Source of the DNA: Bryobacteraceae bacterium
GTDB taxonomy: Bacteria > Acidobacteriota > Terriglobia > Bryobacterales > Bryobacteraceae
Direction: 5' to 3'
Length of the DNA: 41,467 nt
Assembly: GCA_030044325.1 (NCBI GenBank)
Contig: JASHWA010000013.1
Coordinates: 1 to 41,467, forward strand
This document shows positions 1 to 41,467 of this stretch, piece after piece (the stretch's first letter is position 1; each line of letters starts with the position of its first letter). The notes under the pieces were generated by a model that was given only the letters and a program-made list of their open reading frames with translations, was not told the DNA's origin and ran no database searches. Both the position numbers and the translations under genes were made by a program.

Positions 1-604
1 CGCCGTCTTTCGGCTTCTCGCGGCGGCGACATCGCTCGCAGGCCGCGCGTGCCGACTCGGTCGATTGTTTGGCCGCGGCGAGCATACGTTCCTGCTCCTC
101 GGGCGAGAACGCCTTGCCGGGCGAAGGATCCACCCGCAGTTTCAGCGCCTTCTCATGCTTCAGCCTGGAACGGATCATTTCGCCCTGCTCGCCGCAGAGC
201 CGCAGCAGCATGGCGACTTCGTCGTTGATCGTCTTGGGACTGGCCTTCTCCTTCCGGCGTGCGGCCTGGTAGCGTTTCACCACTTCGGGTGTGATCTCCA
301 TCACCAGGTGGTTCCCGAGCCGTCGCGTCACGTGCCCGAGTGCGTATTTGGCGAAGGTATGGGACTGGTGCTTGGCTTTGTAGTCAGCTAGGAACTCATC
401 GGCCGCCAGTTGAATCGCCTTCCGCTGCTGCTGCCGGGATTCCTCTTCGACGACCTGGCTGTAGCTTTTCTCCACCCGCTCCCGCTGGCGACGCTCCTCG
501 GCGATGGCCTGCTGCTTGTTCGTCTTGCCGGTGGACCCGCGGTAGCGGTGCCCGTCCACCTGAAATACATAATGATAAAACCTGCCGTTTTTAAATATGC
601 TCAT
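1..604 (-). CDS. Tyrosine recombinase / phage-type integrase, N-terminal portion (the gene runs off the window start)
   Basis: Absent from the ORF track because it is truncated. My own reverse-strand translation from the ATG at 604 reads MSIFKNGRFYHYVFQVDGHRYRGSTGKTNKQQAIAEERRQRE...FLADYKAKHQSHTFAKYALGHVTRRLGNHLVMEITPEVVKRYQAARRKEKASPKTINDEVAMLLRL. This is the arm-type N-terminus plus SAM-like core-binding pattern of phage integrases. It lies 48 nt downstream of an excisionase-like gene. Confidence 0.8.
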   Translation of the reverse strand, partial: MSIFKNGRFYHYVFQVDGHRYRGSTGKTNKQQAIAEERRQRERVEKSYSQVVEEESRQQQRKAIQLAADEFLADYKAKHQSHTFAKYALGHVTRRLGNHLVMEITPEVVKRYQAARRKEKASPKTINDEVAMLLRLCGEQGEMIRSRLKHEKALKLRVDPSPGKAFSPEEQERMLAAAKQSTESARAACERCRRREKPKDG

Positions 605-652
605 TTAACCTGATTTGCCTCGGACACATTGGGGCTCTGTCTGTCAGAACAG

Positions 653-940
653 TCAAGCGGCATTTCGGCGGGGACGTCCCGCTCCGCGTGCGTCTTCGCT
701 GCCGCGCGTTTTGCCGCCGCCGCCGGGCTGCGATTCCAGGAACGCCGTGATGTCGCCGAGCCTGTAGCGGACGCTGGTGCCGCCGATTCGGCGGAAGGGG
801 CAGCCGATATTCAACCGCCGCTCCCGCTGCAATGTCTTCACGCTGCAGCCACGGATGGCGGCGTACACGTGTTCATCAACCCAGGCCCACGGGACAGCGG
901 GCACCTGGGTCAGATCGATGACGCGGCGGGGGTCACTCAT
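653..940 (-). CDS. Excisionase / AlpA-like helix-turn-helix DNA-binding protein
   Basis: 95 aa. The segment VDEHVYAAIRGCSVKTLQRERRLNIGCPFRRIGGTSVRYRLGDITAFLE matches the excisionase-family (MerR-superfamily) HTH pattern. The gene sits directly upstream of the integrase on the same strand. Confidence 0.7.
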   Translation of the reverse strand: MSDPRRVIDLTQVPAVPWAWVDEHVYAAIRGCSVKTLQRERRLNIGCPFRRIGGTSVRYRLGDITAFLESQPGGGGKTRGSEDARGAGRPRRNAA

Positions 941-1017
941 AGAAAATGTCCGTCATTGAACACGCTCGCAACAGACGTCGACAACGAAGCTCGATTTTAT
1001 GCGGATCGGGACGGCGG

Positions 1018-1045
1018 TCATTAATGATGGCAGGCGATAGCTATC
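1018..1045. promoter_or_regulatory. Two adjacent perfect 10-bp palindromes (TCATTAATGA at 1018-1027, GATAGCTATC at 1036-1045) in the divergent xis / 1161+ intergenic region; candidate operators
   Basis: Read directly from the sequence. They lie between divergently transcribed genes. A further CATATATG palindrome lies at 1073-1080. Confidence 0.35.
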
Positions 1046-1160
1046 AGGCCGGTAGCTCGCCTTTGGAGTAGGCATATATGTCCTCTCTTTCTGAGAAAAA
1101 CGACTTGCTTTGCTGCCGGAGAAGAGCGTCGATGGTGTGGGAAAAGGAGATCCCGAACAC

Positions 1161-1784
1161 ATGAATACCTATACGATCGACTCGGAAAACAATATAATCG
1201 CCGGGGCAGTAGCCGGCGAAAACACGCAACAGTTCGGCAGCCAGAAGGAACTGGCCAGGCTCGCGGCCGAATGGCCGATGGCACGCCTCGTCGAGGTCTG
1301 GAACGGCTTCGCGGGCGTGGTACCTTTCGACGACCTGAAACCGGTGAAGAAGTTTCAGACGCGTGATATCGGGGTATACCGAATCTGGACCGCGATCACC
1401 CGGCTGGATAAAGCTACCGCGCCGGAAACCGAGGCCGCGCCAAAACCGGAGAGCGCGCCGAAGGCCGACGCGACGTCGAGGTCCCGGCCCGCCAAGAAGG
1501 AAGCCGCCAAGAAGGAACCGGCAGCAAAACCGACGAAGGCAGCCGCCAAGAAGCGCGGGCGCGCCAGCAGCCCGAAAGCTGGCCTGGTCTACGAGCGCGA
1601 ATACAAGGGCAAGAAGTACGTTCTGCGCAGCGTCGAACACGACGGCAAAGTCATATTCAAAGTGCGCGGCGGCGAGACGTATGACAGCTTGACCGCCGCG
1701 GCTAAGGGCGTGACCGAGTACCCCAGCATCTCCGGACCGGCGTTCTGGGGGCTAGGCGCGACGGATACGGGCGCTGGCGAGTAA
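1161..1784 (+). CDS. Hypothetical protein with a DUF2924-like C-terminus and a Lys/Ala/Pro-rich linker
   Basis: ATG at 1161 is preceded by AAAGGAGA. The C-terminus YKGKKYVLRSVEHDGKVIFKVRGGETYDSLTAAAKGVTEYPSISGPAFWGL resembles the DUF2924 pattern (Y.SLSaiAr.iTG..wnGp.FFGL). The N-terminus contains LVEVWNGFAGVVPFDDLKPVKKFQTRDIGVYRIW. The track ORF begins at 1110; I prefer 1161. Confidence 0.65.
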   Translation: MNTYTIDSENNIIAGAVAGENTQQFGSQKELARLAAEWPMARLVEVWNGFAGVVPFDDLKPVKKFQTRDIGVYRIWTAITRLDKATAPETEAAPKPESAPKADATSRSRPAKKEAAKKEPAAKPTKAAAKKRGRASSPKAGLVYEREYKGKKYVLRSVEHDGKVIFKVRGGETYDSLTAAAKGVTEYPSISGPAFWGLGATDTGAGE

Positions 1785-1808
1785 CGAAGAGCCCGGCTGA
1801 CCCAGCGA

Positions 1809-1837
1809 GGCGCGGAGTTAAAGCTCCGCGCCTTTTT
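1809..1837 (+). terminator. Rho-independent terminator after the 1161..1784 gene
   Basis: GGCGCGGAG (1809-1817), a 6-nt loop, then CTCCGCGCC (1824-1832) followed by TTTTT (1833-1837). Confidence 0.65.
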
Positions 1838-1882
1838 CGTCTTGATGCGGCCAGGTCAATGGCGCTTATTCCAAGGCCGGGT

Positions 1883-1958
1883 TAACGGCATTCAACGCTC
1901 GGTCACCGGCTTTCAAGGCCAACTCACCGGCTTTCAATTGCCTTTCATCGCCGTTAAA
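1883..1958. repeat. Two 14-bp direct repeats TCACCGGCTTTCAA (1903-1916 and 1924-1937, 21-bp period) bracketed by inverted 8-mers TTAACGGC (1883-1890) and GCCGTTAA (1951-1958)
   Basis: Read directly from the sequence. Located in the convergent intergenic region between the 1161..1784 gene and the SprT-like gene. Confidence 0.5.
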
Positions 1959-1971
1959 CCGCGCCCCACCG

Positions 1972-2679
1972 CTAGTTCTTCAGTGTATTCGGAAGTTTCG
2001 CGTGCACTATGCTCTGGTTGTCGGGCGATGCGTCGACAGGCGCGCCAAACTGCCTTAAGCGCTCCATTTCCAGATGCCACGCGAAGTCCTCGTCCGTGGA
2101 TGTGCCGGTTGCAACATGCGCCATGAAATGGATCAGCAATTCGTCCATTTCGCGGAACCCTACGCAATGCGTCATGGACAAGTAAATCTCATGGGCCGCG
2201 TGATCGATGTCACTGCGCGGGAATTCGTCACAGTCCCCCGGGGCCCAAACCGTGATGTCATACACCGCGTGGACGCGGTAGTCTGGCAGAGTGCCCCCGA
2301 AGTACTGGTTGTTGAACTGGTGAAACCTTGCTTGATACCATTCCGATTGGCTGATGTTCTCGGCGCGATGAAGTTCTTTACACAAAGCGAGAACGCGCTC
2401 CTTGCCGATGGCCTTGCATAGCGCTGGTTCTTTGTCCAGGACGCATTCGGCGGTCGTGACCGGACACGTCCCGCCGTAATCCATGAGTTGGACTATCCAA
2501 TATTTAATGATCGACCTCAGCAAAGCCTCGGCGCGATCGTAGTTGACAGTTGACACTTCATCTTTCATGACGTTTTCTTTCTTGGGCGAAACACGGTTAA
2601 TCCCGTCCTTTGGACCGGCGTGTTCCGCGGTGTGACCGAGCCCGTTGACGGCGGGCCCAAAGCTGCCTTTCTGCTTCAT
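1972..2679 (-). CDS. SprT-like domain protein with a non-canonical HFMAH in place of the HExxH zinc site
   Basis: FHQFNNQYFGGTLPDYRV...IYLSM...MDELLIHFMAHVATG fits the SprT-like family pattern (f..fN..yFgG.Lp ... LlHEmaH). The start is uncertain: 2679, or the internal ATG at 2568. Confidence 0.65.
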   Translation of the reverse strand: MKQKGSFGPAVNGLGHTAEHAGPKDGINRVSPKKENVMKDEVSTVNYDRAEALLRSIIKYWIVQLMDYGGTCPVTTAECVLDKEPALCKAIGKERVLALCKELHRAENISQSEWYQARFHQFNNQYFGGTLPDYRVHAVYDITVWAPGDCDEFPRSDIDHAAHEIYLSMTHCVGFREMDELLIHFMAHVATGTSTDEDFAWHLEMERLRQFGAPVDASPDNQSIVHAKLPNTLKN

Positions 2680-2748
2680 TTTGTTTCTGGGCTTCTCTTT
2701 CTCGATTTCGACCCAACCTTCAGCGGTCGGTTATCGCGATGATTCAAT

Positions 2749-3219
2749 TCATAAACTGGACCATGGATCATCAAGTGGATTGGTCCGTTCCTTCGGCGCA
2801 ATGCTCGCCCTCATGCGGACCAGCGGGGTGCCGCCGATTTTCTCGAGCGCGGCCAGATACTCCTTCATGGCCGATTGCCTGGACCGCAATGCGGTGAGCA
2901 GCACCTCGGGTTGAAGGTTGTTTCGCTCACACATTTGATCCAGCCGCTCCAGATTGTCCTCATGGCGGGCGGCGACCGCGATGCATCGTGAATCGATCTG
3001 CTTCACCGCGATGCCGGCGGCGACCAGATCGAGCATGATCTCCATCCAGCGATCCGCGACCGCGCGGGATAGTCCGCGCGGACAAGTTGGAATGTCGCTG
3101 ATATCTATCTCGGGCGCATCGGTAGCCTCCTTTCCTAATGCCAATGCGCGTTTCTGCTTCTTCAATTCAGCTCTCCAACGCTGCGAACCGGGTGTTCGCA
3201 TCGGCCCACGTTGTCCCAT
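2749..3219 (-). CDS. Phage terminase small subunit-like protein (P27 family-like)
   Basis: IPTCPRGLSRAVADRWMEIMLDLVAAGIAVKQIDSRCIAVAARHEDNLERL ... AMKEYLAALEKIGGTPLVRMR follows the P27-type small-terminase pattern as I remember it (P.cP..L...a...W..i...L...g.l...D...l ... e.GlTP.sR.r). Not confirmed by any search. Confidence 0.55.
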   Translation of the reverse strand: MGQRGPMRTPGSQRWRAELKKQKRALALGKEATDAPEIDISDIPTCPRGLSRAVADRWMEIMLDLVAAGIAVKQIDSRCIAVAARHEDNLERLDQMCERNNLQPEVLLTALRSRQSAMKEYLAALEKIGGTPLVRMRASIAPKERTNPLDDPWSSL

Positions 3220-3748
3220 TTTTTATGAATCCTTTCTCGCCGAAGCAGGTTATTCACGTTGTTTCGGCGCTGCTGTTTCGAGTCGAAAATCGGCGATTTT
3301 CAATCGCTTCGTGTTTAAGCCGGTCAAAGGGAGGCACCTGCGAGAGGTGCACACCTTTGAGGCGAAGTTCAAAACCTGCGGCCGCGCGTAAAGAGGCAAG
3401 CCGTGGTCTGCAAGCCTTTTGGTTTCAAGATGTTGCCTACCCCGGGGGACCTGCAGGTTTACAATGCAGCCCTTCGGCAAAGTTTGTCCTTATGACGGCG
3501 GCGCTGCTCGCGGTAACAACCCAGATAAGGATACGAGGGCGGCGTCCCAGCCGTGGGCACGCCGCCACGTTCGGCCCCGTTGGCGTTTCTGCGCGCAACG
3601 TCAGCGACGTCCGCGGCGCCTGGCCCGTTCCTACCACCCTGGCCTTACCAAACGACGTCGCCCGCGTGGGCGCCAAACAGGGGATAATCATTTTGTTTCA
3701 GAGGTGTGGTGTCATGCCTCGGAGCGGAGGCCGCACGCGGCCGTGACC

Positions 3749-4600
3749 CTACTCCCCGCCTTCCGGGCGACTCTCGAACCGCGTATAGTTGGCACGGAAC
3801 ATCAGCGGCACCCTGCCGATGGGACCGTGTTTTTGTTTGGCGATCAACAGGTCGGCCAATCCCTTCACCTCTTCGCGATCCGGCTCGTACCGCTCTTCCC
3901 GGTGGATGAAGGCGACCACATCCGCGGCCTGCTCGATCGATTCGGGGAGGTCGCTTAATTGCGGCTTATGATCCCGCTGGTGGGTTTCGGTCGCGCAGCT
4001 TGACTGCGATAGGACCAGAAACGGCACGCACAGATCGCGAGCCATGCGCTTTAACCCGCGTGAGAGCGTGCTCACTTCCTGATCGCTGGTGGCGTCACTA
4101 CCGTCCTCCAGCGGCTCCGATCCCATGAGTTGCAAGTAATCGACGATCACCAGATCAAGACCACGCCGGGAACGCAGCGCGAGTAGCTTTTCGCGCATGG
4201 TTGCCAGCGTCACCCCAGGGCCATCATCGATGAACAGCGGCATCTTGCGAATTTCGTGAAGGGCTCGCTCGACCCTCGCGCGCTCTTCACCGTCAACGGC
4301 GCCCATACGGTATTTCATGTTGTCCACACGGGCGCGATTGCAGAGGATACGATCTAGGAGGGATTCGCGCGCCATCTCGAGCCCGAACACGGCGACCGAC
4401 TTGCCACTGGCCGCTACATTGGCGGCGATCTGCATGGCCAAGGCGGTCTTGCCGGCTGAGGGCCAGCCCGCCAGTAGCCACATCTCGCCGCGGTGCAGGC
4501 CGTTCGTCATCTTCTGGAGGCACGGGAATCCAGCATCAAGCCCGGCATCCCGCGAGAAGACGGACGTGCTGTTTGTGAGTGCGTATTTCTTGGATTGCAT
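3749..4600 (-). CDS. DnaB-like helicase, C-terminal (RecA-type) domain only, with degenerate late motifs
   Basis: Walker A is LAGWPSAGKTALA and Walker B is DLVIVDYLQLM. LSQSS...KPQLSDLPESIEQAADVV replaces the canonical LSDLRESGSIEQDAD. AAGGA lies upstream of the ATG at 4600. Confidence 0.85.
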   Translation of the reverse strand: MQSKKYALTNSTSVFSRDAGLDAGFPCLQKMTNGLHRGEMWLLAGWPSAGKTALAMQIAANVAASGKSVAVFGLEMARESLLDRILCNRARVDNMKYRMGAVDGEERARVERALHEIRKMPLFIDDGPGVTLATMREKLLALRSRRGLDLVIVDYLQLMGSEPLEDGSDATSDQEVSTLSRGLKRMARDLCVPFLVLSQSSCATETHQRDHKPQLSDLPESIEQAADVVAFIHREERYEPDREEVKGLADLLIAKQKHGPIGRVPLMFRANYTRFESRPEGGE

Positions 4601-4896
4601 AAATTCCTTTTCTTCCGAAGCGGATCATGGTACTGCAGTGCCGGCGATGACCTTAGTGTTGCCGAAGTCCTCTGGTCCGCTTGCGGAAACTGATCTACAA
4701 CCGGCACATGTTGCGGCTTTGCGCAAAACGCGCATTTCAGCGCGAAAAACGAAACAGGGGTAGTCAGACTACCAGCCCAACGCCGTCGAGCGTTTCTAGC
4801 GCGAGAGAAGCCTGTTTCCCGCTGAGTCGCGGGGTTTTAAGAATAGCGGCGCGGCGCGGCGCTGCTCCAGCTCCTTCGTGCTTAACACACCCTTCC

Positions 4897-6237
4897 TTAC
4901 TGCTCAGTGATGCGACAGTATGGACCTTCCAGCCGAAGTCGCACCGAAGTACCACGCACGCCGTTGCGCTGTTTCCCGATGATCAGGTCCACGACATCCT
5001 TGTCGGCGTTGTCTGCCCTGTCCCGATTTCCCGGCGCGTCCAATAGGAGAACAGTATCGGCGTCCTGTTCGAGGCTGCCCGAATCCCGTAGATCGTTGAG
5101 CTGCGGCCGGCGAGATTCGTTCTCGTTGGCCCGGTTCAACTGGTGGGCGGCGACGATCGGAATGTTGTAATCGAGCGCCGCCAGCTTGAGCCTCCGCGAG
5201 ATAGCGCTCACTTCCTGGTTGCGGTTCTCAAACCTTCCACCGGGATCGACCAGGCCGAGATAATCCACGACCAGGAGGCCCAGGTTTGGAGTGGCCGCGA
5301 CTTTCCCGATAATCGTCGAGAGCGACCGCATCTTATCGCTTATTTCCAAGGGACAAGATCCGATCCGTTCGAGCGTGTCCGCAACCTTAGCGCGCCAGTC
5401 AGCCTGAAGATCGCCGCGGACCAGAACCGCGTGGGGAATGTCGCCTTCCGCGCTCAGTATCCTCTTTAATAGGTCTGCCTGCGGCATCTCCAGGCTGGCG
5501 AAGAGTACGCGGTGATTATTCTTGGCCGCGGCGAGTGCCCATTGCAGACACGCCGTGCTCTTGCCGACGCCGGTTCGCGCTCCGACCAGCCAAAGCTCGC
5601 CCGGCCGCAGGCCGCCGTTGGTTACATCATTGAGTCGTGCCCACGGGCTTGGAATGCAGCCGCGCGGAGCGGCCAGCAGGTTATCGATACCGATCGAAAA
5701 GACGGCGTTGCCAATCGTGGGCGCGTCCGTGGCGGTGGGGGCATCGAAGGTGCCCGCAATCATCCGCAGCTCGGCCTGGGTAGCGGCAAGTTGTTCGGCA
5801 GCATCGGCACCGGATTCAACGCCGAGCCGCAGCCGCTCCGAGGCTTTCCAGATGCGGCGTTCGGCAGCCTTGGATTTCAAATCGCGAACCCACTGCTCGG
5901 GATTCGAAACATCCACCATGTTGTCGAAGGCCAGTGAGGAGAGCTGTGGCAAGCCCAGGCCCTCCGACGAACTCCGTTCGTTGAGCACGTAGCGGTAGCA
6001 CTCGGAGAGGATGGGATCGCCGCCGGATTCGTGAATCCTGCGGGCGAGATTAAAGACACGCCGGTACGACTCGACGGCAAAGCAGTCATCGCTGAGCTGG
6101 GGACCGACGCGACGGAAGAAGCCCGGCTGGACAAGGATGTTTCCTATAATCAGCCTCTCGGCTTCTGCATTGATCAGGCGCTCGGGTCCGGCGTTTTCAG
6201 CGGAGCGCTTTCCCGCTGATTGCCGCGCGGTCTTCAT
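4897..6237 (-). CDS. dnaB: Replicative DNA helicase, DnaB family (full length)
   Basis: The N-terminal DnaB domain reads AERLIIGNILVQPGFF. Walker A is GARTGVGKSTACL, Walker B is LLVVDYLGLV, and the late motif is HQLNRANE...RPQLNDLRDSGSLEQDADTVLLL. I chose the start at ATG 6237 because it overlaps the TGA of the upstream gene (ATGA). The track ORF extends to 6282. Confidence 0.9.
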   Translation of the reverse strand: MKTARQSAGKRSAENAGPERLINAEAERLIIGNILVQPGFFRRVGPQLSDDCFAVESYRRVFNLARRIHESGGDPILSECYRYVLNERSSSEGLGLPQLSSLAFDNMVDVSNPEQWVRDLKSKAAERRIWKASERLRLGVESGADAAEQLAATQAELRMIAGTFDAPTATDAPTIGNAVFSIGIDNLLAAPRGCIPSPWARLNDVTNGGLRPGELWLVGARTGVGKSTACLQWALAAAKNNHRVLFASLEMPQADLLKRILSAEGDIPHAVLVRGDLQADWRAKVADTLERIGSCPLEISDKMRSLSTIIGKVAATPNLGLLVVDYLGLVDPGGRFENRNQEVSAISRRLKLAALDYNIPIVAAHQLNRANENESRRPQLNDLRDSGSLEQDADTVLLLDAPGNRDRADNADKDVVDLIIGKQRNGVRGTSVRLRLEGPYCRITEQ

Positions 6238-7127
6238 TGAACTGGCTCGCCCCGCACAAACTGCTCGGTAGCCGGGTCCCATTTCATGCCGGTCGCGACG
6301 GAGGGAGCCTGCTCTAGAGCTGGCTGCCCTCGCTGTGCATCTTCACGGAATACTGGCGGATGGTCCAAATAAAGACCGTCGGCGATGAACTTCTCCATGC
6401 TGGGGATGAAGCGTCCACCGTCTTCCCTGAGAGAGCGCTCCCATTGATCACAGGCGAGATGGCGCCGCAATCCCTCCATCAGCCGGTCATGCTCACCCTG
6501 TTTGCCGCTAATCCTAGAAACATACGCCCGGCATGAGGATTCCACCCTGACGTTCCGCTTACATTCCGGGTAGGCTTCCCTGAACTGATCCCACGGATTG
6601 AATTGGCGAGCGTCGCTTGAATCGCGCGCTCCTGTATCCGTTTCGAGATCTGTTTCTGTTTCGGATTCGGATTCGGGGCAGCAATCGGCCGCAGGTGGCG
6701 GCAACTCGCGGCCACTTGCGGTCACCTGTCCGCACTCTGCAGTCATCTGCCCGCACTCTGCGGTCAAGTGTCCGTCAACGGCGGTCGATTCCTTCCCAGA
6801 AGGCGGCGGATACTTACTCTTCATCCGCCTCAGCCGCTGGTGAAAGTTCCACAACTCGATGTAGGGTTTGCCGCTTACCTCGTACCGCCGGATCAATCCG
6901 GCTGTCTCGCAGGCGTCCAGATAAGTGCAGATATCCTGGACGGATACTGCGTCGATCATGAGCGGATACAGGGCGGCACGGAGTAGCGCCGGGAGACCAT
7001 CGTGGCGGCCATAGTCATCGACCACATTGAACAACCTCCGGTAGAAAACTTCGCATTTCGGATCGAGCGCGATCTTATTGACACGCTCGCTCGTGAGGAT
7101 CCCCTCACGAATGACTCTACTGGGCAC
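6234..7127 (-). CDS. Putative replication initiator / replisome-organizer-like protein
   Basis: GTG start at 7127 with AAGGA upstream. The N-terminus REGILTSERVNKIALDPKCEVFYRRLFNVVDDYGRHDG...YPL...AGLIRRYEVSGKPYIELWNFHQRLR resembles prophage replication and winged-helix proteins I recall. It is translationally coupled to dnaB. The central linker carries 7-aa repeats and an acidic ESESETETDLETD tract. Coding confidence is higher than function confidence. Confidence 0.6.
   Translation of the reverse strand: MPSRVIREGILTSERVNKIALDPKCEVFYRRLFNVVDDYGRHDGLPALLRAALYPLMIDAVSVQDICTYLDACETAGLIRRYEVSGKPYIELWNFHQRLRRMKSKYPPPSGKESTAVDGHLTAECGQMTAECGQVTASGRELPPPAADCCPESESETETDLETDTGARDSSDARQFNPWDQFREAYPECKRNVRVESSCRAYVSRISGKQGEHDRLMEGLRRHLACDQWERSLREDGGRFIPSMEKFIADGLYLDHPPVFREDAQRGQPALEQAPSVATGMKWDPATEQFVRGEPVQ
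6705..6788. repeat. Four tandem 21-bp repeats (iteron-like) inside the initiator-like gene
   Basis: The units are CTCGCGGCCACTTGCGGTCAC, CTGTCCGCACTCTGCAGTCAT, CTGCCCGCACTCTGCGGTCAA and GTGTCCGTCAACGGCGGTCGA. They encode the ECGQ(M/V)TA heptad repeats. GATTCG repeats and a T-rich stretch follow at about 6640-6680. Confidence 0.6.
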
Positions 7128-7856
7128 TGGGCCCGTCCTTTCTGCCCATCACCTAAACATCAAAGAACGGCGACCGGCGAAGCGCCGCAGCCGCCCGGGA
7201 TGGGGCAACACGCAAAAGTAAATTTTGGGATGGGTTACGAAACGAATCGATGCAGAGTGTATTGCCATGGCTCCTCAACTGCCGTGACCATCGATCGAAA
7301 AAGCAAGGTTCGTCCTACAGCGTCCGCAATGAGGTTAGGAATTTCTCAAACCGACGTGCGAGTTGTACACTACTCCGCTTGTGCGCGCGATTAATTAACT
7401 CGCGGTATCGCGGGCGGCGCGCTGCATCCAACATGCATCTGCCGCTCTGTGACTGCGAATTTCCCGGTATCACCGGTCCTCCTCGAAAGCTGCCGAAGGC
7501 GCCGTAAAATGCCCGGCGCCGTTCAGTTGGCGAGTCGATGGGTACAGTAATTCGGGGCGTGCGCCGACTGCCGACCACGCGGTGGTCGATCGCAAAAAGC
7601 AAGATCCGCATCGTGGCTGACAATGCGGGCCCGATTTTCATCGAGAGCTTTCGGCGACGGTTAAGCCGAAGATCTTGACTACGGAATGTGTCCACCGCGT
7701 GACAACGTGGACATGCGTGCCTGGCGTGCTTGGCGCAATGCGGCAAGGTCGGTATACGGGAACCGCTTGTGCGCTTGCCCGCGCGCGGCGACCCGCGGGC
7801 GCGGCACTGCGTAAGCGGCCAGTAACCGGCGAGCCCCGGTATCGGCGTAGTGCCTA

Positions 7857-8357
7857 TCAAACGGCAGAATCTGCCGTTTTAGTAGGCACCATGACTGACG
7901 CTTCTGATGCGACCTCCTCGGCTTTCTTCTTGTGTTTGGCCATGACAGCAAGAACTTCTTCTCGGGTAGGGCCTACAGGATCAGGATCTCCGGGGTGGTG
8001 CCGGTAGAGGCGCACTTGGTACAGCATCTGCTCGGTTTGCTGGTATGCATTCCATTCCGCGCTACCCTTGGCGAATAGCGGACGGGGAACCCTCGCGGCA
8101 AGCTTCTGCTCAACCTGCCGCCGCACCTCGGGTGCGACCTGCATTTCATCTAATCGCCAATCCACGCGCCGCCAGAAATACTCTTGGTGCGCAATCGCAT
8201 CGATGTGTTCCTCTCTGATGTGGGCCAGATGCGCCAACACCTTCTGCCGAATCTTGCCGTTGACACGATGGCTTTCCACCAGCACGGCATAGAAGGCGCG
8301 CCAGCTTCGCCGCCAGCTTTGGTGTCGTAGAACGCGGCTTTTCCAACGCACGAACAT
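7857..8357 (-). CDS. Hypothetical protein (166 aa)
   Basis: ATG at 8357 is preceded by GGAGG with about 8 nt spacing. The sequence MFVRWKSRVLRHQSW...AVLVESHRVNGKIRQKVLAHLAHIREEH...YFWRRVDWRLDEM recalls a recurrent uncharacterised family near mobile elements. The track ORF starting at 8561 is probably too long. Confidence 0.6.
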   Translation of the reverse strand: MFVRWKSRVLRHQSWRRSWRAFYAVLVESHRVNGKIRQKVLAHLAHIREEHIDAIAHQEYFWRRVDWRLDEMQVAPEVRRQVEQKLAARVPRPLFAKGSAEWNAYQQTEQMLYQVRLYRHHPGDPDPVGPTREEVLAVMAKHKKKAEEVASEASVMVPTKTADSAV

Positions 8358-8897
8358 GTCGATAACCTCCTTGTCCTTTCGTGTCCGTCGATCAGTATGA
8401 AAAGGCGCGCATCGCGACGAACGCGAAACGATGCACTGCCTTGCTGGGACGCAGCCGGACCATGGCTCCTGGGGATAGATAAGAAGAGCCACAGAATCCA
8501 GCAAAGTCAATACGGTTGAGCGAGTCGCAATCGAGTTCCGTGTCGAGCCCCGCAGGTGCATGGAAGCCCTGAGTGCCTTTTTGTGCGACCTCTTTGACCG
8601 TGGTCATGAGTCGCGCCGCATATGGGTCCGCGTGGCGCAACCGAAATTGAGCCGAAATCAAAGCGCAGACCAATCTGCCGAAGGTGTTGACAGGCAACAC
8701 CTGGACGGCGATAAGCGCAACGAGCGCCTCGTCAGGACGCCGGATGTTTCTATCCGCGCCGCGTTTCTGGTGTTCCCCGAGCCCATACCTCCCGTCCCCG
8801 CCTAAACATAAGAACTCAACCGCCGTATGAAGTTGCTGCGTTGCTTAATGAACTTTAATGTTTATGGCTCCGCCCGCAATCTACTTCGGGGTTATAC

Positions 8898-11800
8898 TTG
8901 ACACGCCACATAGCGCCGCTGCTCGCCATGTTCCGCCTACCTTTCGATTTCGATTATTCCGATGGTCCCGTCCGCCATCTCATCAGGCCGCTCCTTGATG
9001 GGCAGGCCATCGACGCCCCGATCGACCAAAAATTGCTTGAATCCATCATGAGCGTCCGTGCTGGCCCGACGTTCTGCATCCAGTGCTGGGGCCTTGGGCC
9101 GGGCACTGTGTTCTTGGAATGCCCAACGCGGGAACCGTCGGTCCCAGTCATGGATGTGCCTCGAGATAACGGGGACGGACCCGAAGAGATACTGCGCTGG
9201 CAGATGAGGCAGCTCCATCGACTCGGATATACAGGGCAGCAGCTCGAACGCGCGATCCATGATTTACTCCGTCCGCCGAAACATCCCGACGCGCAGAGCG
9301 GTCCCGTACTGCTCACTAGGGCCTATTTGACCGGATCGAGATGGAGTGACGAATGGTCCCCACAAACAAGAGTGCTGCCGCAGACCACTGCGAAACCCGA
9401 CAGGGCCACCATCATCTGGTTGCCGTGCTCTGACGGCACGCTCGAATGGAGAAGAACGGATACTTTTATTCGGCTCACCGGCGACGCCGCGCGAAAGCCA
9501 AGCGGCCCTTGTCAAAAAGATGGGTTTGAGCGCGCCCGCGAGGAGGCGCGAAAGGAACGGTCCGTTGTGGCCTCGAAGGACCTGCCTGTCGATGTTGATG
9601 GCTGGGATGAATTTGCACAGTATAGCTATGGTCGCGACATCCCAAAGCAGCTCCTTGATCCGTCGCTCGATGGGATGTTCGACGGCTACGACGCGCAACA
9701 CGGAGAACGATTCGGCCCAGAGTGGAAACGCAAACGACTGGCGTGGCGGAAATCCGCAGTAGTGGACTGCTCTCCGGGCACGACCACCTTCGGCAGCACG
9801 AGGCCGCTGTGCCCCACGAGCGTTCCCCTGAATCGAGGCCACCAACTGCCGGATGGACCCGCGTTTCATGCAATAGAGCGCGAGTTCCACACCAAGCTCA
9901 ATAATTTGCTGCTGGCGCTTGACCTGTATGGTTTCCCGGTTCGGGAGTCGCTCGGTTACTTACTACAGCGGCCCGACGAATTGTTCCGGGCATGGAGGTC
10001 TGCCTGGCGCAAAAAAAAGCGACGCATGCCGGAATTTGAGGAGCGCTGGAGGCAAGCGCCGCGGATTGGTCGCAAGCTAAACATCGAGGCTGAAACGAAC
10101 GCGCTGGCGCTCGCTGCCGCGAATCACTGCGATGAGAGGGTCGCGCTGGCGCTCGCCGGCACGACCGATTCACTGAACGGGGCTATCGATGCGTCCGTTG
10201 CGTTGATCGGTCTCGCGAGCGGCAGAGCCACAATCAACCGGACGCAGATTCAGATCGACTCCGAGCAGATGCTGATCCTCGCTGGCGGCGGGACGGCGGA
10301 CCTGAAGGTCCAGCGCGGCTATGCCGGGACCACCGCGGCAGCGCACTCAAGCGGCGCGACAGTGAAGGTCCCCGGCGGTGCTGAGGTGCCCCTGGGCGAC
10401 CGCGTCTATCTCTCGATGGATGAGATGGTCCGCGATCTCATCAAGATGACAACAGGACGCAAACCTGGGCCCCAGGCACGCGAACGGATAGCTTCCCGGG
10501 GCCGCGGGACGTCGTTAAGGGTACGGCCAGATGGCCGTCCATTGATCAGCGATGTTGCTCGTTTGGATAAACGACTCCGAGACGACCTTGCGCCTGTGTT
10601 GGAGGCGATCAGGCGCGATGCCTTCCTGCCCGACGGGGAAGTCCATTCCGTCCCGCATTGGCTATTCGATTTCGGCAAGCAAGTCCTGGCCTGTATTGGT
10701 CGGATCGACCTAGCCGCGCGCGCCAGAGTCGCGCCTTTCGATCCAAGGTATAAAAAGATCGCGGCAGCCGCCGAACGAAACCGAGTAGATCAGCCCACCG
10801 TAGAGGTGTGGCGTGACATGATCGACCGATGCACCGACCCAGAACACCCAGAATACGGGAACTACGGAGGACGCGGAGTAACGGTCTATCGGCCCTGGAT
10901 GGACCATTGCAACACCAGAAATTGGCGGATTTCTTTTGACCGGTTTACGGCCGACGTTGGGCCGCGACCTCAAACAAGTCCTACACTCACGCGCATAGCG
11001 GAAAATTACTTCTCCTTCCGACCCGCGAAGGTGGGCTACGAACTTGTCCGGCGAGACGAAAACGATAATTACGATCCATTGAACGTCAGATGGGCGCCGC
11101 CCGCGCCACCGGAAACCGCCGAATTGAATCAGAAATTGGCGGATGAAGATGCAGAAGCCTGGGCCCGTGATGGGGAGCATTGCCCCGACGTGAAGGGTCT
11201 TTTGCGGCTCGCGAAGTCCGTGGCGCGCAGCATCACGGCAACAAGACTCCGCGCGGAAATACGTTACAGGTTCGACAGGTTGGTTTCCGAAAGGCCAGCG
11301 TTTCGCGGCAGGGCCGAAAGCTGTACTGCTGTCCCGGTGGACCAGGAGCGAGCGATTACACTCACAGCGTCCGGCCGCGTCATGGCAAGGGCGGCTGGCG
11401 CTGTAATTAAGGAGAAGGGACCGGGTCTGTTGAAAGTATCCCGACCGCGCGGAATCGACGGAAGCGAACTGAAAGTAATCTTCACTCCGTCGTGGGTCGC
11501 GATAACGAATAACCAGATGTGGATCGGAGTGTACAACTCGCTGGGCGAGGGGAATGTTGTAAAGGTATTCCGGTCCCGCGAGGAGGCTCGTGATTTTGCC
11601 AAGAAGGGTTGGCGTAAGGGTGTCAGGAAAACAAAGGCAGCGAGAGACGTCGGCGATGACCCGAAGCAGCACCATCGAAAAAAGGGGATAGCCTTCCGCG
11701 ACGAGGACCTTGAGCAATATGCGTGTGAAGTGTATCTCAGCCAGGCGCGCACAAGAAACCTCCCTGAATACGCTCTTCGACGCTTGATGCGCGAGCGCCT

Positions 11801-14456
11801 GGGTGTTCAAGCGGTGTGGCGGACTAAGACGGGAGCCATAGACGATCCCGGTACGGTCGGCCTTCCTGCCTGGCTAAGCGAGCGGCTGACCCCGGAAGAA
11901 GAAGCGGCCGAGGCGGATATCAGGCCCTTATCCACGACCGACCCGCTTAATGGTTCGCCGAGACCGGTCCATGAACCCCCGACGTTCGCTCCTTGGCCCT
12001 ACGGCGCTACCACGGAGAAACAGAGAGACCGGGGCGGAGAGGACCACGGCGCGGAAGACGCCGAAGACGCCAAAGACCAAGACGGTGCGCACCCAGATCA
12101 CGAGCCAATAATTGATGTCGAGCTACTACTCACCAAGTTGACTGATCGTGAAAAACGAGTATTAGACCGCACCTTGTCAGGCTCCACACAAGAAGAAATC
12201 GGCAAGGAAATTGGCAGGGACCCAACCCGCGTAACAGCCGATCTCAACAGCATCACAGAGAAGTGCGACGATCTGTCGGTCCAGCGGGTTCATGCCTGCT
12301 TCAGCATTGATCCCGATGGATCGGTCGTAGAGGTTCTTGATCCGAATGGATCGGGCGTGGAGTTTCCCGCCTATGCGCCAGTCGCGCTGATTCCCCTGTT
12401 TTTCGAGACAGCGGACTCCCCTCCAAAGCGCATACCGTATCCGCCCGAAGACCTAGCCCGCATCGATGCACTTCGCGAGCGCTGCGGGGAACGACATCGC
12501 GATGAAAACTTATGGCGCAAGCTGCTGAGGAGCCTTGATCGTGAGTGGACAACCCGCATACTTTCCGTGGCCGAGGTGGCCGCCGAAGACGCGCTTGCTC
12601 CTGATTGGATGCTGCTGGCGAGGATTGCTCCCGAGGATTTATGGCATAAAATACTCACCGTGCTTCAGCCGTGGCGTGATGATCCGCGCTGCGATGCTCG
12701 GAAACTTTCTGTCTTGGCCTCGGTGATGCGCAAGGCCGCCGGGGAAGCGGCGCCAGCCAGCAAGACTGACGAGACAGCGATCCCTCTTGGCGCAACGGAA
12801 GAAGAGAAGAAAGAGATAACCCATCGGGCATCGAACGACCGCCTCCATGCAGCATTATTTCGGCAGTCGATTCTGGCCGCCGGCCCGCAGAGGCGCGACG
12901 TCCGCCCGCCGATTGATCGACATGAATGTCCGAGCGGTCCAGCGGGATCAACCCGGCCGTGTACACCCGCGGCTAGCCCGTCTGCCCTCGCGCAATGCGG
13001 GCGATCCACGCTGCCCCGGAATCCGGCGAGGTTTGAACCAGAGCGCACACCCGCCCCATACGTGAGCCGATCAGCGGCGCGAGAGGCGCGATTCGGCAAG
13101 GACGTTCCGCAAATTGAATCCAGCCACATGGAGTTTGAACGCGCTCCGCTGGCGCTGTACCCACTACAGCCCGCGCCATACATGTTCGCGAGGTTCGCGC
13201 CCTATATGTTCGTGAGATGCGCACCCTACATGGGGTCCTTCTGTTCATGGACCGCTTGGGACAAACAGTGGAACGGGAGAAAGCCCAAGAAGGGTGTGTC
13301 CCTGTATCCAATTGCCCAGCCCAAGCCGGGCGAACAAGGATTCTGGTTAAGCCACTTTCCGCCAGACGGCCGTGACGTCGTCTGCTTCTCCGATGCTCTA
13401 AAACATCATGCGTACAGGCTTAAGCACAGTGAGTTTCCATCAGACAGCAAGCTGCTTCAGGACCTCGTGGATCGTCGCCCGCGGTGGGTGTGTACGGGCC
13501 AACCTGATAGTTGTCTCGAAGACCGGCACGGCCCCTGGTTTCCAGCCCCCCTTCCTGGGCGAGATCGCAAGCCGATCTTCAGCGCCCGAAGGCGACTTTG
13601 GAAAGCGCTCGTCCGCTGCATTACAGTAGCGGAGCAATTTAACCGCTCATATTATCCGTGGCTATTTCATCAGGGGCAGAAGGTGTCCTCGACATGGCCT
13701 TTCAGTGGGGAGCCCAGAGCCAAAGAACGCAAGCGGAAGCGCAAGCGCGCTATTCCGCGGCCCGACCCAAGGGCGCTCCGGCCGCTGGTTCGTGTCTGCG
13801 AAGCGCCAAAGAAAGGCTACGCCATAGAGCCCATAGGCGACGACTGGGTGGTATTTTACCCAGGCGGAAATCGTGCAACCTTTCTGAGCAGACCAGATGC
13901 CATCGAGTTTAGCCGGAACCTGACTCCAAGCAAGGAGGCGGAAACGGGGCGGTTGGTGTGGGCTGCGAAATCCGAATCCTTGATCGGCGGTACTTGTCAA
14001 GCATACGGATTCTCCACCGAAGCGGCGGCTCGCGAATGGGCCGCCGCGCCAAAATATCGGAGCGGGTACAGGGCTGATCCTGAAGCCGAAGAACGCGATA
14101 AATGGATCGCGAAGCTCACTGCCTACAAGGCCTCCTATGCTGCTTACGCCAACCTTGCCGAAGGTGATCCCGGTGCCGAACGCGCCTATGCTGACGCCTA
14201 TCACGCCTTCAGGGAATACGCCCGCATCGATCTTGAGATTCATCAAGTCAAGCATCACAAGCCGAGCAAAATCCCGCGGTGGGCGGACGGCGACGAGAGG
14301 CATCGCAGGGGCCGCGACCCGTTTCCTTTGGTTGAACCCACCTTCGCGGCGCACAAGGAGTGGTGGAAGTCGTCAAACATGCTCGCAGGCGCGGAGGCAC
14401 GCCGGAGGGCACATCTCACCCCATCGGATAATTGGCTGTTTTTCATGCCCAGGTAG
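8898..14456 (+). CDS. Giant orphan ORF (1852 codons from TTG 8898; first ATG at 8928) with embedded DNA-binding-like modules and no recognisable enzymatic motif
   Basis: 5.5 kb in one frame without a stop. At about 10800-11105, VEVWRDMIDRCTDPEHPEYGNYGGRGVTVYRPW...FDRFTADVGPRP...LVRRDENDNYDPLNVRWAP matches the W..M..RC...Y..YGGRGI.V...W..F..F..DmGprP...DR.d..g.Y.P.N.RWA module seen in phage HNH/NUMOD-like DNA-binding proteins. At about 12118-12270, LLTKLTDREKRVLDRTLSGSTQEEIGKEIGRDPTRVTADLNSI looks like a sigma-70 region 4 / LuxR-type HTH. I found no Walker A motif. Confidence 0.6.
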   Translation: MTRHIAPLLAMFRLPFDFDYSDGPVRHLIRPLLDGQAIDAPIDQKLLESIMSVRAGPTFCIQCWGLGPGTVFLECPTREPSVPVMDVPRDNGDGPEEILRWQMRQLHRLGYTGQQLERAIHDLLRPPKHPDAQSGPVLLTRAYLTGSRWSDEWSPQTRVLPQTTAKPDRATIIWLPCSDGTLEWRRTDTFIRLTGDAARKPSGPCQKDGFERAREEARKERSVVASKDLPVDVDGWDEFAQYSYGRDIPKQLLDPSLDGMFDGYDAQHGERFGPEWKRKRLAWRKSAVVDCSPGTTTFGSTRPLCPTSVPLNRGHQLPDGPAFHAIEREFHTKLNNLLLALDLYGFPVRESLGYLLQRPDELFRAWRSAWRKKKRRMPEFEERWRQAPRIGRKLNIEAETNALALAAANHCDERVALALAGTTDSLNGAIDASVALIGLASGRATINRTQIQIDSEQMLILAGGGTADLKVQRGYAGTTAAAHSSGATVKVPGGAEVPLGDRVYLSMDEMVRDLIKMTTGRKPGPQARERIASRGRGTSLRVRPDGRPLISDVARLDKRLRDDLAPVLEAIRRDAFLPDGEVHSVPHWLFDFGKQVLACIGRIDLAARARVAPFDPRYKKIAAAAERNRVDQPTVEVWRDMIDRCTDPEHPEYGNYGGRGVTVYRPWMDHCNTRNWRISFDRFTADVGPRPQTSPTLTRIAENYFSFRPAKVGYELVRRDENDNYDPLNVRWAPPAPPETAELNQKLADEDAEAWARDGEHCPDVKGLLRLAKSVARSITATRLRAEIRYRFDRLVSERPAFRGRAESCTAVPVDQERAITLTASGRVMARAAGAVIKEKGPGLLKVSRPRGIDGSELKVIFTPSWVAITNNQMWIGVYNSLGEGNVVKVFRSREEARDFAKKGWRKGVRKTKAARDVGDDPKQHHRKKGIAFRDEDLEQYACEVYLSQARTRNLPEYALRRLMRERLGVQAVWRTKTGAIDDPGTVGLPAWLSERLTPEEEAAEADIRPLSTTDPLNGSPRPVHEPPTFAPWPYGATTEKQRDRGGEDHGAEDAEDAKDQDGAHPDHEPIIDVELLLTKLTDREKRVLDRTLSGSTQEEIGKEIGRDPTRVTADLNSITEKCDDLSVQRVHACFSIDPDGSVVEVLDPNGSGVEFPAYAPVALIPLFFETADSPPKRIPYPPEDLARIDALRERCGERHRDENLWRKLLRSLDREWTTRILSVAEVAAEDALAPDWMLLARIAPEDLWHKILTVLQPWRDDPRCDARKLSVLASVMRKAAGEAAPASKTDETAIPLGATEEEKKEITHRASNDRLHAALFRQSILAAGPQRRDVRPPIDRHECPSGPAGSTRPCTPAASPSALAQCGRSTLPRNPARFEPERTPAPYVSRSAAREARFGKDVPQIESSHMEFERAPLALYPLQPAPYMFARFAPYMFVRCAPYMGSFCSWTAWDKQWNGRKPKKGVSLYPIAQPKPGEQGFWLSHFPPDGRDVVCFSDALKHHAYRLKHSEFPSDSKLLQDLVDRRPRWVCTGQPDSCLEDRHGPWFPAPLPGRDRKPIFSARRRLWKALVRCITVAEQFNRSYYPWLFHQGQKVSSTWPFSGEPRAKERKRKRKRAIPRPDPRALRPLVRVCEAPKKGYAIEPIGDDWVVFYPGGNRATFLSRPDAIEFSRNLTPSKEAETGRLVWAAKSESLIGGTCQAYGFSTEAAAREWAAAPKYRSGYRADPEAEERDKWIAKLTAYKASYAAYANLAEGDPGAERAYADAYHAFREYARIDLEIHQVKHHKPSKIPRWADGDERHRRGRDPFPLVEPTFAAHKEWWKSSNMLAGAEARRRAHLTPSDNWLFFMPR
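13172..13234. repeat. Three tandem imperfect repeats GCGCC(A/C)TA(C/T)ATGTTCG(C/T)GAG inside the giant ORF
   Basis: GCGCCATACATGTTCGCGAGGTTC, GCGCCCTATATGTTCGTGAGAT and GCGCACCCTACATGGGG. These translate as APYMFARF, APYMFVRC and APYMGSF. Each unit contains the ACATGT palindrome or a near variant. Confidence 0.55.
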
Positions 14457-14893
14457 CCGGGATTCCGAATCTTAGCAGTTCACGCCGTTAGCGTCGTCCC
14501 GCCACTTCGCTACGATGCCTTCGAGATCGTGCTCGCAGGCCCGGCGGAACAGGGCGCGGCCGTCCCGATCGAAGTGGTGGGCCAGCAGAATGCGCGGATG
14601 GTCGCGGACAACACGCTTCAGGATCTCCTTCCGGTTCATCAGCGGCAGCGCCCGCAGATCGTGGCCGCCATGCATGAGGCAGTCGAAGGCGTAGAATACC
14701 GGCTCGCCTCGGCGCCGCAGCAGCTCGTAGAACTGCGGCCTGCCGCTCGCGTCGAGCACAACAATCTCGCCATCGAGGACCGCCTCACGGTTCAGCGACC
14801 GGAGCGATTCCCGAAGCACGGCGAAACTCTTGTACGGATTGCCACGCCGGGAAATGAGCCGCACGTCGGCTCCGGTCACGATCCAGTTTTACT
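14453..14893 (-). pseudogene. ATP-dependent DNA ligase (LigD-type ligase domain) remnant A, lacking both the N-terminus and the C-terminus
   Basis: ADVRLISRRGNPYKSF...EAVLDGEIVVLDASGRPQFYELLRRRGEPVFYAFDCLMHGGHDLRALPLMNRKEILKRVV...LEGIVAKWRDD. There is no KxDG adenylation motif, and stop codons sit just upstream (S*E*NWIVTG). After a frameshift the reading continues as KIRNPGY down to 14453. Confidence 0.7.
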
Positions 14894-15104
14894 CTCAGCT
14901 AGCGAACGTTATTGTGGTGGTCAGGTTCCCGTTTGGCATACGAAGGCTCATCGTAAACTGGCGCACCGTGCACGTCTACCGGACTGACTCGGTCTCTTCT
15001 TCCGGCGTCGGGCGCACTGTCGAGTCTTTTTTCCACAAGAGGCAACGACGCGCGTAATCCTTTTACTACTTTTGATCGACAAAATCGGGAGGAGGGGAAG
15101 GCAG

Positions 15105-17297
15105 ATGACTCGACTCTGGATCCTGGCTGCGATGTGCTCAGTTGGCCTTGCGGCGAGCAGCAGCATCGTCGTGCCTAATGCGAGCGCGACGACCGCCGGA
15201 AATGACAACTCCGGCCTTCCCGCGGACTATTTTTTTTACATCCGGTCTCAAACTGTAGTCGACCCGGATCAGTTCAGCTCGATTACCGGCCCGGTTTACA
15301 TCACCGGGATGGCATTTCGAGCCGCGCCGGGAATGGGCTCGCTAAACCTGGAGGCGAGCGGGAGCATTTCTCTCTCTACCAGCCTCACTTACGCGAACAC
15401 AACCGGGCATCCGGGCCTGAGCCTCACGTTTGCGAACAACGTAGGACCAGATAACACGCTGGTGTTTTCGGGTAGCGCGGCGCTCACCGGGCCCGGGTGC
15501 GCTGGACCGGCTCCGTGCCCCTTCGGGCCTCCCGTCGCCTTCACCGCGCCGTTTCTCTATAATCCCGCCAACGGTCCGCTTTTGTTCGACATGACGGACA
15601 CCTTTATTGGCGTGACCAGCGGACAAATCGACATTCAGGACTGTAATCCCGCAAGCTGTTCCGTTTCTGGCATCGACTCTACTACTCCCGGAGCGGCCGC
15701 GGCGCCACAAGTCAATGCGAGCGGAACCATTATGGAGATCTTTTATGTACCCGCGGCGCAATCGACGACCAACGTCACACTCAATCTGACCTTCAGCTCC
15801 ATTGGCGCCACGGTGCTCAACCAGATGAACGCCGTCGAAAGCGGCTCGGCCGGCTCGCTCGGCAACGCGACCTTGTACATCACCAGCTCTCAACCGAAAA
15901 GCAGTGGCGCGTTGCAAGGGCCTGTCCAAGTCACCGCGCAGCTCTTTTTCGATCAGCTCGACAGCATCACGGCGAGCTTTACCGAAAGCAACGTGAACTT
16001 CGCCGCCTCGCCGCCCTTCACTATCTCCGGAGGAACGATCACCGGAGGAACCGGCATGTACGGCGGCGCGAGCGGATCGCTGAGTCTTACTTTCAATCAA
16101 AACGCAAACGGCGTCTACACCACCACAGGTTCCGGAAGCGTGACGGTCAATGGGACGACCACGCAACTAACGCTTTCGAATTTCGCCGGGTCGTCGATCG
16201 CCAATGCGCAGGAGTACTACAGTGGTGGAACCGCGACTGGCACGGCGAGCCCGCTCGGAAGCGCGAGCGCAACCCTCAAAATCGACAACGCCAATACACC
16301 GCCCGAGCCTTCAATCGGCGTCCTGACCGTAAGGCCGAACGCGACCGACAGCTTCAATATTTACTTCTCGGTTTCCGGCTTGACTTCGGGCGGCCCGAGC
16401 TTTCCCGCTACAGTCACCGGCGGCACGGGAGCCTACGCTGGTGCGACCGGCTCATTCATGCTGGCGCTTGGTGGCAACAGCACTTCAGGCTATACGATCC
16501 AGGGCACCGGGACGCTGACCAGCGCCGCGAGCGGCGTGCCGATCATCACTTCCGTGAAGACTGCGTTCGGCGCGCCCGTTGTCGCATACAACACCTGGCT
16601 CCAGATCAACGGGATCAATCTCGCACCGTCCAGCACCGCATCGGCCGGAGTCGTGTGGAGCAACGCGTCGAGCTTCGCCCAAAACATGATGCCATCGCAG
16701 CTTGGGCCGATCAGCGTCACGGTTGATGGACTTCCCGCGTATATTTTCTTCTATTGCAGCGCCTCGACCGATCCGGCCTGCACGGCGGGCGACCAGATCA
16801 ATGTGCTGGCGCCACTCGATACCAACAATGTCCCGTACCCGGTGGAAGTCGTCGTAACCAACAATGGCGTTGCGAGCGCGCCGTTCACGGTCTTGAACAA
16901 CGGCCTTTCACCGACCTTCCCGCTCTACGACGCGACTGGCCACGTGGTCGCGCGGCACCTGAACTACAATCTTCTCGGACCCGCGAGTCTGTTCCCCGGG
17001 TCATCCACGCCAGCCACTCCGGGTGAAGAGATCATCCTGGTGCTCTACGGGCTCGGTCCGCCGAGCGGAACCGCACCGACCGCCGGGTCGGCAACCCAAA
17101 GCGGCTCGATGCCCAGCCCCATCCAGTGCTGGATTTCGGGGCAACCGGCGAGCGTGGTGGGGTTCGATTTGATCAGCCCGGGACTCTACCAACTGAACAT
17201 CACCGTTCCGGCTTCCACGCCCGCAGGTGACAACCCGATCGCATGCAACTACAACGGCTACCCGACCTTCCCTGGCGCGTTGATTAATGTTCAATAG
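15105..17297 (+). CDS. Secreted Thr/Ser/Gly-rich protein with a Solibacter-type C-terminal domain (TIGR03437-like, IPT/TIG-like)
   Basis: ATG at 15105 follows GGGAGGAGGGG. The signal peptide is MTRLWILAAMCSVGLAASSSIVVPNASA. The C-terminus reads WLQINGINLAP...VTVDGLPAYIFFY...QINVLAP...VVTNNGVASAPFTV...EIILVLYGLGP...LISPGLYQLNITVPASTPAGDNPI. Confidence 0.8.
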   Translation: MTRLWILAAMCSVGLAASSSIVVPNASATTAGNDNSGLPADYFFYIRSQTVVDPDQFSSITGPVYITGMAFRAAPGMGSLNLEASGSISLSTSLTYANTTGHPGLSLTFANNVGPDNTLVFSGSAALTGPGCAGPAPCPFGPPVAFTAPFLYNPANGPLLFDMTDTFIGVTSGQIDIQDCNPASCSVSGIDSTTPGAAAAPQVNASGTIMEIFYVPAAQSTTNVTLNLTFSSIGATVLNQMNAVESGSAGSLGNATLYITSSQPKSSGALQGPVQVTAQLFFDQLDSITASFTESNVNFAASPPFTISGGTITGGTGMYGGASGSLSLTFNQNANGVYTTTGSGSVTVNGTTTQLTLSNFAGSSIANAQEYYSGGTATGTASPLGSASATLKIDNANTPPEPSIGVLTVRPNATDSFNIYFSVSGLTSGGPSFPATVTGGTGAYAGATGSFMLALGGNSTSGYTIQGTGTLTSAASGVPIITSVKTAFGAPVVAYNTWLQINGINLAPSSTASAGVVWSNASSFAQNMMPSQLGPISVTVDGLPAYIFFYCSASTDPACTAGDQINVLAPLDTNNVPYPVEVVVTNNGVASAPFTVLNNGLSPTFPLYDATGHVVARHLNYNLLGPASLFPGSSTPATPGEEIILVLYGLGPPSGTAPTAGSATQSGSMPSPIQCWISGQPASVVGFDLISPGLYQLNITVPASTPAGDNPIACNYNGYPTFPGALINVQ

Positions 17298-17623
17298 CGC
17301 GCCACGAGTCCGTTTCGAAAGCCATTCCAGCGGCCATTTCAAGTGATCGGACCATACCGAGCGCGCCGATATAACGAAGGCATCCGGCGCCTGCGTGTGG
17401 ACAATGAATATGAATTGGCCGCGCCGAAGAAGCGCCGGAAGCACGACTGGGCGGAAGGGCGAACTCGCAGCGGTGCGCATCGGGCCGCAGTATCCCGATC
17501 GCCTGATCGGGCACGTTCAACGCCCTGCTGCCGCGGCGCCACCGCAGCCACCAGCGATCATCTCCACCGCGGCGCCGCTCCCCCGCACTTGCGGTGAGGA
17601 AGAAGCGCCGCGGCCCGAGCGAA

Positions 17624-18037
17624 TCACGACGGCTTTGCGAGATACCAGACGAACCACATGAACTCGCGTGGATCGTGCCCGCGCGCTTCCCAGCGCTCGA
17701 TGCGGCCGGGAAATGCCTTTCGGCCCTCCTCGATCAGATCGAGCGGGGTGACGAACCTGTCGAAATGTTCGAGCGCCAGGCGCGCGCATTCGTTCACGTA
17801 ATCGTCCCGCGGGAGATCCGCCGGCGCCCAACGCGTCGGATCGACTTCGATCCAGTACACCTCAGCGGTTCCGTCCGGAAGCCGGAACTGAAGCTGCCCG
17901 CCGATATTCACCAGGTTCAGCGCGCGCCCAGCCTCGATCACGCACGGAATGTCCTCGACGCGCCAAGCGTACTCGTTGCCGTTCAGATTTGCGCGTTGGA
18001 GTATCTCGGCGGGCAGCAGCTCGATAGGGTCCTTCAT
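17624..18037 (-). CDS. Hypothetical protein (137 aa), possibly an immunity-protein-like alpha/beta fold
   Basis: A clean ORF with protein-like composition: NEYAWRVEDIPCVIEAGRALNLVNIGGQLQFRLPDGTAEVYWIEVD. The immunity-like resemblance is a weak impression only. Confidence 0.6.
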   Translation of the reverse strand: MKDPIELLPAEILQRANLNGNEYAWRVEDIPCVIEAGRALNLVNIGGQLQFRLPDGTAEVYWIEVDPTRWAPADLPRDDYVNECARLALEHFDRFVTPLDLIEEGRKAFPGRIERWEARGHDPREFMWFVWYLAKPS

Positions 18038-18104
18038 GAGCGGATACTATGATAACGATGGCGGTTTCTTTTATATCTGAGCACGGTGATATGCTGCGAA
18101 TCAG

Positions 18105-18509
18105 ATGCCAACCGAACATATCGTAGCTTTGCTCATCGCCGAACGTGATCGCTTGTCTCGCGCGATCGATGCCCTACACCCACCATCGCGTCGCCGCGGT
18201 CGACGGCCAGCAAAGGCCACAAACGCCGCTCCTGCTACTGCGGGGCCACCCAGGAAACGCAGGCTCACTGCCGCCGGACGAAGGGCGATCGCAGCGGCAG
18301 CGAGGCGCAGATGGACCGCGATTGAAGCTGCCAAAGCTCCCCAGGCTCCCGCCGTTGCTTCGGCCGCAAAGCCCACGCCGAAAAAACGCCGGATCAGCGC
18401 TGCTGCACGCAAGGCGATGGGGGATGCCGCGAGGCGGCGGTGGGCTGCGGCCAAAGCCGCGAAGTCGGCACCGGCGGCCAAGAAAGGGGCGGGAACCAAA
18501 GCGGCATAG
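18105..18509 (+). CDS. Small basic Ala/Lys/Arg-rich protein; the only intact full-length member of the dispersed family (copy A)
   Basis: MPTEHIVALLIAERDRLSRAIDAL followed by two internal repeats, KRRLTAAGRRAIAAAARRRWTAIEAAKA and KKRRISAAARKAMGDAARRRWAAAKAAKS, ending AAKKGAGTKAA*. The upstream sequence TTTCTTTTATATCTGAGCACGGTGATATGCT is shared with copy B. Confidence 0.55.
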   Translation: MPTEHIVALLIAERDRLSRAIDALHPPSRRRGRRPAKATNAAPATAGPPRKRRLTAAGRRAIAAAARRRWTAIEAAKAPQAPAVASAAKPTPKKRRISAAARKAMGDAARRRWAAAKAAKSAPAAKKGAGTKAA

Positions 18510-18519
18510 CACAAGCGCC

Positions 18520-18955
18520 GATGCGATAGGACGCTGTCCCGTATTCCTCGAAATGGATCGCGACGGCGCCCTCGTCCATGTTCGACGTTGACCCGCCGGT
18601 GAACACCGTCCCATGGGCCGTCGTCAAAACAAATTCGCGATGACTCTTGGAGCTTTTTAGAAGACGAAGTTCATAGCGTGACAGCGGGTCAATAGGCGCC
18701 CGACCGCGCACAACGAACCGCGCATCAGACGGTACACGCACGGGGGAGCGGTCGGATTTTATTTCCGTTGTCATCTTCACAGAAGCGTATCCGGGCAGGG
18801 CCTTCGTCTTGGCGTGGAATGTGACCGTCTCGCGTTCCAGCTCGATCAGTTTCCGCCGGGATCGAGCGCGGCGAAACCATTGATGTATTGAGGCTCCGTG
18901 ACGCTTTGTGCGGAGATGATCGCTCCGATCACAAGCAGCAATGTGATGCGTTTCA
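18520..18955 (-). pseudogene. Small secreted protein gene with a 1-nt frameshift (or a sequencing indel) at an A-run near 18850
   Basis: The signal-peptide ORF MKRITLLLVIGAIISAQSVTEPQYINGFAALDPGGN* (18955 down to 18846) continues in another frame as KLIELERETVTFHAKTKALPGYASVKMTTEIKSDRSPVRVPSDARFVVRG...EGAVAIHFEEYGTASYRI. The second frame has no stop until 18394, inside repeat copy A. Confidence 0.4.
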
Positions 18956-18987
18956 TATACCGTCCTCGCTTGATCATTTTGGCACGA

Positions 18988-19290
18988 CTGCCAACGACAT
19001 GGCCGGCAACCTCGCACCGGCCAGCCGAAGGAACGTGCAAGAAGCCCAACAACAGCGCTACTGGTCGAAAGGCGATCGCAGAAGCCGCTCGCTGGCGCTG
19101 GGCCGCTGTTAACGGCCAGCAAGGCGGCTCCAGAATTATCGAACTCGCCGGCCGCAACGAAGACCGCCCCGCAAGTGCAAACGAGTCGCAGAAAAACGCC
19201 TGGCACTCCTGCGTCCAAACGCCGCTTCCTGCTCGCAGTCGGGGCGGCGTTTTTGCGTCGCGACTCAGGTGCAACGGCCAGCAATTGCCT
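18988..19290 (+). repeat. Degenerate copy D of the small basic gene family
   Basis: ACTGCCAACGACAT resembles the family start ATGCCAACCGAACA. KKPNNSATGRKAIAEAARWRWAAV is in frame, and the second repeat unit is recognisable only across frames. Confidence 0.5.
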
Positions 19291-19354
19291 GGTTCGAGCC
19301 TCTAATCCATCACGTGGCGCCGCAAAACGCGCGAATGATACTAAGGACCGGTCT

Positions 19355-21991
19355 TCATTCGTGGCGGGATTTCACCGCGAGCGCCTTGGCTTTCGCCTCC
19401 CCAGCGGCGGCGCGAGCGCCGCTCTGCTCTAGCGCCTGAACGAGCGTTTCGAGCAACGCGGCGTCTTTGGACTGCGTCGCCTCCACGGCGCGGCGCGCCC
19501 ATTGGACCGCCTCCGCAGGACGGCGAAGATCGCGCGGCTCACAGCTCAGCAGGTCCGAAGCGTAGGCGTTCATTTCCTGGGCAGTCGCTCCGGAACGGCT
19601 TGCCTGCTGTCTCGCGATTTCAAGGCTGCGCAGCGCCATGCGCCGCGACTCCTGCGTTTCGCCGCGTCGGGAGAGAAGATCGCTCAGGACCAACAGAGTC
19701 TCCGCGAGGTTATCGCGCCATAACATATTGTCCGGCTGAATCGCGAGGAGGCGCTCGATCCACGCGAGGCTTTTTCGATCGTGGGCGACCGCTTCCTCGT
19801 TGGCCCCACCCCTCGCCAACAGGTCTCCAAGATTGCGGTAACCGGCCGCGACGTCCTCTATCGCTTGAAAGTTTGACGGGTCGACGGCGAGCAGCTTTTC
19901 GCCGATCGCGAGGTCCTTGCGCTCGAAATCGAGCGCATCCCTGACGCGTCCCATTTTCCCGCTACAGTCCGCCAGGCGGCCATACACCACCGAAACCGCG
20001 CGGCGCAGATCCGCGTTTTCCGGATCTTCAAGCGACAATTTCTCCAGGCCCGCGAGGGACGCGCGATAACCATCCAGAGCTTCCCCATAGCGCTGCAGCG
20101 CCATGAGCACGTCAGCGATCTTCAGCCGCGTCACTTCGCTATCGCGCGCTAACGACCGGCGGCGGGACGCGTCCGCTTCGATTCCGGCGCACTCGGTCTC
20201 GAGCCCCAGCGATTTGCGGTAATTTTCGAGCGCACCGGCCTTGTCGTCTATGTTCACCATGGTCGACTCGCCGAGCGCGTCGCCGATGCGGTTGTATAAG
20301 CCCGAAAGATCCTCGCAATCGGAGGCGTTGGCCGGATTGCCGCGCCGCAGCGTCTCCAAACTCGCCTGCGCGGCGCGAAGATGTTCCAGCGCTTTGGTGG
20401 GCTCGCCTTTGGCGGTGAGAATCAAGCCGATGCGACCCTCATCGAGCGCCAGATTCCGAGCCGCGGCCGGGTTTTTCGGATCGCTGCGGGAAACCTGGCG
20501 CGCGATCGCCATCGATTTCCGGTAGTTGTTCAAAGCTTCATCCGTATCTCCCAGGCTGGGCCAAAAGGGCCGGCCCTGCACGTCGCCGATTTTGCGATAG
20601 GCTTCCGCGAGCTCAAGCTGAAGCGAGCGGTCATTGCCGGCTTCCTGCGCGAGACTGTCCAGATACTGGAGCGATTTGGCCACCAGGTTTCGCCGCGGCG
20701 TCGTCGCGCCGGCCAGAAATCGGAGCTGATCATCGAAATCGAAAACGATCCAGTGCGCCAGATTGCGGATATCGTTGAAGCGGCGTTCGGCGCGATTTCG
20801 TTCCACCCACGTGGACGCGACCCCGGCGGCGAGCGTCAACGCCACCAGCGCGACCGCCGCGACCCCCGTCTTGTGCCGGCGCAGATACTTCGCGCTCCGG
20901 TACCCCACCGAGTCCTTGTGCGCGACGACCGGAAAGCCTTCGAGATAGCGCCGGATATCTTCGGAAAACTGCTCGGCCGATCCGTACCGCCGCTCGGGCT
21001 CCTTGCGCATCGCCATCAGGACGATGTTGTCGAGGTCGCCGGCGAGCTCGCGCCGCGCCTGATCGGATTGCGCCGCCGCGCTAGGTTTGGCAGGCTCGGT
21101 CTCCAAGATGGCCCGCTCTAAATCGGCGGTGGAAAGCGAGCCCCGGAACGGGCGCACTCCCGCTACCAGCTGATACAGGAGGACGCCGAGCGAATAGACA
21201 TCCGTCGCGGTGGTGATCACCCCGCCGCGGATCTGCTCCGGGCTGGCGTAGGCGGGAGTCATCGGGCGCGATTCGGCGCGGGTGACCTCCGCCGGCGCCT
21301 CCAGCAGCTTAGCGATTCCGAAATCGAGCAGCTTGGGGACGCCCTGCGCCGTCACCAGGAGGTTGGCCGGCTTGATATCCCGATGCACGATCAGGTGCCG
21401 ATGCGCGTAGTCGACCGCGTCGCAGACGGTACGGAACAGCTTAAGGCGTTCGCCGAGGGAAAGCTTGCGCTCGTCGCAATATCGATCGATCGGCGTCCCT
21501 TCGACGTAATCGAGCACCAGGTAGGGCAGACCGTCCTCCGTCGCGCCGCCGTCGAGCAGCTTGGCGATATTGGGATGGTCCAGATTGGCGAGCACCTGCC
21601 GCTCCTGCCGCAGGCGCATGAGCAGCTCCACGCTGATCAGCCCCGGCCGCGCGACCTTGATCGCCACGCGCTGTTCATACGCCTCCAGGCGCGAGGCGAC
21701 GTACACCGCGCCCATCCCCCCCGTCCCGATGCACTGGAGGATTCGGTACGGCCCGATCTCGCGCCCCAGCATCGGATCGATCGTCTCCGGCAGCCCGACG
21801 GGATTCATCGACCCGGTTCGATCCAGAAATGCGTCCGGCTCGTCGGCCGACGCCAGCAGACTCTCGATCTCTGCGCGAAGCCCGGCGTCGCCGCCGCAAG
21901 CCTCGTCGAGGAGCGCGCGTCGGTCTTCCGCCGATCGCTCCAGCGCTCGGTGGAACAATTCCTTTACACGCTCCCATTGCTCGGTTTGCAT
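19355..21991 (-). CDS. Ser/Thr protein kinase with one TM segment and a C-terminal TPR region
   Basis: The N-terminal leader is [18 protein letters not shown]...[22 protein letters not shown]. Kinase motifs are [32 protein letters not shown] and PAYASPEQ. The TM segment is [17 protein letters not shown], followed by long TPR-like repeats. Confidence 0.9.
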
Positions 21992-21994
21992 CGT

Positions 21995-22588
21995 TTATGG
22001 GCTCCGGCGTGTCATTTCCCGCTTCAGCCACGCCCGCGCAAGCGACCACTCGCGCTTGACTGTGGCCACGGAGATCCCCATCGCTTCGGCGATTTCTTCG
22101 TTTCCCAGACCGCCGTAAAACCGCAGCTCGACCAGTCTCGCCTGCCTCGCATCGAGCTTCTCCAGCCGGTCGAGCGCTTCCTCGAGATCGATGATTCCGG
22201 CCAGATCATCGTTAAAACCCGCGACCGCCTGATCGCCGGCCTCTCCTTCGTCGAGCGGCAATTTCGGCTGTTCGCCTCCGCGCTTGGCGGCATGATGCGC
22301 GCGTGCGTGATCCACCAGAATCTGGCGCATGAGCCGCGCCGCGACGCCGATGAAATGCGCGCGGTCCTGCCACTTCGCTTCCGGCTGATCGACCATCCGC
22401 AGGTACGCTTCGTTGACCAGCGCGGTAGCCTGAAGCGTATGATTCGCGCGCTCCCGTCCCAAATAGCGCCCGGCCAGGCGGCGAAGTTCGGTATACAGGA
22501 GCGGAACCAGCCGCTCAGCCGCGATCTGATCGCCGGCGCGCAATTCTGCGATGAGCGCGGTGACTTCCCCGCGCGGAATCGGTTCCAC
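21995..22588 (-). CDS. ECF RNA polymerase sigma factor (TIGR02999-type, the kinase-associated ECF group)
   Basis: EVTALIAELRAGDQIAAERLVPLLYTELRRLAGRYLGRERANHTLQATALVNEAYLRMV...WQDRAHFIGVAARLMRQILVDHARA, plus region 4 VELRFYGGLGNEEIAEAMGISVATVKREW. The stop is 3 nt from the kinase ATG. Confidence 0.9.
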   Translation of the reverse strand: MEPIPRGEVTALIAELRAGDQIAAERLVPLLYTELRRLAGRYLGRERANHTLQATALVNEAYLRMVDQPEAKWQDRAHFIGVAARLMRQILVDHARAHHAAKRGGEQPKLPLDEGEAGDQAVAGFNDDLAGIIDLEEALDRLEKLDARQARLVELRFYGGLGNEEIAEAMGISVATVKREWSLARAWLKREMTRRSP

Positions 22589-22614
22589 GGCGTTATTGTA
22601 TATCCGCTCATCCG

Positions 22615-22866
22615 CTACGTCCTAGCTGACGCCGGCTTTGCACCGTCGGGATGAACGCGACCTGGCTTCGTTCCACTAGATTTCTTGCCGCCGCGCGGCG
22701 CCGCCGGGCCGATCGGTTTTTGCACCGGACGGAGGGGGTTCCACACGCCGCTCCGGTTGATTCCGGAACCACGTGGCGACATCCCCCGCATCGGGAAACG
22801 GGATTGCGCCGAGGCCGCACCCGCCAGGCCGAGCGCCAGGATCGACAAAAGAATGCTTCGCATCAT
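22615..22866 (-). CDS. Possible small secreted Pro/Gly/Arg-rich protein upstream of the sigma-kinase pair
   Basis: The signal peptide MMRSILLSILALGLAGAASAQ is convincing, but the rest is low complexity. The ORF ends 26 nt upstream of the sigma gene. Confidence 0.4.
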   Translation of the reverse strand: MMRSILLSILALGLAGAASAQSRFPMRGMSPRGSGINRSGVWNPLRPVQKPIGPAAPRGGKKSSGTKPGRVHPDGAKPASART

Positions 22867-23507
22867 GTTCGTTTTTCCTTTCTTTTCGGGAGCTTTTCAC
22901 TCTCCGTTCTTGAATGCGGAACGCGCAGGAAAAACGGCTCACGAACAATTTTTCGAACTACCGAAGAGCATTGATTAACACAACCAGAACGATGCCTCGG
23001 ACAAAGAACAAGCCGCCGGGCGCAACCAGGCTGTTGTCCGCCTCCGCCACAAGCTTCCGAATGGGACATTCTAATAATGGTGCAGGACGACCCGACGCTC
23101 CCCACGCGCCGCCCCCAACACGCTCACGGTCGCTTCGTGAACCCATGGCTACAGAGTCATGTTGCACCGCTCCGTGATGGGCGATGGTACGGAATCGAGC
23201 ACCTTCTGCTTCAACCGCTCCCACTGCGCGGGCTTTTCCACTACGGCTAAATCGTTCATTTTGCGTCCTTTTAATGGGCATTAACGGCAACCTGAACCTT
23301 ACCTCTGATGTGCGGACACATCAAGCAGAATTGCCAAAAGGTTGGTCTCGCTTCCCATCCGTTCACGTGGGAAGAAGAGGTGTTCGCGCGCGATCCGCGC
23401 CATCGGTGCGTCCGAAATTCAAGGATACCGTCCGATGGCTCGGGATAGTGAAACGATCGGCAGAGTTTCAGCACTGTGTCATTGAAGTCGTCTGAAGGGA
23501 GTACATC

Positions 23508-24110
23508 GTGCACAAAACGTTTTTTGTCGCCGCTTCTGTAGTTTCGGTCGCGCTATCGGCCATTACCGGCGCAACGAGCGAGCCCCAGTCCCCCCTAGTG
23601 TTTTACAGCAACCACACCAATATGTGCCTCCAGCCAAGCAACGGATCGGTGGCGCCGGGCGCGGCGATCGTCCAGGAGCCGTGCAACCCCAGCGTCAACG
23701 CCACCGCTCAGCAATGGATCCTAATCGTTGTCGGCGGCGGTAACCATTATAAGAACGTCCTCAGCGGCCTTTGCCTGGACGCGCGGGGTAAGGCCCAAGA
23801 TGGAACGCCAGTGCAGCAGTGGACGTGCGACAAAATCACCAACGAGATCTGGGAGCCCCTGGCTTATCCACCCGGCCCGAACGCTCCCAAGGGCCCGGGA
23901 ATCCAGGTGATTTCAAGGGTTTCGGGTAGCAGCGGTTACTGCTTGGATATACCAGGTGGGCAAGTGAAGGCCAGGCTCGCCATGCAGATCTGGAGCTGTA
24001 ATGGAACGGCCTCCCAGAACTGGATGATCGAGGGCGTCGGAAGCTGTATTAACAACCCCATCAATGCTGGTTGTGATCAGCGTCAAATCCCCCCCACGGC
24101 GAAGCAATAA
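23508..24110 (+). CDS. Secreted ricin-type beta-trefoil lectin domain protein
   Basis: GTG start with a signal peptide. It shows three QxW-like motifs (AQQWIL, NEIWEP, SQNWMI) and repeated CLD/CLQ motifs (MCLQP, GLCLDA, YCLDI). Confidence 0.8.
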   Translation: MHKTFFVAASVVSVALSAITGATSEPQSPLVFYSNHTNMCLQPSNGSVAPGAAIVQEPCNPSVNATAQQWILIVVGGGNHYKNVLSGLCLDARGKAQDGTPVQQWTCDKITNEIWEPLAYPPGPNAPKGPGIQVISRVSGSSGYCLDIPGGQVKARLAMQIWSCNGTASQNWMIEGVGSCINNPINAGCDQRQIPPTAKQ

Positions 24111-24179
24111 CAAGGAGCGTTAAACGACGGCAAGGGCTGGAGAGAGGAGGATCTGATCCCTCGAGGCCTCTCTAGAATG

Positions 24180-26348
24180 TCATCGGGTAAGTTCCAGGGT
24201 CGAAGTCGCCCCTGGAAGATTCATCATCCTGGCGATTTTCGGCCAGCGGTGGCTCTCACGAATCGGCTGCATTCGCGGGCTCGGAAGCCAGAACGGCAGA
24301 AGCGGGTCGCGCTGGGCAATCGCCTTTTCGATCCAATCGGCGATATCGTCGGGATCTCCGCAGATCAGATGGTATGTCAGAAAACCGATCGCTGCGCCCT
24401 CCCCGCTCCCATCGCCGAGTTCGGAGAGAACGCTTTCAGCGCCCGTCAGATCGCCGGTCTGTCGCAGCAGGGACGCATACGTCCCGCGAACGAAAGCAGC
24501 CGAGGGCGCGAGCGCGAATGCTCTTTCGGCCCAGGAGAGGCCGCGAAAGAAATCGCCACGCCACATGCATAACGTTGCCATGAAATTATACGCGATGAAT
24601 GAGTTGGAATCGATTTCGAGGATACGCCTGCAGTCGGCTTCGGCCGCATTCAGATCGCAACACAGTAGGAATAAAGCGCGGCTTATGCGGCAGGCCAGAT
24701 TCAGTGGGTCTTCCTGAAGGGCGCGATCCTCCTGCTCGATCGCCTCGCGAACGCGTCCCGTCGCGAACAGGTAACAGGAATAGTAATCGCGTGTGTGCAC
24801 TGAGACGTGTTCGGCGGCCATGGCGATATGGAACAGGCGCCGCGCCTCTTTCCAGTCGTAATCGTAAAACCCGGCGATGTGTCCCAGGCCGGTGAGAGCC
24901 TCCGGCAAAGACTGATCGAGTTCAAGCGCGCGTTGAATCGCGGCCCGCGCCCGCGACATGGCGTAGGCTACGGGGAGGGCGTGGAACCCCGCGGCGTCAA
25001 TCAAACACCCTCCGAGTTCGCTGTACGCCATCGCATAGGCGGGATCAATTGCGATGGCTTCCTGGAGGCACGCGCGACTGAGTTCCAGCGATTCCGGCGT
25101 CGCCTTGGCGCGATTGTGGCGAGCGCGCAGAATGGCGTCGTAAGCGAGCAGTTTCGGCGTGAACTGGGGACGTGCCCGAGGACGCGACGTGAGCTTGAGC
25201 TCGAGGGCGGCGGCAATGCCTGATGCGATATCGTCCTGCAGCTCAAAAACGTCTGCAACTTCACGGTCGAATCGTTCCGACCACACGTGCGCTCCGTCCG
25301 CCGCCGCGATCAACTGCGCCGTCACGCGAAGCCGTTTGCCCGAGCGCCGCACACTGCCCTCCAGGACGTTCGCGACACCCAGCGTCTCAGCGACCCGCCG
25401 GATATCCACATTCTGCCCCTTAAAGGAAAAGGCGGAAGTGCGCGCGATCACCTTCAGGCCCGGTATTTTCACCAGCGCGTTGATAATCTCTTCCGCCAGT
25501 CCGTCGCTGAAATACTCCTGGTCTTCATCGCGACTCATGTTGGCGAAAGGAAGCACGGCAATCGATGGCTTGTCGTCTTGCGGCTCCACGACCGCCTCGA
25601 GCGCAACCCGAAGCTCCGTCGCACTCTGGAAGCGCTCCGCCGGGTACTTTGCCAAACAGCGTCGGACGATTCGATCGAGAGCCACCGGAGCCTGGAGCGG
25701 AGCAGGGTCGTCCCGCAGAACGGCGCTCAATACTTGAGCGATCGTGTCGCCAGGGAAAGCGCGCTGGCCCGAGAGCAGTTCGTACAGCACCGTGCCGAAG
25801 CTGAAGATATCCGAACGTTCATCGAGTGGCTTGCCTACCGCCTGCTCCGGTGACATGTAGGCCGCCGAACCGACCACCGTACGTCCGATTGTTTTCGTAA
25901 CGTTTGAATCGTCTGTGATCGGCATTGCCAGACCGAAGTCGAGCAGCTTGGCCAGTCCCTTCGGGGTCACGAGAATATTGCCGGGTTTGAGATCGCGATG
26001 CAAGATGCGGTGCGAGTGTGCCTCTTCAAGCGCCGCGGCGATCTGAATCCCGAGACGCACCGCCTGATCCGCGGCCATAGGCCCCGCGGGCGACTGGCCC
26101 TCAACAAATTCCATCACCAGGTAATCAGGCCCCAGATCGTAAATCTGACAGATATTATTGTGATTCAGCGCCGCGATTGCGCGCGCCTCGTGATCAAATC
26201 GAGTCACATGCTCGGGCGCCAGCCGCTTGATCGCCACGACCCGATTCAATCGGGTATCGCGCGCCTTCCACACTTCTCCCATGCCGCCCGCGCCGATCAG
26301 AGCGAGGATCTCATATGGCCCCAGGCGAGTACCGGCTGAAAGCGACAT
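24180..26348 (-). CDS. Ser/Thr protein kinase with a SIAVLPF-type module and C-terminal TPR
   Basis: I chose the start at ATG 26348 (MSLSAGTRLGPYEILALIGAGGMGEVWKARD). Kinase motifs are HRDLKPGNIL, DFGLA and AAYMSPEQ. Then comes PSIAVLPFANMSRDEDQEYFSDGLAEEIINALVKIPGLKVIARTSAFSFKG and TPR. The track ORF extends a further 91 codons upstream, and those codons look non-coding. Confidence 0.9.
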   Translation of the reverse strand: MSLSAGTRLGPYEILALIGAGGMGEVWKARDTRLNRVVAIKRLAPEHVTRFDHEARAIAALNHNNICQIYDLGPDYLVMEFVEGQSPAGPMAADQAVRLGIQIAAALEEAHSHRILHRDLKPGNILVTPKGLAKLLDFGLAMPITDDSNVTKTIGRTVVGSAAYMSPEQAVGKPLDERSDIFSFGTVLYELLSGQRAFPGDTIAQVLSAVLRDDPAPLQAPVALDRIVRRCLAKYPAERFQSATELRVALEAVVEPQDDKPSIAVLPFANMSRDEDQEYFSDGLAEEIINALVKIPGLKVIARTSAFSFKGQNVDIRRVAETLGVANVLEGSVRRSGKRLRVTAQLIAAADGAHVWSERFDREVADVFELQDDIASGIAAALELKLTSRPRARPQFTPKLLAYDAILRARHNRAKATPESLELSRACLQEAIAIDPAYAMAYSELGGCLIDAAGFHALPVAYAMSRARAAIQRALELDQSLPEALTGLGHIAGFYDYDWKEARRLFHIAMAAEHVSVHTRDYYSCYLFATGRVREAIEQEDRALQEDPLNLACRISRALFLLCCDLNAAEADCRRILEIDSNSFIAYNFMATLCMWRGDFFRGLSWAERAFALAPSAAFVRGTYASLLRQTGDLTGAESVLSELGDGSGEGAAIGFLTYHLICGDPDDIADWIEKAIAQRDPLLPFWLPSPRMQPIRESHRWPKIARMMNLPGATSTLELTR

Positions 26349-26419
26349 GACAGATTCGTTTGATTCTATCCTGTTCCGCGCCCAGTTATGACGGATTATC
26401 GGCTGTATAAATTCCTTGG

Positions 26420-27440
26420 CTAAAAGATAATCTTGCCGCCGAGCCGGATGATTCTCGGCTGAACTTCGCCGCGGATCTGCAATTTCAACCTTTCGGTCAT
26501 CGAAAAGTTCTTGTAGATGGACGGGTCGATGCGCTGGAGCATGGGCGCCGTCAGTGTATTGCGGCCCACGCCGAACGGCGTTCCGAAGTACTTCTCGGCG
26601 GCGAGTGTGTTGTAGATCCAATGCACGTTCGAAACGGAGGTCGGCGTCGTCGTAATCGCCCCGTTCACGATCGCCACCACAGAGCCGCTCGATGTAATCT
26701 CGCCGACCGAGTTCAGCGGAGCGCTCGGATTCGTGAGAAACGGCCGCAGCGAGTCGCCGCCGCCGACGAAGCTCGAATCGGGGGCGTCTTCAAGGGGGTT
26801 GACGTTAAGGTTGGTCTCGACGACTGTTATCGGCCGCCCGGCCTGCGCGACCTCGAAGGCGCCAATGGTCCAGATGGCCGAGTACTTTCCCGAGGAAACC
26901 GTCGCGCTGCTGCGGCGTCCAGGCTACGCCCATCCGCGGCGCGAAATTCTCGGACGGCGCGGGATAGCTCGGGTAGGTGCGGTCCGCGAGCGGCAGCGCG
27001 GTGTTCCAGATTGCCGTGGAGGGATTGCTCTCGCGCGCCACGGTTTCCTGGTTGAGCAGGTTGAGCGGCTGGCCGGAATACTCGTAGCGAAGGCCCAGAT
27101 TGAACGTCAGATTTGGACGAAAGCGAAAATCGTCCTGAATGTAATACGCCTGATCAAGCTCGTGCGGTTTCTCGACCGCAATGCCGGCCGCGCCGGCGAA
27201 ACTTGACGGCGTATCGTTCAAATACTGCTGGAAGTTACTGAACGTGTACACACCGTTGGCGTTCGGTAAGAAACCAATCGCCGTGTTGTCGTTGATGTAC
27301 TGGAAACCCGTTTTTAGCGCGTGCCTGCCGAGCTGCTTGCTCAGATTGTCCTGATATTGATAGCTGTTCAGCTCGCTATAGGCGGGCACCGTCCAGTGGC
27401 TGAACCCGAATGCGTTCGTTTCAGTGGTCGATCCGAGCAC
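26420..27440 (-). pseudogene. TonB-dependent receptor remnant (C-terminal roughly one third of the barrel) with at least one frameshift near 26890
   Basis: FGFSHWTVPAYSELNSYQYQDNLSKQLGRHALKTGFQYIND...YYIQDDFRFRPNLTFNLGLRYEY...PRMGVAWTP. After a frame change it reads GKYSAIWTIGAFEV...NTLTAPMLQRIDPSIYKNFSMTERLKLQIRGEVQPRIIRLGGKIIF* (a typical C-terminal Phe). No N-terminal plug is present. Confidence 0.7.
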
Positions 27441-27792
27441 GGGCGCCTGCATCGGCGGCGATTCGCCGCAGAGCTGCCAGTTCGGCAACCTGGGACGCAA
27501 TGCCCTCCGTGGGCCCGATTTCGTGTGGTCTGATCTGTACCTCACCCGGTGGATCCAACTGACCGAGCGTGTGAAACTGCGCATCGACGGACAATTCTTC
27601 AACGTCTTCAACCATCCGAATTTCGGCCTGCCGGTGGTCGGCTACGCGGGAATTCCGGGCAACCCATCGACGCAAACCGGTTTCGGAGCGCTAACGTTTA
27701 CGACTTCGCCGCCGACGGGATTACTCGGCGTCGGATTGGGCGGCGACAGTTCGCCGCGGATGATCGCCTTTCAGGCGCGGCTGGAGTTCTAA
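27424..27792 (+). pseudogene. TonB-dependent receptor C-terminal fragment on the opposite strand
   Basis: FGNLGRNALRGPDFVWSDLYLTRWIQLTERVKLRIDGQFFNVFNHPNFGLP...GGDSSPRMIAFQARLEF*. Only the last 110 or so residues of a receptor are present, abutting the minus-strand remnant head to head. Confidence 0.65.
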
Positions 27793-27958
27793 GAAGTCCC
27801 TGCCACAAGGGCTTCTGACTCCATAGGTCAAGTTTCGGGCTCATAACGCGCCTTGCCGAGATCGTCAGCGACACGGAAGCTACCCAGCTAAACGGTTCGC
27901 TATGTCGCGACCTGATTTTCTTATAAATGGCTCGGGCAGGATGATACGATCAAATTAC

Positions 27959-28355
27959 ATGCCAACCGAACAGATTGTTTCTTTGCTCATCGCCGAACGT
28001 GATCGACTTTCCAGGGCGATCGATGCCCTACAAGGACCAGCGCGCCGCCGCGACCGTCGAACGGCAAGCGCGTCGACGAACGACGCTGCCGCAGTTACGA
28101 TCGCCACGACGGCCCCGAAGAAGCGAAGGATGAGCGCCGCCGGGTCGTAAGAGGATCGCGGAGGCGGCGCTCCGTCGATGGGCCTCCATTAAAGCCGCGA
28201 AGGCAGCTCCGAAAACGGCTCCTGTGTCCACCCGTGCGGGCGAGAATGCTCCCGCCGCAAAACCCGTTGCCAAGAAACGCCACATCAGCGCGCCTGCTCG
28301 AAAGGCCATGGGCGATGCGGCGAGGCGGCGGTGGGCGGCGGCCAAGGCTATTTAG
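27959..28355 (+). pseudogene. Full-length copy B of the small basic gene family, interrupted by a +1 frame change at 28142-28150
   Basis: MPTEQIVSLLIAERDRLSRAIDALQGP...APKKRRMSAAGS* then, in the +1 frame, GRKRIAEAALRRWASIKAAKAAPKTAP...KKRHISAPARKAMGDAARRRWAAAKAI*. The end lies 6 nt from the stop of the convergent kinase gene. Confidence 0.55.
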
Positions 28356-28361
28356 CGCGGC

Positions 28362-30779
28362 TTACTCGGCGAGACCCATGCGGTGCCGCAAATCGACGAA
28401 GTACGGCTCGGAGCGAAGGTAGTCGGCGGCTGGGGATGCAACCAGATATGGCAATATTGCTGACCGGTCCAGATACGCTTTTTCCAGCCACAGCTCCAGA
28501 TCGTCGACCGCCTGGAGACCAAGATAAACGAACGCAATGGTGGCCGGAGGGACGTAAGCACGATCGGAGAGCCCTATTAACTCCTCGATGATGTGCTGAG
28601 CATGCTCGCGCTTGGCAGAAAGCGCATACACGTGGCCGAGCATCCCAAGCGCTAACGGATGGCGCTCAGAAACCTCAACTGAGTCCTGGCAGTATCGAAT
28701 CGCCTCTTCCACCATGCCCTTCTGGACATAACTCTGGCCCAGTTGAAACAGCGTAGGAAAGTCATTCGAGCCAAGTTCCAAGCCCCTTCGGCCTTGTGTT
28801 ATCGCTTCATCATAGCGGCGGGCATAAAAGTACGCCCGCACCGCTCCAAAGTTTACGCTGGTGGATAATGGATCGAGATCGATTCCGCGTCTGGCCTGCT
28901 CGATGGCTTCATGATGTCGTCCTACGATGGACAGGTGATAGCTGTACCAAATATGAGCCAAAGGAGAATTAGGTTTCAGATCGATGGCGCGCTTGAACTT
29001 CTCTTCACTAACCGCCCAGTCCCAATAATGCAGATCTCTTGCAAAAGCTAGCGAGGCATAAGCATCGCCAAGATCATCGTCGATTTCGAGAGCCGTCGTG
29101 GCTGCTCGAATCGCACGCGGATAGATTTCGCTTGGTGGCTCCCGGCCCCACAAGCCCGCAATGCAGAGCAGGTCGCTGAGCCCGGCATACGGTAGCGCAT
29201 AGAGGGGATCCTTGGCGATAGCCCGCTCAAAATATTCCATGCCTTTTCGCATGAGTTCGGGAGTCCGTTGATTTTGTAAATACCTGCCTCTCAAATAGAG
29301 ATGATAAGCCTCCTTATCGTCGGTATCACCCCTCGCAGGCCGGCTCTTATCGATCGAGAACTTCATCTTCAGCGCCTCGGCAATCGCTGCCGCGATTTCA
29401 TCCTGCATGCCGAACACATCCGTCATTTCCCGGTCATAACGTTCGGACCACAGGTGCGTGCCATCCGCGGCGCTAATCAGCTGCGCCGTGACTCGGATGC
29501 GGTTGCCGGCCCGGCGCACGCTGCCTTCCAGAATGGTGCGCACGCCGAGAGCCTGGGCAATTTTCGAGATGCCCTGGTCTGTTCCGCGAAATGCAAACGC
29601 CGAAGTGCGCGCGATCACCTTGAGACCCGGGATCTTCGCCAGCACATTGATAATCTCCTCGGCCAGCCCGTCGCTGAAGTACTCGTTCTCTTTGTCAGCG
29701 CTCAAGTTTACAAATGGAAGTACGGCGATGGACGGCTGTTCCTCGGAGAGGTTCGCAGGAAGCCGTTCCAACGCCGACCTTACTTCCGCGATGCTCTGGA
29801 AACGTTCGGCTGGTTCTTTCTTGAGACAGCGCAGGACGACGAGCTCCAACGCCGGCGCAACCCGGAGCGGAGCGGGATCGTCACGCAGTACCGCGCTGAG
29901 CACTCGGGCCATGGAGTCCCCAACAAAAGCGCGCCGACCGGAGAGCATTTCATATAACACTGCGCCAAAACTGAAAATGTCCGACCGTTCATCAGAAGGT
30001 TCGCCTTCGGCCTGCTCCGGCGACATGTATGCGGGCGTGCCCATGAGAACGCCGGCTTGGCTGAGGCTCAGCGTCACCGTATTGTCATCCGGCGCGCTCA
30101 CGATACGCGCCAGCCCAAAATCCAGTAGCTTGATTCCCGCCGTGGTCACCTGAATATTGGCAGGCTTGAGGTCGCGGTGGATGAACCCCTTGCGGTGCGC
30201 GGCGTCCAGCGCATCGCAAATCTGTGATGCGTACTTCAACACTTGATCGGGCGGAAGAGGGCCATGCAATGGAGCGCCTTCTACGTATTCCATCACGATG
30301 AAGGTGCGTTGGCCCTGTTCGACGATGTCATGGATGGTGCAAATGTTGGGATGGTTGAGGGCGGACAAAGTGCGCGCTTCACGCCGGAAACGCTCCAGGG
30401 CCGCCGGATTATCTGTGAACTCGTTTGGCAGGGACTTGAGTGCCACTCTGCGGCCAAGACGCGCATCGTCGGCGGCGTAAACTCGCCCCATCCCGCCCGC
30501 TCCTATCAGCTCCGTGATCGAATATGGTCCAATCCGCTCTCCCACCAGATCATCGCCTCGGTCGCCGCGCTCGACTGGAAGTTGCTCGATTGCTTCTGCA
30601 ATGGCTGTACCCACCAGGCCCTGTTTCGACTTGTCGTTCGCCAACAGCGACTCGACCTGGCGTCGTAATTCGTCATCGCCAGCGCAACTTTCATCCAGGA
30701 ACGCATCTCGCAAAGCAGGCGGAAGACTCGCGGCTTGGTGAAACAGCTCCTCAATTCGCTGCCAGCGATCGTCGCTCAT
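28362..30779 (-). CDS. Ser/Thr protein kinase with a SIAVLPF-type module and C-terminal TPR (paralog of 24180..26348)
   Basis: The leader is MSDDRWQRIEELFHQAASLPP...ESCAGDDELRRQVESLLA. Kinase motifs are GAGGMGRVYAA, HRDLKPANIQ, DFGLAR and PAYMSPEQ. Then PSIAVLPFVNLSADKENEYFSDGLAEEIINVLAKIPGLKVIARTSAFAFRG and TPR. Confidence 0.9.
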   Translation of the reverse strand: MSDDRWQRIEELFHQAASLPPALRDAFLDESCAGDDELRRQVESLLANDKSKQGLVGTAIAEAIEQLPVERGDRGDDLVGERIGPYSITELIGAGGMGRVYAADDARLGRRVALKSLPNEFTDNPAALERFRREARTLSALNHPNICTIHDIVEQGQRTFIVMEYVEGAPLHGPLPPDQVLKYASQICDALDAAHRKGFIHRDLKPANIQVTTAGIKLLDFGLARIVSAPDDNTVTLSLSQAGVLMGTPAYMSPEQAEGEPSDERSDIFSFGAVLYEMLSGRRAFVGDSMARVLSAVLRDDPAPLRVAPALELVVLRCLKKEPAERFQSIAEVRSALERLPANLSEEQPSIAVLPFVNLSADKENEYFSDGLAEEIINVLAKIPGLKVIARTSAFAFRGTDQGISKIAQALGVRTILEGSVRRAGNRIRVTAQLISAADGTHLWSERYDREMTDVFGMQDEIAAAIAEALKMKFSIDKSRPARGDTDDKEAYHLYLRGRYLQNQRTPELMRKGMEYFERAIAKDPLYALPYAGLSDLLCIAGLWGREPPSEIYPRAIRAATTALEIDDDLGDAYASLAFARDLHYWDWAVSEEKFKRAIDLKPNSPLAHIWYSYHLSIVGRHHEAIEQARRGIDLDPLSTSVNFGAVRAYFYARRYDEAITQGRRGLELGSNDFPTLFQLGQSYVQKGMVEEAIRYCQDSVEVSERHPLALGMLGHVYALSAKREHAQHIIEELIGLSDRAYVPPATIAFVYLGLQAVDDLELWLEKAYLDRSAILPYLVASPAADYLRSEPYFVDLRHRMGLAE

Positions 30780-30791
30780 CTCAGAATCGGA

Positions 30792-31355
30792 TTAACCCTG
30801 AAGAAATCGTCGCAGCCACGCTTCTCCTATCCGAAGGTCGCGCTTGACTGTGGCCAGACTCACGCCGAGCGCGGTAGCGATCTCCTCGCGCTGCATGCCG
30901 CCGAAATACCGCCACTCGATGACCTTCGCTTTGCGCTCATCTACCTTAGCCAGTTCGTCCAGTGCTTCGTTCACTTCCAGGACGTCCGGAGCCCGAGGGG
31001 GAGACAGGACCATGTTCTCGGTCACGGTAATCGCCTCGGCAGCGCCGCCGCGCTTGGCGGCATTTCGCGCGCGAACGCAATCGACCAAAACGATCCGCAT
31101 CAGCCGGGCGGCGATGCCATAGAAGTGCGCCCGGCTGTCCCATCGCACTGGCTGTGATTGGTCGATCAGGCGCAGCCAGGCTTCGTTGATGAGCGCCGTC
31201 GGTTGCAACGTTTGGTTGGGGCGCCTCCTCCTCAGGTACGACATGGCCAGCGCGTGCAGTTCCCTGTGAACCTGGGGCGCAAGCTCCGCGAGCGCTCTTT
31301 GATCTCCATCGCTCCATTGAATCAACAGCCCCGTAATAGAGGGAGACGCGTCCAT
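30792..31355 (-). CDS. ECF RNA polymerase sigma factor (TIGR02999-type), coupled to the downstream kinase
   Basis: ITGLLIQWSDGDQRALAELAPQVHRELHALAMSYLRRRRPNQTLQPTALINEAWLRLIDQ...WDSRAHFYGIAARLMRIVLVDCVRA, plus region 4 IEWRYFGGMQREEIATALGVSLATVKRDL. The gap to the kinase ATG is 12 nt. Confidence 0.9.
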   Translation of the reverse strand: MDASPSITGLLIQWSDGDQRALAELAPQVHRELHALAMSYLRRRRPNQTLQPTALINEAWLRLIDQSQPVRWDSRAHFYGIAARLMRIVLVDCVRARNAAKRGGAAEAITVTENMVLSPPRAPDVLEVNEALDELAKVDERKAKVIEWRYFGGMQREEIATALGVSLATVKRDLRIGEAWLRRFLQG

Positions 31356-31500
31356 TAGGAGTATTCTGTCACAAGCAAAGCTTTCCGGAGTTAGCCACTT
31401 CGTATCGCTTTTGCGAAGGAGTCAGGTGAAGGCGCATTGTGATTGCGTGCACGCGCCGGTAATGGCAATTTTCGATTCGCTGCAAAAAGAGGAGGTACCC

Positions 31501-32904
31501 ATGATCACAGAATCCGCTCTCTCGACTTTCCGCAGTTCGCTGCGGGGGCAATTGATTCTTCCGGGCCAGCCCGGATATGACGAAGCGCGCAAAATCCACA
31601 ATGCGATGATCGATCGCCGGCCTACCCTGATCGCGCGGTGCGCAGGAGTGGCTGACGTGATCGCGGCCGTGAAGTTTGCCCGGAGTCACGATGTGCTCGT
31701 ATCGGTCCGCGGGGCGGGCCACAACGTGGCGGGTACCTCGCTGTGTGACGGAGGCATGGTGATCGATCTGGGAGGAATGAAAGGCATCCGAGTTCATCCT
31801 GGAACGCACACAGCACGGGTCGAGCCGGGCGTCACCTGGGCCGAGTTTAACCATGAGCTGCAAGCCTTCGGGCTGGCAGCGACTGGGGGCTACGTTGGCA
31901 CAACCGGGGTTGCGGGCCTCACGGTGGGTGGCGGGCTGGGCTGGATGGTCCGCAAGCACGGCCTCGCTCTCGATAACCTGTTATCCGCGGATGTAATCAC
32001 CGCGGACGGCGAACTCCTTACCGCCAGTTCTACTGAGAACGCGGACCTGTTCTGGGGAATCCGCGGCGCTGGTGGAAATTTCGGCATCGTTACTTCGTTC
32101 GAGTTCCAGGTCTACCCTGCGGGGACGGTCCTGGCGGGTTTGGTTTTGCATCCAGCATCCAAAGGCAGGGAACTGCTGCGCTATTGGCGCAAATTCGGGC
32201 CAGCTGCGCCGGAAGAAATGACCGACGGCGCACTGCTGTTTACTGCCGCGCCTGAAGTGACTGTTCCGGAGACGCTGCGACAGGGAGCGATTTTGGGGCT
32301 TGGCGGCGTTTATGTGGGTGATCTGGATACTGGCGAGAAAATCGTTCGGCCGCTGCGCGAATTTGATGCACCGGCCGCCGACATTTTCCAGCGCATGCCG
32401 TACAGCGCCGCTCAGACCATGGCGGACTTTCTGTGGCCCAGGGGTACCTACAATTATTGGAAATCAAACTTTCTGAAGTCGCTTAGTGATGCCGCGATCG
32501 ACACGATTCTCGAGTATTACTCCAAAGCGCCGTCAACGCTAACCGTGGTTGTCTTGGAGCACAACGGCCACGGTGCGATGGAGCGCGTCCCGGAAGACGT
32601 GACCGCCTTCGGACACCGGAACTGGCCTTTCAATATCGTGGTTACGACGATGTGGACCGATGCAGCGGATAGCGATGCCAATATCCGCTGGACCCGCGAG
32701 TTTTGGGATGCGATGCGCCCGTTTCTGGCCGACGCGCTGTACGTGAACTATTTGAGCGATACAGGCGAAGATTTGGTCCGGGCGGCATATGGCCGGAAAT
32801 ATGAGCGGCTAGTGGCGCTCAAGAACAAGTACGACCCCACCAATTTCTTCCGCATGAACCAAAACATCAGGCCGACCGCGGCAGCTGCCAGCACGGTACC
32901 TTGA
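31501..32904 (+). CDS. FAD-linked oxidase (PCMH-type FAD binding plus a berberine-bridge-enzyme-like C-terminus)
   Basis: ATG at 31501 follows GAGGAGG. The sequence reads PTLIARCAGVADVIAAVKFARSHDVLVSVRGAGHNVAG...GGYVGTTGVAGLTVGGGLGW. The C-terminus is YGRKYERLVALKNKYDPTNFFRMNQNI. Confidence 0.85.
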   Translation: MITESALSTFRSSLRGQLILPGQPGYDEARKIHNAMIDRRPTLIARCAGVADVIAAVKFARSHDVLVSVRGAGHNVAGTSLCDGGMVIDLGGMKGIRVHPGTHTARVEPGVTWAEFNHELQAFGLAATGGYVGTTGVAGLTVGGGLGWMVRKHGLALDNLLSADVITADGELLTASSTENADLFWGIRGAGGNFGIVTSFEFQVYPAGTVLAGLVLHPASKGRELLRYWRKFGPAAPEEMTDGALLFTAAPEVTVPETLRQGAILGLGGVYVGDLDTGEKIVRPLREFDAPAADIFQRMPYSAAQTMADFLWPRGTYNYWKSNFLKSLSDAAIDTILEYYSKAPSTLTVVVLEHNGHGAMERVPEDVTAFGHRNWPFNIVVTTMWTDAADSDANIRWTREFWDAMRPFLADALYVNYLSDTGEDLVRAAYGRKYERLVALKNKYDPTNFFRMNQNIRPTAAAASTVP

Positions 32905-32980
32905 TCGACTGGCTTCGGCTGCGGTTAGCCGCACGAATCGGCAAACTCGGCGCATGCTGTGTCAGCCTGCCGCACGTGTC

Positions 32981-33126
32981 ACCACGAAGCGCCAAATCAG
33001 CGCGACCGGACAAAGGGCATCGCAGAAGCCGCCCGCGACGCTCGGCAGCGATTCAGGCGCAAGGCGGCTCCCAAGGCGTCGAAGGCAGCGGCGGCCAAGA
33101 AAAGCGCGGGGACCAAGGCGGCATAG
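32981..33126 (+). repeat. Partial copy E of the small basic gene family (3' unit only)
   Basis: TKRQISATGQ, then across a frame change AIAEAARDARQRFRRKAAPKASKAAAAKKSAGTKAA*. The 3' end GCCAAGAAAAGCGCGGGGACCAAGGCGGCATAG matches that of copy A. Confidence 0.55.
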
Positions 33127-33139
33127 CGTGCCGCTCGAA

Positions 33140-33360
33140 CGCCCCTGGCGCCGGCGTTACCAGGTCGGCGATGATCAGCGGTGGCGGATGAGGGCTCGGG
33201 AAAACGGTGCCGACTGCCGCGGCGAAAGCTGTCCCCGCTGCTCCGGCCGCAAGACCCGCCCGGAAAGAACGCAGCATCAGCGCGGCGGCGCTGGGCGGCG
33301 GCTCGGGCGGCGAAGGCTGCACCTGCGGCCAGGAAAAGGGCGGGGAGCAACGCTGCTTAA
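33140..33360 (+). repeat. Partial copy F (both basic repeat units, frameshifted), in tandem with copy E
   Basis: KTVPTAAAKAVPAAPAARPARKERSISAAA, then in another frame RRRWAAARAAKAAPAARKRAGSNAA*. The end lies 8 nt from the stop of the convergent YecA-like gene. Confidence 0.55.
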
Positions 33361-33368
33361 AGTAACCG

Positions 33369-34043
33369 CTATTGAACGATTGGACGACCGCAGCAGCGCT
33401 TATACTTTTTCCCAGAACCGCACGGACACTGATCGTTCCTTCCAATTTTTCTGGCCCTTTCGGCTCCTGCAGGACGATCTATGCGTTGCCGGAAGTAGCG
33501 GTAGGCTCGCACGACGCCGGCGGCCATATGGACGATAATCTCTTCCCTCTGCTCCGGTCCAATCGGAGCCGGCCGCAGTTCAGGGTCTTGATCGTGCTCG
33601 TGATAAAGCATCAGCGCAGGGATCATACATCCGCCCTGTTCCTCGTCGTTTAGAAGCTCTGCCCATGCTTCCCGTCGCATACCGGTGCCGCGGATGAAAC
33701 CCCGCGACCAGGCATTGCCCGCACACACGCCGTTTTCGTCTTCGAGCAAAAGCGGCACGTGAACATCGCCTCGATTTAGGGCGTACGCGATCGTGTTCCA
33801 CTGCCGCATCATCAACCCTAAGACTTCGTTGGCGTCATCGAGCGAGTCGAATTTGCAGGTTTCCGACGTCTCACCGCCGAACACTTCTGGCAGATACTCA
33901 CTGGGTGGCACAAGCTCAGGGCCAGCAATGAGTGCCGCGAAGAAACCGTCCAATTCTTCGAGATTCATCGCCCGGCCGCCCTTAACGTGTTTTAGAAACT
34001 CTGCCAGTCGATCTAATTCTGCTTCTGTCAGACTTCCGTTCAT
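33369..34043 (-). CDS. YecA/UPF0149-family protein with a C-terminal SEC-C metal-binding motif
   Basis: The N-terminus reads LTEAELDRLAEFL...MNLEELDGFFAALIAGPELVPPSEYLPEVFG. The C-terminus reads GRNDQCPCGSGKKYKRCCG. Confidence 0.85.
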   Translation of the reverse strand: MNGSLTEAELDRLAEFLKHVKGGRAMNLEELDGFFAALIAGPELVPPSEYLPEVFGGETSETCKFDSLDDANEVLGLMMRQWNTIAYALNRGDVHVPLLLEDENGVCAGNAWSRGFIRGTGMRREAWAELLNDEEQGGCMIPALMLYHEHDQDPELRPAPIGPEQREEIIVHMAAGVVRAYRYFRQRIDRPAGAERARKIGRNDQCPCGSGKKYKRCCGRPIVQ

Positions 34044-34149
34044 GACCGTGTACGTCTGGTAGCATAACCGATCCGAAGTCGTCTCCCCACCTTCCGCCGG
34101 CGGGAATCGCCGAATTCATCTCGCTGGCGAAAGAGGCCGTCTTCGACCG

Positions 34150-34272
34150 CGGCGCCGATTAGGAGAAGCGCCGGGTCAGCGCGGCGGCGCGTAAGGCGAT
34201 GGCGGACTTGGCGAGGCGAAGGCGAAGTCTGCGCTGCTAAGAAAGGCGCGGGAAGCAAGGCTGCCTTTTTTA
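34150..34272 (+). repeat. Partial copy G of the small basic gene family
   Basis: EKRRVSAAARKAMADLARRRR, then a frame change to ...SAAAKKGAGSKAA, followed by a T6 run. Confidence 0.5.
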
Positions 34273-34328
34273 GGGAGCCGCCGCTCAGCTTTCAACTACG
34301 TTTGGAACCCCGTGCGAATTTGTTGGCC

Positions 34329-34814
34329 TTACTGCTTGTCGTAGACGATCATTCTGCTTACAGGCTTGCCGTTGGTGTCGGTTCCTTTCGCTGTGATTGT
34401 CCTGACCTTCCCGTCCTTGGACACTACATCTCGTCCTCTCAGAACGACCTTTCCAGCTTTCTTGAAAGTGTTTTCTACTGTGTCGGGATTGATTCGCTTC
34501 AGGGAAACGGTATCGGCCCCGTTCAGCGCTCCTGTCGTCCCCGAAACGGGATTATCCTTTCCGTCGTAATTCGCGGTGAAGCTCCACGCGGTGTGGTTTC
34601 CATCGGCGGCAGTACCATCGGTGCTAACTTTTACGCCGTTGCCTTGGGCTTCAATTGTTGTCATCTGACTCTGCGGCGCCGGCCCAGGACTGTATTTCGA
34701 CTTCGCAGTGTTCAGTTTCCACGTACCGATAAAGGGGTTGCCCTGGGCCCGCAAGACGCCCGGCACGGTCAGGCCAAGGATAACAACGGCGCCAAATCCT
34801 AAAATCCGCTTCAT
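34329..34814 (-). CDS. Secreted lipocalin-like / beta-barrel protein
   Basis: I chose the start at ATG 34814 (AGGAGAGA upstream). The signal peptide is MKRILGFGAVVILGLTVPGVLRAQG, followed by the GTWKLNTAKSKY motif typical of lipocalin-like domain proteins. Confidence 0.7.
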   Translation of the reverse strand: MKRILGFGAVVILGLTVPGVLRAQGNPFIGTWKLNTAKSKYSPGPAPQSQMTTIEAQGNGVKVSTDGTAADGNHTAWSFTANYDGKDNPVSGTTGALNGADTVSLKRINPDTVENTFKKAGKVVLRGRDVVSKDGKVRTITAKGTDTNGKPVSRMIVYDKQ

Positions 34815-35029
34815 GGGATCTCTCCTTCTGGAGTTCTTATCTAACGGGAATTTGAGATTAGCAGACACGCCGGACGCAGCCCACTCCCGTCCAGAAGATC
34901 TGCTGAAACGAATCGTTGCCTGATTTTATGGGAGATGGGCGGAAAAATCAATGGGTCCGATTTTTTTGTTTTTTAGACCAGCCGCCTGGCAAGCCCTTTG
35001 CTTCAATTTGAATCGGCTGACGCCACGCA

Positions 35030-35200
35030 GCGGGCAGAATGCGCGGATAAGGCCACGCGCAACGCCGGTCACGATGAGGCGCCGGTCGGCCCGGCGGCGC
35101 GAAATGCAATGGCGACGCGGCGAAGCGGAGGTGGGCGGCAGCCAAGGCGGCGAAGTCGGCATCGGCGGCCAAGAAAGGCGCGGGGAGCAAGGCTGCTTAG
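35030..35200 (+). repeat. Partial copy H of the small basic gene family
   Basis: RRVSPAARNAMATRRS, then a frame change to AAKRRWAAAKAAKSASAAKKGAGSKAA*. This copy accounts for the spurious N-terminal extension of track ORF 34951..35772. Confidence 0.55.
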
Positions 35201-35304
35201 TCATTCTGGGCCGCCCGAAGCCGATGGCCGAGACAACATTCGATATTTCCTGGTCGGCGATGACCGGCGCTGGTGCTCGTGGAAATGGTAAGCTCATCTC
35301 CAAA

Positions 35305-35772
35305 ATGAAAACTACCCTGCTTTTACTCCTCATGCTGGGCATGAATAGCCCCGCCCAAAATAAGGCCGATCTGGTAGGCACATGGAAGCTTGTCTCCGCT
35401 TGGGGTACGGGACCGGATGGCTCGCGCGCGCCAACATACGGAGAGAACCCGACGGGTTTTTTGACCTACACGCCAGAAGGCCGCATGATTGTCATTGTCG
35501 GCAGGAGCGATCGCAAGCGACTTTCCGGTAATCGCGTGACCTCGTCGGAAGCCGAACGCGCCGAGGCGTTTTCCACGATCCTCGCCTATGCGGGCCCATA
35601 CTCGGTCGATCAGGGCAAGGTGATTCATCACATCGAAGCGTGTACGTACCCGAACTGGATCGGCTCGCATCAGGTGCGCACGATGAAGCTCGAAGGTGAT
35701 CGCCTGACGCTCGTTTCCCAAACGGCGTTGGACGGTGGAAACGCGGTGTTGGTGTGGCAGCGAATGAAATGA
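35305..35772 (+). CDS. Secreted lipocalin-like domain protein
   Basis: The start at ATG 35305 gives the signal peptide MKTTLLLLLMLGMNSPAQ. The sequence reads LVGTWKLVSAWGTGPDGS...NPTGFLTYTPEGRMIVI...ILAYAGPYSVDQGKVIHHIE. Confidence 0.75.
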   Translation: MKTTLLLLLMLGMNSPAQNKADLVGTWKLVSAWGTGPDGSRAPTYGENPTGFLTYTPEGRMIVIVGRSDRKRLSGNRVTSSEAERAEAFSTILAYAGPYSVDQGKVIHHIEACTYPNWIGSHQVRTMKLEGDRLTLVSQTALDGGNAVLVWQRMK

Positions 35773-35971
35773 TTGAGCGCCGCTCCTCGGCAAAACGCCT
35801 TGGAAGCAGTTGACCCGGGCACAACCGACCCCGCAGAAGCGCTGGATCATCGCGGCTGCGCGAAAGGTGATGGGAGATGGCGAAGGCGCGGCTTCGGTCA
35901 GCGCAGCGAACTCTGTACTCGCCCCAAGAGAAATGAACGGCTCGCGATAAAACCGGAGGAGACGCGAAGAG

Positions 35972-38560
35972 TCACCTGATCGCGCCGGTCTTTACGTAAA
36001 TGACGTTGGATTCGGGCATATCGCGGCCTTGCAGCCAGAAGATGCGCGAGCCATCGCGACTCTCGGCGAAGGGGGAGCTTCTGGTCACCACTCCAGGAGC
36101 GAAGCGCAAGCCCGGGCCCGCACCCGAGAAGAGTACGCGAGTGGGGCCGAAGCGCAAATCTGCGCCGGCCTTCTCTACTGCGATCGACGTCACGCCCTGG
36201 GGGCCGAGGGAAAGAATCTCTTTGCCGTCGCCGCGCCAGACCGGGAACGACACATTAGTCGCGATCTGACGGCGCTCGCCGGTGGGTGAGACCGGCTGAG
36301 CGATCAGGTCGACGCCAAGAAGATAAAACATCCAACTGCCATCAGGCGAGAAGCTGGCATGAAAGGCGGCCTTGTCGCTCGACACCAGCGTTACGGGATT
36401 GTGCCGCGCATCGGGCCGCAGGTCGAGTAGGAGCACGGCTGGGTGGATGCGGGAATTGGTTTCCGGATTCGCGATCAGGGCGTTGGAGCCGTCGGACGAA
36501 ACGTCGCTCAGATAACCGGGGAGGGAAGGAACGGAAAGTTGCGCGATGGTCTGCGGCTCGCCGGAACCATCGCCCGGCATGGTCAGAATTTTCACATCGC
36601 CCGGTTTCCGGTCGAAGCCAATCAAGCGCAAGCCCCCGCCCGAGGAAATCCAGGAACTCCAGTCGGCCGACGGGGGCACATTGAACGCGGCCGGTTTACC
36701 CGGCTCGATGAGCGATTGCTCTCCTTCGCCACCAACCAGGACGCGCTGATCGTCGGGTGAGAGCTTGAGGGTGCTATAAAGGCCGCGAGGTCCTGCGGTA
36801 CCGATCACGTTTCCCTGCCGGTCGAAAACCGTGAGTTGCGCGGTCGCGGCGCCGCCCGGCCGCCACACCACCGTGCCGTTGCGCGTGACCGAAAAATCCG
36901 CGGTTCCGTTGTCCGCGCCGGCAAATGAGGCGACGTCTGAGGCGACCAGAGCGGATTCGCCCACCAGCTTTTTTTGCCGCAGGTCGAGTTGCTGGGAATA
37001 GAGATTGTCGTCACGGATGAACAGCAGGCGTCCGCCGCCGGCCGGTGTGTAATGCGCCTCCGTGGTACCGCGAAGGAGCAGGACGGGATTCACAGCGGCT
37101 CCGTTGCGATACGACGCCAGATAGATTCCACCGATTCCCGTCGAGGAAGGACCGGGGTTCAGCAGGAAGATAAAATCGTCGCTTGCGGGAAGGAACTCGG
37201 GGTAAAGCACCCCGCCAGGGGGGAGACCCGAGACCTTTTTCCATTCGCCGCCCGAAGCCGGGACGCTACTCAAGCCGTGGAGGCCACCGGAAAATAAGAT
37301 CGTTCCGCTCTGGCTCCAGGTGCCGCCGCGCGACGGTCCGTTGACCGGTGCGATCTGCACCGGCGCGCCGTCCGGCAATCGAACCTTGATCAGGCTGGAG
37401 AGGGTCCTGTCGGGAAAAACCACGGTGCTCGAATCGGGCGACCAGAAGGACTCACCGAAAGGGGCCGTGGAACCGGGAACCGGTTGGAAATCGGGGGAAT
37501 CGAGGCGCCGGAAGTAGAGCCCCTTGGCGGCCCTGACCACCACTGCCGAGCCATCGGGCGCGATCAGCGCCTCGGATGCGATAATGGCCGGCCGGACGAT
37601 CGGCAAGTCGGGCGGAAGAGTGATGGTAAAGAACAAACTGGGGATCCGGGCGGAAGGGACCGGCCGCAGCCAGGCTGTGATGGCCGCGACGGCGAGCGCG
37701 GCCGCAACCACACCGGCTCCGACAAGCGGCCATTTGGGGGAACGGACGGGGAGCGCGTCGGGCGGCGATTCTTCCAGCAGGAGCCAGGCATCGCCGATAT
37801 CGCGGAGGCGCTTCTCGGGATTTTTTTCGAGACAACTCGCCAGCAATCGGCGCACTTGGCGCGGCACGCGGCCGAGATCGGGAGTGTCCTTGACGACGCC
37901 GGCAAGAATTTCAGTGACGTCGCTGCCTTGAAATAATTGCCGGCCCGTGAGCAGTTCGAACAGCACCACTCCGAACGCCCAGATATCGCCGCGCTTATCG
38001 ACGGCCTTGCCGCGCGCCTGTTCCGGCGCCATGTAAGCGGCGGTGCCGACAATGGCGCCCGCCCGGGTCATGCCCATCGTGAACGTGGGCGAGTCGGCGG
38101 CGCTCGACCCTGCAGCGGCGGCTTGCGGACTCGTCTGGGCGAGCCCGAAATCCAGAACCTTGACGGCGCCGCTCGCGGTGACCTTGATATTGGCGGGCTT
38201 GAGATCGCGATGGATGATCCCTCTCTCGTGTGCGGACTGAAGCGCCGCGGCGATTTGGCGGGTGATGGCGAGCGCTTCTTCAAGCGGCATCGGCCCGCGA
38301 GGCGTGACGCCGTCGATCAGCTCCATGACGAAATAGTTCGGGCCAATGTCATAGAGCTGACAGATATTGGGATGATTCAACGCCGCCACGGCGCGGGCTT
38401 CGCGTTCCGAGCGTTCGGAAAACTGCTCGAAGGAGACTTTGAGGGCGACGTCGCGATTGAGGCGGGGATCGCGCGCGCGGTAGACCTCGCCCATTCCACC
38501 CGCGCCGATCGGACCAAGGATCTCGTACGGCCCGAGTTTGTCGCCTGCCGAGAGGGGCAT
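35972..38560 (-). CDS. Ser/Thr protein kinase with one TM segment and a C-terminal TolB-like (PD40/WD40-like) beta-propeller
   Basis: Kinase motifs are GAGGMGEVYRARD, VALKV, HRDLKPANIK, DFGLAQ and AAYMAPEQ. The TM segment is LVGAGVVAAALAVAAITAWL. Repeated FWSPDSSTVVF, SFSPDGSWMFYL and ESRDGSRIFWL motifs follow. Confidence 0.9.
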   Translation of the reverse strand: MPLSAGDKLGPYEILGPIGAGGMGEVYRARDPRLNRDVALKVSFEQFSERSEREARAVAALNHPNICQLYDIGPNYFVMELIDGVTPRGPMPLEEALAITRQIAAALQSAHERGIIHRDLKPANIKVTASGAVKVLDFGLAQTSPQAAAAGSSAADSPTFTMGMTRAGAIVGTAAYMAPEQARGKAVDKRGDIWAFGVVLFELLTGRQLFQGSDVTEILAGVVKDTPDLGRVPRQVRRLLASCLEKNPEKRLRDIGDAWLLLEESPPDALPVRSPKWPLVGAGVVAAALAVAAITAWLRPVPSARIPSLFFTITLPPDLPIVRPAIIASEALIAPDGSAVVVRAAKGLYFRRLDSPDFQPVPGSTAPFGESFWSPDSSTVVFPDRTLSSLIKVRLPDGAPVQIAPVNGPSRGGTWSQSGTILFSGGLHGLSSVPASGGEWKKVSGLPPGGVLYPEFLPASDDFIFLLNPGPSSTGIGGIYLASYRNGAAVNPVLLLRGTTEAHYTPAGGGRLLFIRDDNLYSQQLDLRQKKLVGESALVASDVASFAGADNGTADFSVTRNGTVVWRPGGAATAQLTVFDRQGNVIGTAGPRGLYSTLKLSPDDQRVLVGGEGEQSLIEPGKPAAFNVPPSADWSSWISSGGGLRLIGFDRKPGDVKILTMPGDGSGEPQTIAQLSVPSLPGYLSDVSSDGSNALIANPETNSRIHPAVLLLDLRPDARHNPVTLVSSDKAAFHASFSPDGSWMFYLLGVDLIAQPVSPTGERRQIATNVSFPVWRGDGKEILSLGPQGVTSIAVEKAGADLRFGPTRVLFSGAGPGLRFAPGVVTRSSPFAESRDGSRIFWLQGRDMPESNVIYVKTGAIR

Positions 38561-38580
38561 GGAGATGGTGTGATTTTATC

Positions 38581-38945
38581 CTAATCGGCGAGGAGATGAA
38601 CCAGAAACCATCCGCGAAATTCGAGCGCGCGAGTTGGAGTGACGTGCGCGTCATGGGCCCGATCGCGCGCCACGACCTTCCATTTTCCGTTCTCCTGTTT
38701 TTCCAGACGCACACGTACTTGTCACGCGGGTAGTTGGGTCCCATCCTTTTCGACGGTCTTCAGGACAAATTTTCCTCAAAGACCAGAATCGCGTTATGCG
38801 CTCCATGCGCTCGACCCCGATTTCGGCGCAATCCGACCGGGAAAGCCGGGCTCCAATATTAACGTCACATGGTTCGAGTAAGGACGCCAAGTGGGTGAAT
38901 TCACGCAATTCTGTGCCTGCTTGCGTGCGTTCTCACCCCGCATCG
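38581..38945 (-). pseudogene. DUF4440 / SnoaL-like protein remnant with frameshifts and an in-frame stop
   Basis: My own reverse-strand translation across frames gives ...DSGL*GKFVLKTVEKDGT / GPNYPRDKYVCVWK / KQENGKWKVVARD...LLAD*. The YV.VWKKq.nGkWKvv tail is characteristic. One shift falls in an A-run (TGGAAAAAC). Confidence 0.45.
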
Positions 38946-39024
38946 CGCCTCCGGTTAGGTCATGTGTCTTTGATTCGAAGGTCACGCGATTGGCCTTTGA
39001 CGTGTCCATGCCCTCGATATTTTC

Positions 39025-39873
39025 GTGATCCGGCGCATTCTGTTCCCGATCGACTTCTCCGTTCCCTGCGACGCAGTCGCGCCGTTTGCCGAAGCCATGG
39101 CCCGCCGCTTTCACGCAGAGTTGATTATTTTGCGTGTGGCACCAATGTCCGGGCTTGCATGGTTCGATCCGTCCAGCGAACCGGCCCTCATCGATCCCGA
39201 AGAGCTCAAGCCGGACCTTGAGCCGCGCTTAGATGACGCCTTCCGGAAGGAGTTTGCGAACCTGCAGGTCCGGCGAGTAATGGAACTGGGTGAGGCGGCC
39301 GAGGCCATCGCCCGCTTCGCCGAGACGCAGGGTGTGGATCTGATCATGATGCCGACGCGCGGAGATGGGCCGCCTCGCCGGCTGTTGATCGGATCGGTAA
39401 CAGCCAAGGTCCTTCATGACGCACAGTGTCCGGTCTGGACTTGTGTCCATACCGATTCGCAGGCGCAGCAAGGAGCTCACACGCAAACGGTACTCTGCGC
39501 GATCGACAAGACACCCCAGAGCACGCCGGTCATGCAGTGGGCGGCGGATTTTACCGACCAGCTGGGAGGAATACTGAAGCTCGTTCACGTCATCCCCGAC
39601 ACAGACGATTGGTCGCCGAGCCCGAACGAACTGACAGCCTTGCGCAACGAGAGACGCCGGAGGATTGAGAGTTCGCAGAGGCAGGCGGGCGTGAGCGCAC
39701 CATCAGCGATCGTCGTCGGCAAAGTCGGCCCGGAAGTCTGCGGCCAGGCGAAAGCAGTCAAGTCGGATTACATCGTTGTTGGTCGCGGCAGACTTCACGA
39801 CACGCCCGGCCGCTTTGGGACGCATGCGTACGATATCATTCGCCACGCACCATGTCCGGTAATCAGCGTATGA
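39025..39873 (+). CDS. Universal stress protein, tandem USP domains
   Basis: GTG start. The sequence reads IRRILFPIDFSVPCDAVAPFAEAMARRFHAELIILRV...DLIMMPTRG...LIGSVTAKVLHDAQCPVW, with a second domain TVLCAIDKTP...LKLVHVIP...DYIVVGRG...GTHAYDIIRHAPCPVISV. Confidence 0.85.
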   Translation: MIRRILFPIDFSVPCDAVAPFAEAMARRFHAELIILRVAPMSGLAWFDPSSEPALIDPEELKPDLEPRLDDAFRKEFANLQVRRVMELGEAAEAIARFAETQGVDLIMMPTRGDGPPRRLLIGSVTAKVLHDAQCPVWTCVHTDSQAQQGAHTQTVLCAIDKTPQSTPVMQWAADFTDQLGGILKLVHVIPDTDDWSPSPNELTALRNERRRRIESSQRQAGVSAPSAIVVGKVGPEVCGQAKAVKSDYIVVGRGRLHDTPGRFGTHAYDIIRHAPCPVISV

Positions 39874-39928
39874 TTGGCGCATCGTGCGCATTGAACATCT
39901 CTCGGTGAGGATGTTATGTTCGATGCAG

Positions 39929-40342
39929 ATGCCAACCGACCAGATCGTAGCTTTGCTCATTGCCGAACGTGATCGCCTTACAGAAGCGATCGAGGCCCTT
40001 CGGGGGACAGCACGCCGCGGTCGTCCACGGGTGACTGCCTCGACGAAGCGTGCCGCGGCCACCGCGCCAGTCACGAAGAAACGCACGAGGAGCGCCGCCG
40101 GGTCGTAAGAGGATCGCGGAGGTGACGCGCCGTCGGTGGGCTTCCATCATGGCGGCGAAGGCAGCTCCGAAAACGGCTCCTGAGTCCACCAGCGCGGGTG
40201 CGAATGGTCCCGCCGCAAAACCCGCTGCCAGAAACGCCGCATCAGTGCTGCTGCTCGAAAGGCCATGGGAGACGCGACACGGCGGACGTGGGCGGCGGCC
40301 AAAGAGGCGAACGCTGCACTGGCGGCAAGAAGGGCGCAGTGA
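39929..40342 (+). pseudogene. Full-length copy C of the small basic gene family with two frame changes (40100-40108 and about 40225)
   Basis: MPTDQIVALLIAERDRLTEAIEALRG...KKRTRSAAGS* then in the +1 frame GRKRIAEVTRRRWASIMAAKAAPKTAP...AAKPAA, then another shift to QKRRISAAARKAMGDATRRTWAAAKEANAALAARRAQ*. Confidence 0.55.
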
Positions 40343-40384
40343 GCAAACCAGCGTAGCCGTTCTGGTGCGTGCCGGCAAACTCTC

Positions 40385-40721
40385 AGCCCTCTCGCTGCGC
40401 TGAACACGTTATAGCCTTCAGGATCGTGCAGTACGGCCCAAGCGGCCTCTGCCTGGACGAACCGCTCGCGTCCGATCGCGTCGACAATTGCCCCGAGATC
40501 CGCAACTTCGAAGAACAATACCGCCTTATCACGGGAAGGGTATGATTCAGATCCCTTCCGCTCTAAACAGAGGAAGCCCGCTTCACTGTCGAATCTTGTG
40601 TAGCGCCCGGTTCCTCGTCGGTCACTTTAAGACCGAGGATGTTTTGGTAGAACTCCTTTGCCGCGTCGAGATTTTCGAAGTAGACTTCGACGCCGGCCAA
40701 CCATAACGGAGATTCGTTCAT
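40385..40721 (-). pseudogene. VOC / glyoxalase-family protein gene with a 1-nt frameshift at a G-run and no stop codon of its own
   Basis: MNESPLWLAGVEVYFENLDAAKEFYQNILGLKVTDEEPG, then a frame change (GAACCGGGCGCT) to RYTRFDSEAGFLCLERKGSESYPSRDKAVLFFEVADLGAIVDAIGRERFVQAEAAWAVLHDPEGYNVF. The frame then runs on into repeat copy C until 40147. Confidence 0.6.
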
Positions 40722-40739
40722 GTGATCATTATCACGGCA

Positions 40740-41060
40740 TCAGAACAATTCATGCGATCCCCGGTCGGCACGCTTTTCGAACAGCTCCCGCCGCCCCTCG
40801 TATTGGCTGTACGCCGGGTTGCGAATCTTGAACCAGTCGACGCCGTACGCGGCATTCTTTCGCTTGGCGACAATGCCTTCCAGGTCGTTGTCGCAGACCA
40901 GCCGAAACAGAGCGGAACCGTCGCGATCGAAATGCCGGGCCAGCAGGATGCGTGGACGGTCGCCGACGATGCGCTACAGGATTTCCTTCCACTTCGTTAG
41001 CTGTAGCGGAGATCGCTCAGCCATCCGGCGAAACAAGATTGCGGCTCCGCAATCGAGCGT
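40740..41060 (-). pseudogene. ATP-dependent DNA ligase remnant B (C-terminal part) with an in-frame TAG and upstream frameshifts
   Basis: My own reverse-strand translation reads PLQLTKWKEIL*RIVGDRPRILLARHFDRDGSALFRLVCDNDLEGIVAKRKNAAYGVDWFKIRNPAYSQYEGRRELFEKRADRGSHELF*. It is clearly paralogous to remnant A at 14453..14893. Confidence 0.65.
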
Positions 41061-41130
41061 GATAAGCTCTGGTAATTTCGCCGTGAATCACGAGAAATGC
41101 GAGCCGAACTCGTTCGCTCCCTGTCCCGGT

Positions 41131-41467
41131 GTGAGGAATTTCGCGCTGTGGTTTGCGCTCCTCTGCCTCGGTGCGGCGGCTGCCGGACAGACCGTTTTCT
41201 CGGGTTCCTATTCGGAATCCGGCACTCGAACTGATTGTAGTTCCGGCAACCCGACCAACTGGACCGAAACCGGCACTTTCACAGTCACGCTCACGCCGGC
41301 ATTCAGTTCGCTCGGCGTAAGCGGCGGATCAGTGTCGGGTACACTCACTTATTCTGGCACGAACGTCGGATGCACCACGCAGATGGTTACTGGGCAAGGC
41401 ACGGCGACGGGTTCGGTTGGCGCGAGCGGTCAGGTTATGCTGACGCTGAGCGAAACGGCGACCGGAT
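41131..41467 (+). CDS. Secreted Thr/Ser/Gly-rich protein, N-terminal part (runs off the window end)
   Basis: Not in the ORF track. GTG at 41131 gives VRNFALWFALLCLGAAAAGQTVFSGSYSESGTRTDCSSGNPTNWTETGTFTVTLTP..., which has a signal-peptide-like start and is open to the window end. Confidence 0.5.
   Translation, partial: MRNFALWFALLCLGAAAAGQTVFSGSYSESGTRTDCSSGNPTNWTETGTFTVTLTPAFSSLGVSGGSVSGTLTYSGTNVGCTTQMVTGQGTATGSVGASGQVMLTLSETATG

Follow-up and report, generated by a model that had tools for sequence, protein, structure and literature searches.

Is the element at the start of this contig a phage satellite, or the residue of a prophage? The window, which is the whole 41.5-kb contig analysed (41,467 nt), carries an integrated element of about 15 kb in a Bryobacteraceae-like soil acidobacterium, with the gene order integrase (cut), excisionase, DUF2924, a 235-aa orphan, small terminase (terS), a helicase with only the DnaB_C domain, DnaB, the replication initiator Rep, and an ORF of 1842 aa. 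A satellite would mean a helper-phage parasite in a phylum, Acidobacteriota, where none has been described; otherwise, the locus would be a cleanly deleted, dead prophage. Going by its gene content, we tentatively propose the element as a candidate satellite of the SaPI/PICI type, a reading that we consider quite possible, if short of probable.

Gene content and limits of the element

The features are, from left to right:

1-604 (coding 2-604), minus strand: tyrosine integrase, N-terminal 201 codons, ATG at 604, running off the contig end (phrog_1, E=4.9e-11; Int_N, E=1.9e-5)
653-940, minus strand: small excisionase/AlpA-like DNA-binding protein of 95 aa (match to phrog_66, "excisionase and transcriptional regulator", at E=5.7e-5)
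1161-1784, plus strand: DUF2924-domain protein, 207 aa (PF11149, 33.2 bits; cutoff, 31.2)
1807-1834, plus strand: strong stem-loop terminator, 12 pairs and a T-run, where the DUF2924 and 235-aa genes converge
1972-2679, minus strand: 235-aa orphan ORF downstream of terS (GC1/2/3 of.58/.39/.69, coding-like)
2749-3219, minus strand: TerS, 156 aa, a small terminase subunit standing alone (full-length match to phrog_83, "terminase small subunit", at E=8.5e-5)
3749-4600, minus strand: short hexameric-helicase-type ATPase with DnaB_C only, 283 aa (PF03796, E=4e-75 over 1-254 of 255; phrog_243, E=1.5e-35)
4897-6282, minus strand: full-length DnaB-type replicative helicase, 461 aa (DnaB_C, E=5.5e-57; DnaB N-domain, E=2.8e-6; phrog_19, E=4.4e-80)
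6234-7127, minus strand: phage-type replication initiator Rep, 297 aa (phrog_5810, E=7e-16; also phrog_2149, 1408, 16167, and 270)
6700-6785, no strand: putative origin, a set of three to four imperfect 21-bp iterons within rep, in the linker between its domains (TRF period 21, 3.0 copies, score 82)
7857-8561, minus strand: orphan ORF of 234 aa that opens the leftward operon (GC1/2/3 of.64/.45/.62; the real start may be internal)
8928-14456 (open frame 8898-14456), plus strand: giant orphan ORF, 1842 aa, ATG at 8928, divergent from the replication operon
14472-14879, minus strand: doubly truncated, host-like ATP-dependent DNA ligase fragment (PF01068 positions 39-186 of 204, E=6.9e-15; phrog_114)

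The gene order given in the preliminary description was recovered with Pfam and PHROGs, with two exceptions. The label "SprT-like" for the 235-aa product was dropped, as it has no match in Pfam, PHROGs, NCBIfam, PADLOC, PDB, or IMG/VR and its AF2 model (pLDDT 42) is unusable. Between Rep and the giant ORF, the single hypothetical gene proved to be two ORFs, the 234-aa ORF, without family matches in Pfam, PHROGs, NCBIfam, and PADLOC, and 7315-7860, which looks non-protein-like.

The element was also called integrase-bounded; an integrase does lie at the contig edge, while its bounding role is extrapolated, the contig stopping inside the gene at residue 201. These 201 residues share 88% identity with a complete Phage_integrase protein (403 aa) of locus L001. 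In this locus, the closest relative whose integrase is complete, the host genes HPP, Mo-oxidoreductase, and Crp lie directly beyond the integrase, the place where virion genes had been suggested as a sign of a full prophage. The excisionase gene is kept beside the integrase in L001 and L100-L112 (58 to 87% identity), and the DUF2924 gene, which converges on the terS operon, shares 71% identity with the L001 and L100 copies. Elsewhere, the integrase-excisionase module has 10 copies that are full or nearly so, as well as remnants, with differing neighbors, and Rep, DnaB, terS, and the giant ORF are found in none of 14 metagenome loci sharing it.

The right-hand limit of the element is most likely at the ligase fragment, with host genes from about 14.47 kb, because GC3 jumps there (0.82 in the ligase fragment versus 0.64 in the giant ORF) and host paralogues follow from 14.47 kb onward. 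The fragment is followed by a host gene with the TIGR03437 Soli_cterm domain (15072-17297); this gene and relatives in a Bryobacteraceae MAG bear out the suggested Acidobacteria-like host.

The replicon looks intact, judging from the full-length DnaB and DnaB_C matches and the iterons within rep; the earlier description of an initiator with internal iterons holds. The iterons encode a TAECGQ(M/V) peptide repeat and adjoin a T-rich stretch (6640-6680). We found 621 Rep homologues, those of L096-L099 lying within small HTH_17-Rep-...-int islands. Neither Rep nor the 235-aa gene was found in IMG/VR.

The giant ORF, reported as a 5.5-kb orphan, is indeed a real open frame and an orphan, with no internal stops against 30 to 71 in the other five frames and with codon periodicity throughout. 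PHROG domain matches indicate an unannotated repeat-type domain (aa ~405-490), a DNA-binding-type domain annotated as "HNH/AP2" (aa ~590-735), and a sigma-70 region-4-like HTH (aa ~1055-1124), and three copies of a 24-bp DNA repeat lie at 13172-13232. It has no Pfam or PADLOC family, its relatives among 1.8 billion representative proteins are at the domain level only, and GenBank phages match it only at aa 505-723, mostly at 588-723.

The small terminase and the satellite reading

The 2749-3219 product, for which a small-terminase profile test had been proposed, matches phrog_83. Homologues with 43 to 69% identity immediately precede TerL-portal in L005, L008, L010, L012, L013, and L015, where TerL comprises ATPase and nuclease. 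Because of this conserved TerL-portal synteny, the sequence identifies terS as a genuine phage small terminase. The "P27" part of its earlier label fared less well, as the Pfam P27 terS model has no match at E<=0.01; the BFVD fold matches include TerS and P27-family TerS, with E about 0.1. TerS is full length, keeps 24 of the 24 invariant columns in a 10-sequence family alignment, and has a dN/dS of 0.15 against the nearest phage copy (range, 0.13 to 0.33; not branch-specific).

As the preliminary description had stated, no capsid, portal, tail, lysis, or large-terminase gene accompanies it: Pfam and PHROGs give no match in the 41.5-kb contig, and a tblastn search with every ORF of 80 aa or more from related phage loci detected neither homologues nor remnants of virion genes there.

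Measured against the PICI core components as defined for SatelliteFinder (PMC10085698), the proposed PICI-type satellite is borne out by the integrase, excisionase, phage-type replication, stand-alone terS, and lack of virion genes, but a PICI-type primase-replicase and a capsid-morphogenesis gene are missing, and the architecture is single. Two comparisons of loci support the reading. The integrase is at the element edge in L001, and small islands exist elsewhere: L003/L004 is an island of about 10.3 kb with a 28-nt direct repeat at its bounds, carrying a Rep-like protein, terS, capsid, and integrase without TerL or portal, and L098/L099 are small HTH_17-Rep-...-int islands.

If the element is such a satellite, Xis and Int would excise the island once a helper phage of the L013/L008/L015 type infects the cell or is induced. 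Rep would bind the iterons within its own gene and load DnaB, amplifying the island as concatemers. The island TerS might then bind a pac site on the island DNA and recruit the helper TerL via its conserved C-terminal region (EYLAALEKIGGTPLVRMRA), and headful packaging into helper capsids would place roughly three copies of the ~15-kb island into each 40- to 45-kb head. The 1842-aa orphan, with its DNA-binding-type domains, would be accessory cargo, possibly for helper interference or regulation.

Counting against the satellite reading are the single architecture, the low coding density, and the decaying relatives L006 and L007, and also that terS is like phage TerS throughout, its conservation over the whole length giving no sign of altered pac specificity, and that no Pri-Rep, capsid-size-redirection or morphogenesis, Stl-like repressor, or interference gene is recognized in the element.

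Alternative origins of the locus

The serious rival, which we regard as somewhat unlikely when taken by itself, is a cleanly deleted defective prophage. Here, an ancestor with the order Rep-DnaB-terS-terL-...-xis-int would have lost its morphogenesis and lysis block through one deletion between terS and xis-int, leaving a cryptic, non-mobilizable island with terS as a relic. All of the closest terS homologues are in complete phage packaging modules, and intermediate decay is seen in the same lineage: L006 has terS, a truncated ATPase-only TerL, and then Rep, DnaB, and integrase, and L007 has fragments of terS and DUF2924. Together with L002 and L101/L102, these are clearly decaying prophage or island remnants. 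The same populations hold many integrase remnants and one integrase with a premature stop, the leftward operon is only about 75% coding, with gaps of 530, 296, and 730 nt holding junk-like ORFs, and searches of genome, metagenome, and IMG/VR collections gave no further example of the Rep-DnaB-terS-giant-ORF architecture. However, the contig retains no structural-gene fragment, all recognizable genes besides the contig-cut integrase are full length and coding-like, and terS is under purifying selection, though this is not branch-specific. Furthermore, the convergent terS-DUF2924 junction of the window recurs in L007 with no more than about 60% identity, which indicates an old terL-less arrangement and not a recent deletion.

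An integrative self-replicating island, plasmid-like or a "hitcher" moving by another route, which captured a phage replication-terS fragment, is improbable. The terS-like protein would then have no packaging role or be a DNA-binding regulator. The integrase-excisionase(-DUF2924) backbone is indeed common to very different neighborhoods, being next to a UvrD-like helicase in L001/L100 and to a host kinase adjoining the excisionase gene in L102, and the terminator and convergent orientation mark a module boundary at about 1.8 to 1.97 kb. The plasmid-like alternative raised earlier is nevertheless weakened by Rep, which has 0 matches in 72,556 plasmids and phage-type profile matches only; moreover, Pfam detects no relaxase, T4SS, partition, or mobilization gene, and terS retains the C-terminal segment conserved across the phage TerS family.

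Very improbable is an assembly chimera, in which a repeat copy of int-xis-DUF2924 was misjoined to an unrelated phage-derived segment and the locus is no single unit: the contig end falls inside the integrase and at least 8 int-xis copies with about 78 to 83% nucleotide identity occur in related metagenomes, such repeats being a classic cause of assembly breaks and misjoins, but L007 independently has terS beside DUF2924 in convergent orientation, and composition at 1.8 to 2.0 kb varies no more than from one ordinary gene to the next.

Comparison with known systems

Proteobacteria or Firmicutes account for more than 99.9% of the detected PICI (PMC10085698), whereas the host phylum here is Acidobacteriota. 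Like SaPI/PICI, the element has an integrase at one end with a Xis/AlpA-type gene beside it, its own replication module and origin, and its own small terminase, without tail, holin, portal, or TerL; its ~15 kb are about one-third of a siphovirus genome, with the accessory gene(s) at the integrase-distal end. Unlike them, it has a lambda-O-like initiator with the origin inside the gene, DnaB, and a second DnaB_C ATPase where PICI have a primase-replicase (Pri-Rep), and no cpm/ppi-like capsid-morphogenesis gene or Stl/MerR-type master repressor is recognized in it. Its replication and terS genes run toward the integrase, those of PICI away from it, and it carries the 5.5-kb orphan ORF.

With cfPICI and the L003/L004 island, the element shares the form of a small integrase-bounded island with a Rep-like protein and same-family terS (44% identity between the L003 and window terS; Rep is partly common to both). 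Capsid, portal, protease, and head-tail connector are all present in cfPICI and absent from the element, while L003 has the capsid only.

The replication module resembles lambda O/ori and lambdoid modules in that the initiator gene holds its iteron origin in the linker that joins the N- and C-terminal domains and is followed by the helicase gene, but none of the lambda O families in Pfam matches Rep significantly, and a DnaB-type helicase takes the place of the P-type loader.

The HK97-like temperate siphoviruses of soil Acidobacteria, represented by the six uncultured loci with terS upstream of TerL-portal, share the terS family and differ from the element in that TerL, portal, protease, and capsid follow, with tail genes also in L005. 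These phages are the likely source of terS and candidate helpers.

Gene content and limits of the element

The window is a complete contig of 41,467 bp, since each window protein that the homology searches returned belongs to a longest contig of precisely this length; it has no left flank. From the truncated integrase to the first host-like genes, the left part of the contig, with the element in its left 14.5 kb, is organised as follows.

2-604, minus strand: tyrosine integrase (Int), first 201 codons, running off the contig end (phrog_1, E=4.9e-11)
653-940, minus strand: excisionase/AlpA-like protein (Xis), 95 aa (phrog_66, "excisionase and transcriptional regulator", E=5.7e-5)
1161-1784, plus strand: DUF2924 gene, converging on the terS/replication operon
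1807-1834: strong terminator between the DUF2924 gene and the leftward operon
1972-2679, minus strand: 235-aa orphan ORF
2749-3219, minus strand: terS-like gene, 156 aa (phrog_83, full length, E=8.5e-5)
3749-4600, minus strand: short DnaB_C-only ATPase (PF03796 across the whole domain, E=4e-75)
4897-6282, minus strand: full DnaB helicase (phrog_19, E=4e-80)
6234-7127, minus strand: phage-type replication initiator, Rep (phrog_5810, E=7e-16, and four other "replication initiation protein" PHROGs)
7315-7860, minus strand: doubtful, non-protein-like ORF
7857-8561, minus strand: 234-aa orphan, first ORF of the leftward operon
8928 (ATG) to 14456 (stop), plus strand: giant ORF, 1842 aa, divergent from the replication operon
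14472-14879, minus strand: fragment of an ATP-dependent DNA ligase, truncated at both ends (PF01068 positions 39-186 of 204)
15072-17297, right of the ligase fragment: secreted protein with the TIGR03437 "Solibacter C-terminal domain"

The 201 residues of the integrase are 88% identical to a protein carrying PF00589 in L001, a Bryobacteraceae metagenome-assembled genome (MAG), with the C-terminal catalytic half of the window copy lying beyond the contig end. The 95-aa Xis protein, which gave no match to the Pfam family HTH_17, is the sole candidate for a regulation module of the kind found in phage-inducible chromosomal islands (PICI), where alpA, merR, or stl homologues serve this role; Pfam and PHROGs revealed no repressor in the element. 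The 235-aa ORF had been described as SprT-like, a label that found no support in profile and PDB searches; its single-sequence AF2 model was too poor for searching, and the ORF has no match in IMG/VR. PADLOC reported no defence system. Three gaps in the replication-terS operon (3220-3748, 4601-4896, and 7128-7856) hold only Arg/Pro/Ser-rich, non-protein-like ORFs with weak codon periodicity, and may be regulatory sequence, small genes that escaped recognition, or the remains of decayed ones.

The preliminary description had recognised no capsid, portal, tail, lysis, or large-terminase gene in the left 14.5 kb, and none was detected by Pfam or PHROGs among all sizeable ORFs across the 41.5 kb. 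A tblastn search of the whole contig, with every ORF of 80 aa or longer taken from the related loci of phages and islands as queries, matched only terS, DnaB, part of Rep, int, xis, and DUF2924, with no fragment of TerL, portal, or capsid left. Of the genes expected in a Caudoviricetes prophage that is complete or nearly so (TerL, portal, major capsid, tail, lysis), none was detected in the 41.5 kb, and the genes forbidden in PICI (tail, holin, portal, connector) are absent from the contig, which stops inside int. No ORF gave a head-related match (capsid morphogenesis or size redirection) by Pfam or PHROGs, and the orphan ORFs could hide an analogue. In L001, the closest relative with a complete integrase, the 403-aa int is followed directly by host genes (HPP, molybdopterin oxidoreductase, Crp, ScdA) and no virion genes.

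The right limit most likely lies at about 14.46 kb, as had been proposed, since the sequence beyond it consists of the ligase fragment, whose GC3 of 0.82 is host-like (0.64 in the giant ORF), the Solibacter C-terminal domain gene, and a member of a family of ~150-aa paralogues recurring beside the ECF-sigma and Ser/Thr-kinase modules of this contig. The contig has four Ser/Thr-kinase(TPR) genes and at least two ECF sigma factors, among which the ~150-aa ORFs contain a paralogous segment of ~250 nt (18081-18335, 27959-28201, 35058-35275, and 39912-40139), each copy 69 to 71% identical to the same segment of the soil-metagenome contig L102. A 268-aa ORF (26805-27611, minus strand) matches only an internal part of TonB-dependent receptor/OMP beta-barrel profiles (positions 266-451 of 838) and is probably a gene fragment.

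The integration site was approached from several sides. No tRNA, tmRNA, or Rfam family was found anywhere in the contig, and when the 3' end of the L001 int gene and its flank were compared with the window, no match rose above chance level (10 to 13 nt). The int ends of eight relatives, with their differing C-terminal tails and unrelated flanks, yielded no common att core. The ligase gene as integration target was left aside: an 84-nt ligase-like piece lies about 0.9 kb from int remnants in three relatives (L002, at 9043-9124, L110, and L111), and its relative orientation is inverted. A circular contig was rejected, as the right end lacks the C-terminal half of int. Copies of int occur on ten metagenome contigs and in the Bryobacteraceae MAG, so the contig break inside int was probably caused by repeats.

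The small terminase and the replication module

The gene at 2749-3219 had been proposed to encode a small terminase of the P27 type. The first half of this assignment holds, as position and the PHROG 83 match identify the gene as a TerS. For the second half, no match to the P27 family (PF05119/TIGR01558) was obtained in Pfam or NCBIfam at E<=0.01. BFVD fold matches are no more than suggestive (E about 0.1, several annotated as TerS or P27 TerS), the likeness to proteins annotated as P27-family TerS being weak (E 0.24-1.6). PDB profile and fold searches were uninformative for this all-helical protein, and tblastn against GenBank phages gave no match.

The decisive evidence that the terS gene is real comes from the genomic context of its homologues. 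Thirteen of them align closely with one another and with IMG/VR relatives, 24 columns being invariant across this tight family, and on phage contigs with enough flank the homologue always stands directly upstream of TerL (ATPase plus nuclease) and portal. On one such contig (L005) terS is followed by TerL, portal, protease, capsid, and tail genes, and on three others (L008, L010, L012) by TerL and portal; the closest relative, at 69% identity, is on phage contig L013, and L015 is another with TerL-portal. The TerL proteins of L013, L008, and L015, the candidate helper types, are 79 to 84% identical to each other. The window protein is complete in length, with all the invariant residues retained, and its dN/dS against the phage copies is 0.13 to 0.33, with dS near saturation. 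Among the family members found here it alone is intact and, rather than preceding TerL, is flanked by a replication module and an orphan gene; it gives the element its own small terminase, as in PICI.

Within the Rep gene, three to four imperfect 21-bp repeats lie at ~6700-6785, where the gene encodes the linker that joins the two conserved parts of the protein, N-terminal and C-terminal (TRF period 21, 3 copies, 6713-6774; extended by eye), adjoined by a T-rich stretch at 6640-6680. This arrangement is the lambda-O-type layout with the origin inside the initiator gene, where Rep would bind the iterons. A primase domain was not found in the element by Pfam or PHROGs, so a Pri-Rep homologue as in PICI is missing. 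Searched against 72,556 plasmids, Rep had no match, and its only matches are phage-type.

The giant open reading frame

The 1842-aa ORF contains no internal stop, compared with 30 to 71 in each of the other five frames, and shows codon-position periodicity throughout; it is therefore a real open frame, and a chance ORF or antisense shadow was rejected on the stop counts. It belongs to no Pfam or PADLOC family, and the antisense ORFs have no Pfam matches. It is an orphan: a search of 5.8 billion clustered proteins and of 1.8 billion representatives gave relatives for two short segments only, the first two of the three regions that can be distinguished.

aa ~405-490: repeat-type domain, unannotated, with relatives lacking useful Pfam annotation
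aa ~590-735: DNA-binding-type domain annotated "HNH/AP2"
aa ~1055-1124: weak sigma-70 region-4-like HTH

The aa 405-490 domain has no match in 50,697 GenBank phages, and the giant ORF bears no virion-protein signature. Nor is it related to the 1283-aa protein with a tape-measure domain that another Rep island, L096, encodes. Three tandem 24-bp repeats, GCGCC[A/C]TA[C/T]ATGTTCG[C/T]GAG..., lie inside the ORF at 13172-13232 and are translated as APYMF(A/V)R peptide repeats; nowhere else in the giant ORF is the composition less protein-like than around them. The repeats may serve as a site for protein binding (pac, par, or a second ori), or may be meaningless.

Relatives, possible origins, and comparison with known satellites

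N-terminal halves of int 84 to 90% identical at the protein level, mostly with adjacent xis, occur on the ten metagenome contigs. The int-xis copies (L100-L112, L001; soil metagenomes Ga03350xx) differ in neighbour genes, downstream flanks, and int C-terminal tails, and Rep, DnaB, terS, and the giant ORF are missing from all 14 int-xis relatives. From these comparisons the int-xis(-DUF2924) block behaves as a shared integration cassette with differing neighbours, chromosomal sites, and int tails. The variable tails and flanks would be expected if the att site overlapped the 3' end of int, or if the integration cassette were promiscuous. On L113 (1699-3666), an int fragment (aa 147-201) lies ~1 kb from a homologue of window 39019-39869 (71% nucleotide identity over 855 nt), which in the window is an unannotated 282-aa ORF (39025-39873) 25 kb from the element.

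Small islands with Rep and/or terS and without full virion modules do exist in this region of the tree. One of them, of ~10.3 kb (L003 3929-14257, JGI Ga0643757_0000122; also L004), is bounded by a 28-nt direct repeat, 89% identical, with one copy inside the int 3' end. Its genes are those for a Rep-like protein, an HK97-type major capsid protein, and Int, a terS of the same family (44% identity), and a 90-aa gene, with TerL and portal lacking; by its gene content it is a capsid+terS satellite-like element, present in two samples. Two islands of ~8 kb (L098/L099) run HTH_17-Rep-...-DUF5681-...-int between host chemotaxis and metabolic genes, and a third (L096, Bryobacteraceae MAG JBDKSR010000439, 343-12256) has HTH_17, Rep, the 1283-aa TMP_3 protein, and two integrases.

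We tentatively read the window element as a phage satellite of the SaPI/PICI type, with a little less than even confidence; it is a well-supported candidate satellite, not a demonstrated one. Given the gene content and the origin-like repeats present here, the likely course after induction is that Int and Xis would excise the element, Rep and the iterons would drive its amplification with the element's own DnaB, and its TerS, through pac recognition, would recruit the helper TerL so that island concatemers would be packaged into helper capsids.

The main rival, somewhat less likely yet deserving weight, is a prophage that a single deletion reduced to an immobile derivative. The architecture is a singleton: no second copy of it was found, Rep was unmatched in the metagenome contigs and IMG/VR, and the DnaB_C matches in IMG/VR are generic phage helicases only. 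The operon has a coding density of only ~75%, with the junk-like ORFs in its three gaps. Decay is also abundant among the relatives, as in L006 (terS, an ATPase-only TerL, then Rep, DnaB, and int), in L007 (terS minus 29 N-terminal residues, adjoining a frameshifted DUF2924), in the int remnants of L002, L110, L111, and L113, in more degraded int remnants at 76 to 78% identity, and in a premature stop at int codon 85 in L101/L102. Against this reading, no structural-gene debris remains, every recognisable gene is intact, and the terL-less terS/DUF2924 junction is seen again in L007, at ~60% identity only. An integrative plasmid-like replicon is unlikely, because Rep has no counterpart among the plasmids searched and mobilisation genes are lacking (the ORFs in 1-19.3 kb match no Pfam family of relaxases, coupling proteins, or T4SS components). 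The int-xis repeat could also have given rise to an assembly chimera, a possibility that L007 contradicts.

More speculatively, and clearly short of an even chance, the element could be the first of an Acidobacteriota satellite lineage combining the widely shared int-xis-DUF2924 cassette, two DnaB-class helicases beside a Rep of the lambda-O type, a helper-derived (HK97-like) TerS, and a giant orphan DNA-binding protein acting on the helper by interference, regulation, or packaging control. If so, and if L003/L004, with terS and capsid, and L096-L099, with Rep only, are taken into account, it would point to a diverse, undescribed satellite community in soil Acidobacteria. Acidobacteriota are among the most abundant and least tractable soil phyla and are poorly studied. 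To our knowledge, the known satellites (P4-like, PICI, cfPICI, PLE, actinobacterial, marine) come almost all from Proteobacteria and Firmicutes, with a small number of further cultured groups, and a literature search for phage satellites or PICI in combination with Acidobacteria/Acidobacteriota gave no relevant result. A real satellite would extend helper-parasite biology to Bryobacteraceae, with replication solved differently, by an initiator and DnaB in place of Pri-Rep, and with concrete helper candidates, given the helper-type terS-TerL phages in the same metagenome collections. A mere deletion remnant would show a satellite-like gene set arising in one step from a prophage.

With SatelliteFinder, >99.9% of PICI were found in Proteobacteria or Firmicutes, and the core set comprises an integrase, a regulation module (alpA, merR, or stl), Pri-Rep, capsid morphogenesis, and a small terminase, with tail, holin, portal, and connector genes forbidden (PMC10085698). 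The earlier proposal of a PICI-type satellite stands in part. The element shares with SaPI/PICI the integrase, the excisionase, an autonomous phage-type replicon, an intact TerS of the helper family, the absence of any other virion gene, and a size of ~15 kb, whereas two core components of a strict PICI, the Pri-Rep homologue and the capsid-morphogenesis gene, are lacking (PMC10085698). The function analogous to Pri-Rep would be supplied by the phage-type initiator, DnaB, and the DnaB_C ATPase. The element would at best work like a PICI, as a distinct variant.

Follow-up and report, generated by a model that had tools for sequence, protein, structure and literature searches.

The open reading frame (ORF) that extends from position 8898 to 14456 on the forward strand of the window, i.e., the whole 41,467-nt stretch of DNA analysed here, is very probably a single genuine gene that encodes a protein and belongs to an integrative mobile element, in a chromosome of probably acidobacterial (Solibacter-like) origin. 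Its product has one distant relative among ~15 billion proteins, the 779-aa protein P0005, and sequence comparison suggests that the giant protein is a P0005-type scaffold enlarged to 1842 residues by four in-frame lineage-specific segments. This rough doubling of the scaffold is what our analysis adds to an earlier note on the same DNA. The giant protein and P0005 appear to form a tiny undescribed family with two known members. We infer the function of the giant protein from one small domain, and tentatively regard it as a transcription regulator of the element.

The maximal ORF begins with TTG and comprises 1852 codons translated without a stop, just as had been reported, whereas each of the five alternative frames across this stretch contains 30-71 stops. 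At the stop frequency of 0.033 per codon given by the base composition of the region, the probability that 1852 codons stay open is ~10^-27. The likely start is not TTG 8898 but ATG 8928, which gives a protein of 1842 aa. We prefer this start because it matches the N-terminus of the homolog, in which MFDFRLPPEFDSSNGP aligns with MFRLPFDFDYSDGP of the giant protein, and the database gene call P0001 begins at ATG 8928 as well.

8928 to 14456, plus strand: the giant gene, 1842 codons and a stop codon

The GC contents of the three codon positions (GC1/GC2/GC3 of 0.64/0.51/0.64) are coding-like in 17 of 18 blocks of 300 nt, with the exception of 12798-13097, where GC2 is 0.65. With codon usage scored in 240-nt intervals after training on the remaining genes of the contig, the frame of the ORF ranks first in 41 of 45 intervals and is clearly beaten by another frame only at 12858-13097. 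Both measures speak for coding over nearly all of the ORF. The highest score in the ORF belongs to a segment of aa 416-563 that carries a beta-barrel, and the score is strong from aa 1681 to the end. Per 80 codons, the ORF scores 2.6, compared with 11.0 for the training genes from elsewhere on the contig. However, this low value is not evidence against coding, because the scores of the P0005 gene (-1.1) and the neighbouring replication initiator (3.7) are also low. The composition, previously described as aromatic-rich, deserves this description for Trp (2.5%) but not otherwise. The tandem repeats within the gene recur every 24 or 30 nt, each a multiple of three as expected for coding sequence, and the 24-nt repeat encodes APYMFARF/APYMFVRC/APYM with a related copy at 13051-13064. 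The APYM motif, a pattern derived from these same copies, has no further occurrence in the window.

13172 to 13232, plus strand: in-frame tandem repeat with a period of 24 nt, 2.5 copies, TRF score 80

The ORF had been called an orphan, and this is nearly true, the one distant homolog P0005 being the exception. It was found by an exhaustive phmmer search of 1.84 billion proteins with aa 740-1852 of the giant protein as the query (E 2e-9), and with the same query the lineage-specific sequence had no homolog among the 1.84 billion representatives. In word-indexed protein searches, the giant protein in full length, its aa 11-620, and P0005 each found only itself, plus proteins with repeats of the beta domain in the first two cases. 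The exact giant protein sequence has no database record, the gene is on record from a single contig, and at the DNA level it resembles no plasmid or phage. When viral, genome and metagenome contigs were scanned with protein patterns and with patterns from the two-sequence alignment, the P0005 contig was recovered again but no new member, and the DUF3489-anchored IMG/VR loci L005-L010 contain no P0005-like gene. The three P0005 loci available with DNA are identical in DNA.

BLASTP revealed five collinear blocks common to the two proteins, each with a z of 11-21 against shuffles in Smith-Waterman alignment, separated by four segments of the giant protein that have no counterpart in P0005:

8931 to 9005, plus strand: conserved block 1, aa 12-36, corresponding to P0005 aa 4-28; z = 10.9
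9006 to 9626, plus strand: lineage-specific segment 1, aa 37-243, without a P0005 counterpart (z = -0.1)
9627 to 10142, plus strand: conserved block 2, aa 244-415, corresponding to P0005 aa 47-223; z = 11.7
aa 416-563: lineage-specific segment 2, carrying the beta-barrel
10587 to 10784, plus strand: conserved block 3, aa 564-629, corresponding to P0005 aa 216-281; z = 16.5
aa 630-935: lineage-specific segment 3, with a YGGRG module at its beginning
11703 to 12284, plus strand: conserved block 4, aa 936-1129, corresponding to P0005 aa 351-502; z = 21
12285 to 13958, plus strand: lineage-specific segment 4, aa 1130-1687; z = -1.0 against P0005 aa 503-738
13959 to 14048, plus strand: conserved block 5, aa 1688-1717, WAAKSESLIGGTCQAYGFSTEAAAREWAAA, corresponding to P0005 aa 739-768; z = 13.3

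Block 1 is the N-terminal MF(D)FRLP..FD.S.GP motif of both proteins, block 3 bears the motif HS.P.WLF.F ... P.DPR, block 4 contains a helix-turn-helix (HTH) preceded by an acidic linker and by two helices that may be sigma2-like, and block 5, with 57% identity over 30 aa, is the C-terminal unit GGTC.A.GF.T..AAR.W. The order of the blocks from the N- to the C-terminus, including the central HTH block, is the one that defines a P0005-like family. Because the five blocks span residues 12-1717, the start, the middle and the end of the ORF belong to one reading frame, just as in P0005, and because they are collinear, the giant protein, which is 2.4 times as long as P0005, probably has the same scaffold in an enlarged form. 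The third of three short units that the earlier note had likened to DUF2188 is conserved in P0005.

The genes around the ORF bear out the mobile-element context that had been proposed. To the left of the giant gene lie an integrase fragment, a DUF3489/DUF2924 gene, two DnaB-like helicases, one of them the C-terminal part only, and a replication initiator, and the giant gene is divergent from the replication module formed by the initiator and the two helicases. A ligase remnant truncated at both ends is found on the opposite strand 15 nt downstream. Continuation of this ligase on the minus strand beneath the 3' end of the ORF was rejected on examination of the remnant and of the alternative-frame ORFs, which had no matches. 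No Rfam RNA family and no tRNA were found anywhere in the window, promoter and terminator scans gave nothing above shuffles, and no iterons were found near the replication initiator. P0005 is encoded by a ~15-kb integrative element bearing a capsid and an integrase, detected in four metagenome samples (JGI 3300021170, JGI 3300050821, ENA ERZ27253768 and Logan SRR7097862), and its gene is followed directly by genes for a small HTH protein, an HK97 capsid and a prohead protease. Unlike this locus, the window contains no capsid or packaging operon downstream of the giant gene, so that the neighbours are a replication module and a ligase remnant in one case, and a capsid and protease operon in the other. 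Common to both are a DUF3489 gene (53% identity) and a gene for a 95-aa basic protein (52% identity). Because the element of its sole relative also shares these two genes with the window, the giant gene seems to belong to the backbone of a small family of elements rather than being the cargo that it had been taken for.

Three domains can be recognized in the giant protein:

10158 to 10397, plus strand: beta-barrel domain, aa 421-500, with the motif IQIDSEQMLILAGGG..VQRGYAGTTAAAHSSGATV, inside segment 2
10755 to 11102, plus strand: YGGRG module, aa 620-735, which opens segment 3 and matches PHROG 'HNH endonuclease' families
12111 to 12269, plus strand: HTH of the sigma-70 region 4 / LuxR-GerE type, aa ~1072-1124

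All three modules had been proposed from the letters of the sequence, and database comparison confirms them. The beta unit of ~70 aa is present in 12, 5 and 2 copies in three unrelated proteins (P0002, P0003 and P0004). Its profile matched the 'Tip attachment protein J' chain of the PDB entry 8rk3 (E 0.002), and its AF2 model (pLDDT 77) matched in Foldseek the JBD30 baseplate, VP1 capsid and BFVD tail fibres with a TM of 0.68 and a prob of 1.0. The YGGRG module matched PHROG families 3377, 374, 8790 and 2081 (E 1.4e-16 to 2e-12) and was present in 616 phage records by tblastn. The PHROG matches are confined to accessory profile positions, e.g., 7-74 of 196, and the module is of the accessory, DNA-binding type that occurs in phage 'HNH endonuclease' families, e.g., in Mycobacterium phage Quasimodo gp148. 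In contrast to these families, the giant protein holds the accessory module only, within a far larger unrelated protein. Neither an HNH catalytic core nor another nuclease core was detected, with no Pfam HNH match and no HNH motif, and the protein does not belong to the HNH endonucleases defined by the beta-beta-alpha-Me core. A literature search on the YGGRG motif yielded nothing relevant. The HTH follows an acidic tract (aa 1046-1070), and its identity holds at the clan level: Pfam GerE and Sigma70_r4 reached only E ~0.1, PHROG sigma-factor families E 6e-5 and TIGR02937 E 1e-4. The three putative DUF2188-like units, on the other hand, were not corroborated, as self-BLAST found no internal repeat and there was no Pfam match.

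Searches of Pfam, PHROGs, NCBIfam, PADLOC and the PDB revealed no catalytic domain of any kind, and no Walker A, DEAD, GIY-YIG, KxDG or SAM motif is present in the giant protein, which confirms that it has no recognizable catalytic part. Its identity as a primase-helicase, nuclease or methylase was dropped for lack of motifs or matches. Searches of PDB sequences with the whole giant protein or P0005 returned nothing or the HTH alone, and ~75% of the giant protein has no recognizable domain. The analysis supports the description of one very large protein made up of several modules, of which at least two, the YGGRG module and the sigma4/LuxR HTH, are of the DNA-binding type. The comparison with polyvalent proteins, which combine disparate, largely enzymatic activities in one polypeptide (Iyer et al. 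2017, PMC5512222), fits less well. The giant protein resembles them as a very large multi-domain mobile-element protein with nucleic-acid-binding and virion-type domains, but it has none of the enzymatic or anti-defence domains typical of the class, and the absence of an enzymatic domain in four profile libraries (Pfam, PHROGs, NCBIfam and PADLOC) and in the PDB speaks against the name.

The relationship of the HTH to known regulators was followed in both family members, and no match of either protein reaches a curated family cutoff. The giant protein scores 12.1 bits with Sigma70_r4 (cutoff 24.1), and the giant protein and P0005 score 22 and 37.5 bits with TIGR02937 (cutoff 42.9) and 12.9 and 22.4 bits with GerE (PF00196, cutoff 23.5), respectively. 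The TIGR02937 match covers profile positions 86-161 in the giant protein and 55-162 of 165 in P0005 (E 1.7e-9), whose HTH also matches GerE (E 1e-4) and Sigma70_r4_2 (E 2e-4), with a sigma4 Pfam score of 21.2-21.5 bits. The AF2 model of the P0005 HTH (pLDDT 95) is matched equally by the structures of SigC/SigD/SigE region 4 and of NarL/GerE (prob 1.0). Because the AF2 model of P0005, built on a shallow alignment, is unconfident outside the HTH (pLDDT 47), these Foldseek matches apply to the HTH only. P0005 is labelled by JGI as 'RNA polymerase sigma factor (sigma-70 family)'.

The likeness to group 4 (ECF) sigma-70 factors consists in the tetrahelical sigma4-type HTH that follows a flexible acidic linker in the giant protein, and in the TIGR02937 alignment of P0005, which extends back to profile position 55, i.e., to region 2.3/2.4. 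However, the sigma2 domain (regions 2.1-2.4), which membership in the sigma-70/ECF family requires, was recognized in neither protein: neither Sigma70_r2 nor Sigma70_ECF matched the giant protein (E<=1) or P0005 (E<=0.05), the putative sigma2 stretch and its profile found no sigma factor in the PDB, and hhalign against hand-entered sequences reached sigma2 at a probability of 52% only. Extra domains fused to the sigma core are a known theme, e.g., in ECF41/42-type and ECF121 factors, and among ECF extensions those at the N-terminus are less frequent, and as a rule shorter, than those at the C-terminus (PMC7826278). The giant protein differs from ECF factors in that ~935 residues precede the sigma-like module and ~720 follow it, as well as in the scores of the family below curated cutoffs and the missing Sigma70_r2. 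The HTH of the family matches GerE, NarL, FixJ and StyR about as well as sigma4, but the resemblance to LuxR/GerE regulators, in which a C-terminal HTH is usually combined with an N-terminal receiver, autoinducer or NTPase domain, is at the fold level only: in the giant protein the HTH is central, without a partner domain or Walker A, and its score is below the cutoff. LAL/MalT-type regulators are also large, and differ from the giant protein in the Walker A/NTPase or receiver domain that it lacks and in the position of the HTH, which is central here; a LAL regulator was rejected in the absence of motifs or matches.

We put forward, with some reserve, that the giant protein is an element-encoded transcription regulator, possibly sigma-like; DNA binding we infer, while a sigma function is speculative. 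The family scaffold has blocks 1-3 in its N-terminal region, a module resembling sigma factors in its centre and a short conserved C-terminal unit, and the central module would comprise two helices resembling ECF region 2.3/2.4, the acidic linker and the sigma4/LuxR-type HTH. To this scaffold, the segments add the virion-type beta-barrel, the YGGRG module of the phage HNH families and ~900 residues without a recognizable fold. The HTH, aided by the YGGRG module, would bind specific sites on the DNA of the element, and the protein would then turn element genes on or off as a classical activator or repressor. Alternatively, if the sigma2-like part is real, it would recruit the host RNA polymerase core. 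The position directly upstream of capsid genes, as in the P0005 element, is where late-gene activators often sit. In a bolder form, which we consider quite improbable, the two proteins would represent a new sigma-factor architectural class on integrative or satellite-like elements of soil Acidobacteria, with an ECF-like sigma2-linker-sigma4 core in the middle of a protein of 780-1840 residues. The member in the window would additionally carry a second DNA-binding module and a virion-type beta-barrel, and maybe cis-acting iteron-like repeats (13051-13232) in its own linker-coding stretch.

A DNA-binding protein with a non-transcriptional role, i.e., origin or packaging-site recognition, partition, or delivery together with the DNA as a polyvalent-like or virion-associated protein, is an unlikely alternative. 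The HTH and the YGGRG module would then recognize the DNA of the element, and the beta-barrel would contact the virion or other proteins. The type of the beta-barrel, known from baseplate, capsid-decoration and tail-fibre proteins, the divergent position of the gene next to the initiator and the two DnaB-like helicases, the capsid genes adjoining the P0005 gene, and the iteron-like 24-nt repeats within the giant gene are consistent with such a role. Repeats inside a gene have a parallel in the lambda ori, which lies inside gene O. Moreover, polyvalent proteins include nucleic-acid-binding and virion structural domains (PMC5512222). However, neither an enzymatic or anti-defence domain nor a terminase, portal or primase signature was found, and because P0005 has neither the beta-barrel nor the YGGRG module, these two are not core to the function of the family. 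The conserved core holds the sigma4/LuxR HTH. In known systems this is mostly a transcription-factor domain.

It is likewise doubtful that the gene is partly degenerate, i.e., a P0005-like scaffold inflated by non-functional in-frame insertions or duplications, or a gene that lost its function recently, before stops arose. Much of aa 37-243, aa 740-935 and especially aa 1281-1640 would then be junk or a disordered spacer. The codon score is near zero or negative across aa ~1281-1640, with a sharp minimum of -12 to -13 at 12858-13097 in the region of high GC2, and part of this low-scoring sequence has the following composition:

12798 to 13157, plus strand: stretch without coding signal, aa ~1301-1420, rich in Pro, Arg, Ala and Ser and poor in hydrophobic residues

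This stretch is either a disordered linker or a sequence merely staying open, the chance of 120 codons staying open being p ~0.017. The lineage-specific segments without a homolog among the 1.84 billion representatives, the record from a single contig and the decaying surroundings, i.e., the ligase remnant and the DnaB-like gene reduced to its C-terminal part, point in the same direction; segment 1 has no family match and a weakly positive codon score, and segment 4 has no family match either. On the other side, the 558 codons of segment 4 would stay open by chance with p ~6e-9 and are followed in phase by the conserved C-terminal block, two of the extra segments hold well-formed domains, whose profile and codon scores are the highest in the ORF, and the codon score is just as poor for the gene of P0005, a bona fide homolog. 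Finally, although the single contig, the long antisense ORFs (e.g., 10710-11810, minus strand, 366 aa) and the loss of coding signal at 12858-13097 could suggest several smaller genes joined accidentally or in a chimeric metagenome assembly, or a shadow cast by genes on the opposite strand, this is extremely improbable in view of the chance of the open frame, the alternative-frame ORFs without any Pfam or PHROG match, the profile matches that all fall in the frame of the ORF and never in the other five, and the collinear match to a single 779-aa protein.

Our results show that the ORF represents a real gene, whose product is not a polyvalent effector and not a primase-helicase, and P0005 provides a concrete partner sequence for it. 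If the protein is indeed a regulator or a sigma-like factor, its size and layout would be unprecedented among transcription factors of mobile elements, and it would be a clean example of a gene lengthened more than twofold by in-frame accretion, here of a beta-barrel known from phage virions, a DNA-binding module that accompanies HNH nucleases, and long segments without structure. The finding also draws attention to a small family of soil-bacterial integrative elements, so far unstudied, whose capsid-encoding member, the element with P0005, may resemble a phage satellite.

The giant open reading frame (8898..14456 (+), 1852 aa) has a single distant, collinear relative, the 779-aa protein P0005 (E 2e-9), in an exhaustive phmmer search with giant aa 740-1852 against 1.84 billion representatives. 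Protein searches, contig scans and DUF3489-anchored loci produced no further member. BLASTP and Smith-Waterman alignment with shuffling define five blocks, in the same order in both proteins:

giant aa 12-36, P0005 aa 4-28: block 1, z 10.9
giant aa 244-415, P0005 aa 47-223: block 2, z 11.7
giant aa 564-629, P0005 aa 216-281: block 3, z 16.5
giant aa 936-1129, P0005 aa 351-502: block 4, including the HTH, z 21
giant aa 1688-1717, P0005 aa 739-768: block 5, z 13.3

No resemblance to P0005 was seen in the four giant stretches between these blocks (aa 37-243, 416-563, 630-935 and 1130-1687), with z <= 0.5. Block 1 sets ATG 8928 as the probable start. The frame thus matches one 779-aa gene at its beginning, middle and end, which argues strongly that the 5.5-kb frame is one gene enlarged by in-frame sequence gain and not fused by chance.

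The sigma4/LuxR HTH is the only conserved part of the two proteins with a recognisable fold. In the giant protein, Pfam reaches it with GerE and Sigma70_r4 at E ~0.1 only, while PHROG sigma-factor families (E 6e-5) and TIGR02937 (E 1e-4) bear out, as far as membership of the sigma4/LuxR clan goes, the HTH that the earlier note had placed after an acidic tract; in the translation this tract lies directly on its N-terminal side. A two-sequence HTH profile matched StyR, SigF, DesR and further LuxR- and sigma-type chains in PDB. Only the HTH was confident in the AF2 model of P0005 (pLDDT 95, 47 overall), and its structural matches were as good to NarL/GerE as to sigma4. In P0005, the alignment to the ECF-sigma model TIGR02937 spans profile positions 55-162, i.e., region 2.3/2.4, linker and region 4 (E 1.7e-9), its 37.5 bits just missing the cutoff of 42.9. 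The conserved (D/E)(E/D)(F/L)xQxAC...RRxMR(D/E)RL resembles, as judged by eye, the ECF pattern D..VQE.F...WL.RIA.N..ID. Pfam found no Sigma70_r2 in either protein, PDB searches with the putative sigma2 stretch returned no sigma factors, and hhalign gave this part only 52% probability against a hand-entered set of ECF sequences. Fused extensions of ECF sigma factors are known, C-terminal ones in 19 groups, the N-terminal ones being rarer and generally shorter (PMC7826278). A sigma core with ~935 and ~720 residues on its two sides, as in the giant protein, would exceed the described range.

We tentatively propose that the giant protein is a transcription regulator encoded by the element and binding specific DNA sequences, perhaps in a sigma-like manner; this assignment rests on one small domain. 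Although its architecture is undescribed, it would belong with the mobile-element regulators that use a sigma4/LuxR HTH. A role outside transcription, in DNA binding or in association with virions, appears unlikely, and a true sigma factor less likely still.

The beta-barrel domain and the YGGRG module fall in two of the gained segments, and both had been recognised correctly. The YGGRG module (aa 620-735) is matched by four families that PHROG labels 'HNH endonuclease / restriction endonuclease' (E 1e-16 to 2e-12). The matches cover no more than the accessory region of these families, e.g., positions 7-74 of a 196-position profile, and tblastn found the module in 616 phage records with hosts including Staphylococcus, Pseudomonas and Mycobacterium; a Pfam search found no HNH core in the giant protein. 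The beta domain is a ~70-aa unit with the consensus I.iDsEqM.Vt...l.V.R...GT.A..H..Ga.V, detected by no Pfam model on the giant frame and repeated in three unrelated proteins (12, 5 and 2 copies):

P0002 aa 556-1483 and P0003 aa 319-663: long tandem arrays, with Tad, VWA or TIG domains
P0004 aa 21-255: two copies, no Pfam domain on record

In PDB, its profile matched the JBD30 phage baseplate through the chain named 'Tip attachment protein J' (E 0.002). Its AF2 model (pLDDT 77) matched this chain as well as the Vibrio phage VP1 capsid and numerous tail-fibre predictions (TM ~0.68, prob 1.0); direct tblastn against phage genomes gave zero matches. The three 'strand-strand-(S/T)xxEA' units found no support as a repeat in Pfam search or self-comparison, and the third sits inside a block conserved in P0005. 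The absence of a recognisable catalytic part held: a motif scan found no Walker A, DEAD, GIY-YIG, KxDG or SAM motifs and profile searches gave no enzymatic match. Polyvalent proteins are defined by disparate, largely enzymatic domains (PMC5512222). Neither profile searches (Pfam, PHROGs, NCBIfam and PADLOC) nor PDB revealed such domains here, which speaks against this identity.

The frame is by far the longest in the 41,467-nt window, itself an entire metagenome contig, and translates end to end with zero interruptions. Local base composition predicts a stop every ~30 codons, hence a probability of ~1e-27 for 1852 open codons, and the five other frames contain 30-71 stops each, their ORFs giving zero Pfam or PHROG matches. 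GC1/GC2/GC3 is 0.64/0.51/0.64, a pattern typical of coding DNA that is kept in 17 of the 18 300-nt blocks and broken at 12798-13097 (GC2 0.65), and a codon score trained on the remaining genes of the contig ranks this frame first in 41/45 windows, another frame being clearly better at 12858-13097 only. In absolute terms it scores low, at 2.6 per 80 codons compared with 11.0 +/- 6.1 among the contig's other genes. This does not count against coding, since the value is -1.1 for the P0005 gene and 3.7 for the neighbouring replication initiator.

The coding signal is absent at 12798-13157 and weak onward to aa ~1640, the codon score being near zero or negative across aa ~1281-1640. This only signal-free stretch is closed by an in-frame tandem repeat at 13172-13232 (period 24 nt, 2.5 copies, protein APYMFxRx; related copy at 13051-13064), which may be a protein linker or peptide repeat, or a cis-acting site (iteron or operator); a second in-frame repeat lies at 12307-12366 (period 30 nt). 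Iterons near the replication-initiator gene were looked for and none were found. The missing and weak signal and the decaying neighbourhood would fit a partly degenerate, inflated gene, but 558 open codons regain the conserved C-terminus in phase, and we consider such decay improbable. A chance or chimeric frame is scarcely credible given the collinearity with P0005.

The neighbourhood comprises the following features, together with two further genes of no assigned family left of the giant gene:

2-604 (-): N-terminal part of an integrase, truncated where the contig ends
1110-1784 (+): DUF3489-like N-terminal domain fused to a DUF2924 C-terminal domain, adjoining the integrase fragment
3749-4600 (-): DnaB-like gene, C-terminal ATPase domain only
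4897-6237 (-): DnaB helicase
6234-7127 (-): PHROG 'replication initiation protein'
14472-14879 (-): ATP-dependent DNA ligase remnant, 135 aa, ending 15 nt from the giant stop
15072-17297 (+): protein of 741 aa, next after the remnant, bearing the Solibacter-specific (paralog) domain TIGR03437 at its C-terminus (91 bits)
19355-38560: range containing an ECF sigma factor (PF07638) and a set of four Ser/Thr kinase paralogs, TPR repeats being detected in three

The two adjacent DnaB-like genes and the initiator make up a replication module, which is transcribed divergently to the giant gene. The ligase remnant retains only adenylation-domain profile positions 39-186, with stops upstream and motif I and the OB domain lost, and may mark a rearrangement or element boundary. 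The sigma/kinase array is host-like and, with the TIGR03437 protein, points to a probable acidobacterial host of Solibacter/Bryobacter type. A small basic protein family (MPTEQIVALLIAERDRLSRAI ... AAGRKAIAAAARRRW; about 50% identity, zero family matches) has three copies in the window (18105-18509 (+), ~27959-28147 (+) and ~39926-40105 (+)) and one in the P0005 element (L001 6538-6825 (-)).

P0005 occurs on contigs from four samples, and the three loci with DNA in hand (L001, L002 and L003) are identical over its gene and 3 kb on each side. They carry the same ~15-kb element (L001 ~3968-20240), in which a DUF3489 gene, a 100-aa gene, P0005, a 66-aa gene and a 152-aa HTH gene are followed by HK97 capsid, prohead protease, three more genes and a tyrosine integrase; terminase, portal and tail genes were not detectable, and the element may be capsid-forming and phage-satellite-like. 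Six viral contigs in IMG/VR also encode DUF3489 relatives, but a P0005-like gene is absent from all of them. Because two further proteins, the DUF3489 one (53% identity) and a basic one of 95 aa (52% identity), are common to the window and the P0005 element, the giant gene, read as cargo in the earlier note, is better described as a putative backbone gene of a small integrative-element family. Its size, three of the four modules and its element context stand, and the gene is a real one of a mobile element, for a multi-module, predicted DNA-binding protein. This protein is better seen as the enlarged member of a two-member, HTH-centred family, neither cargo nor a polyvalent protein.
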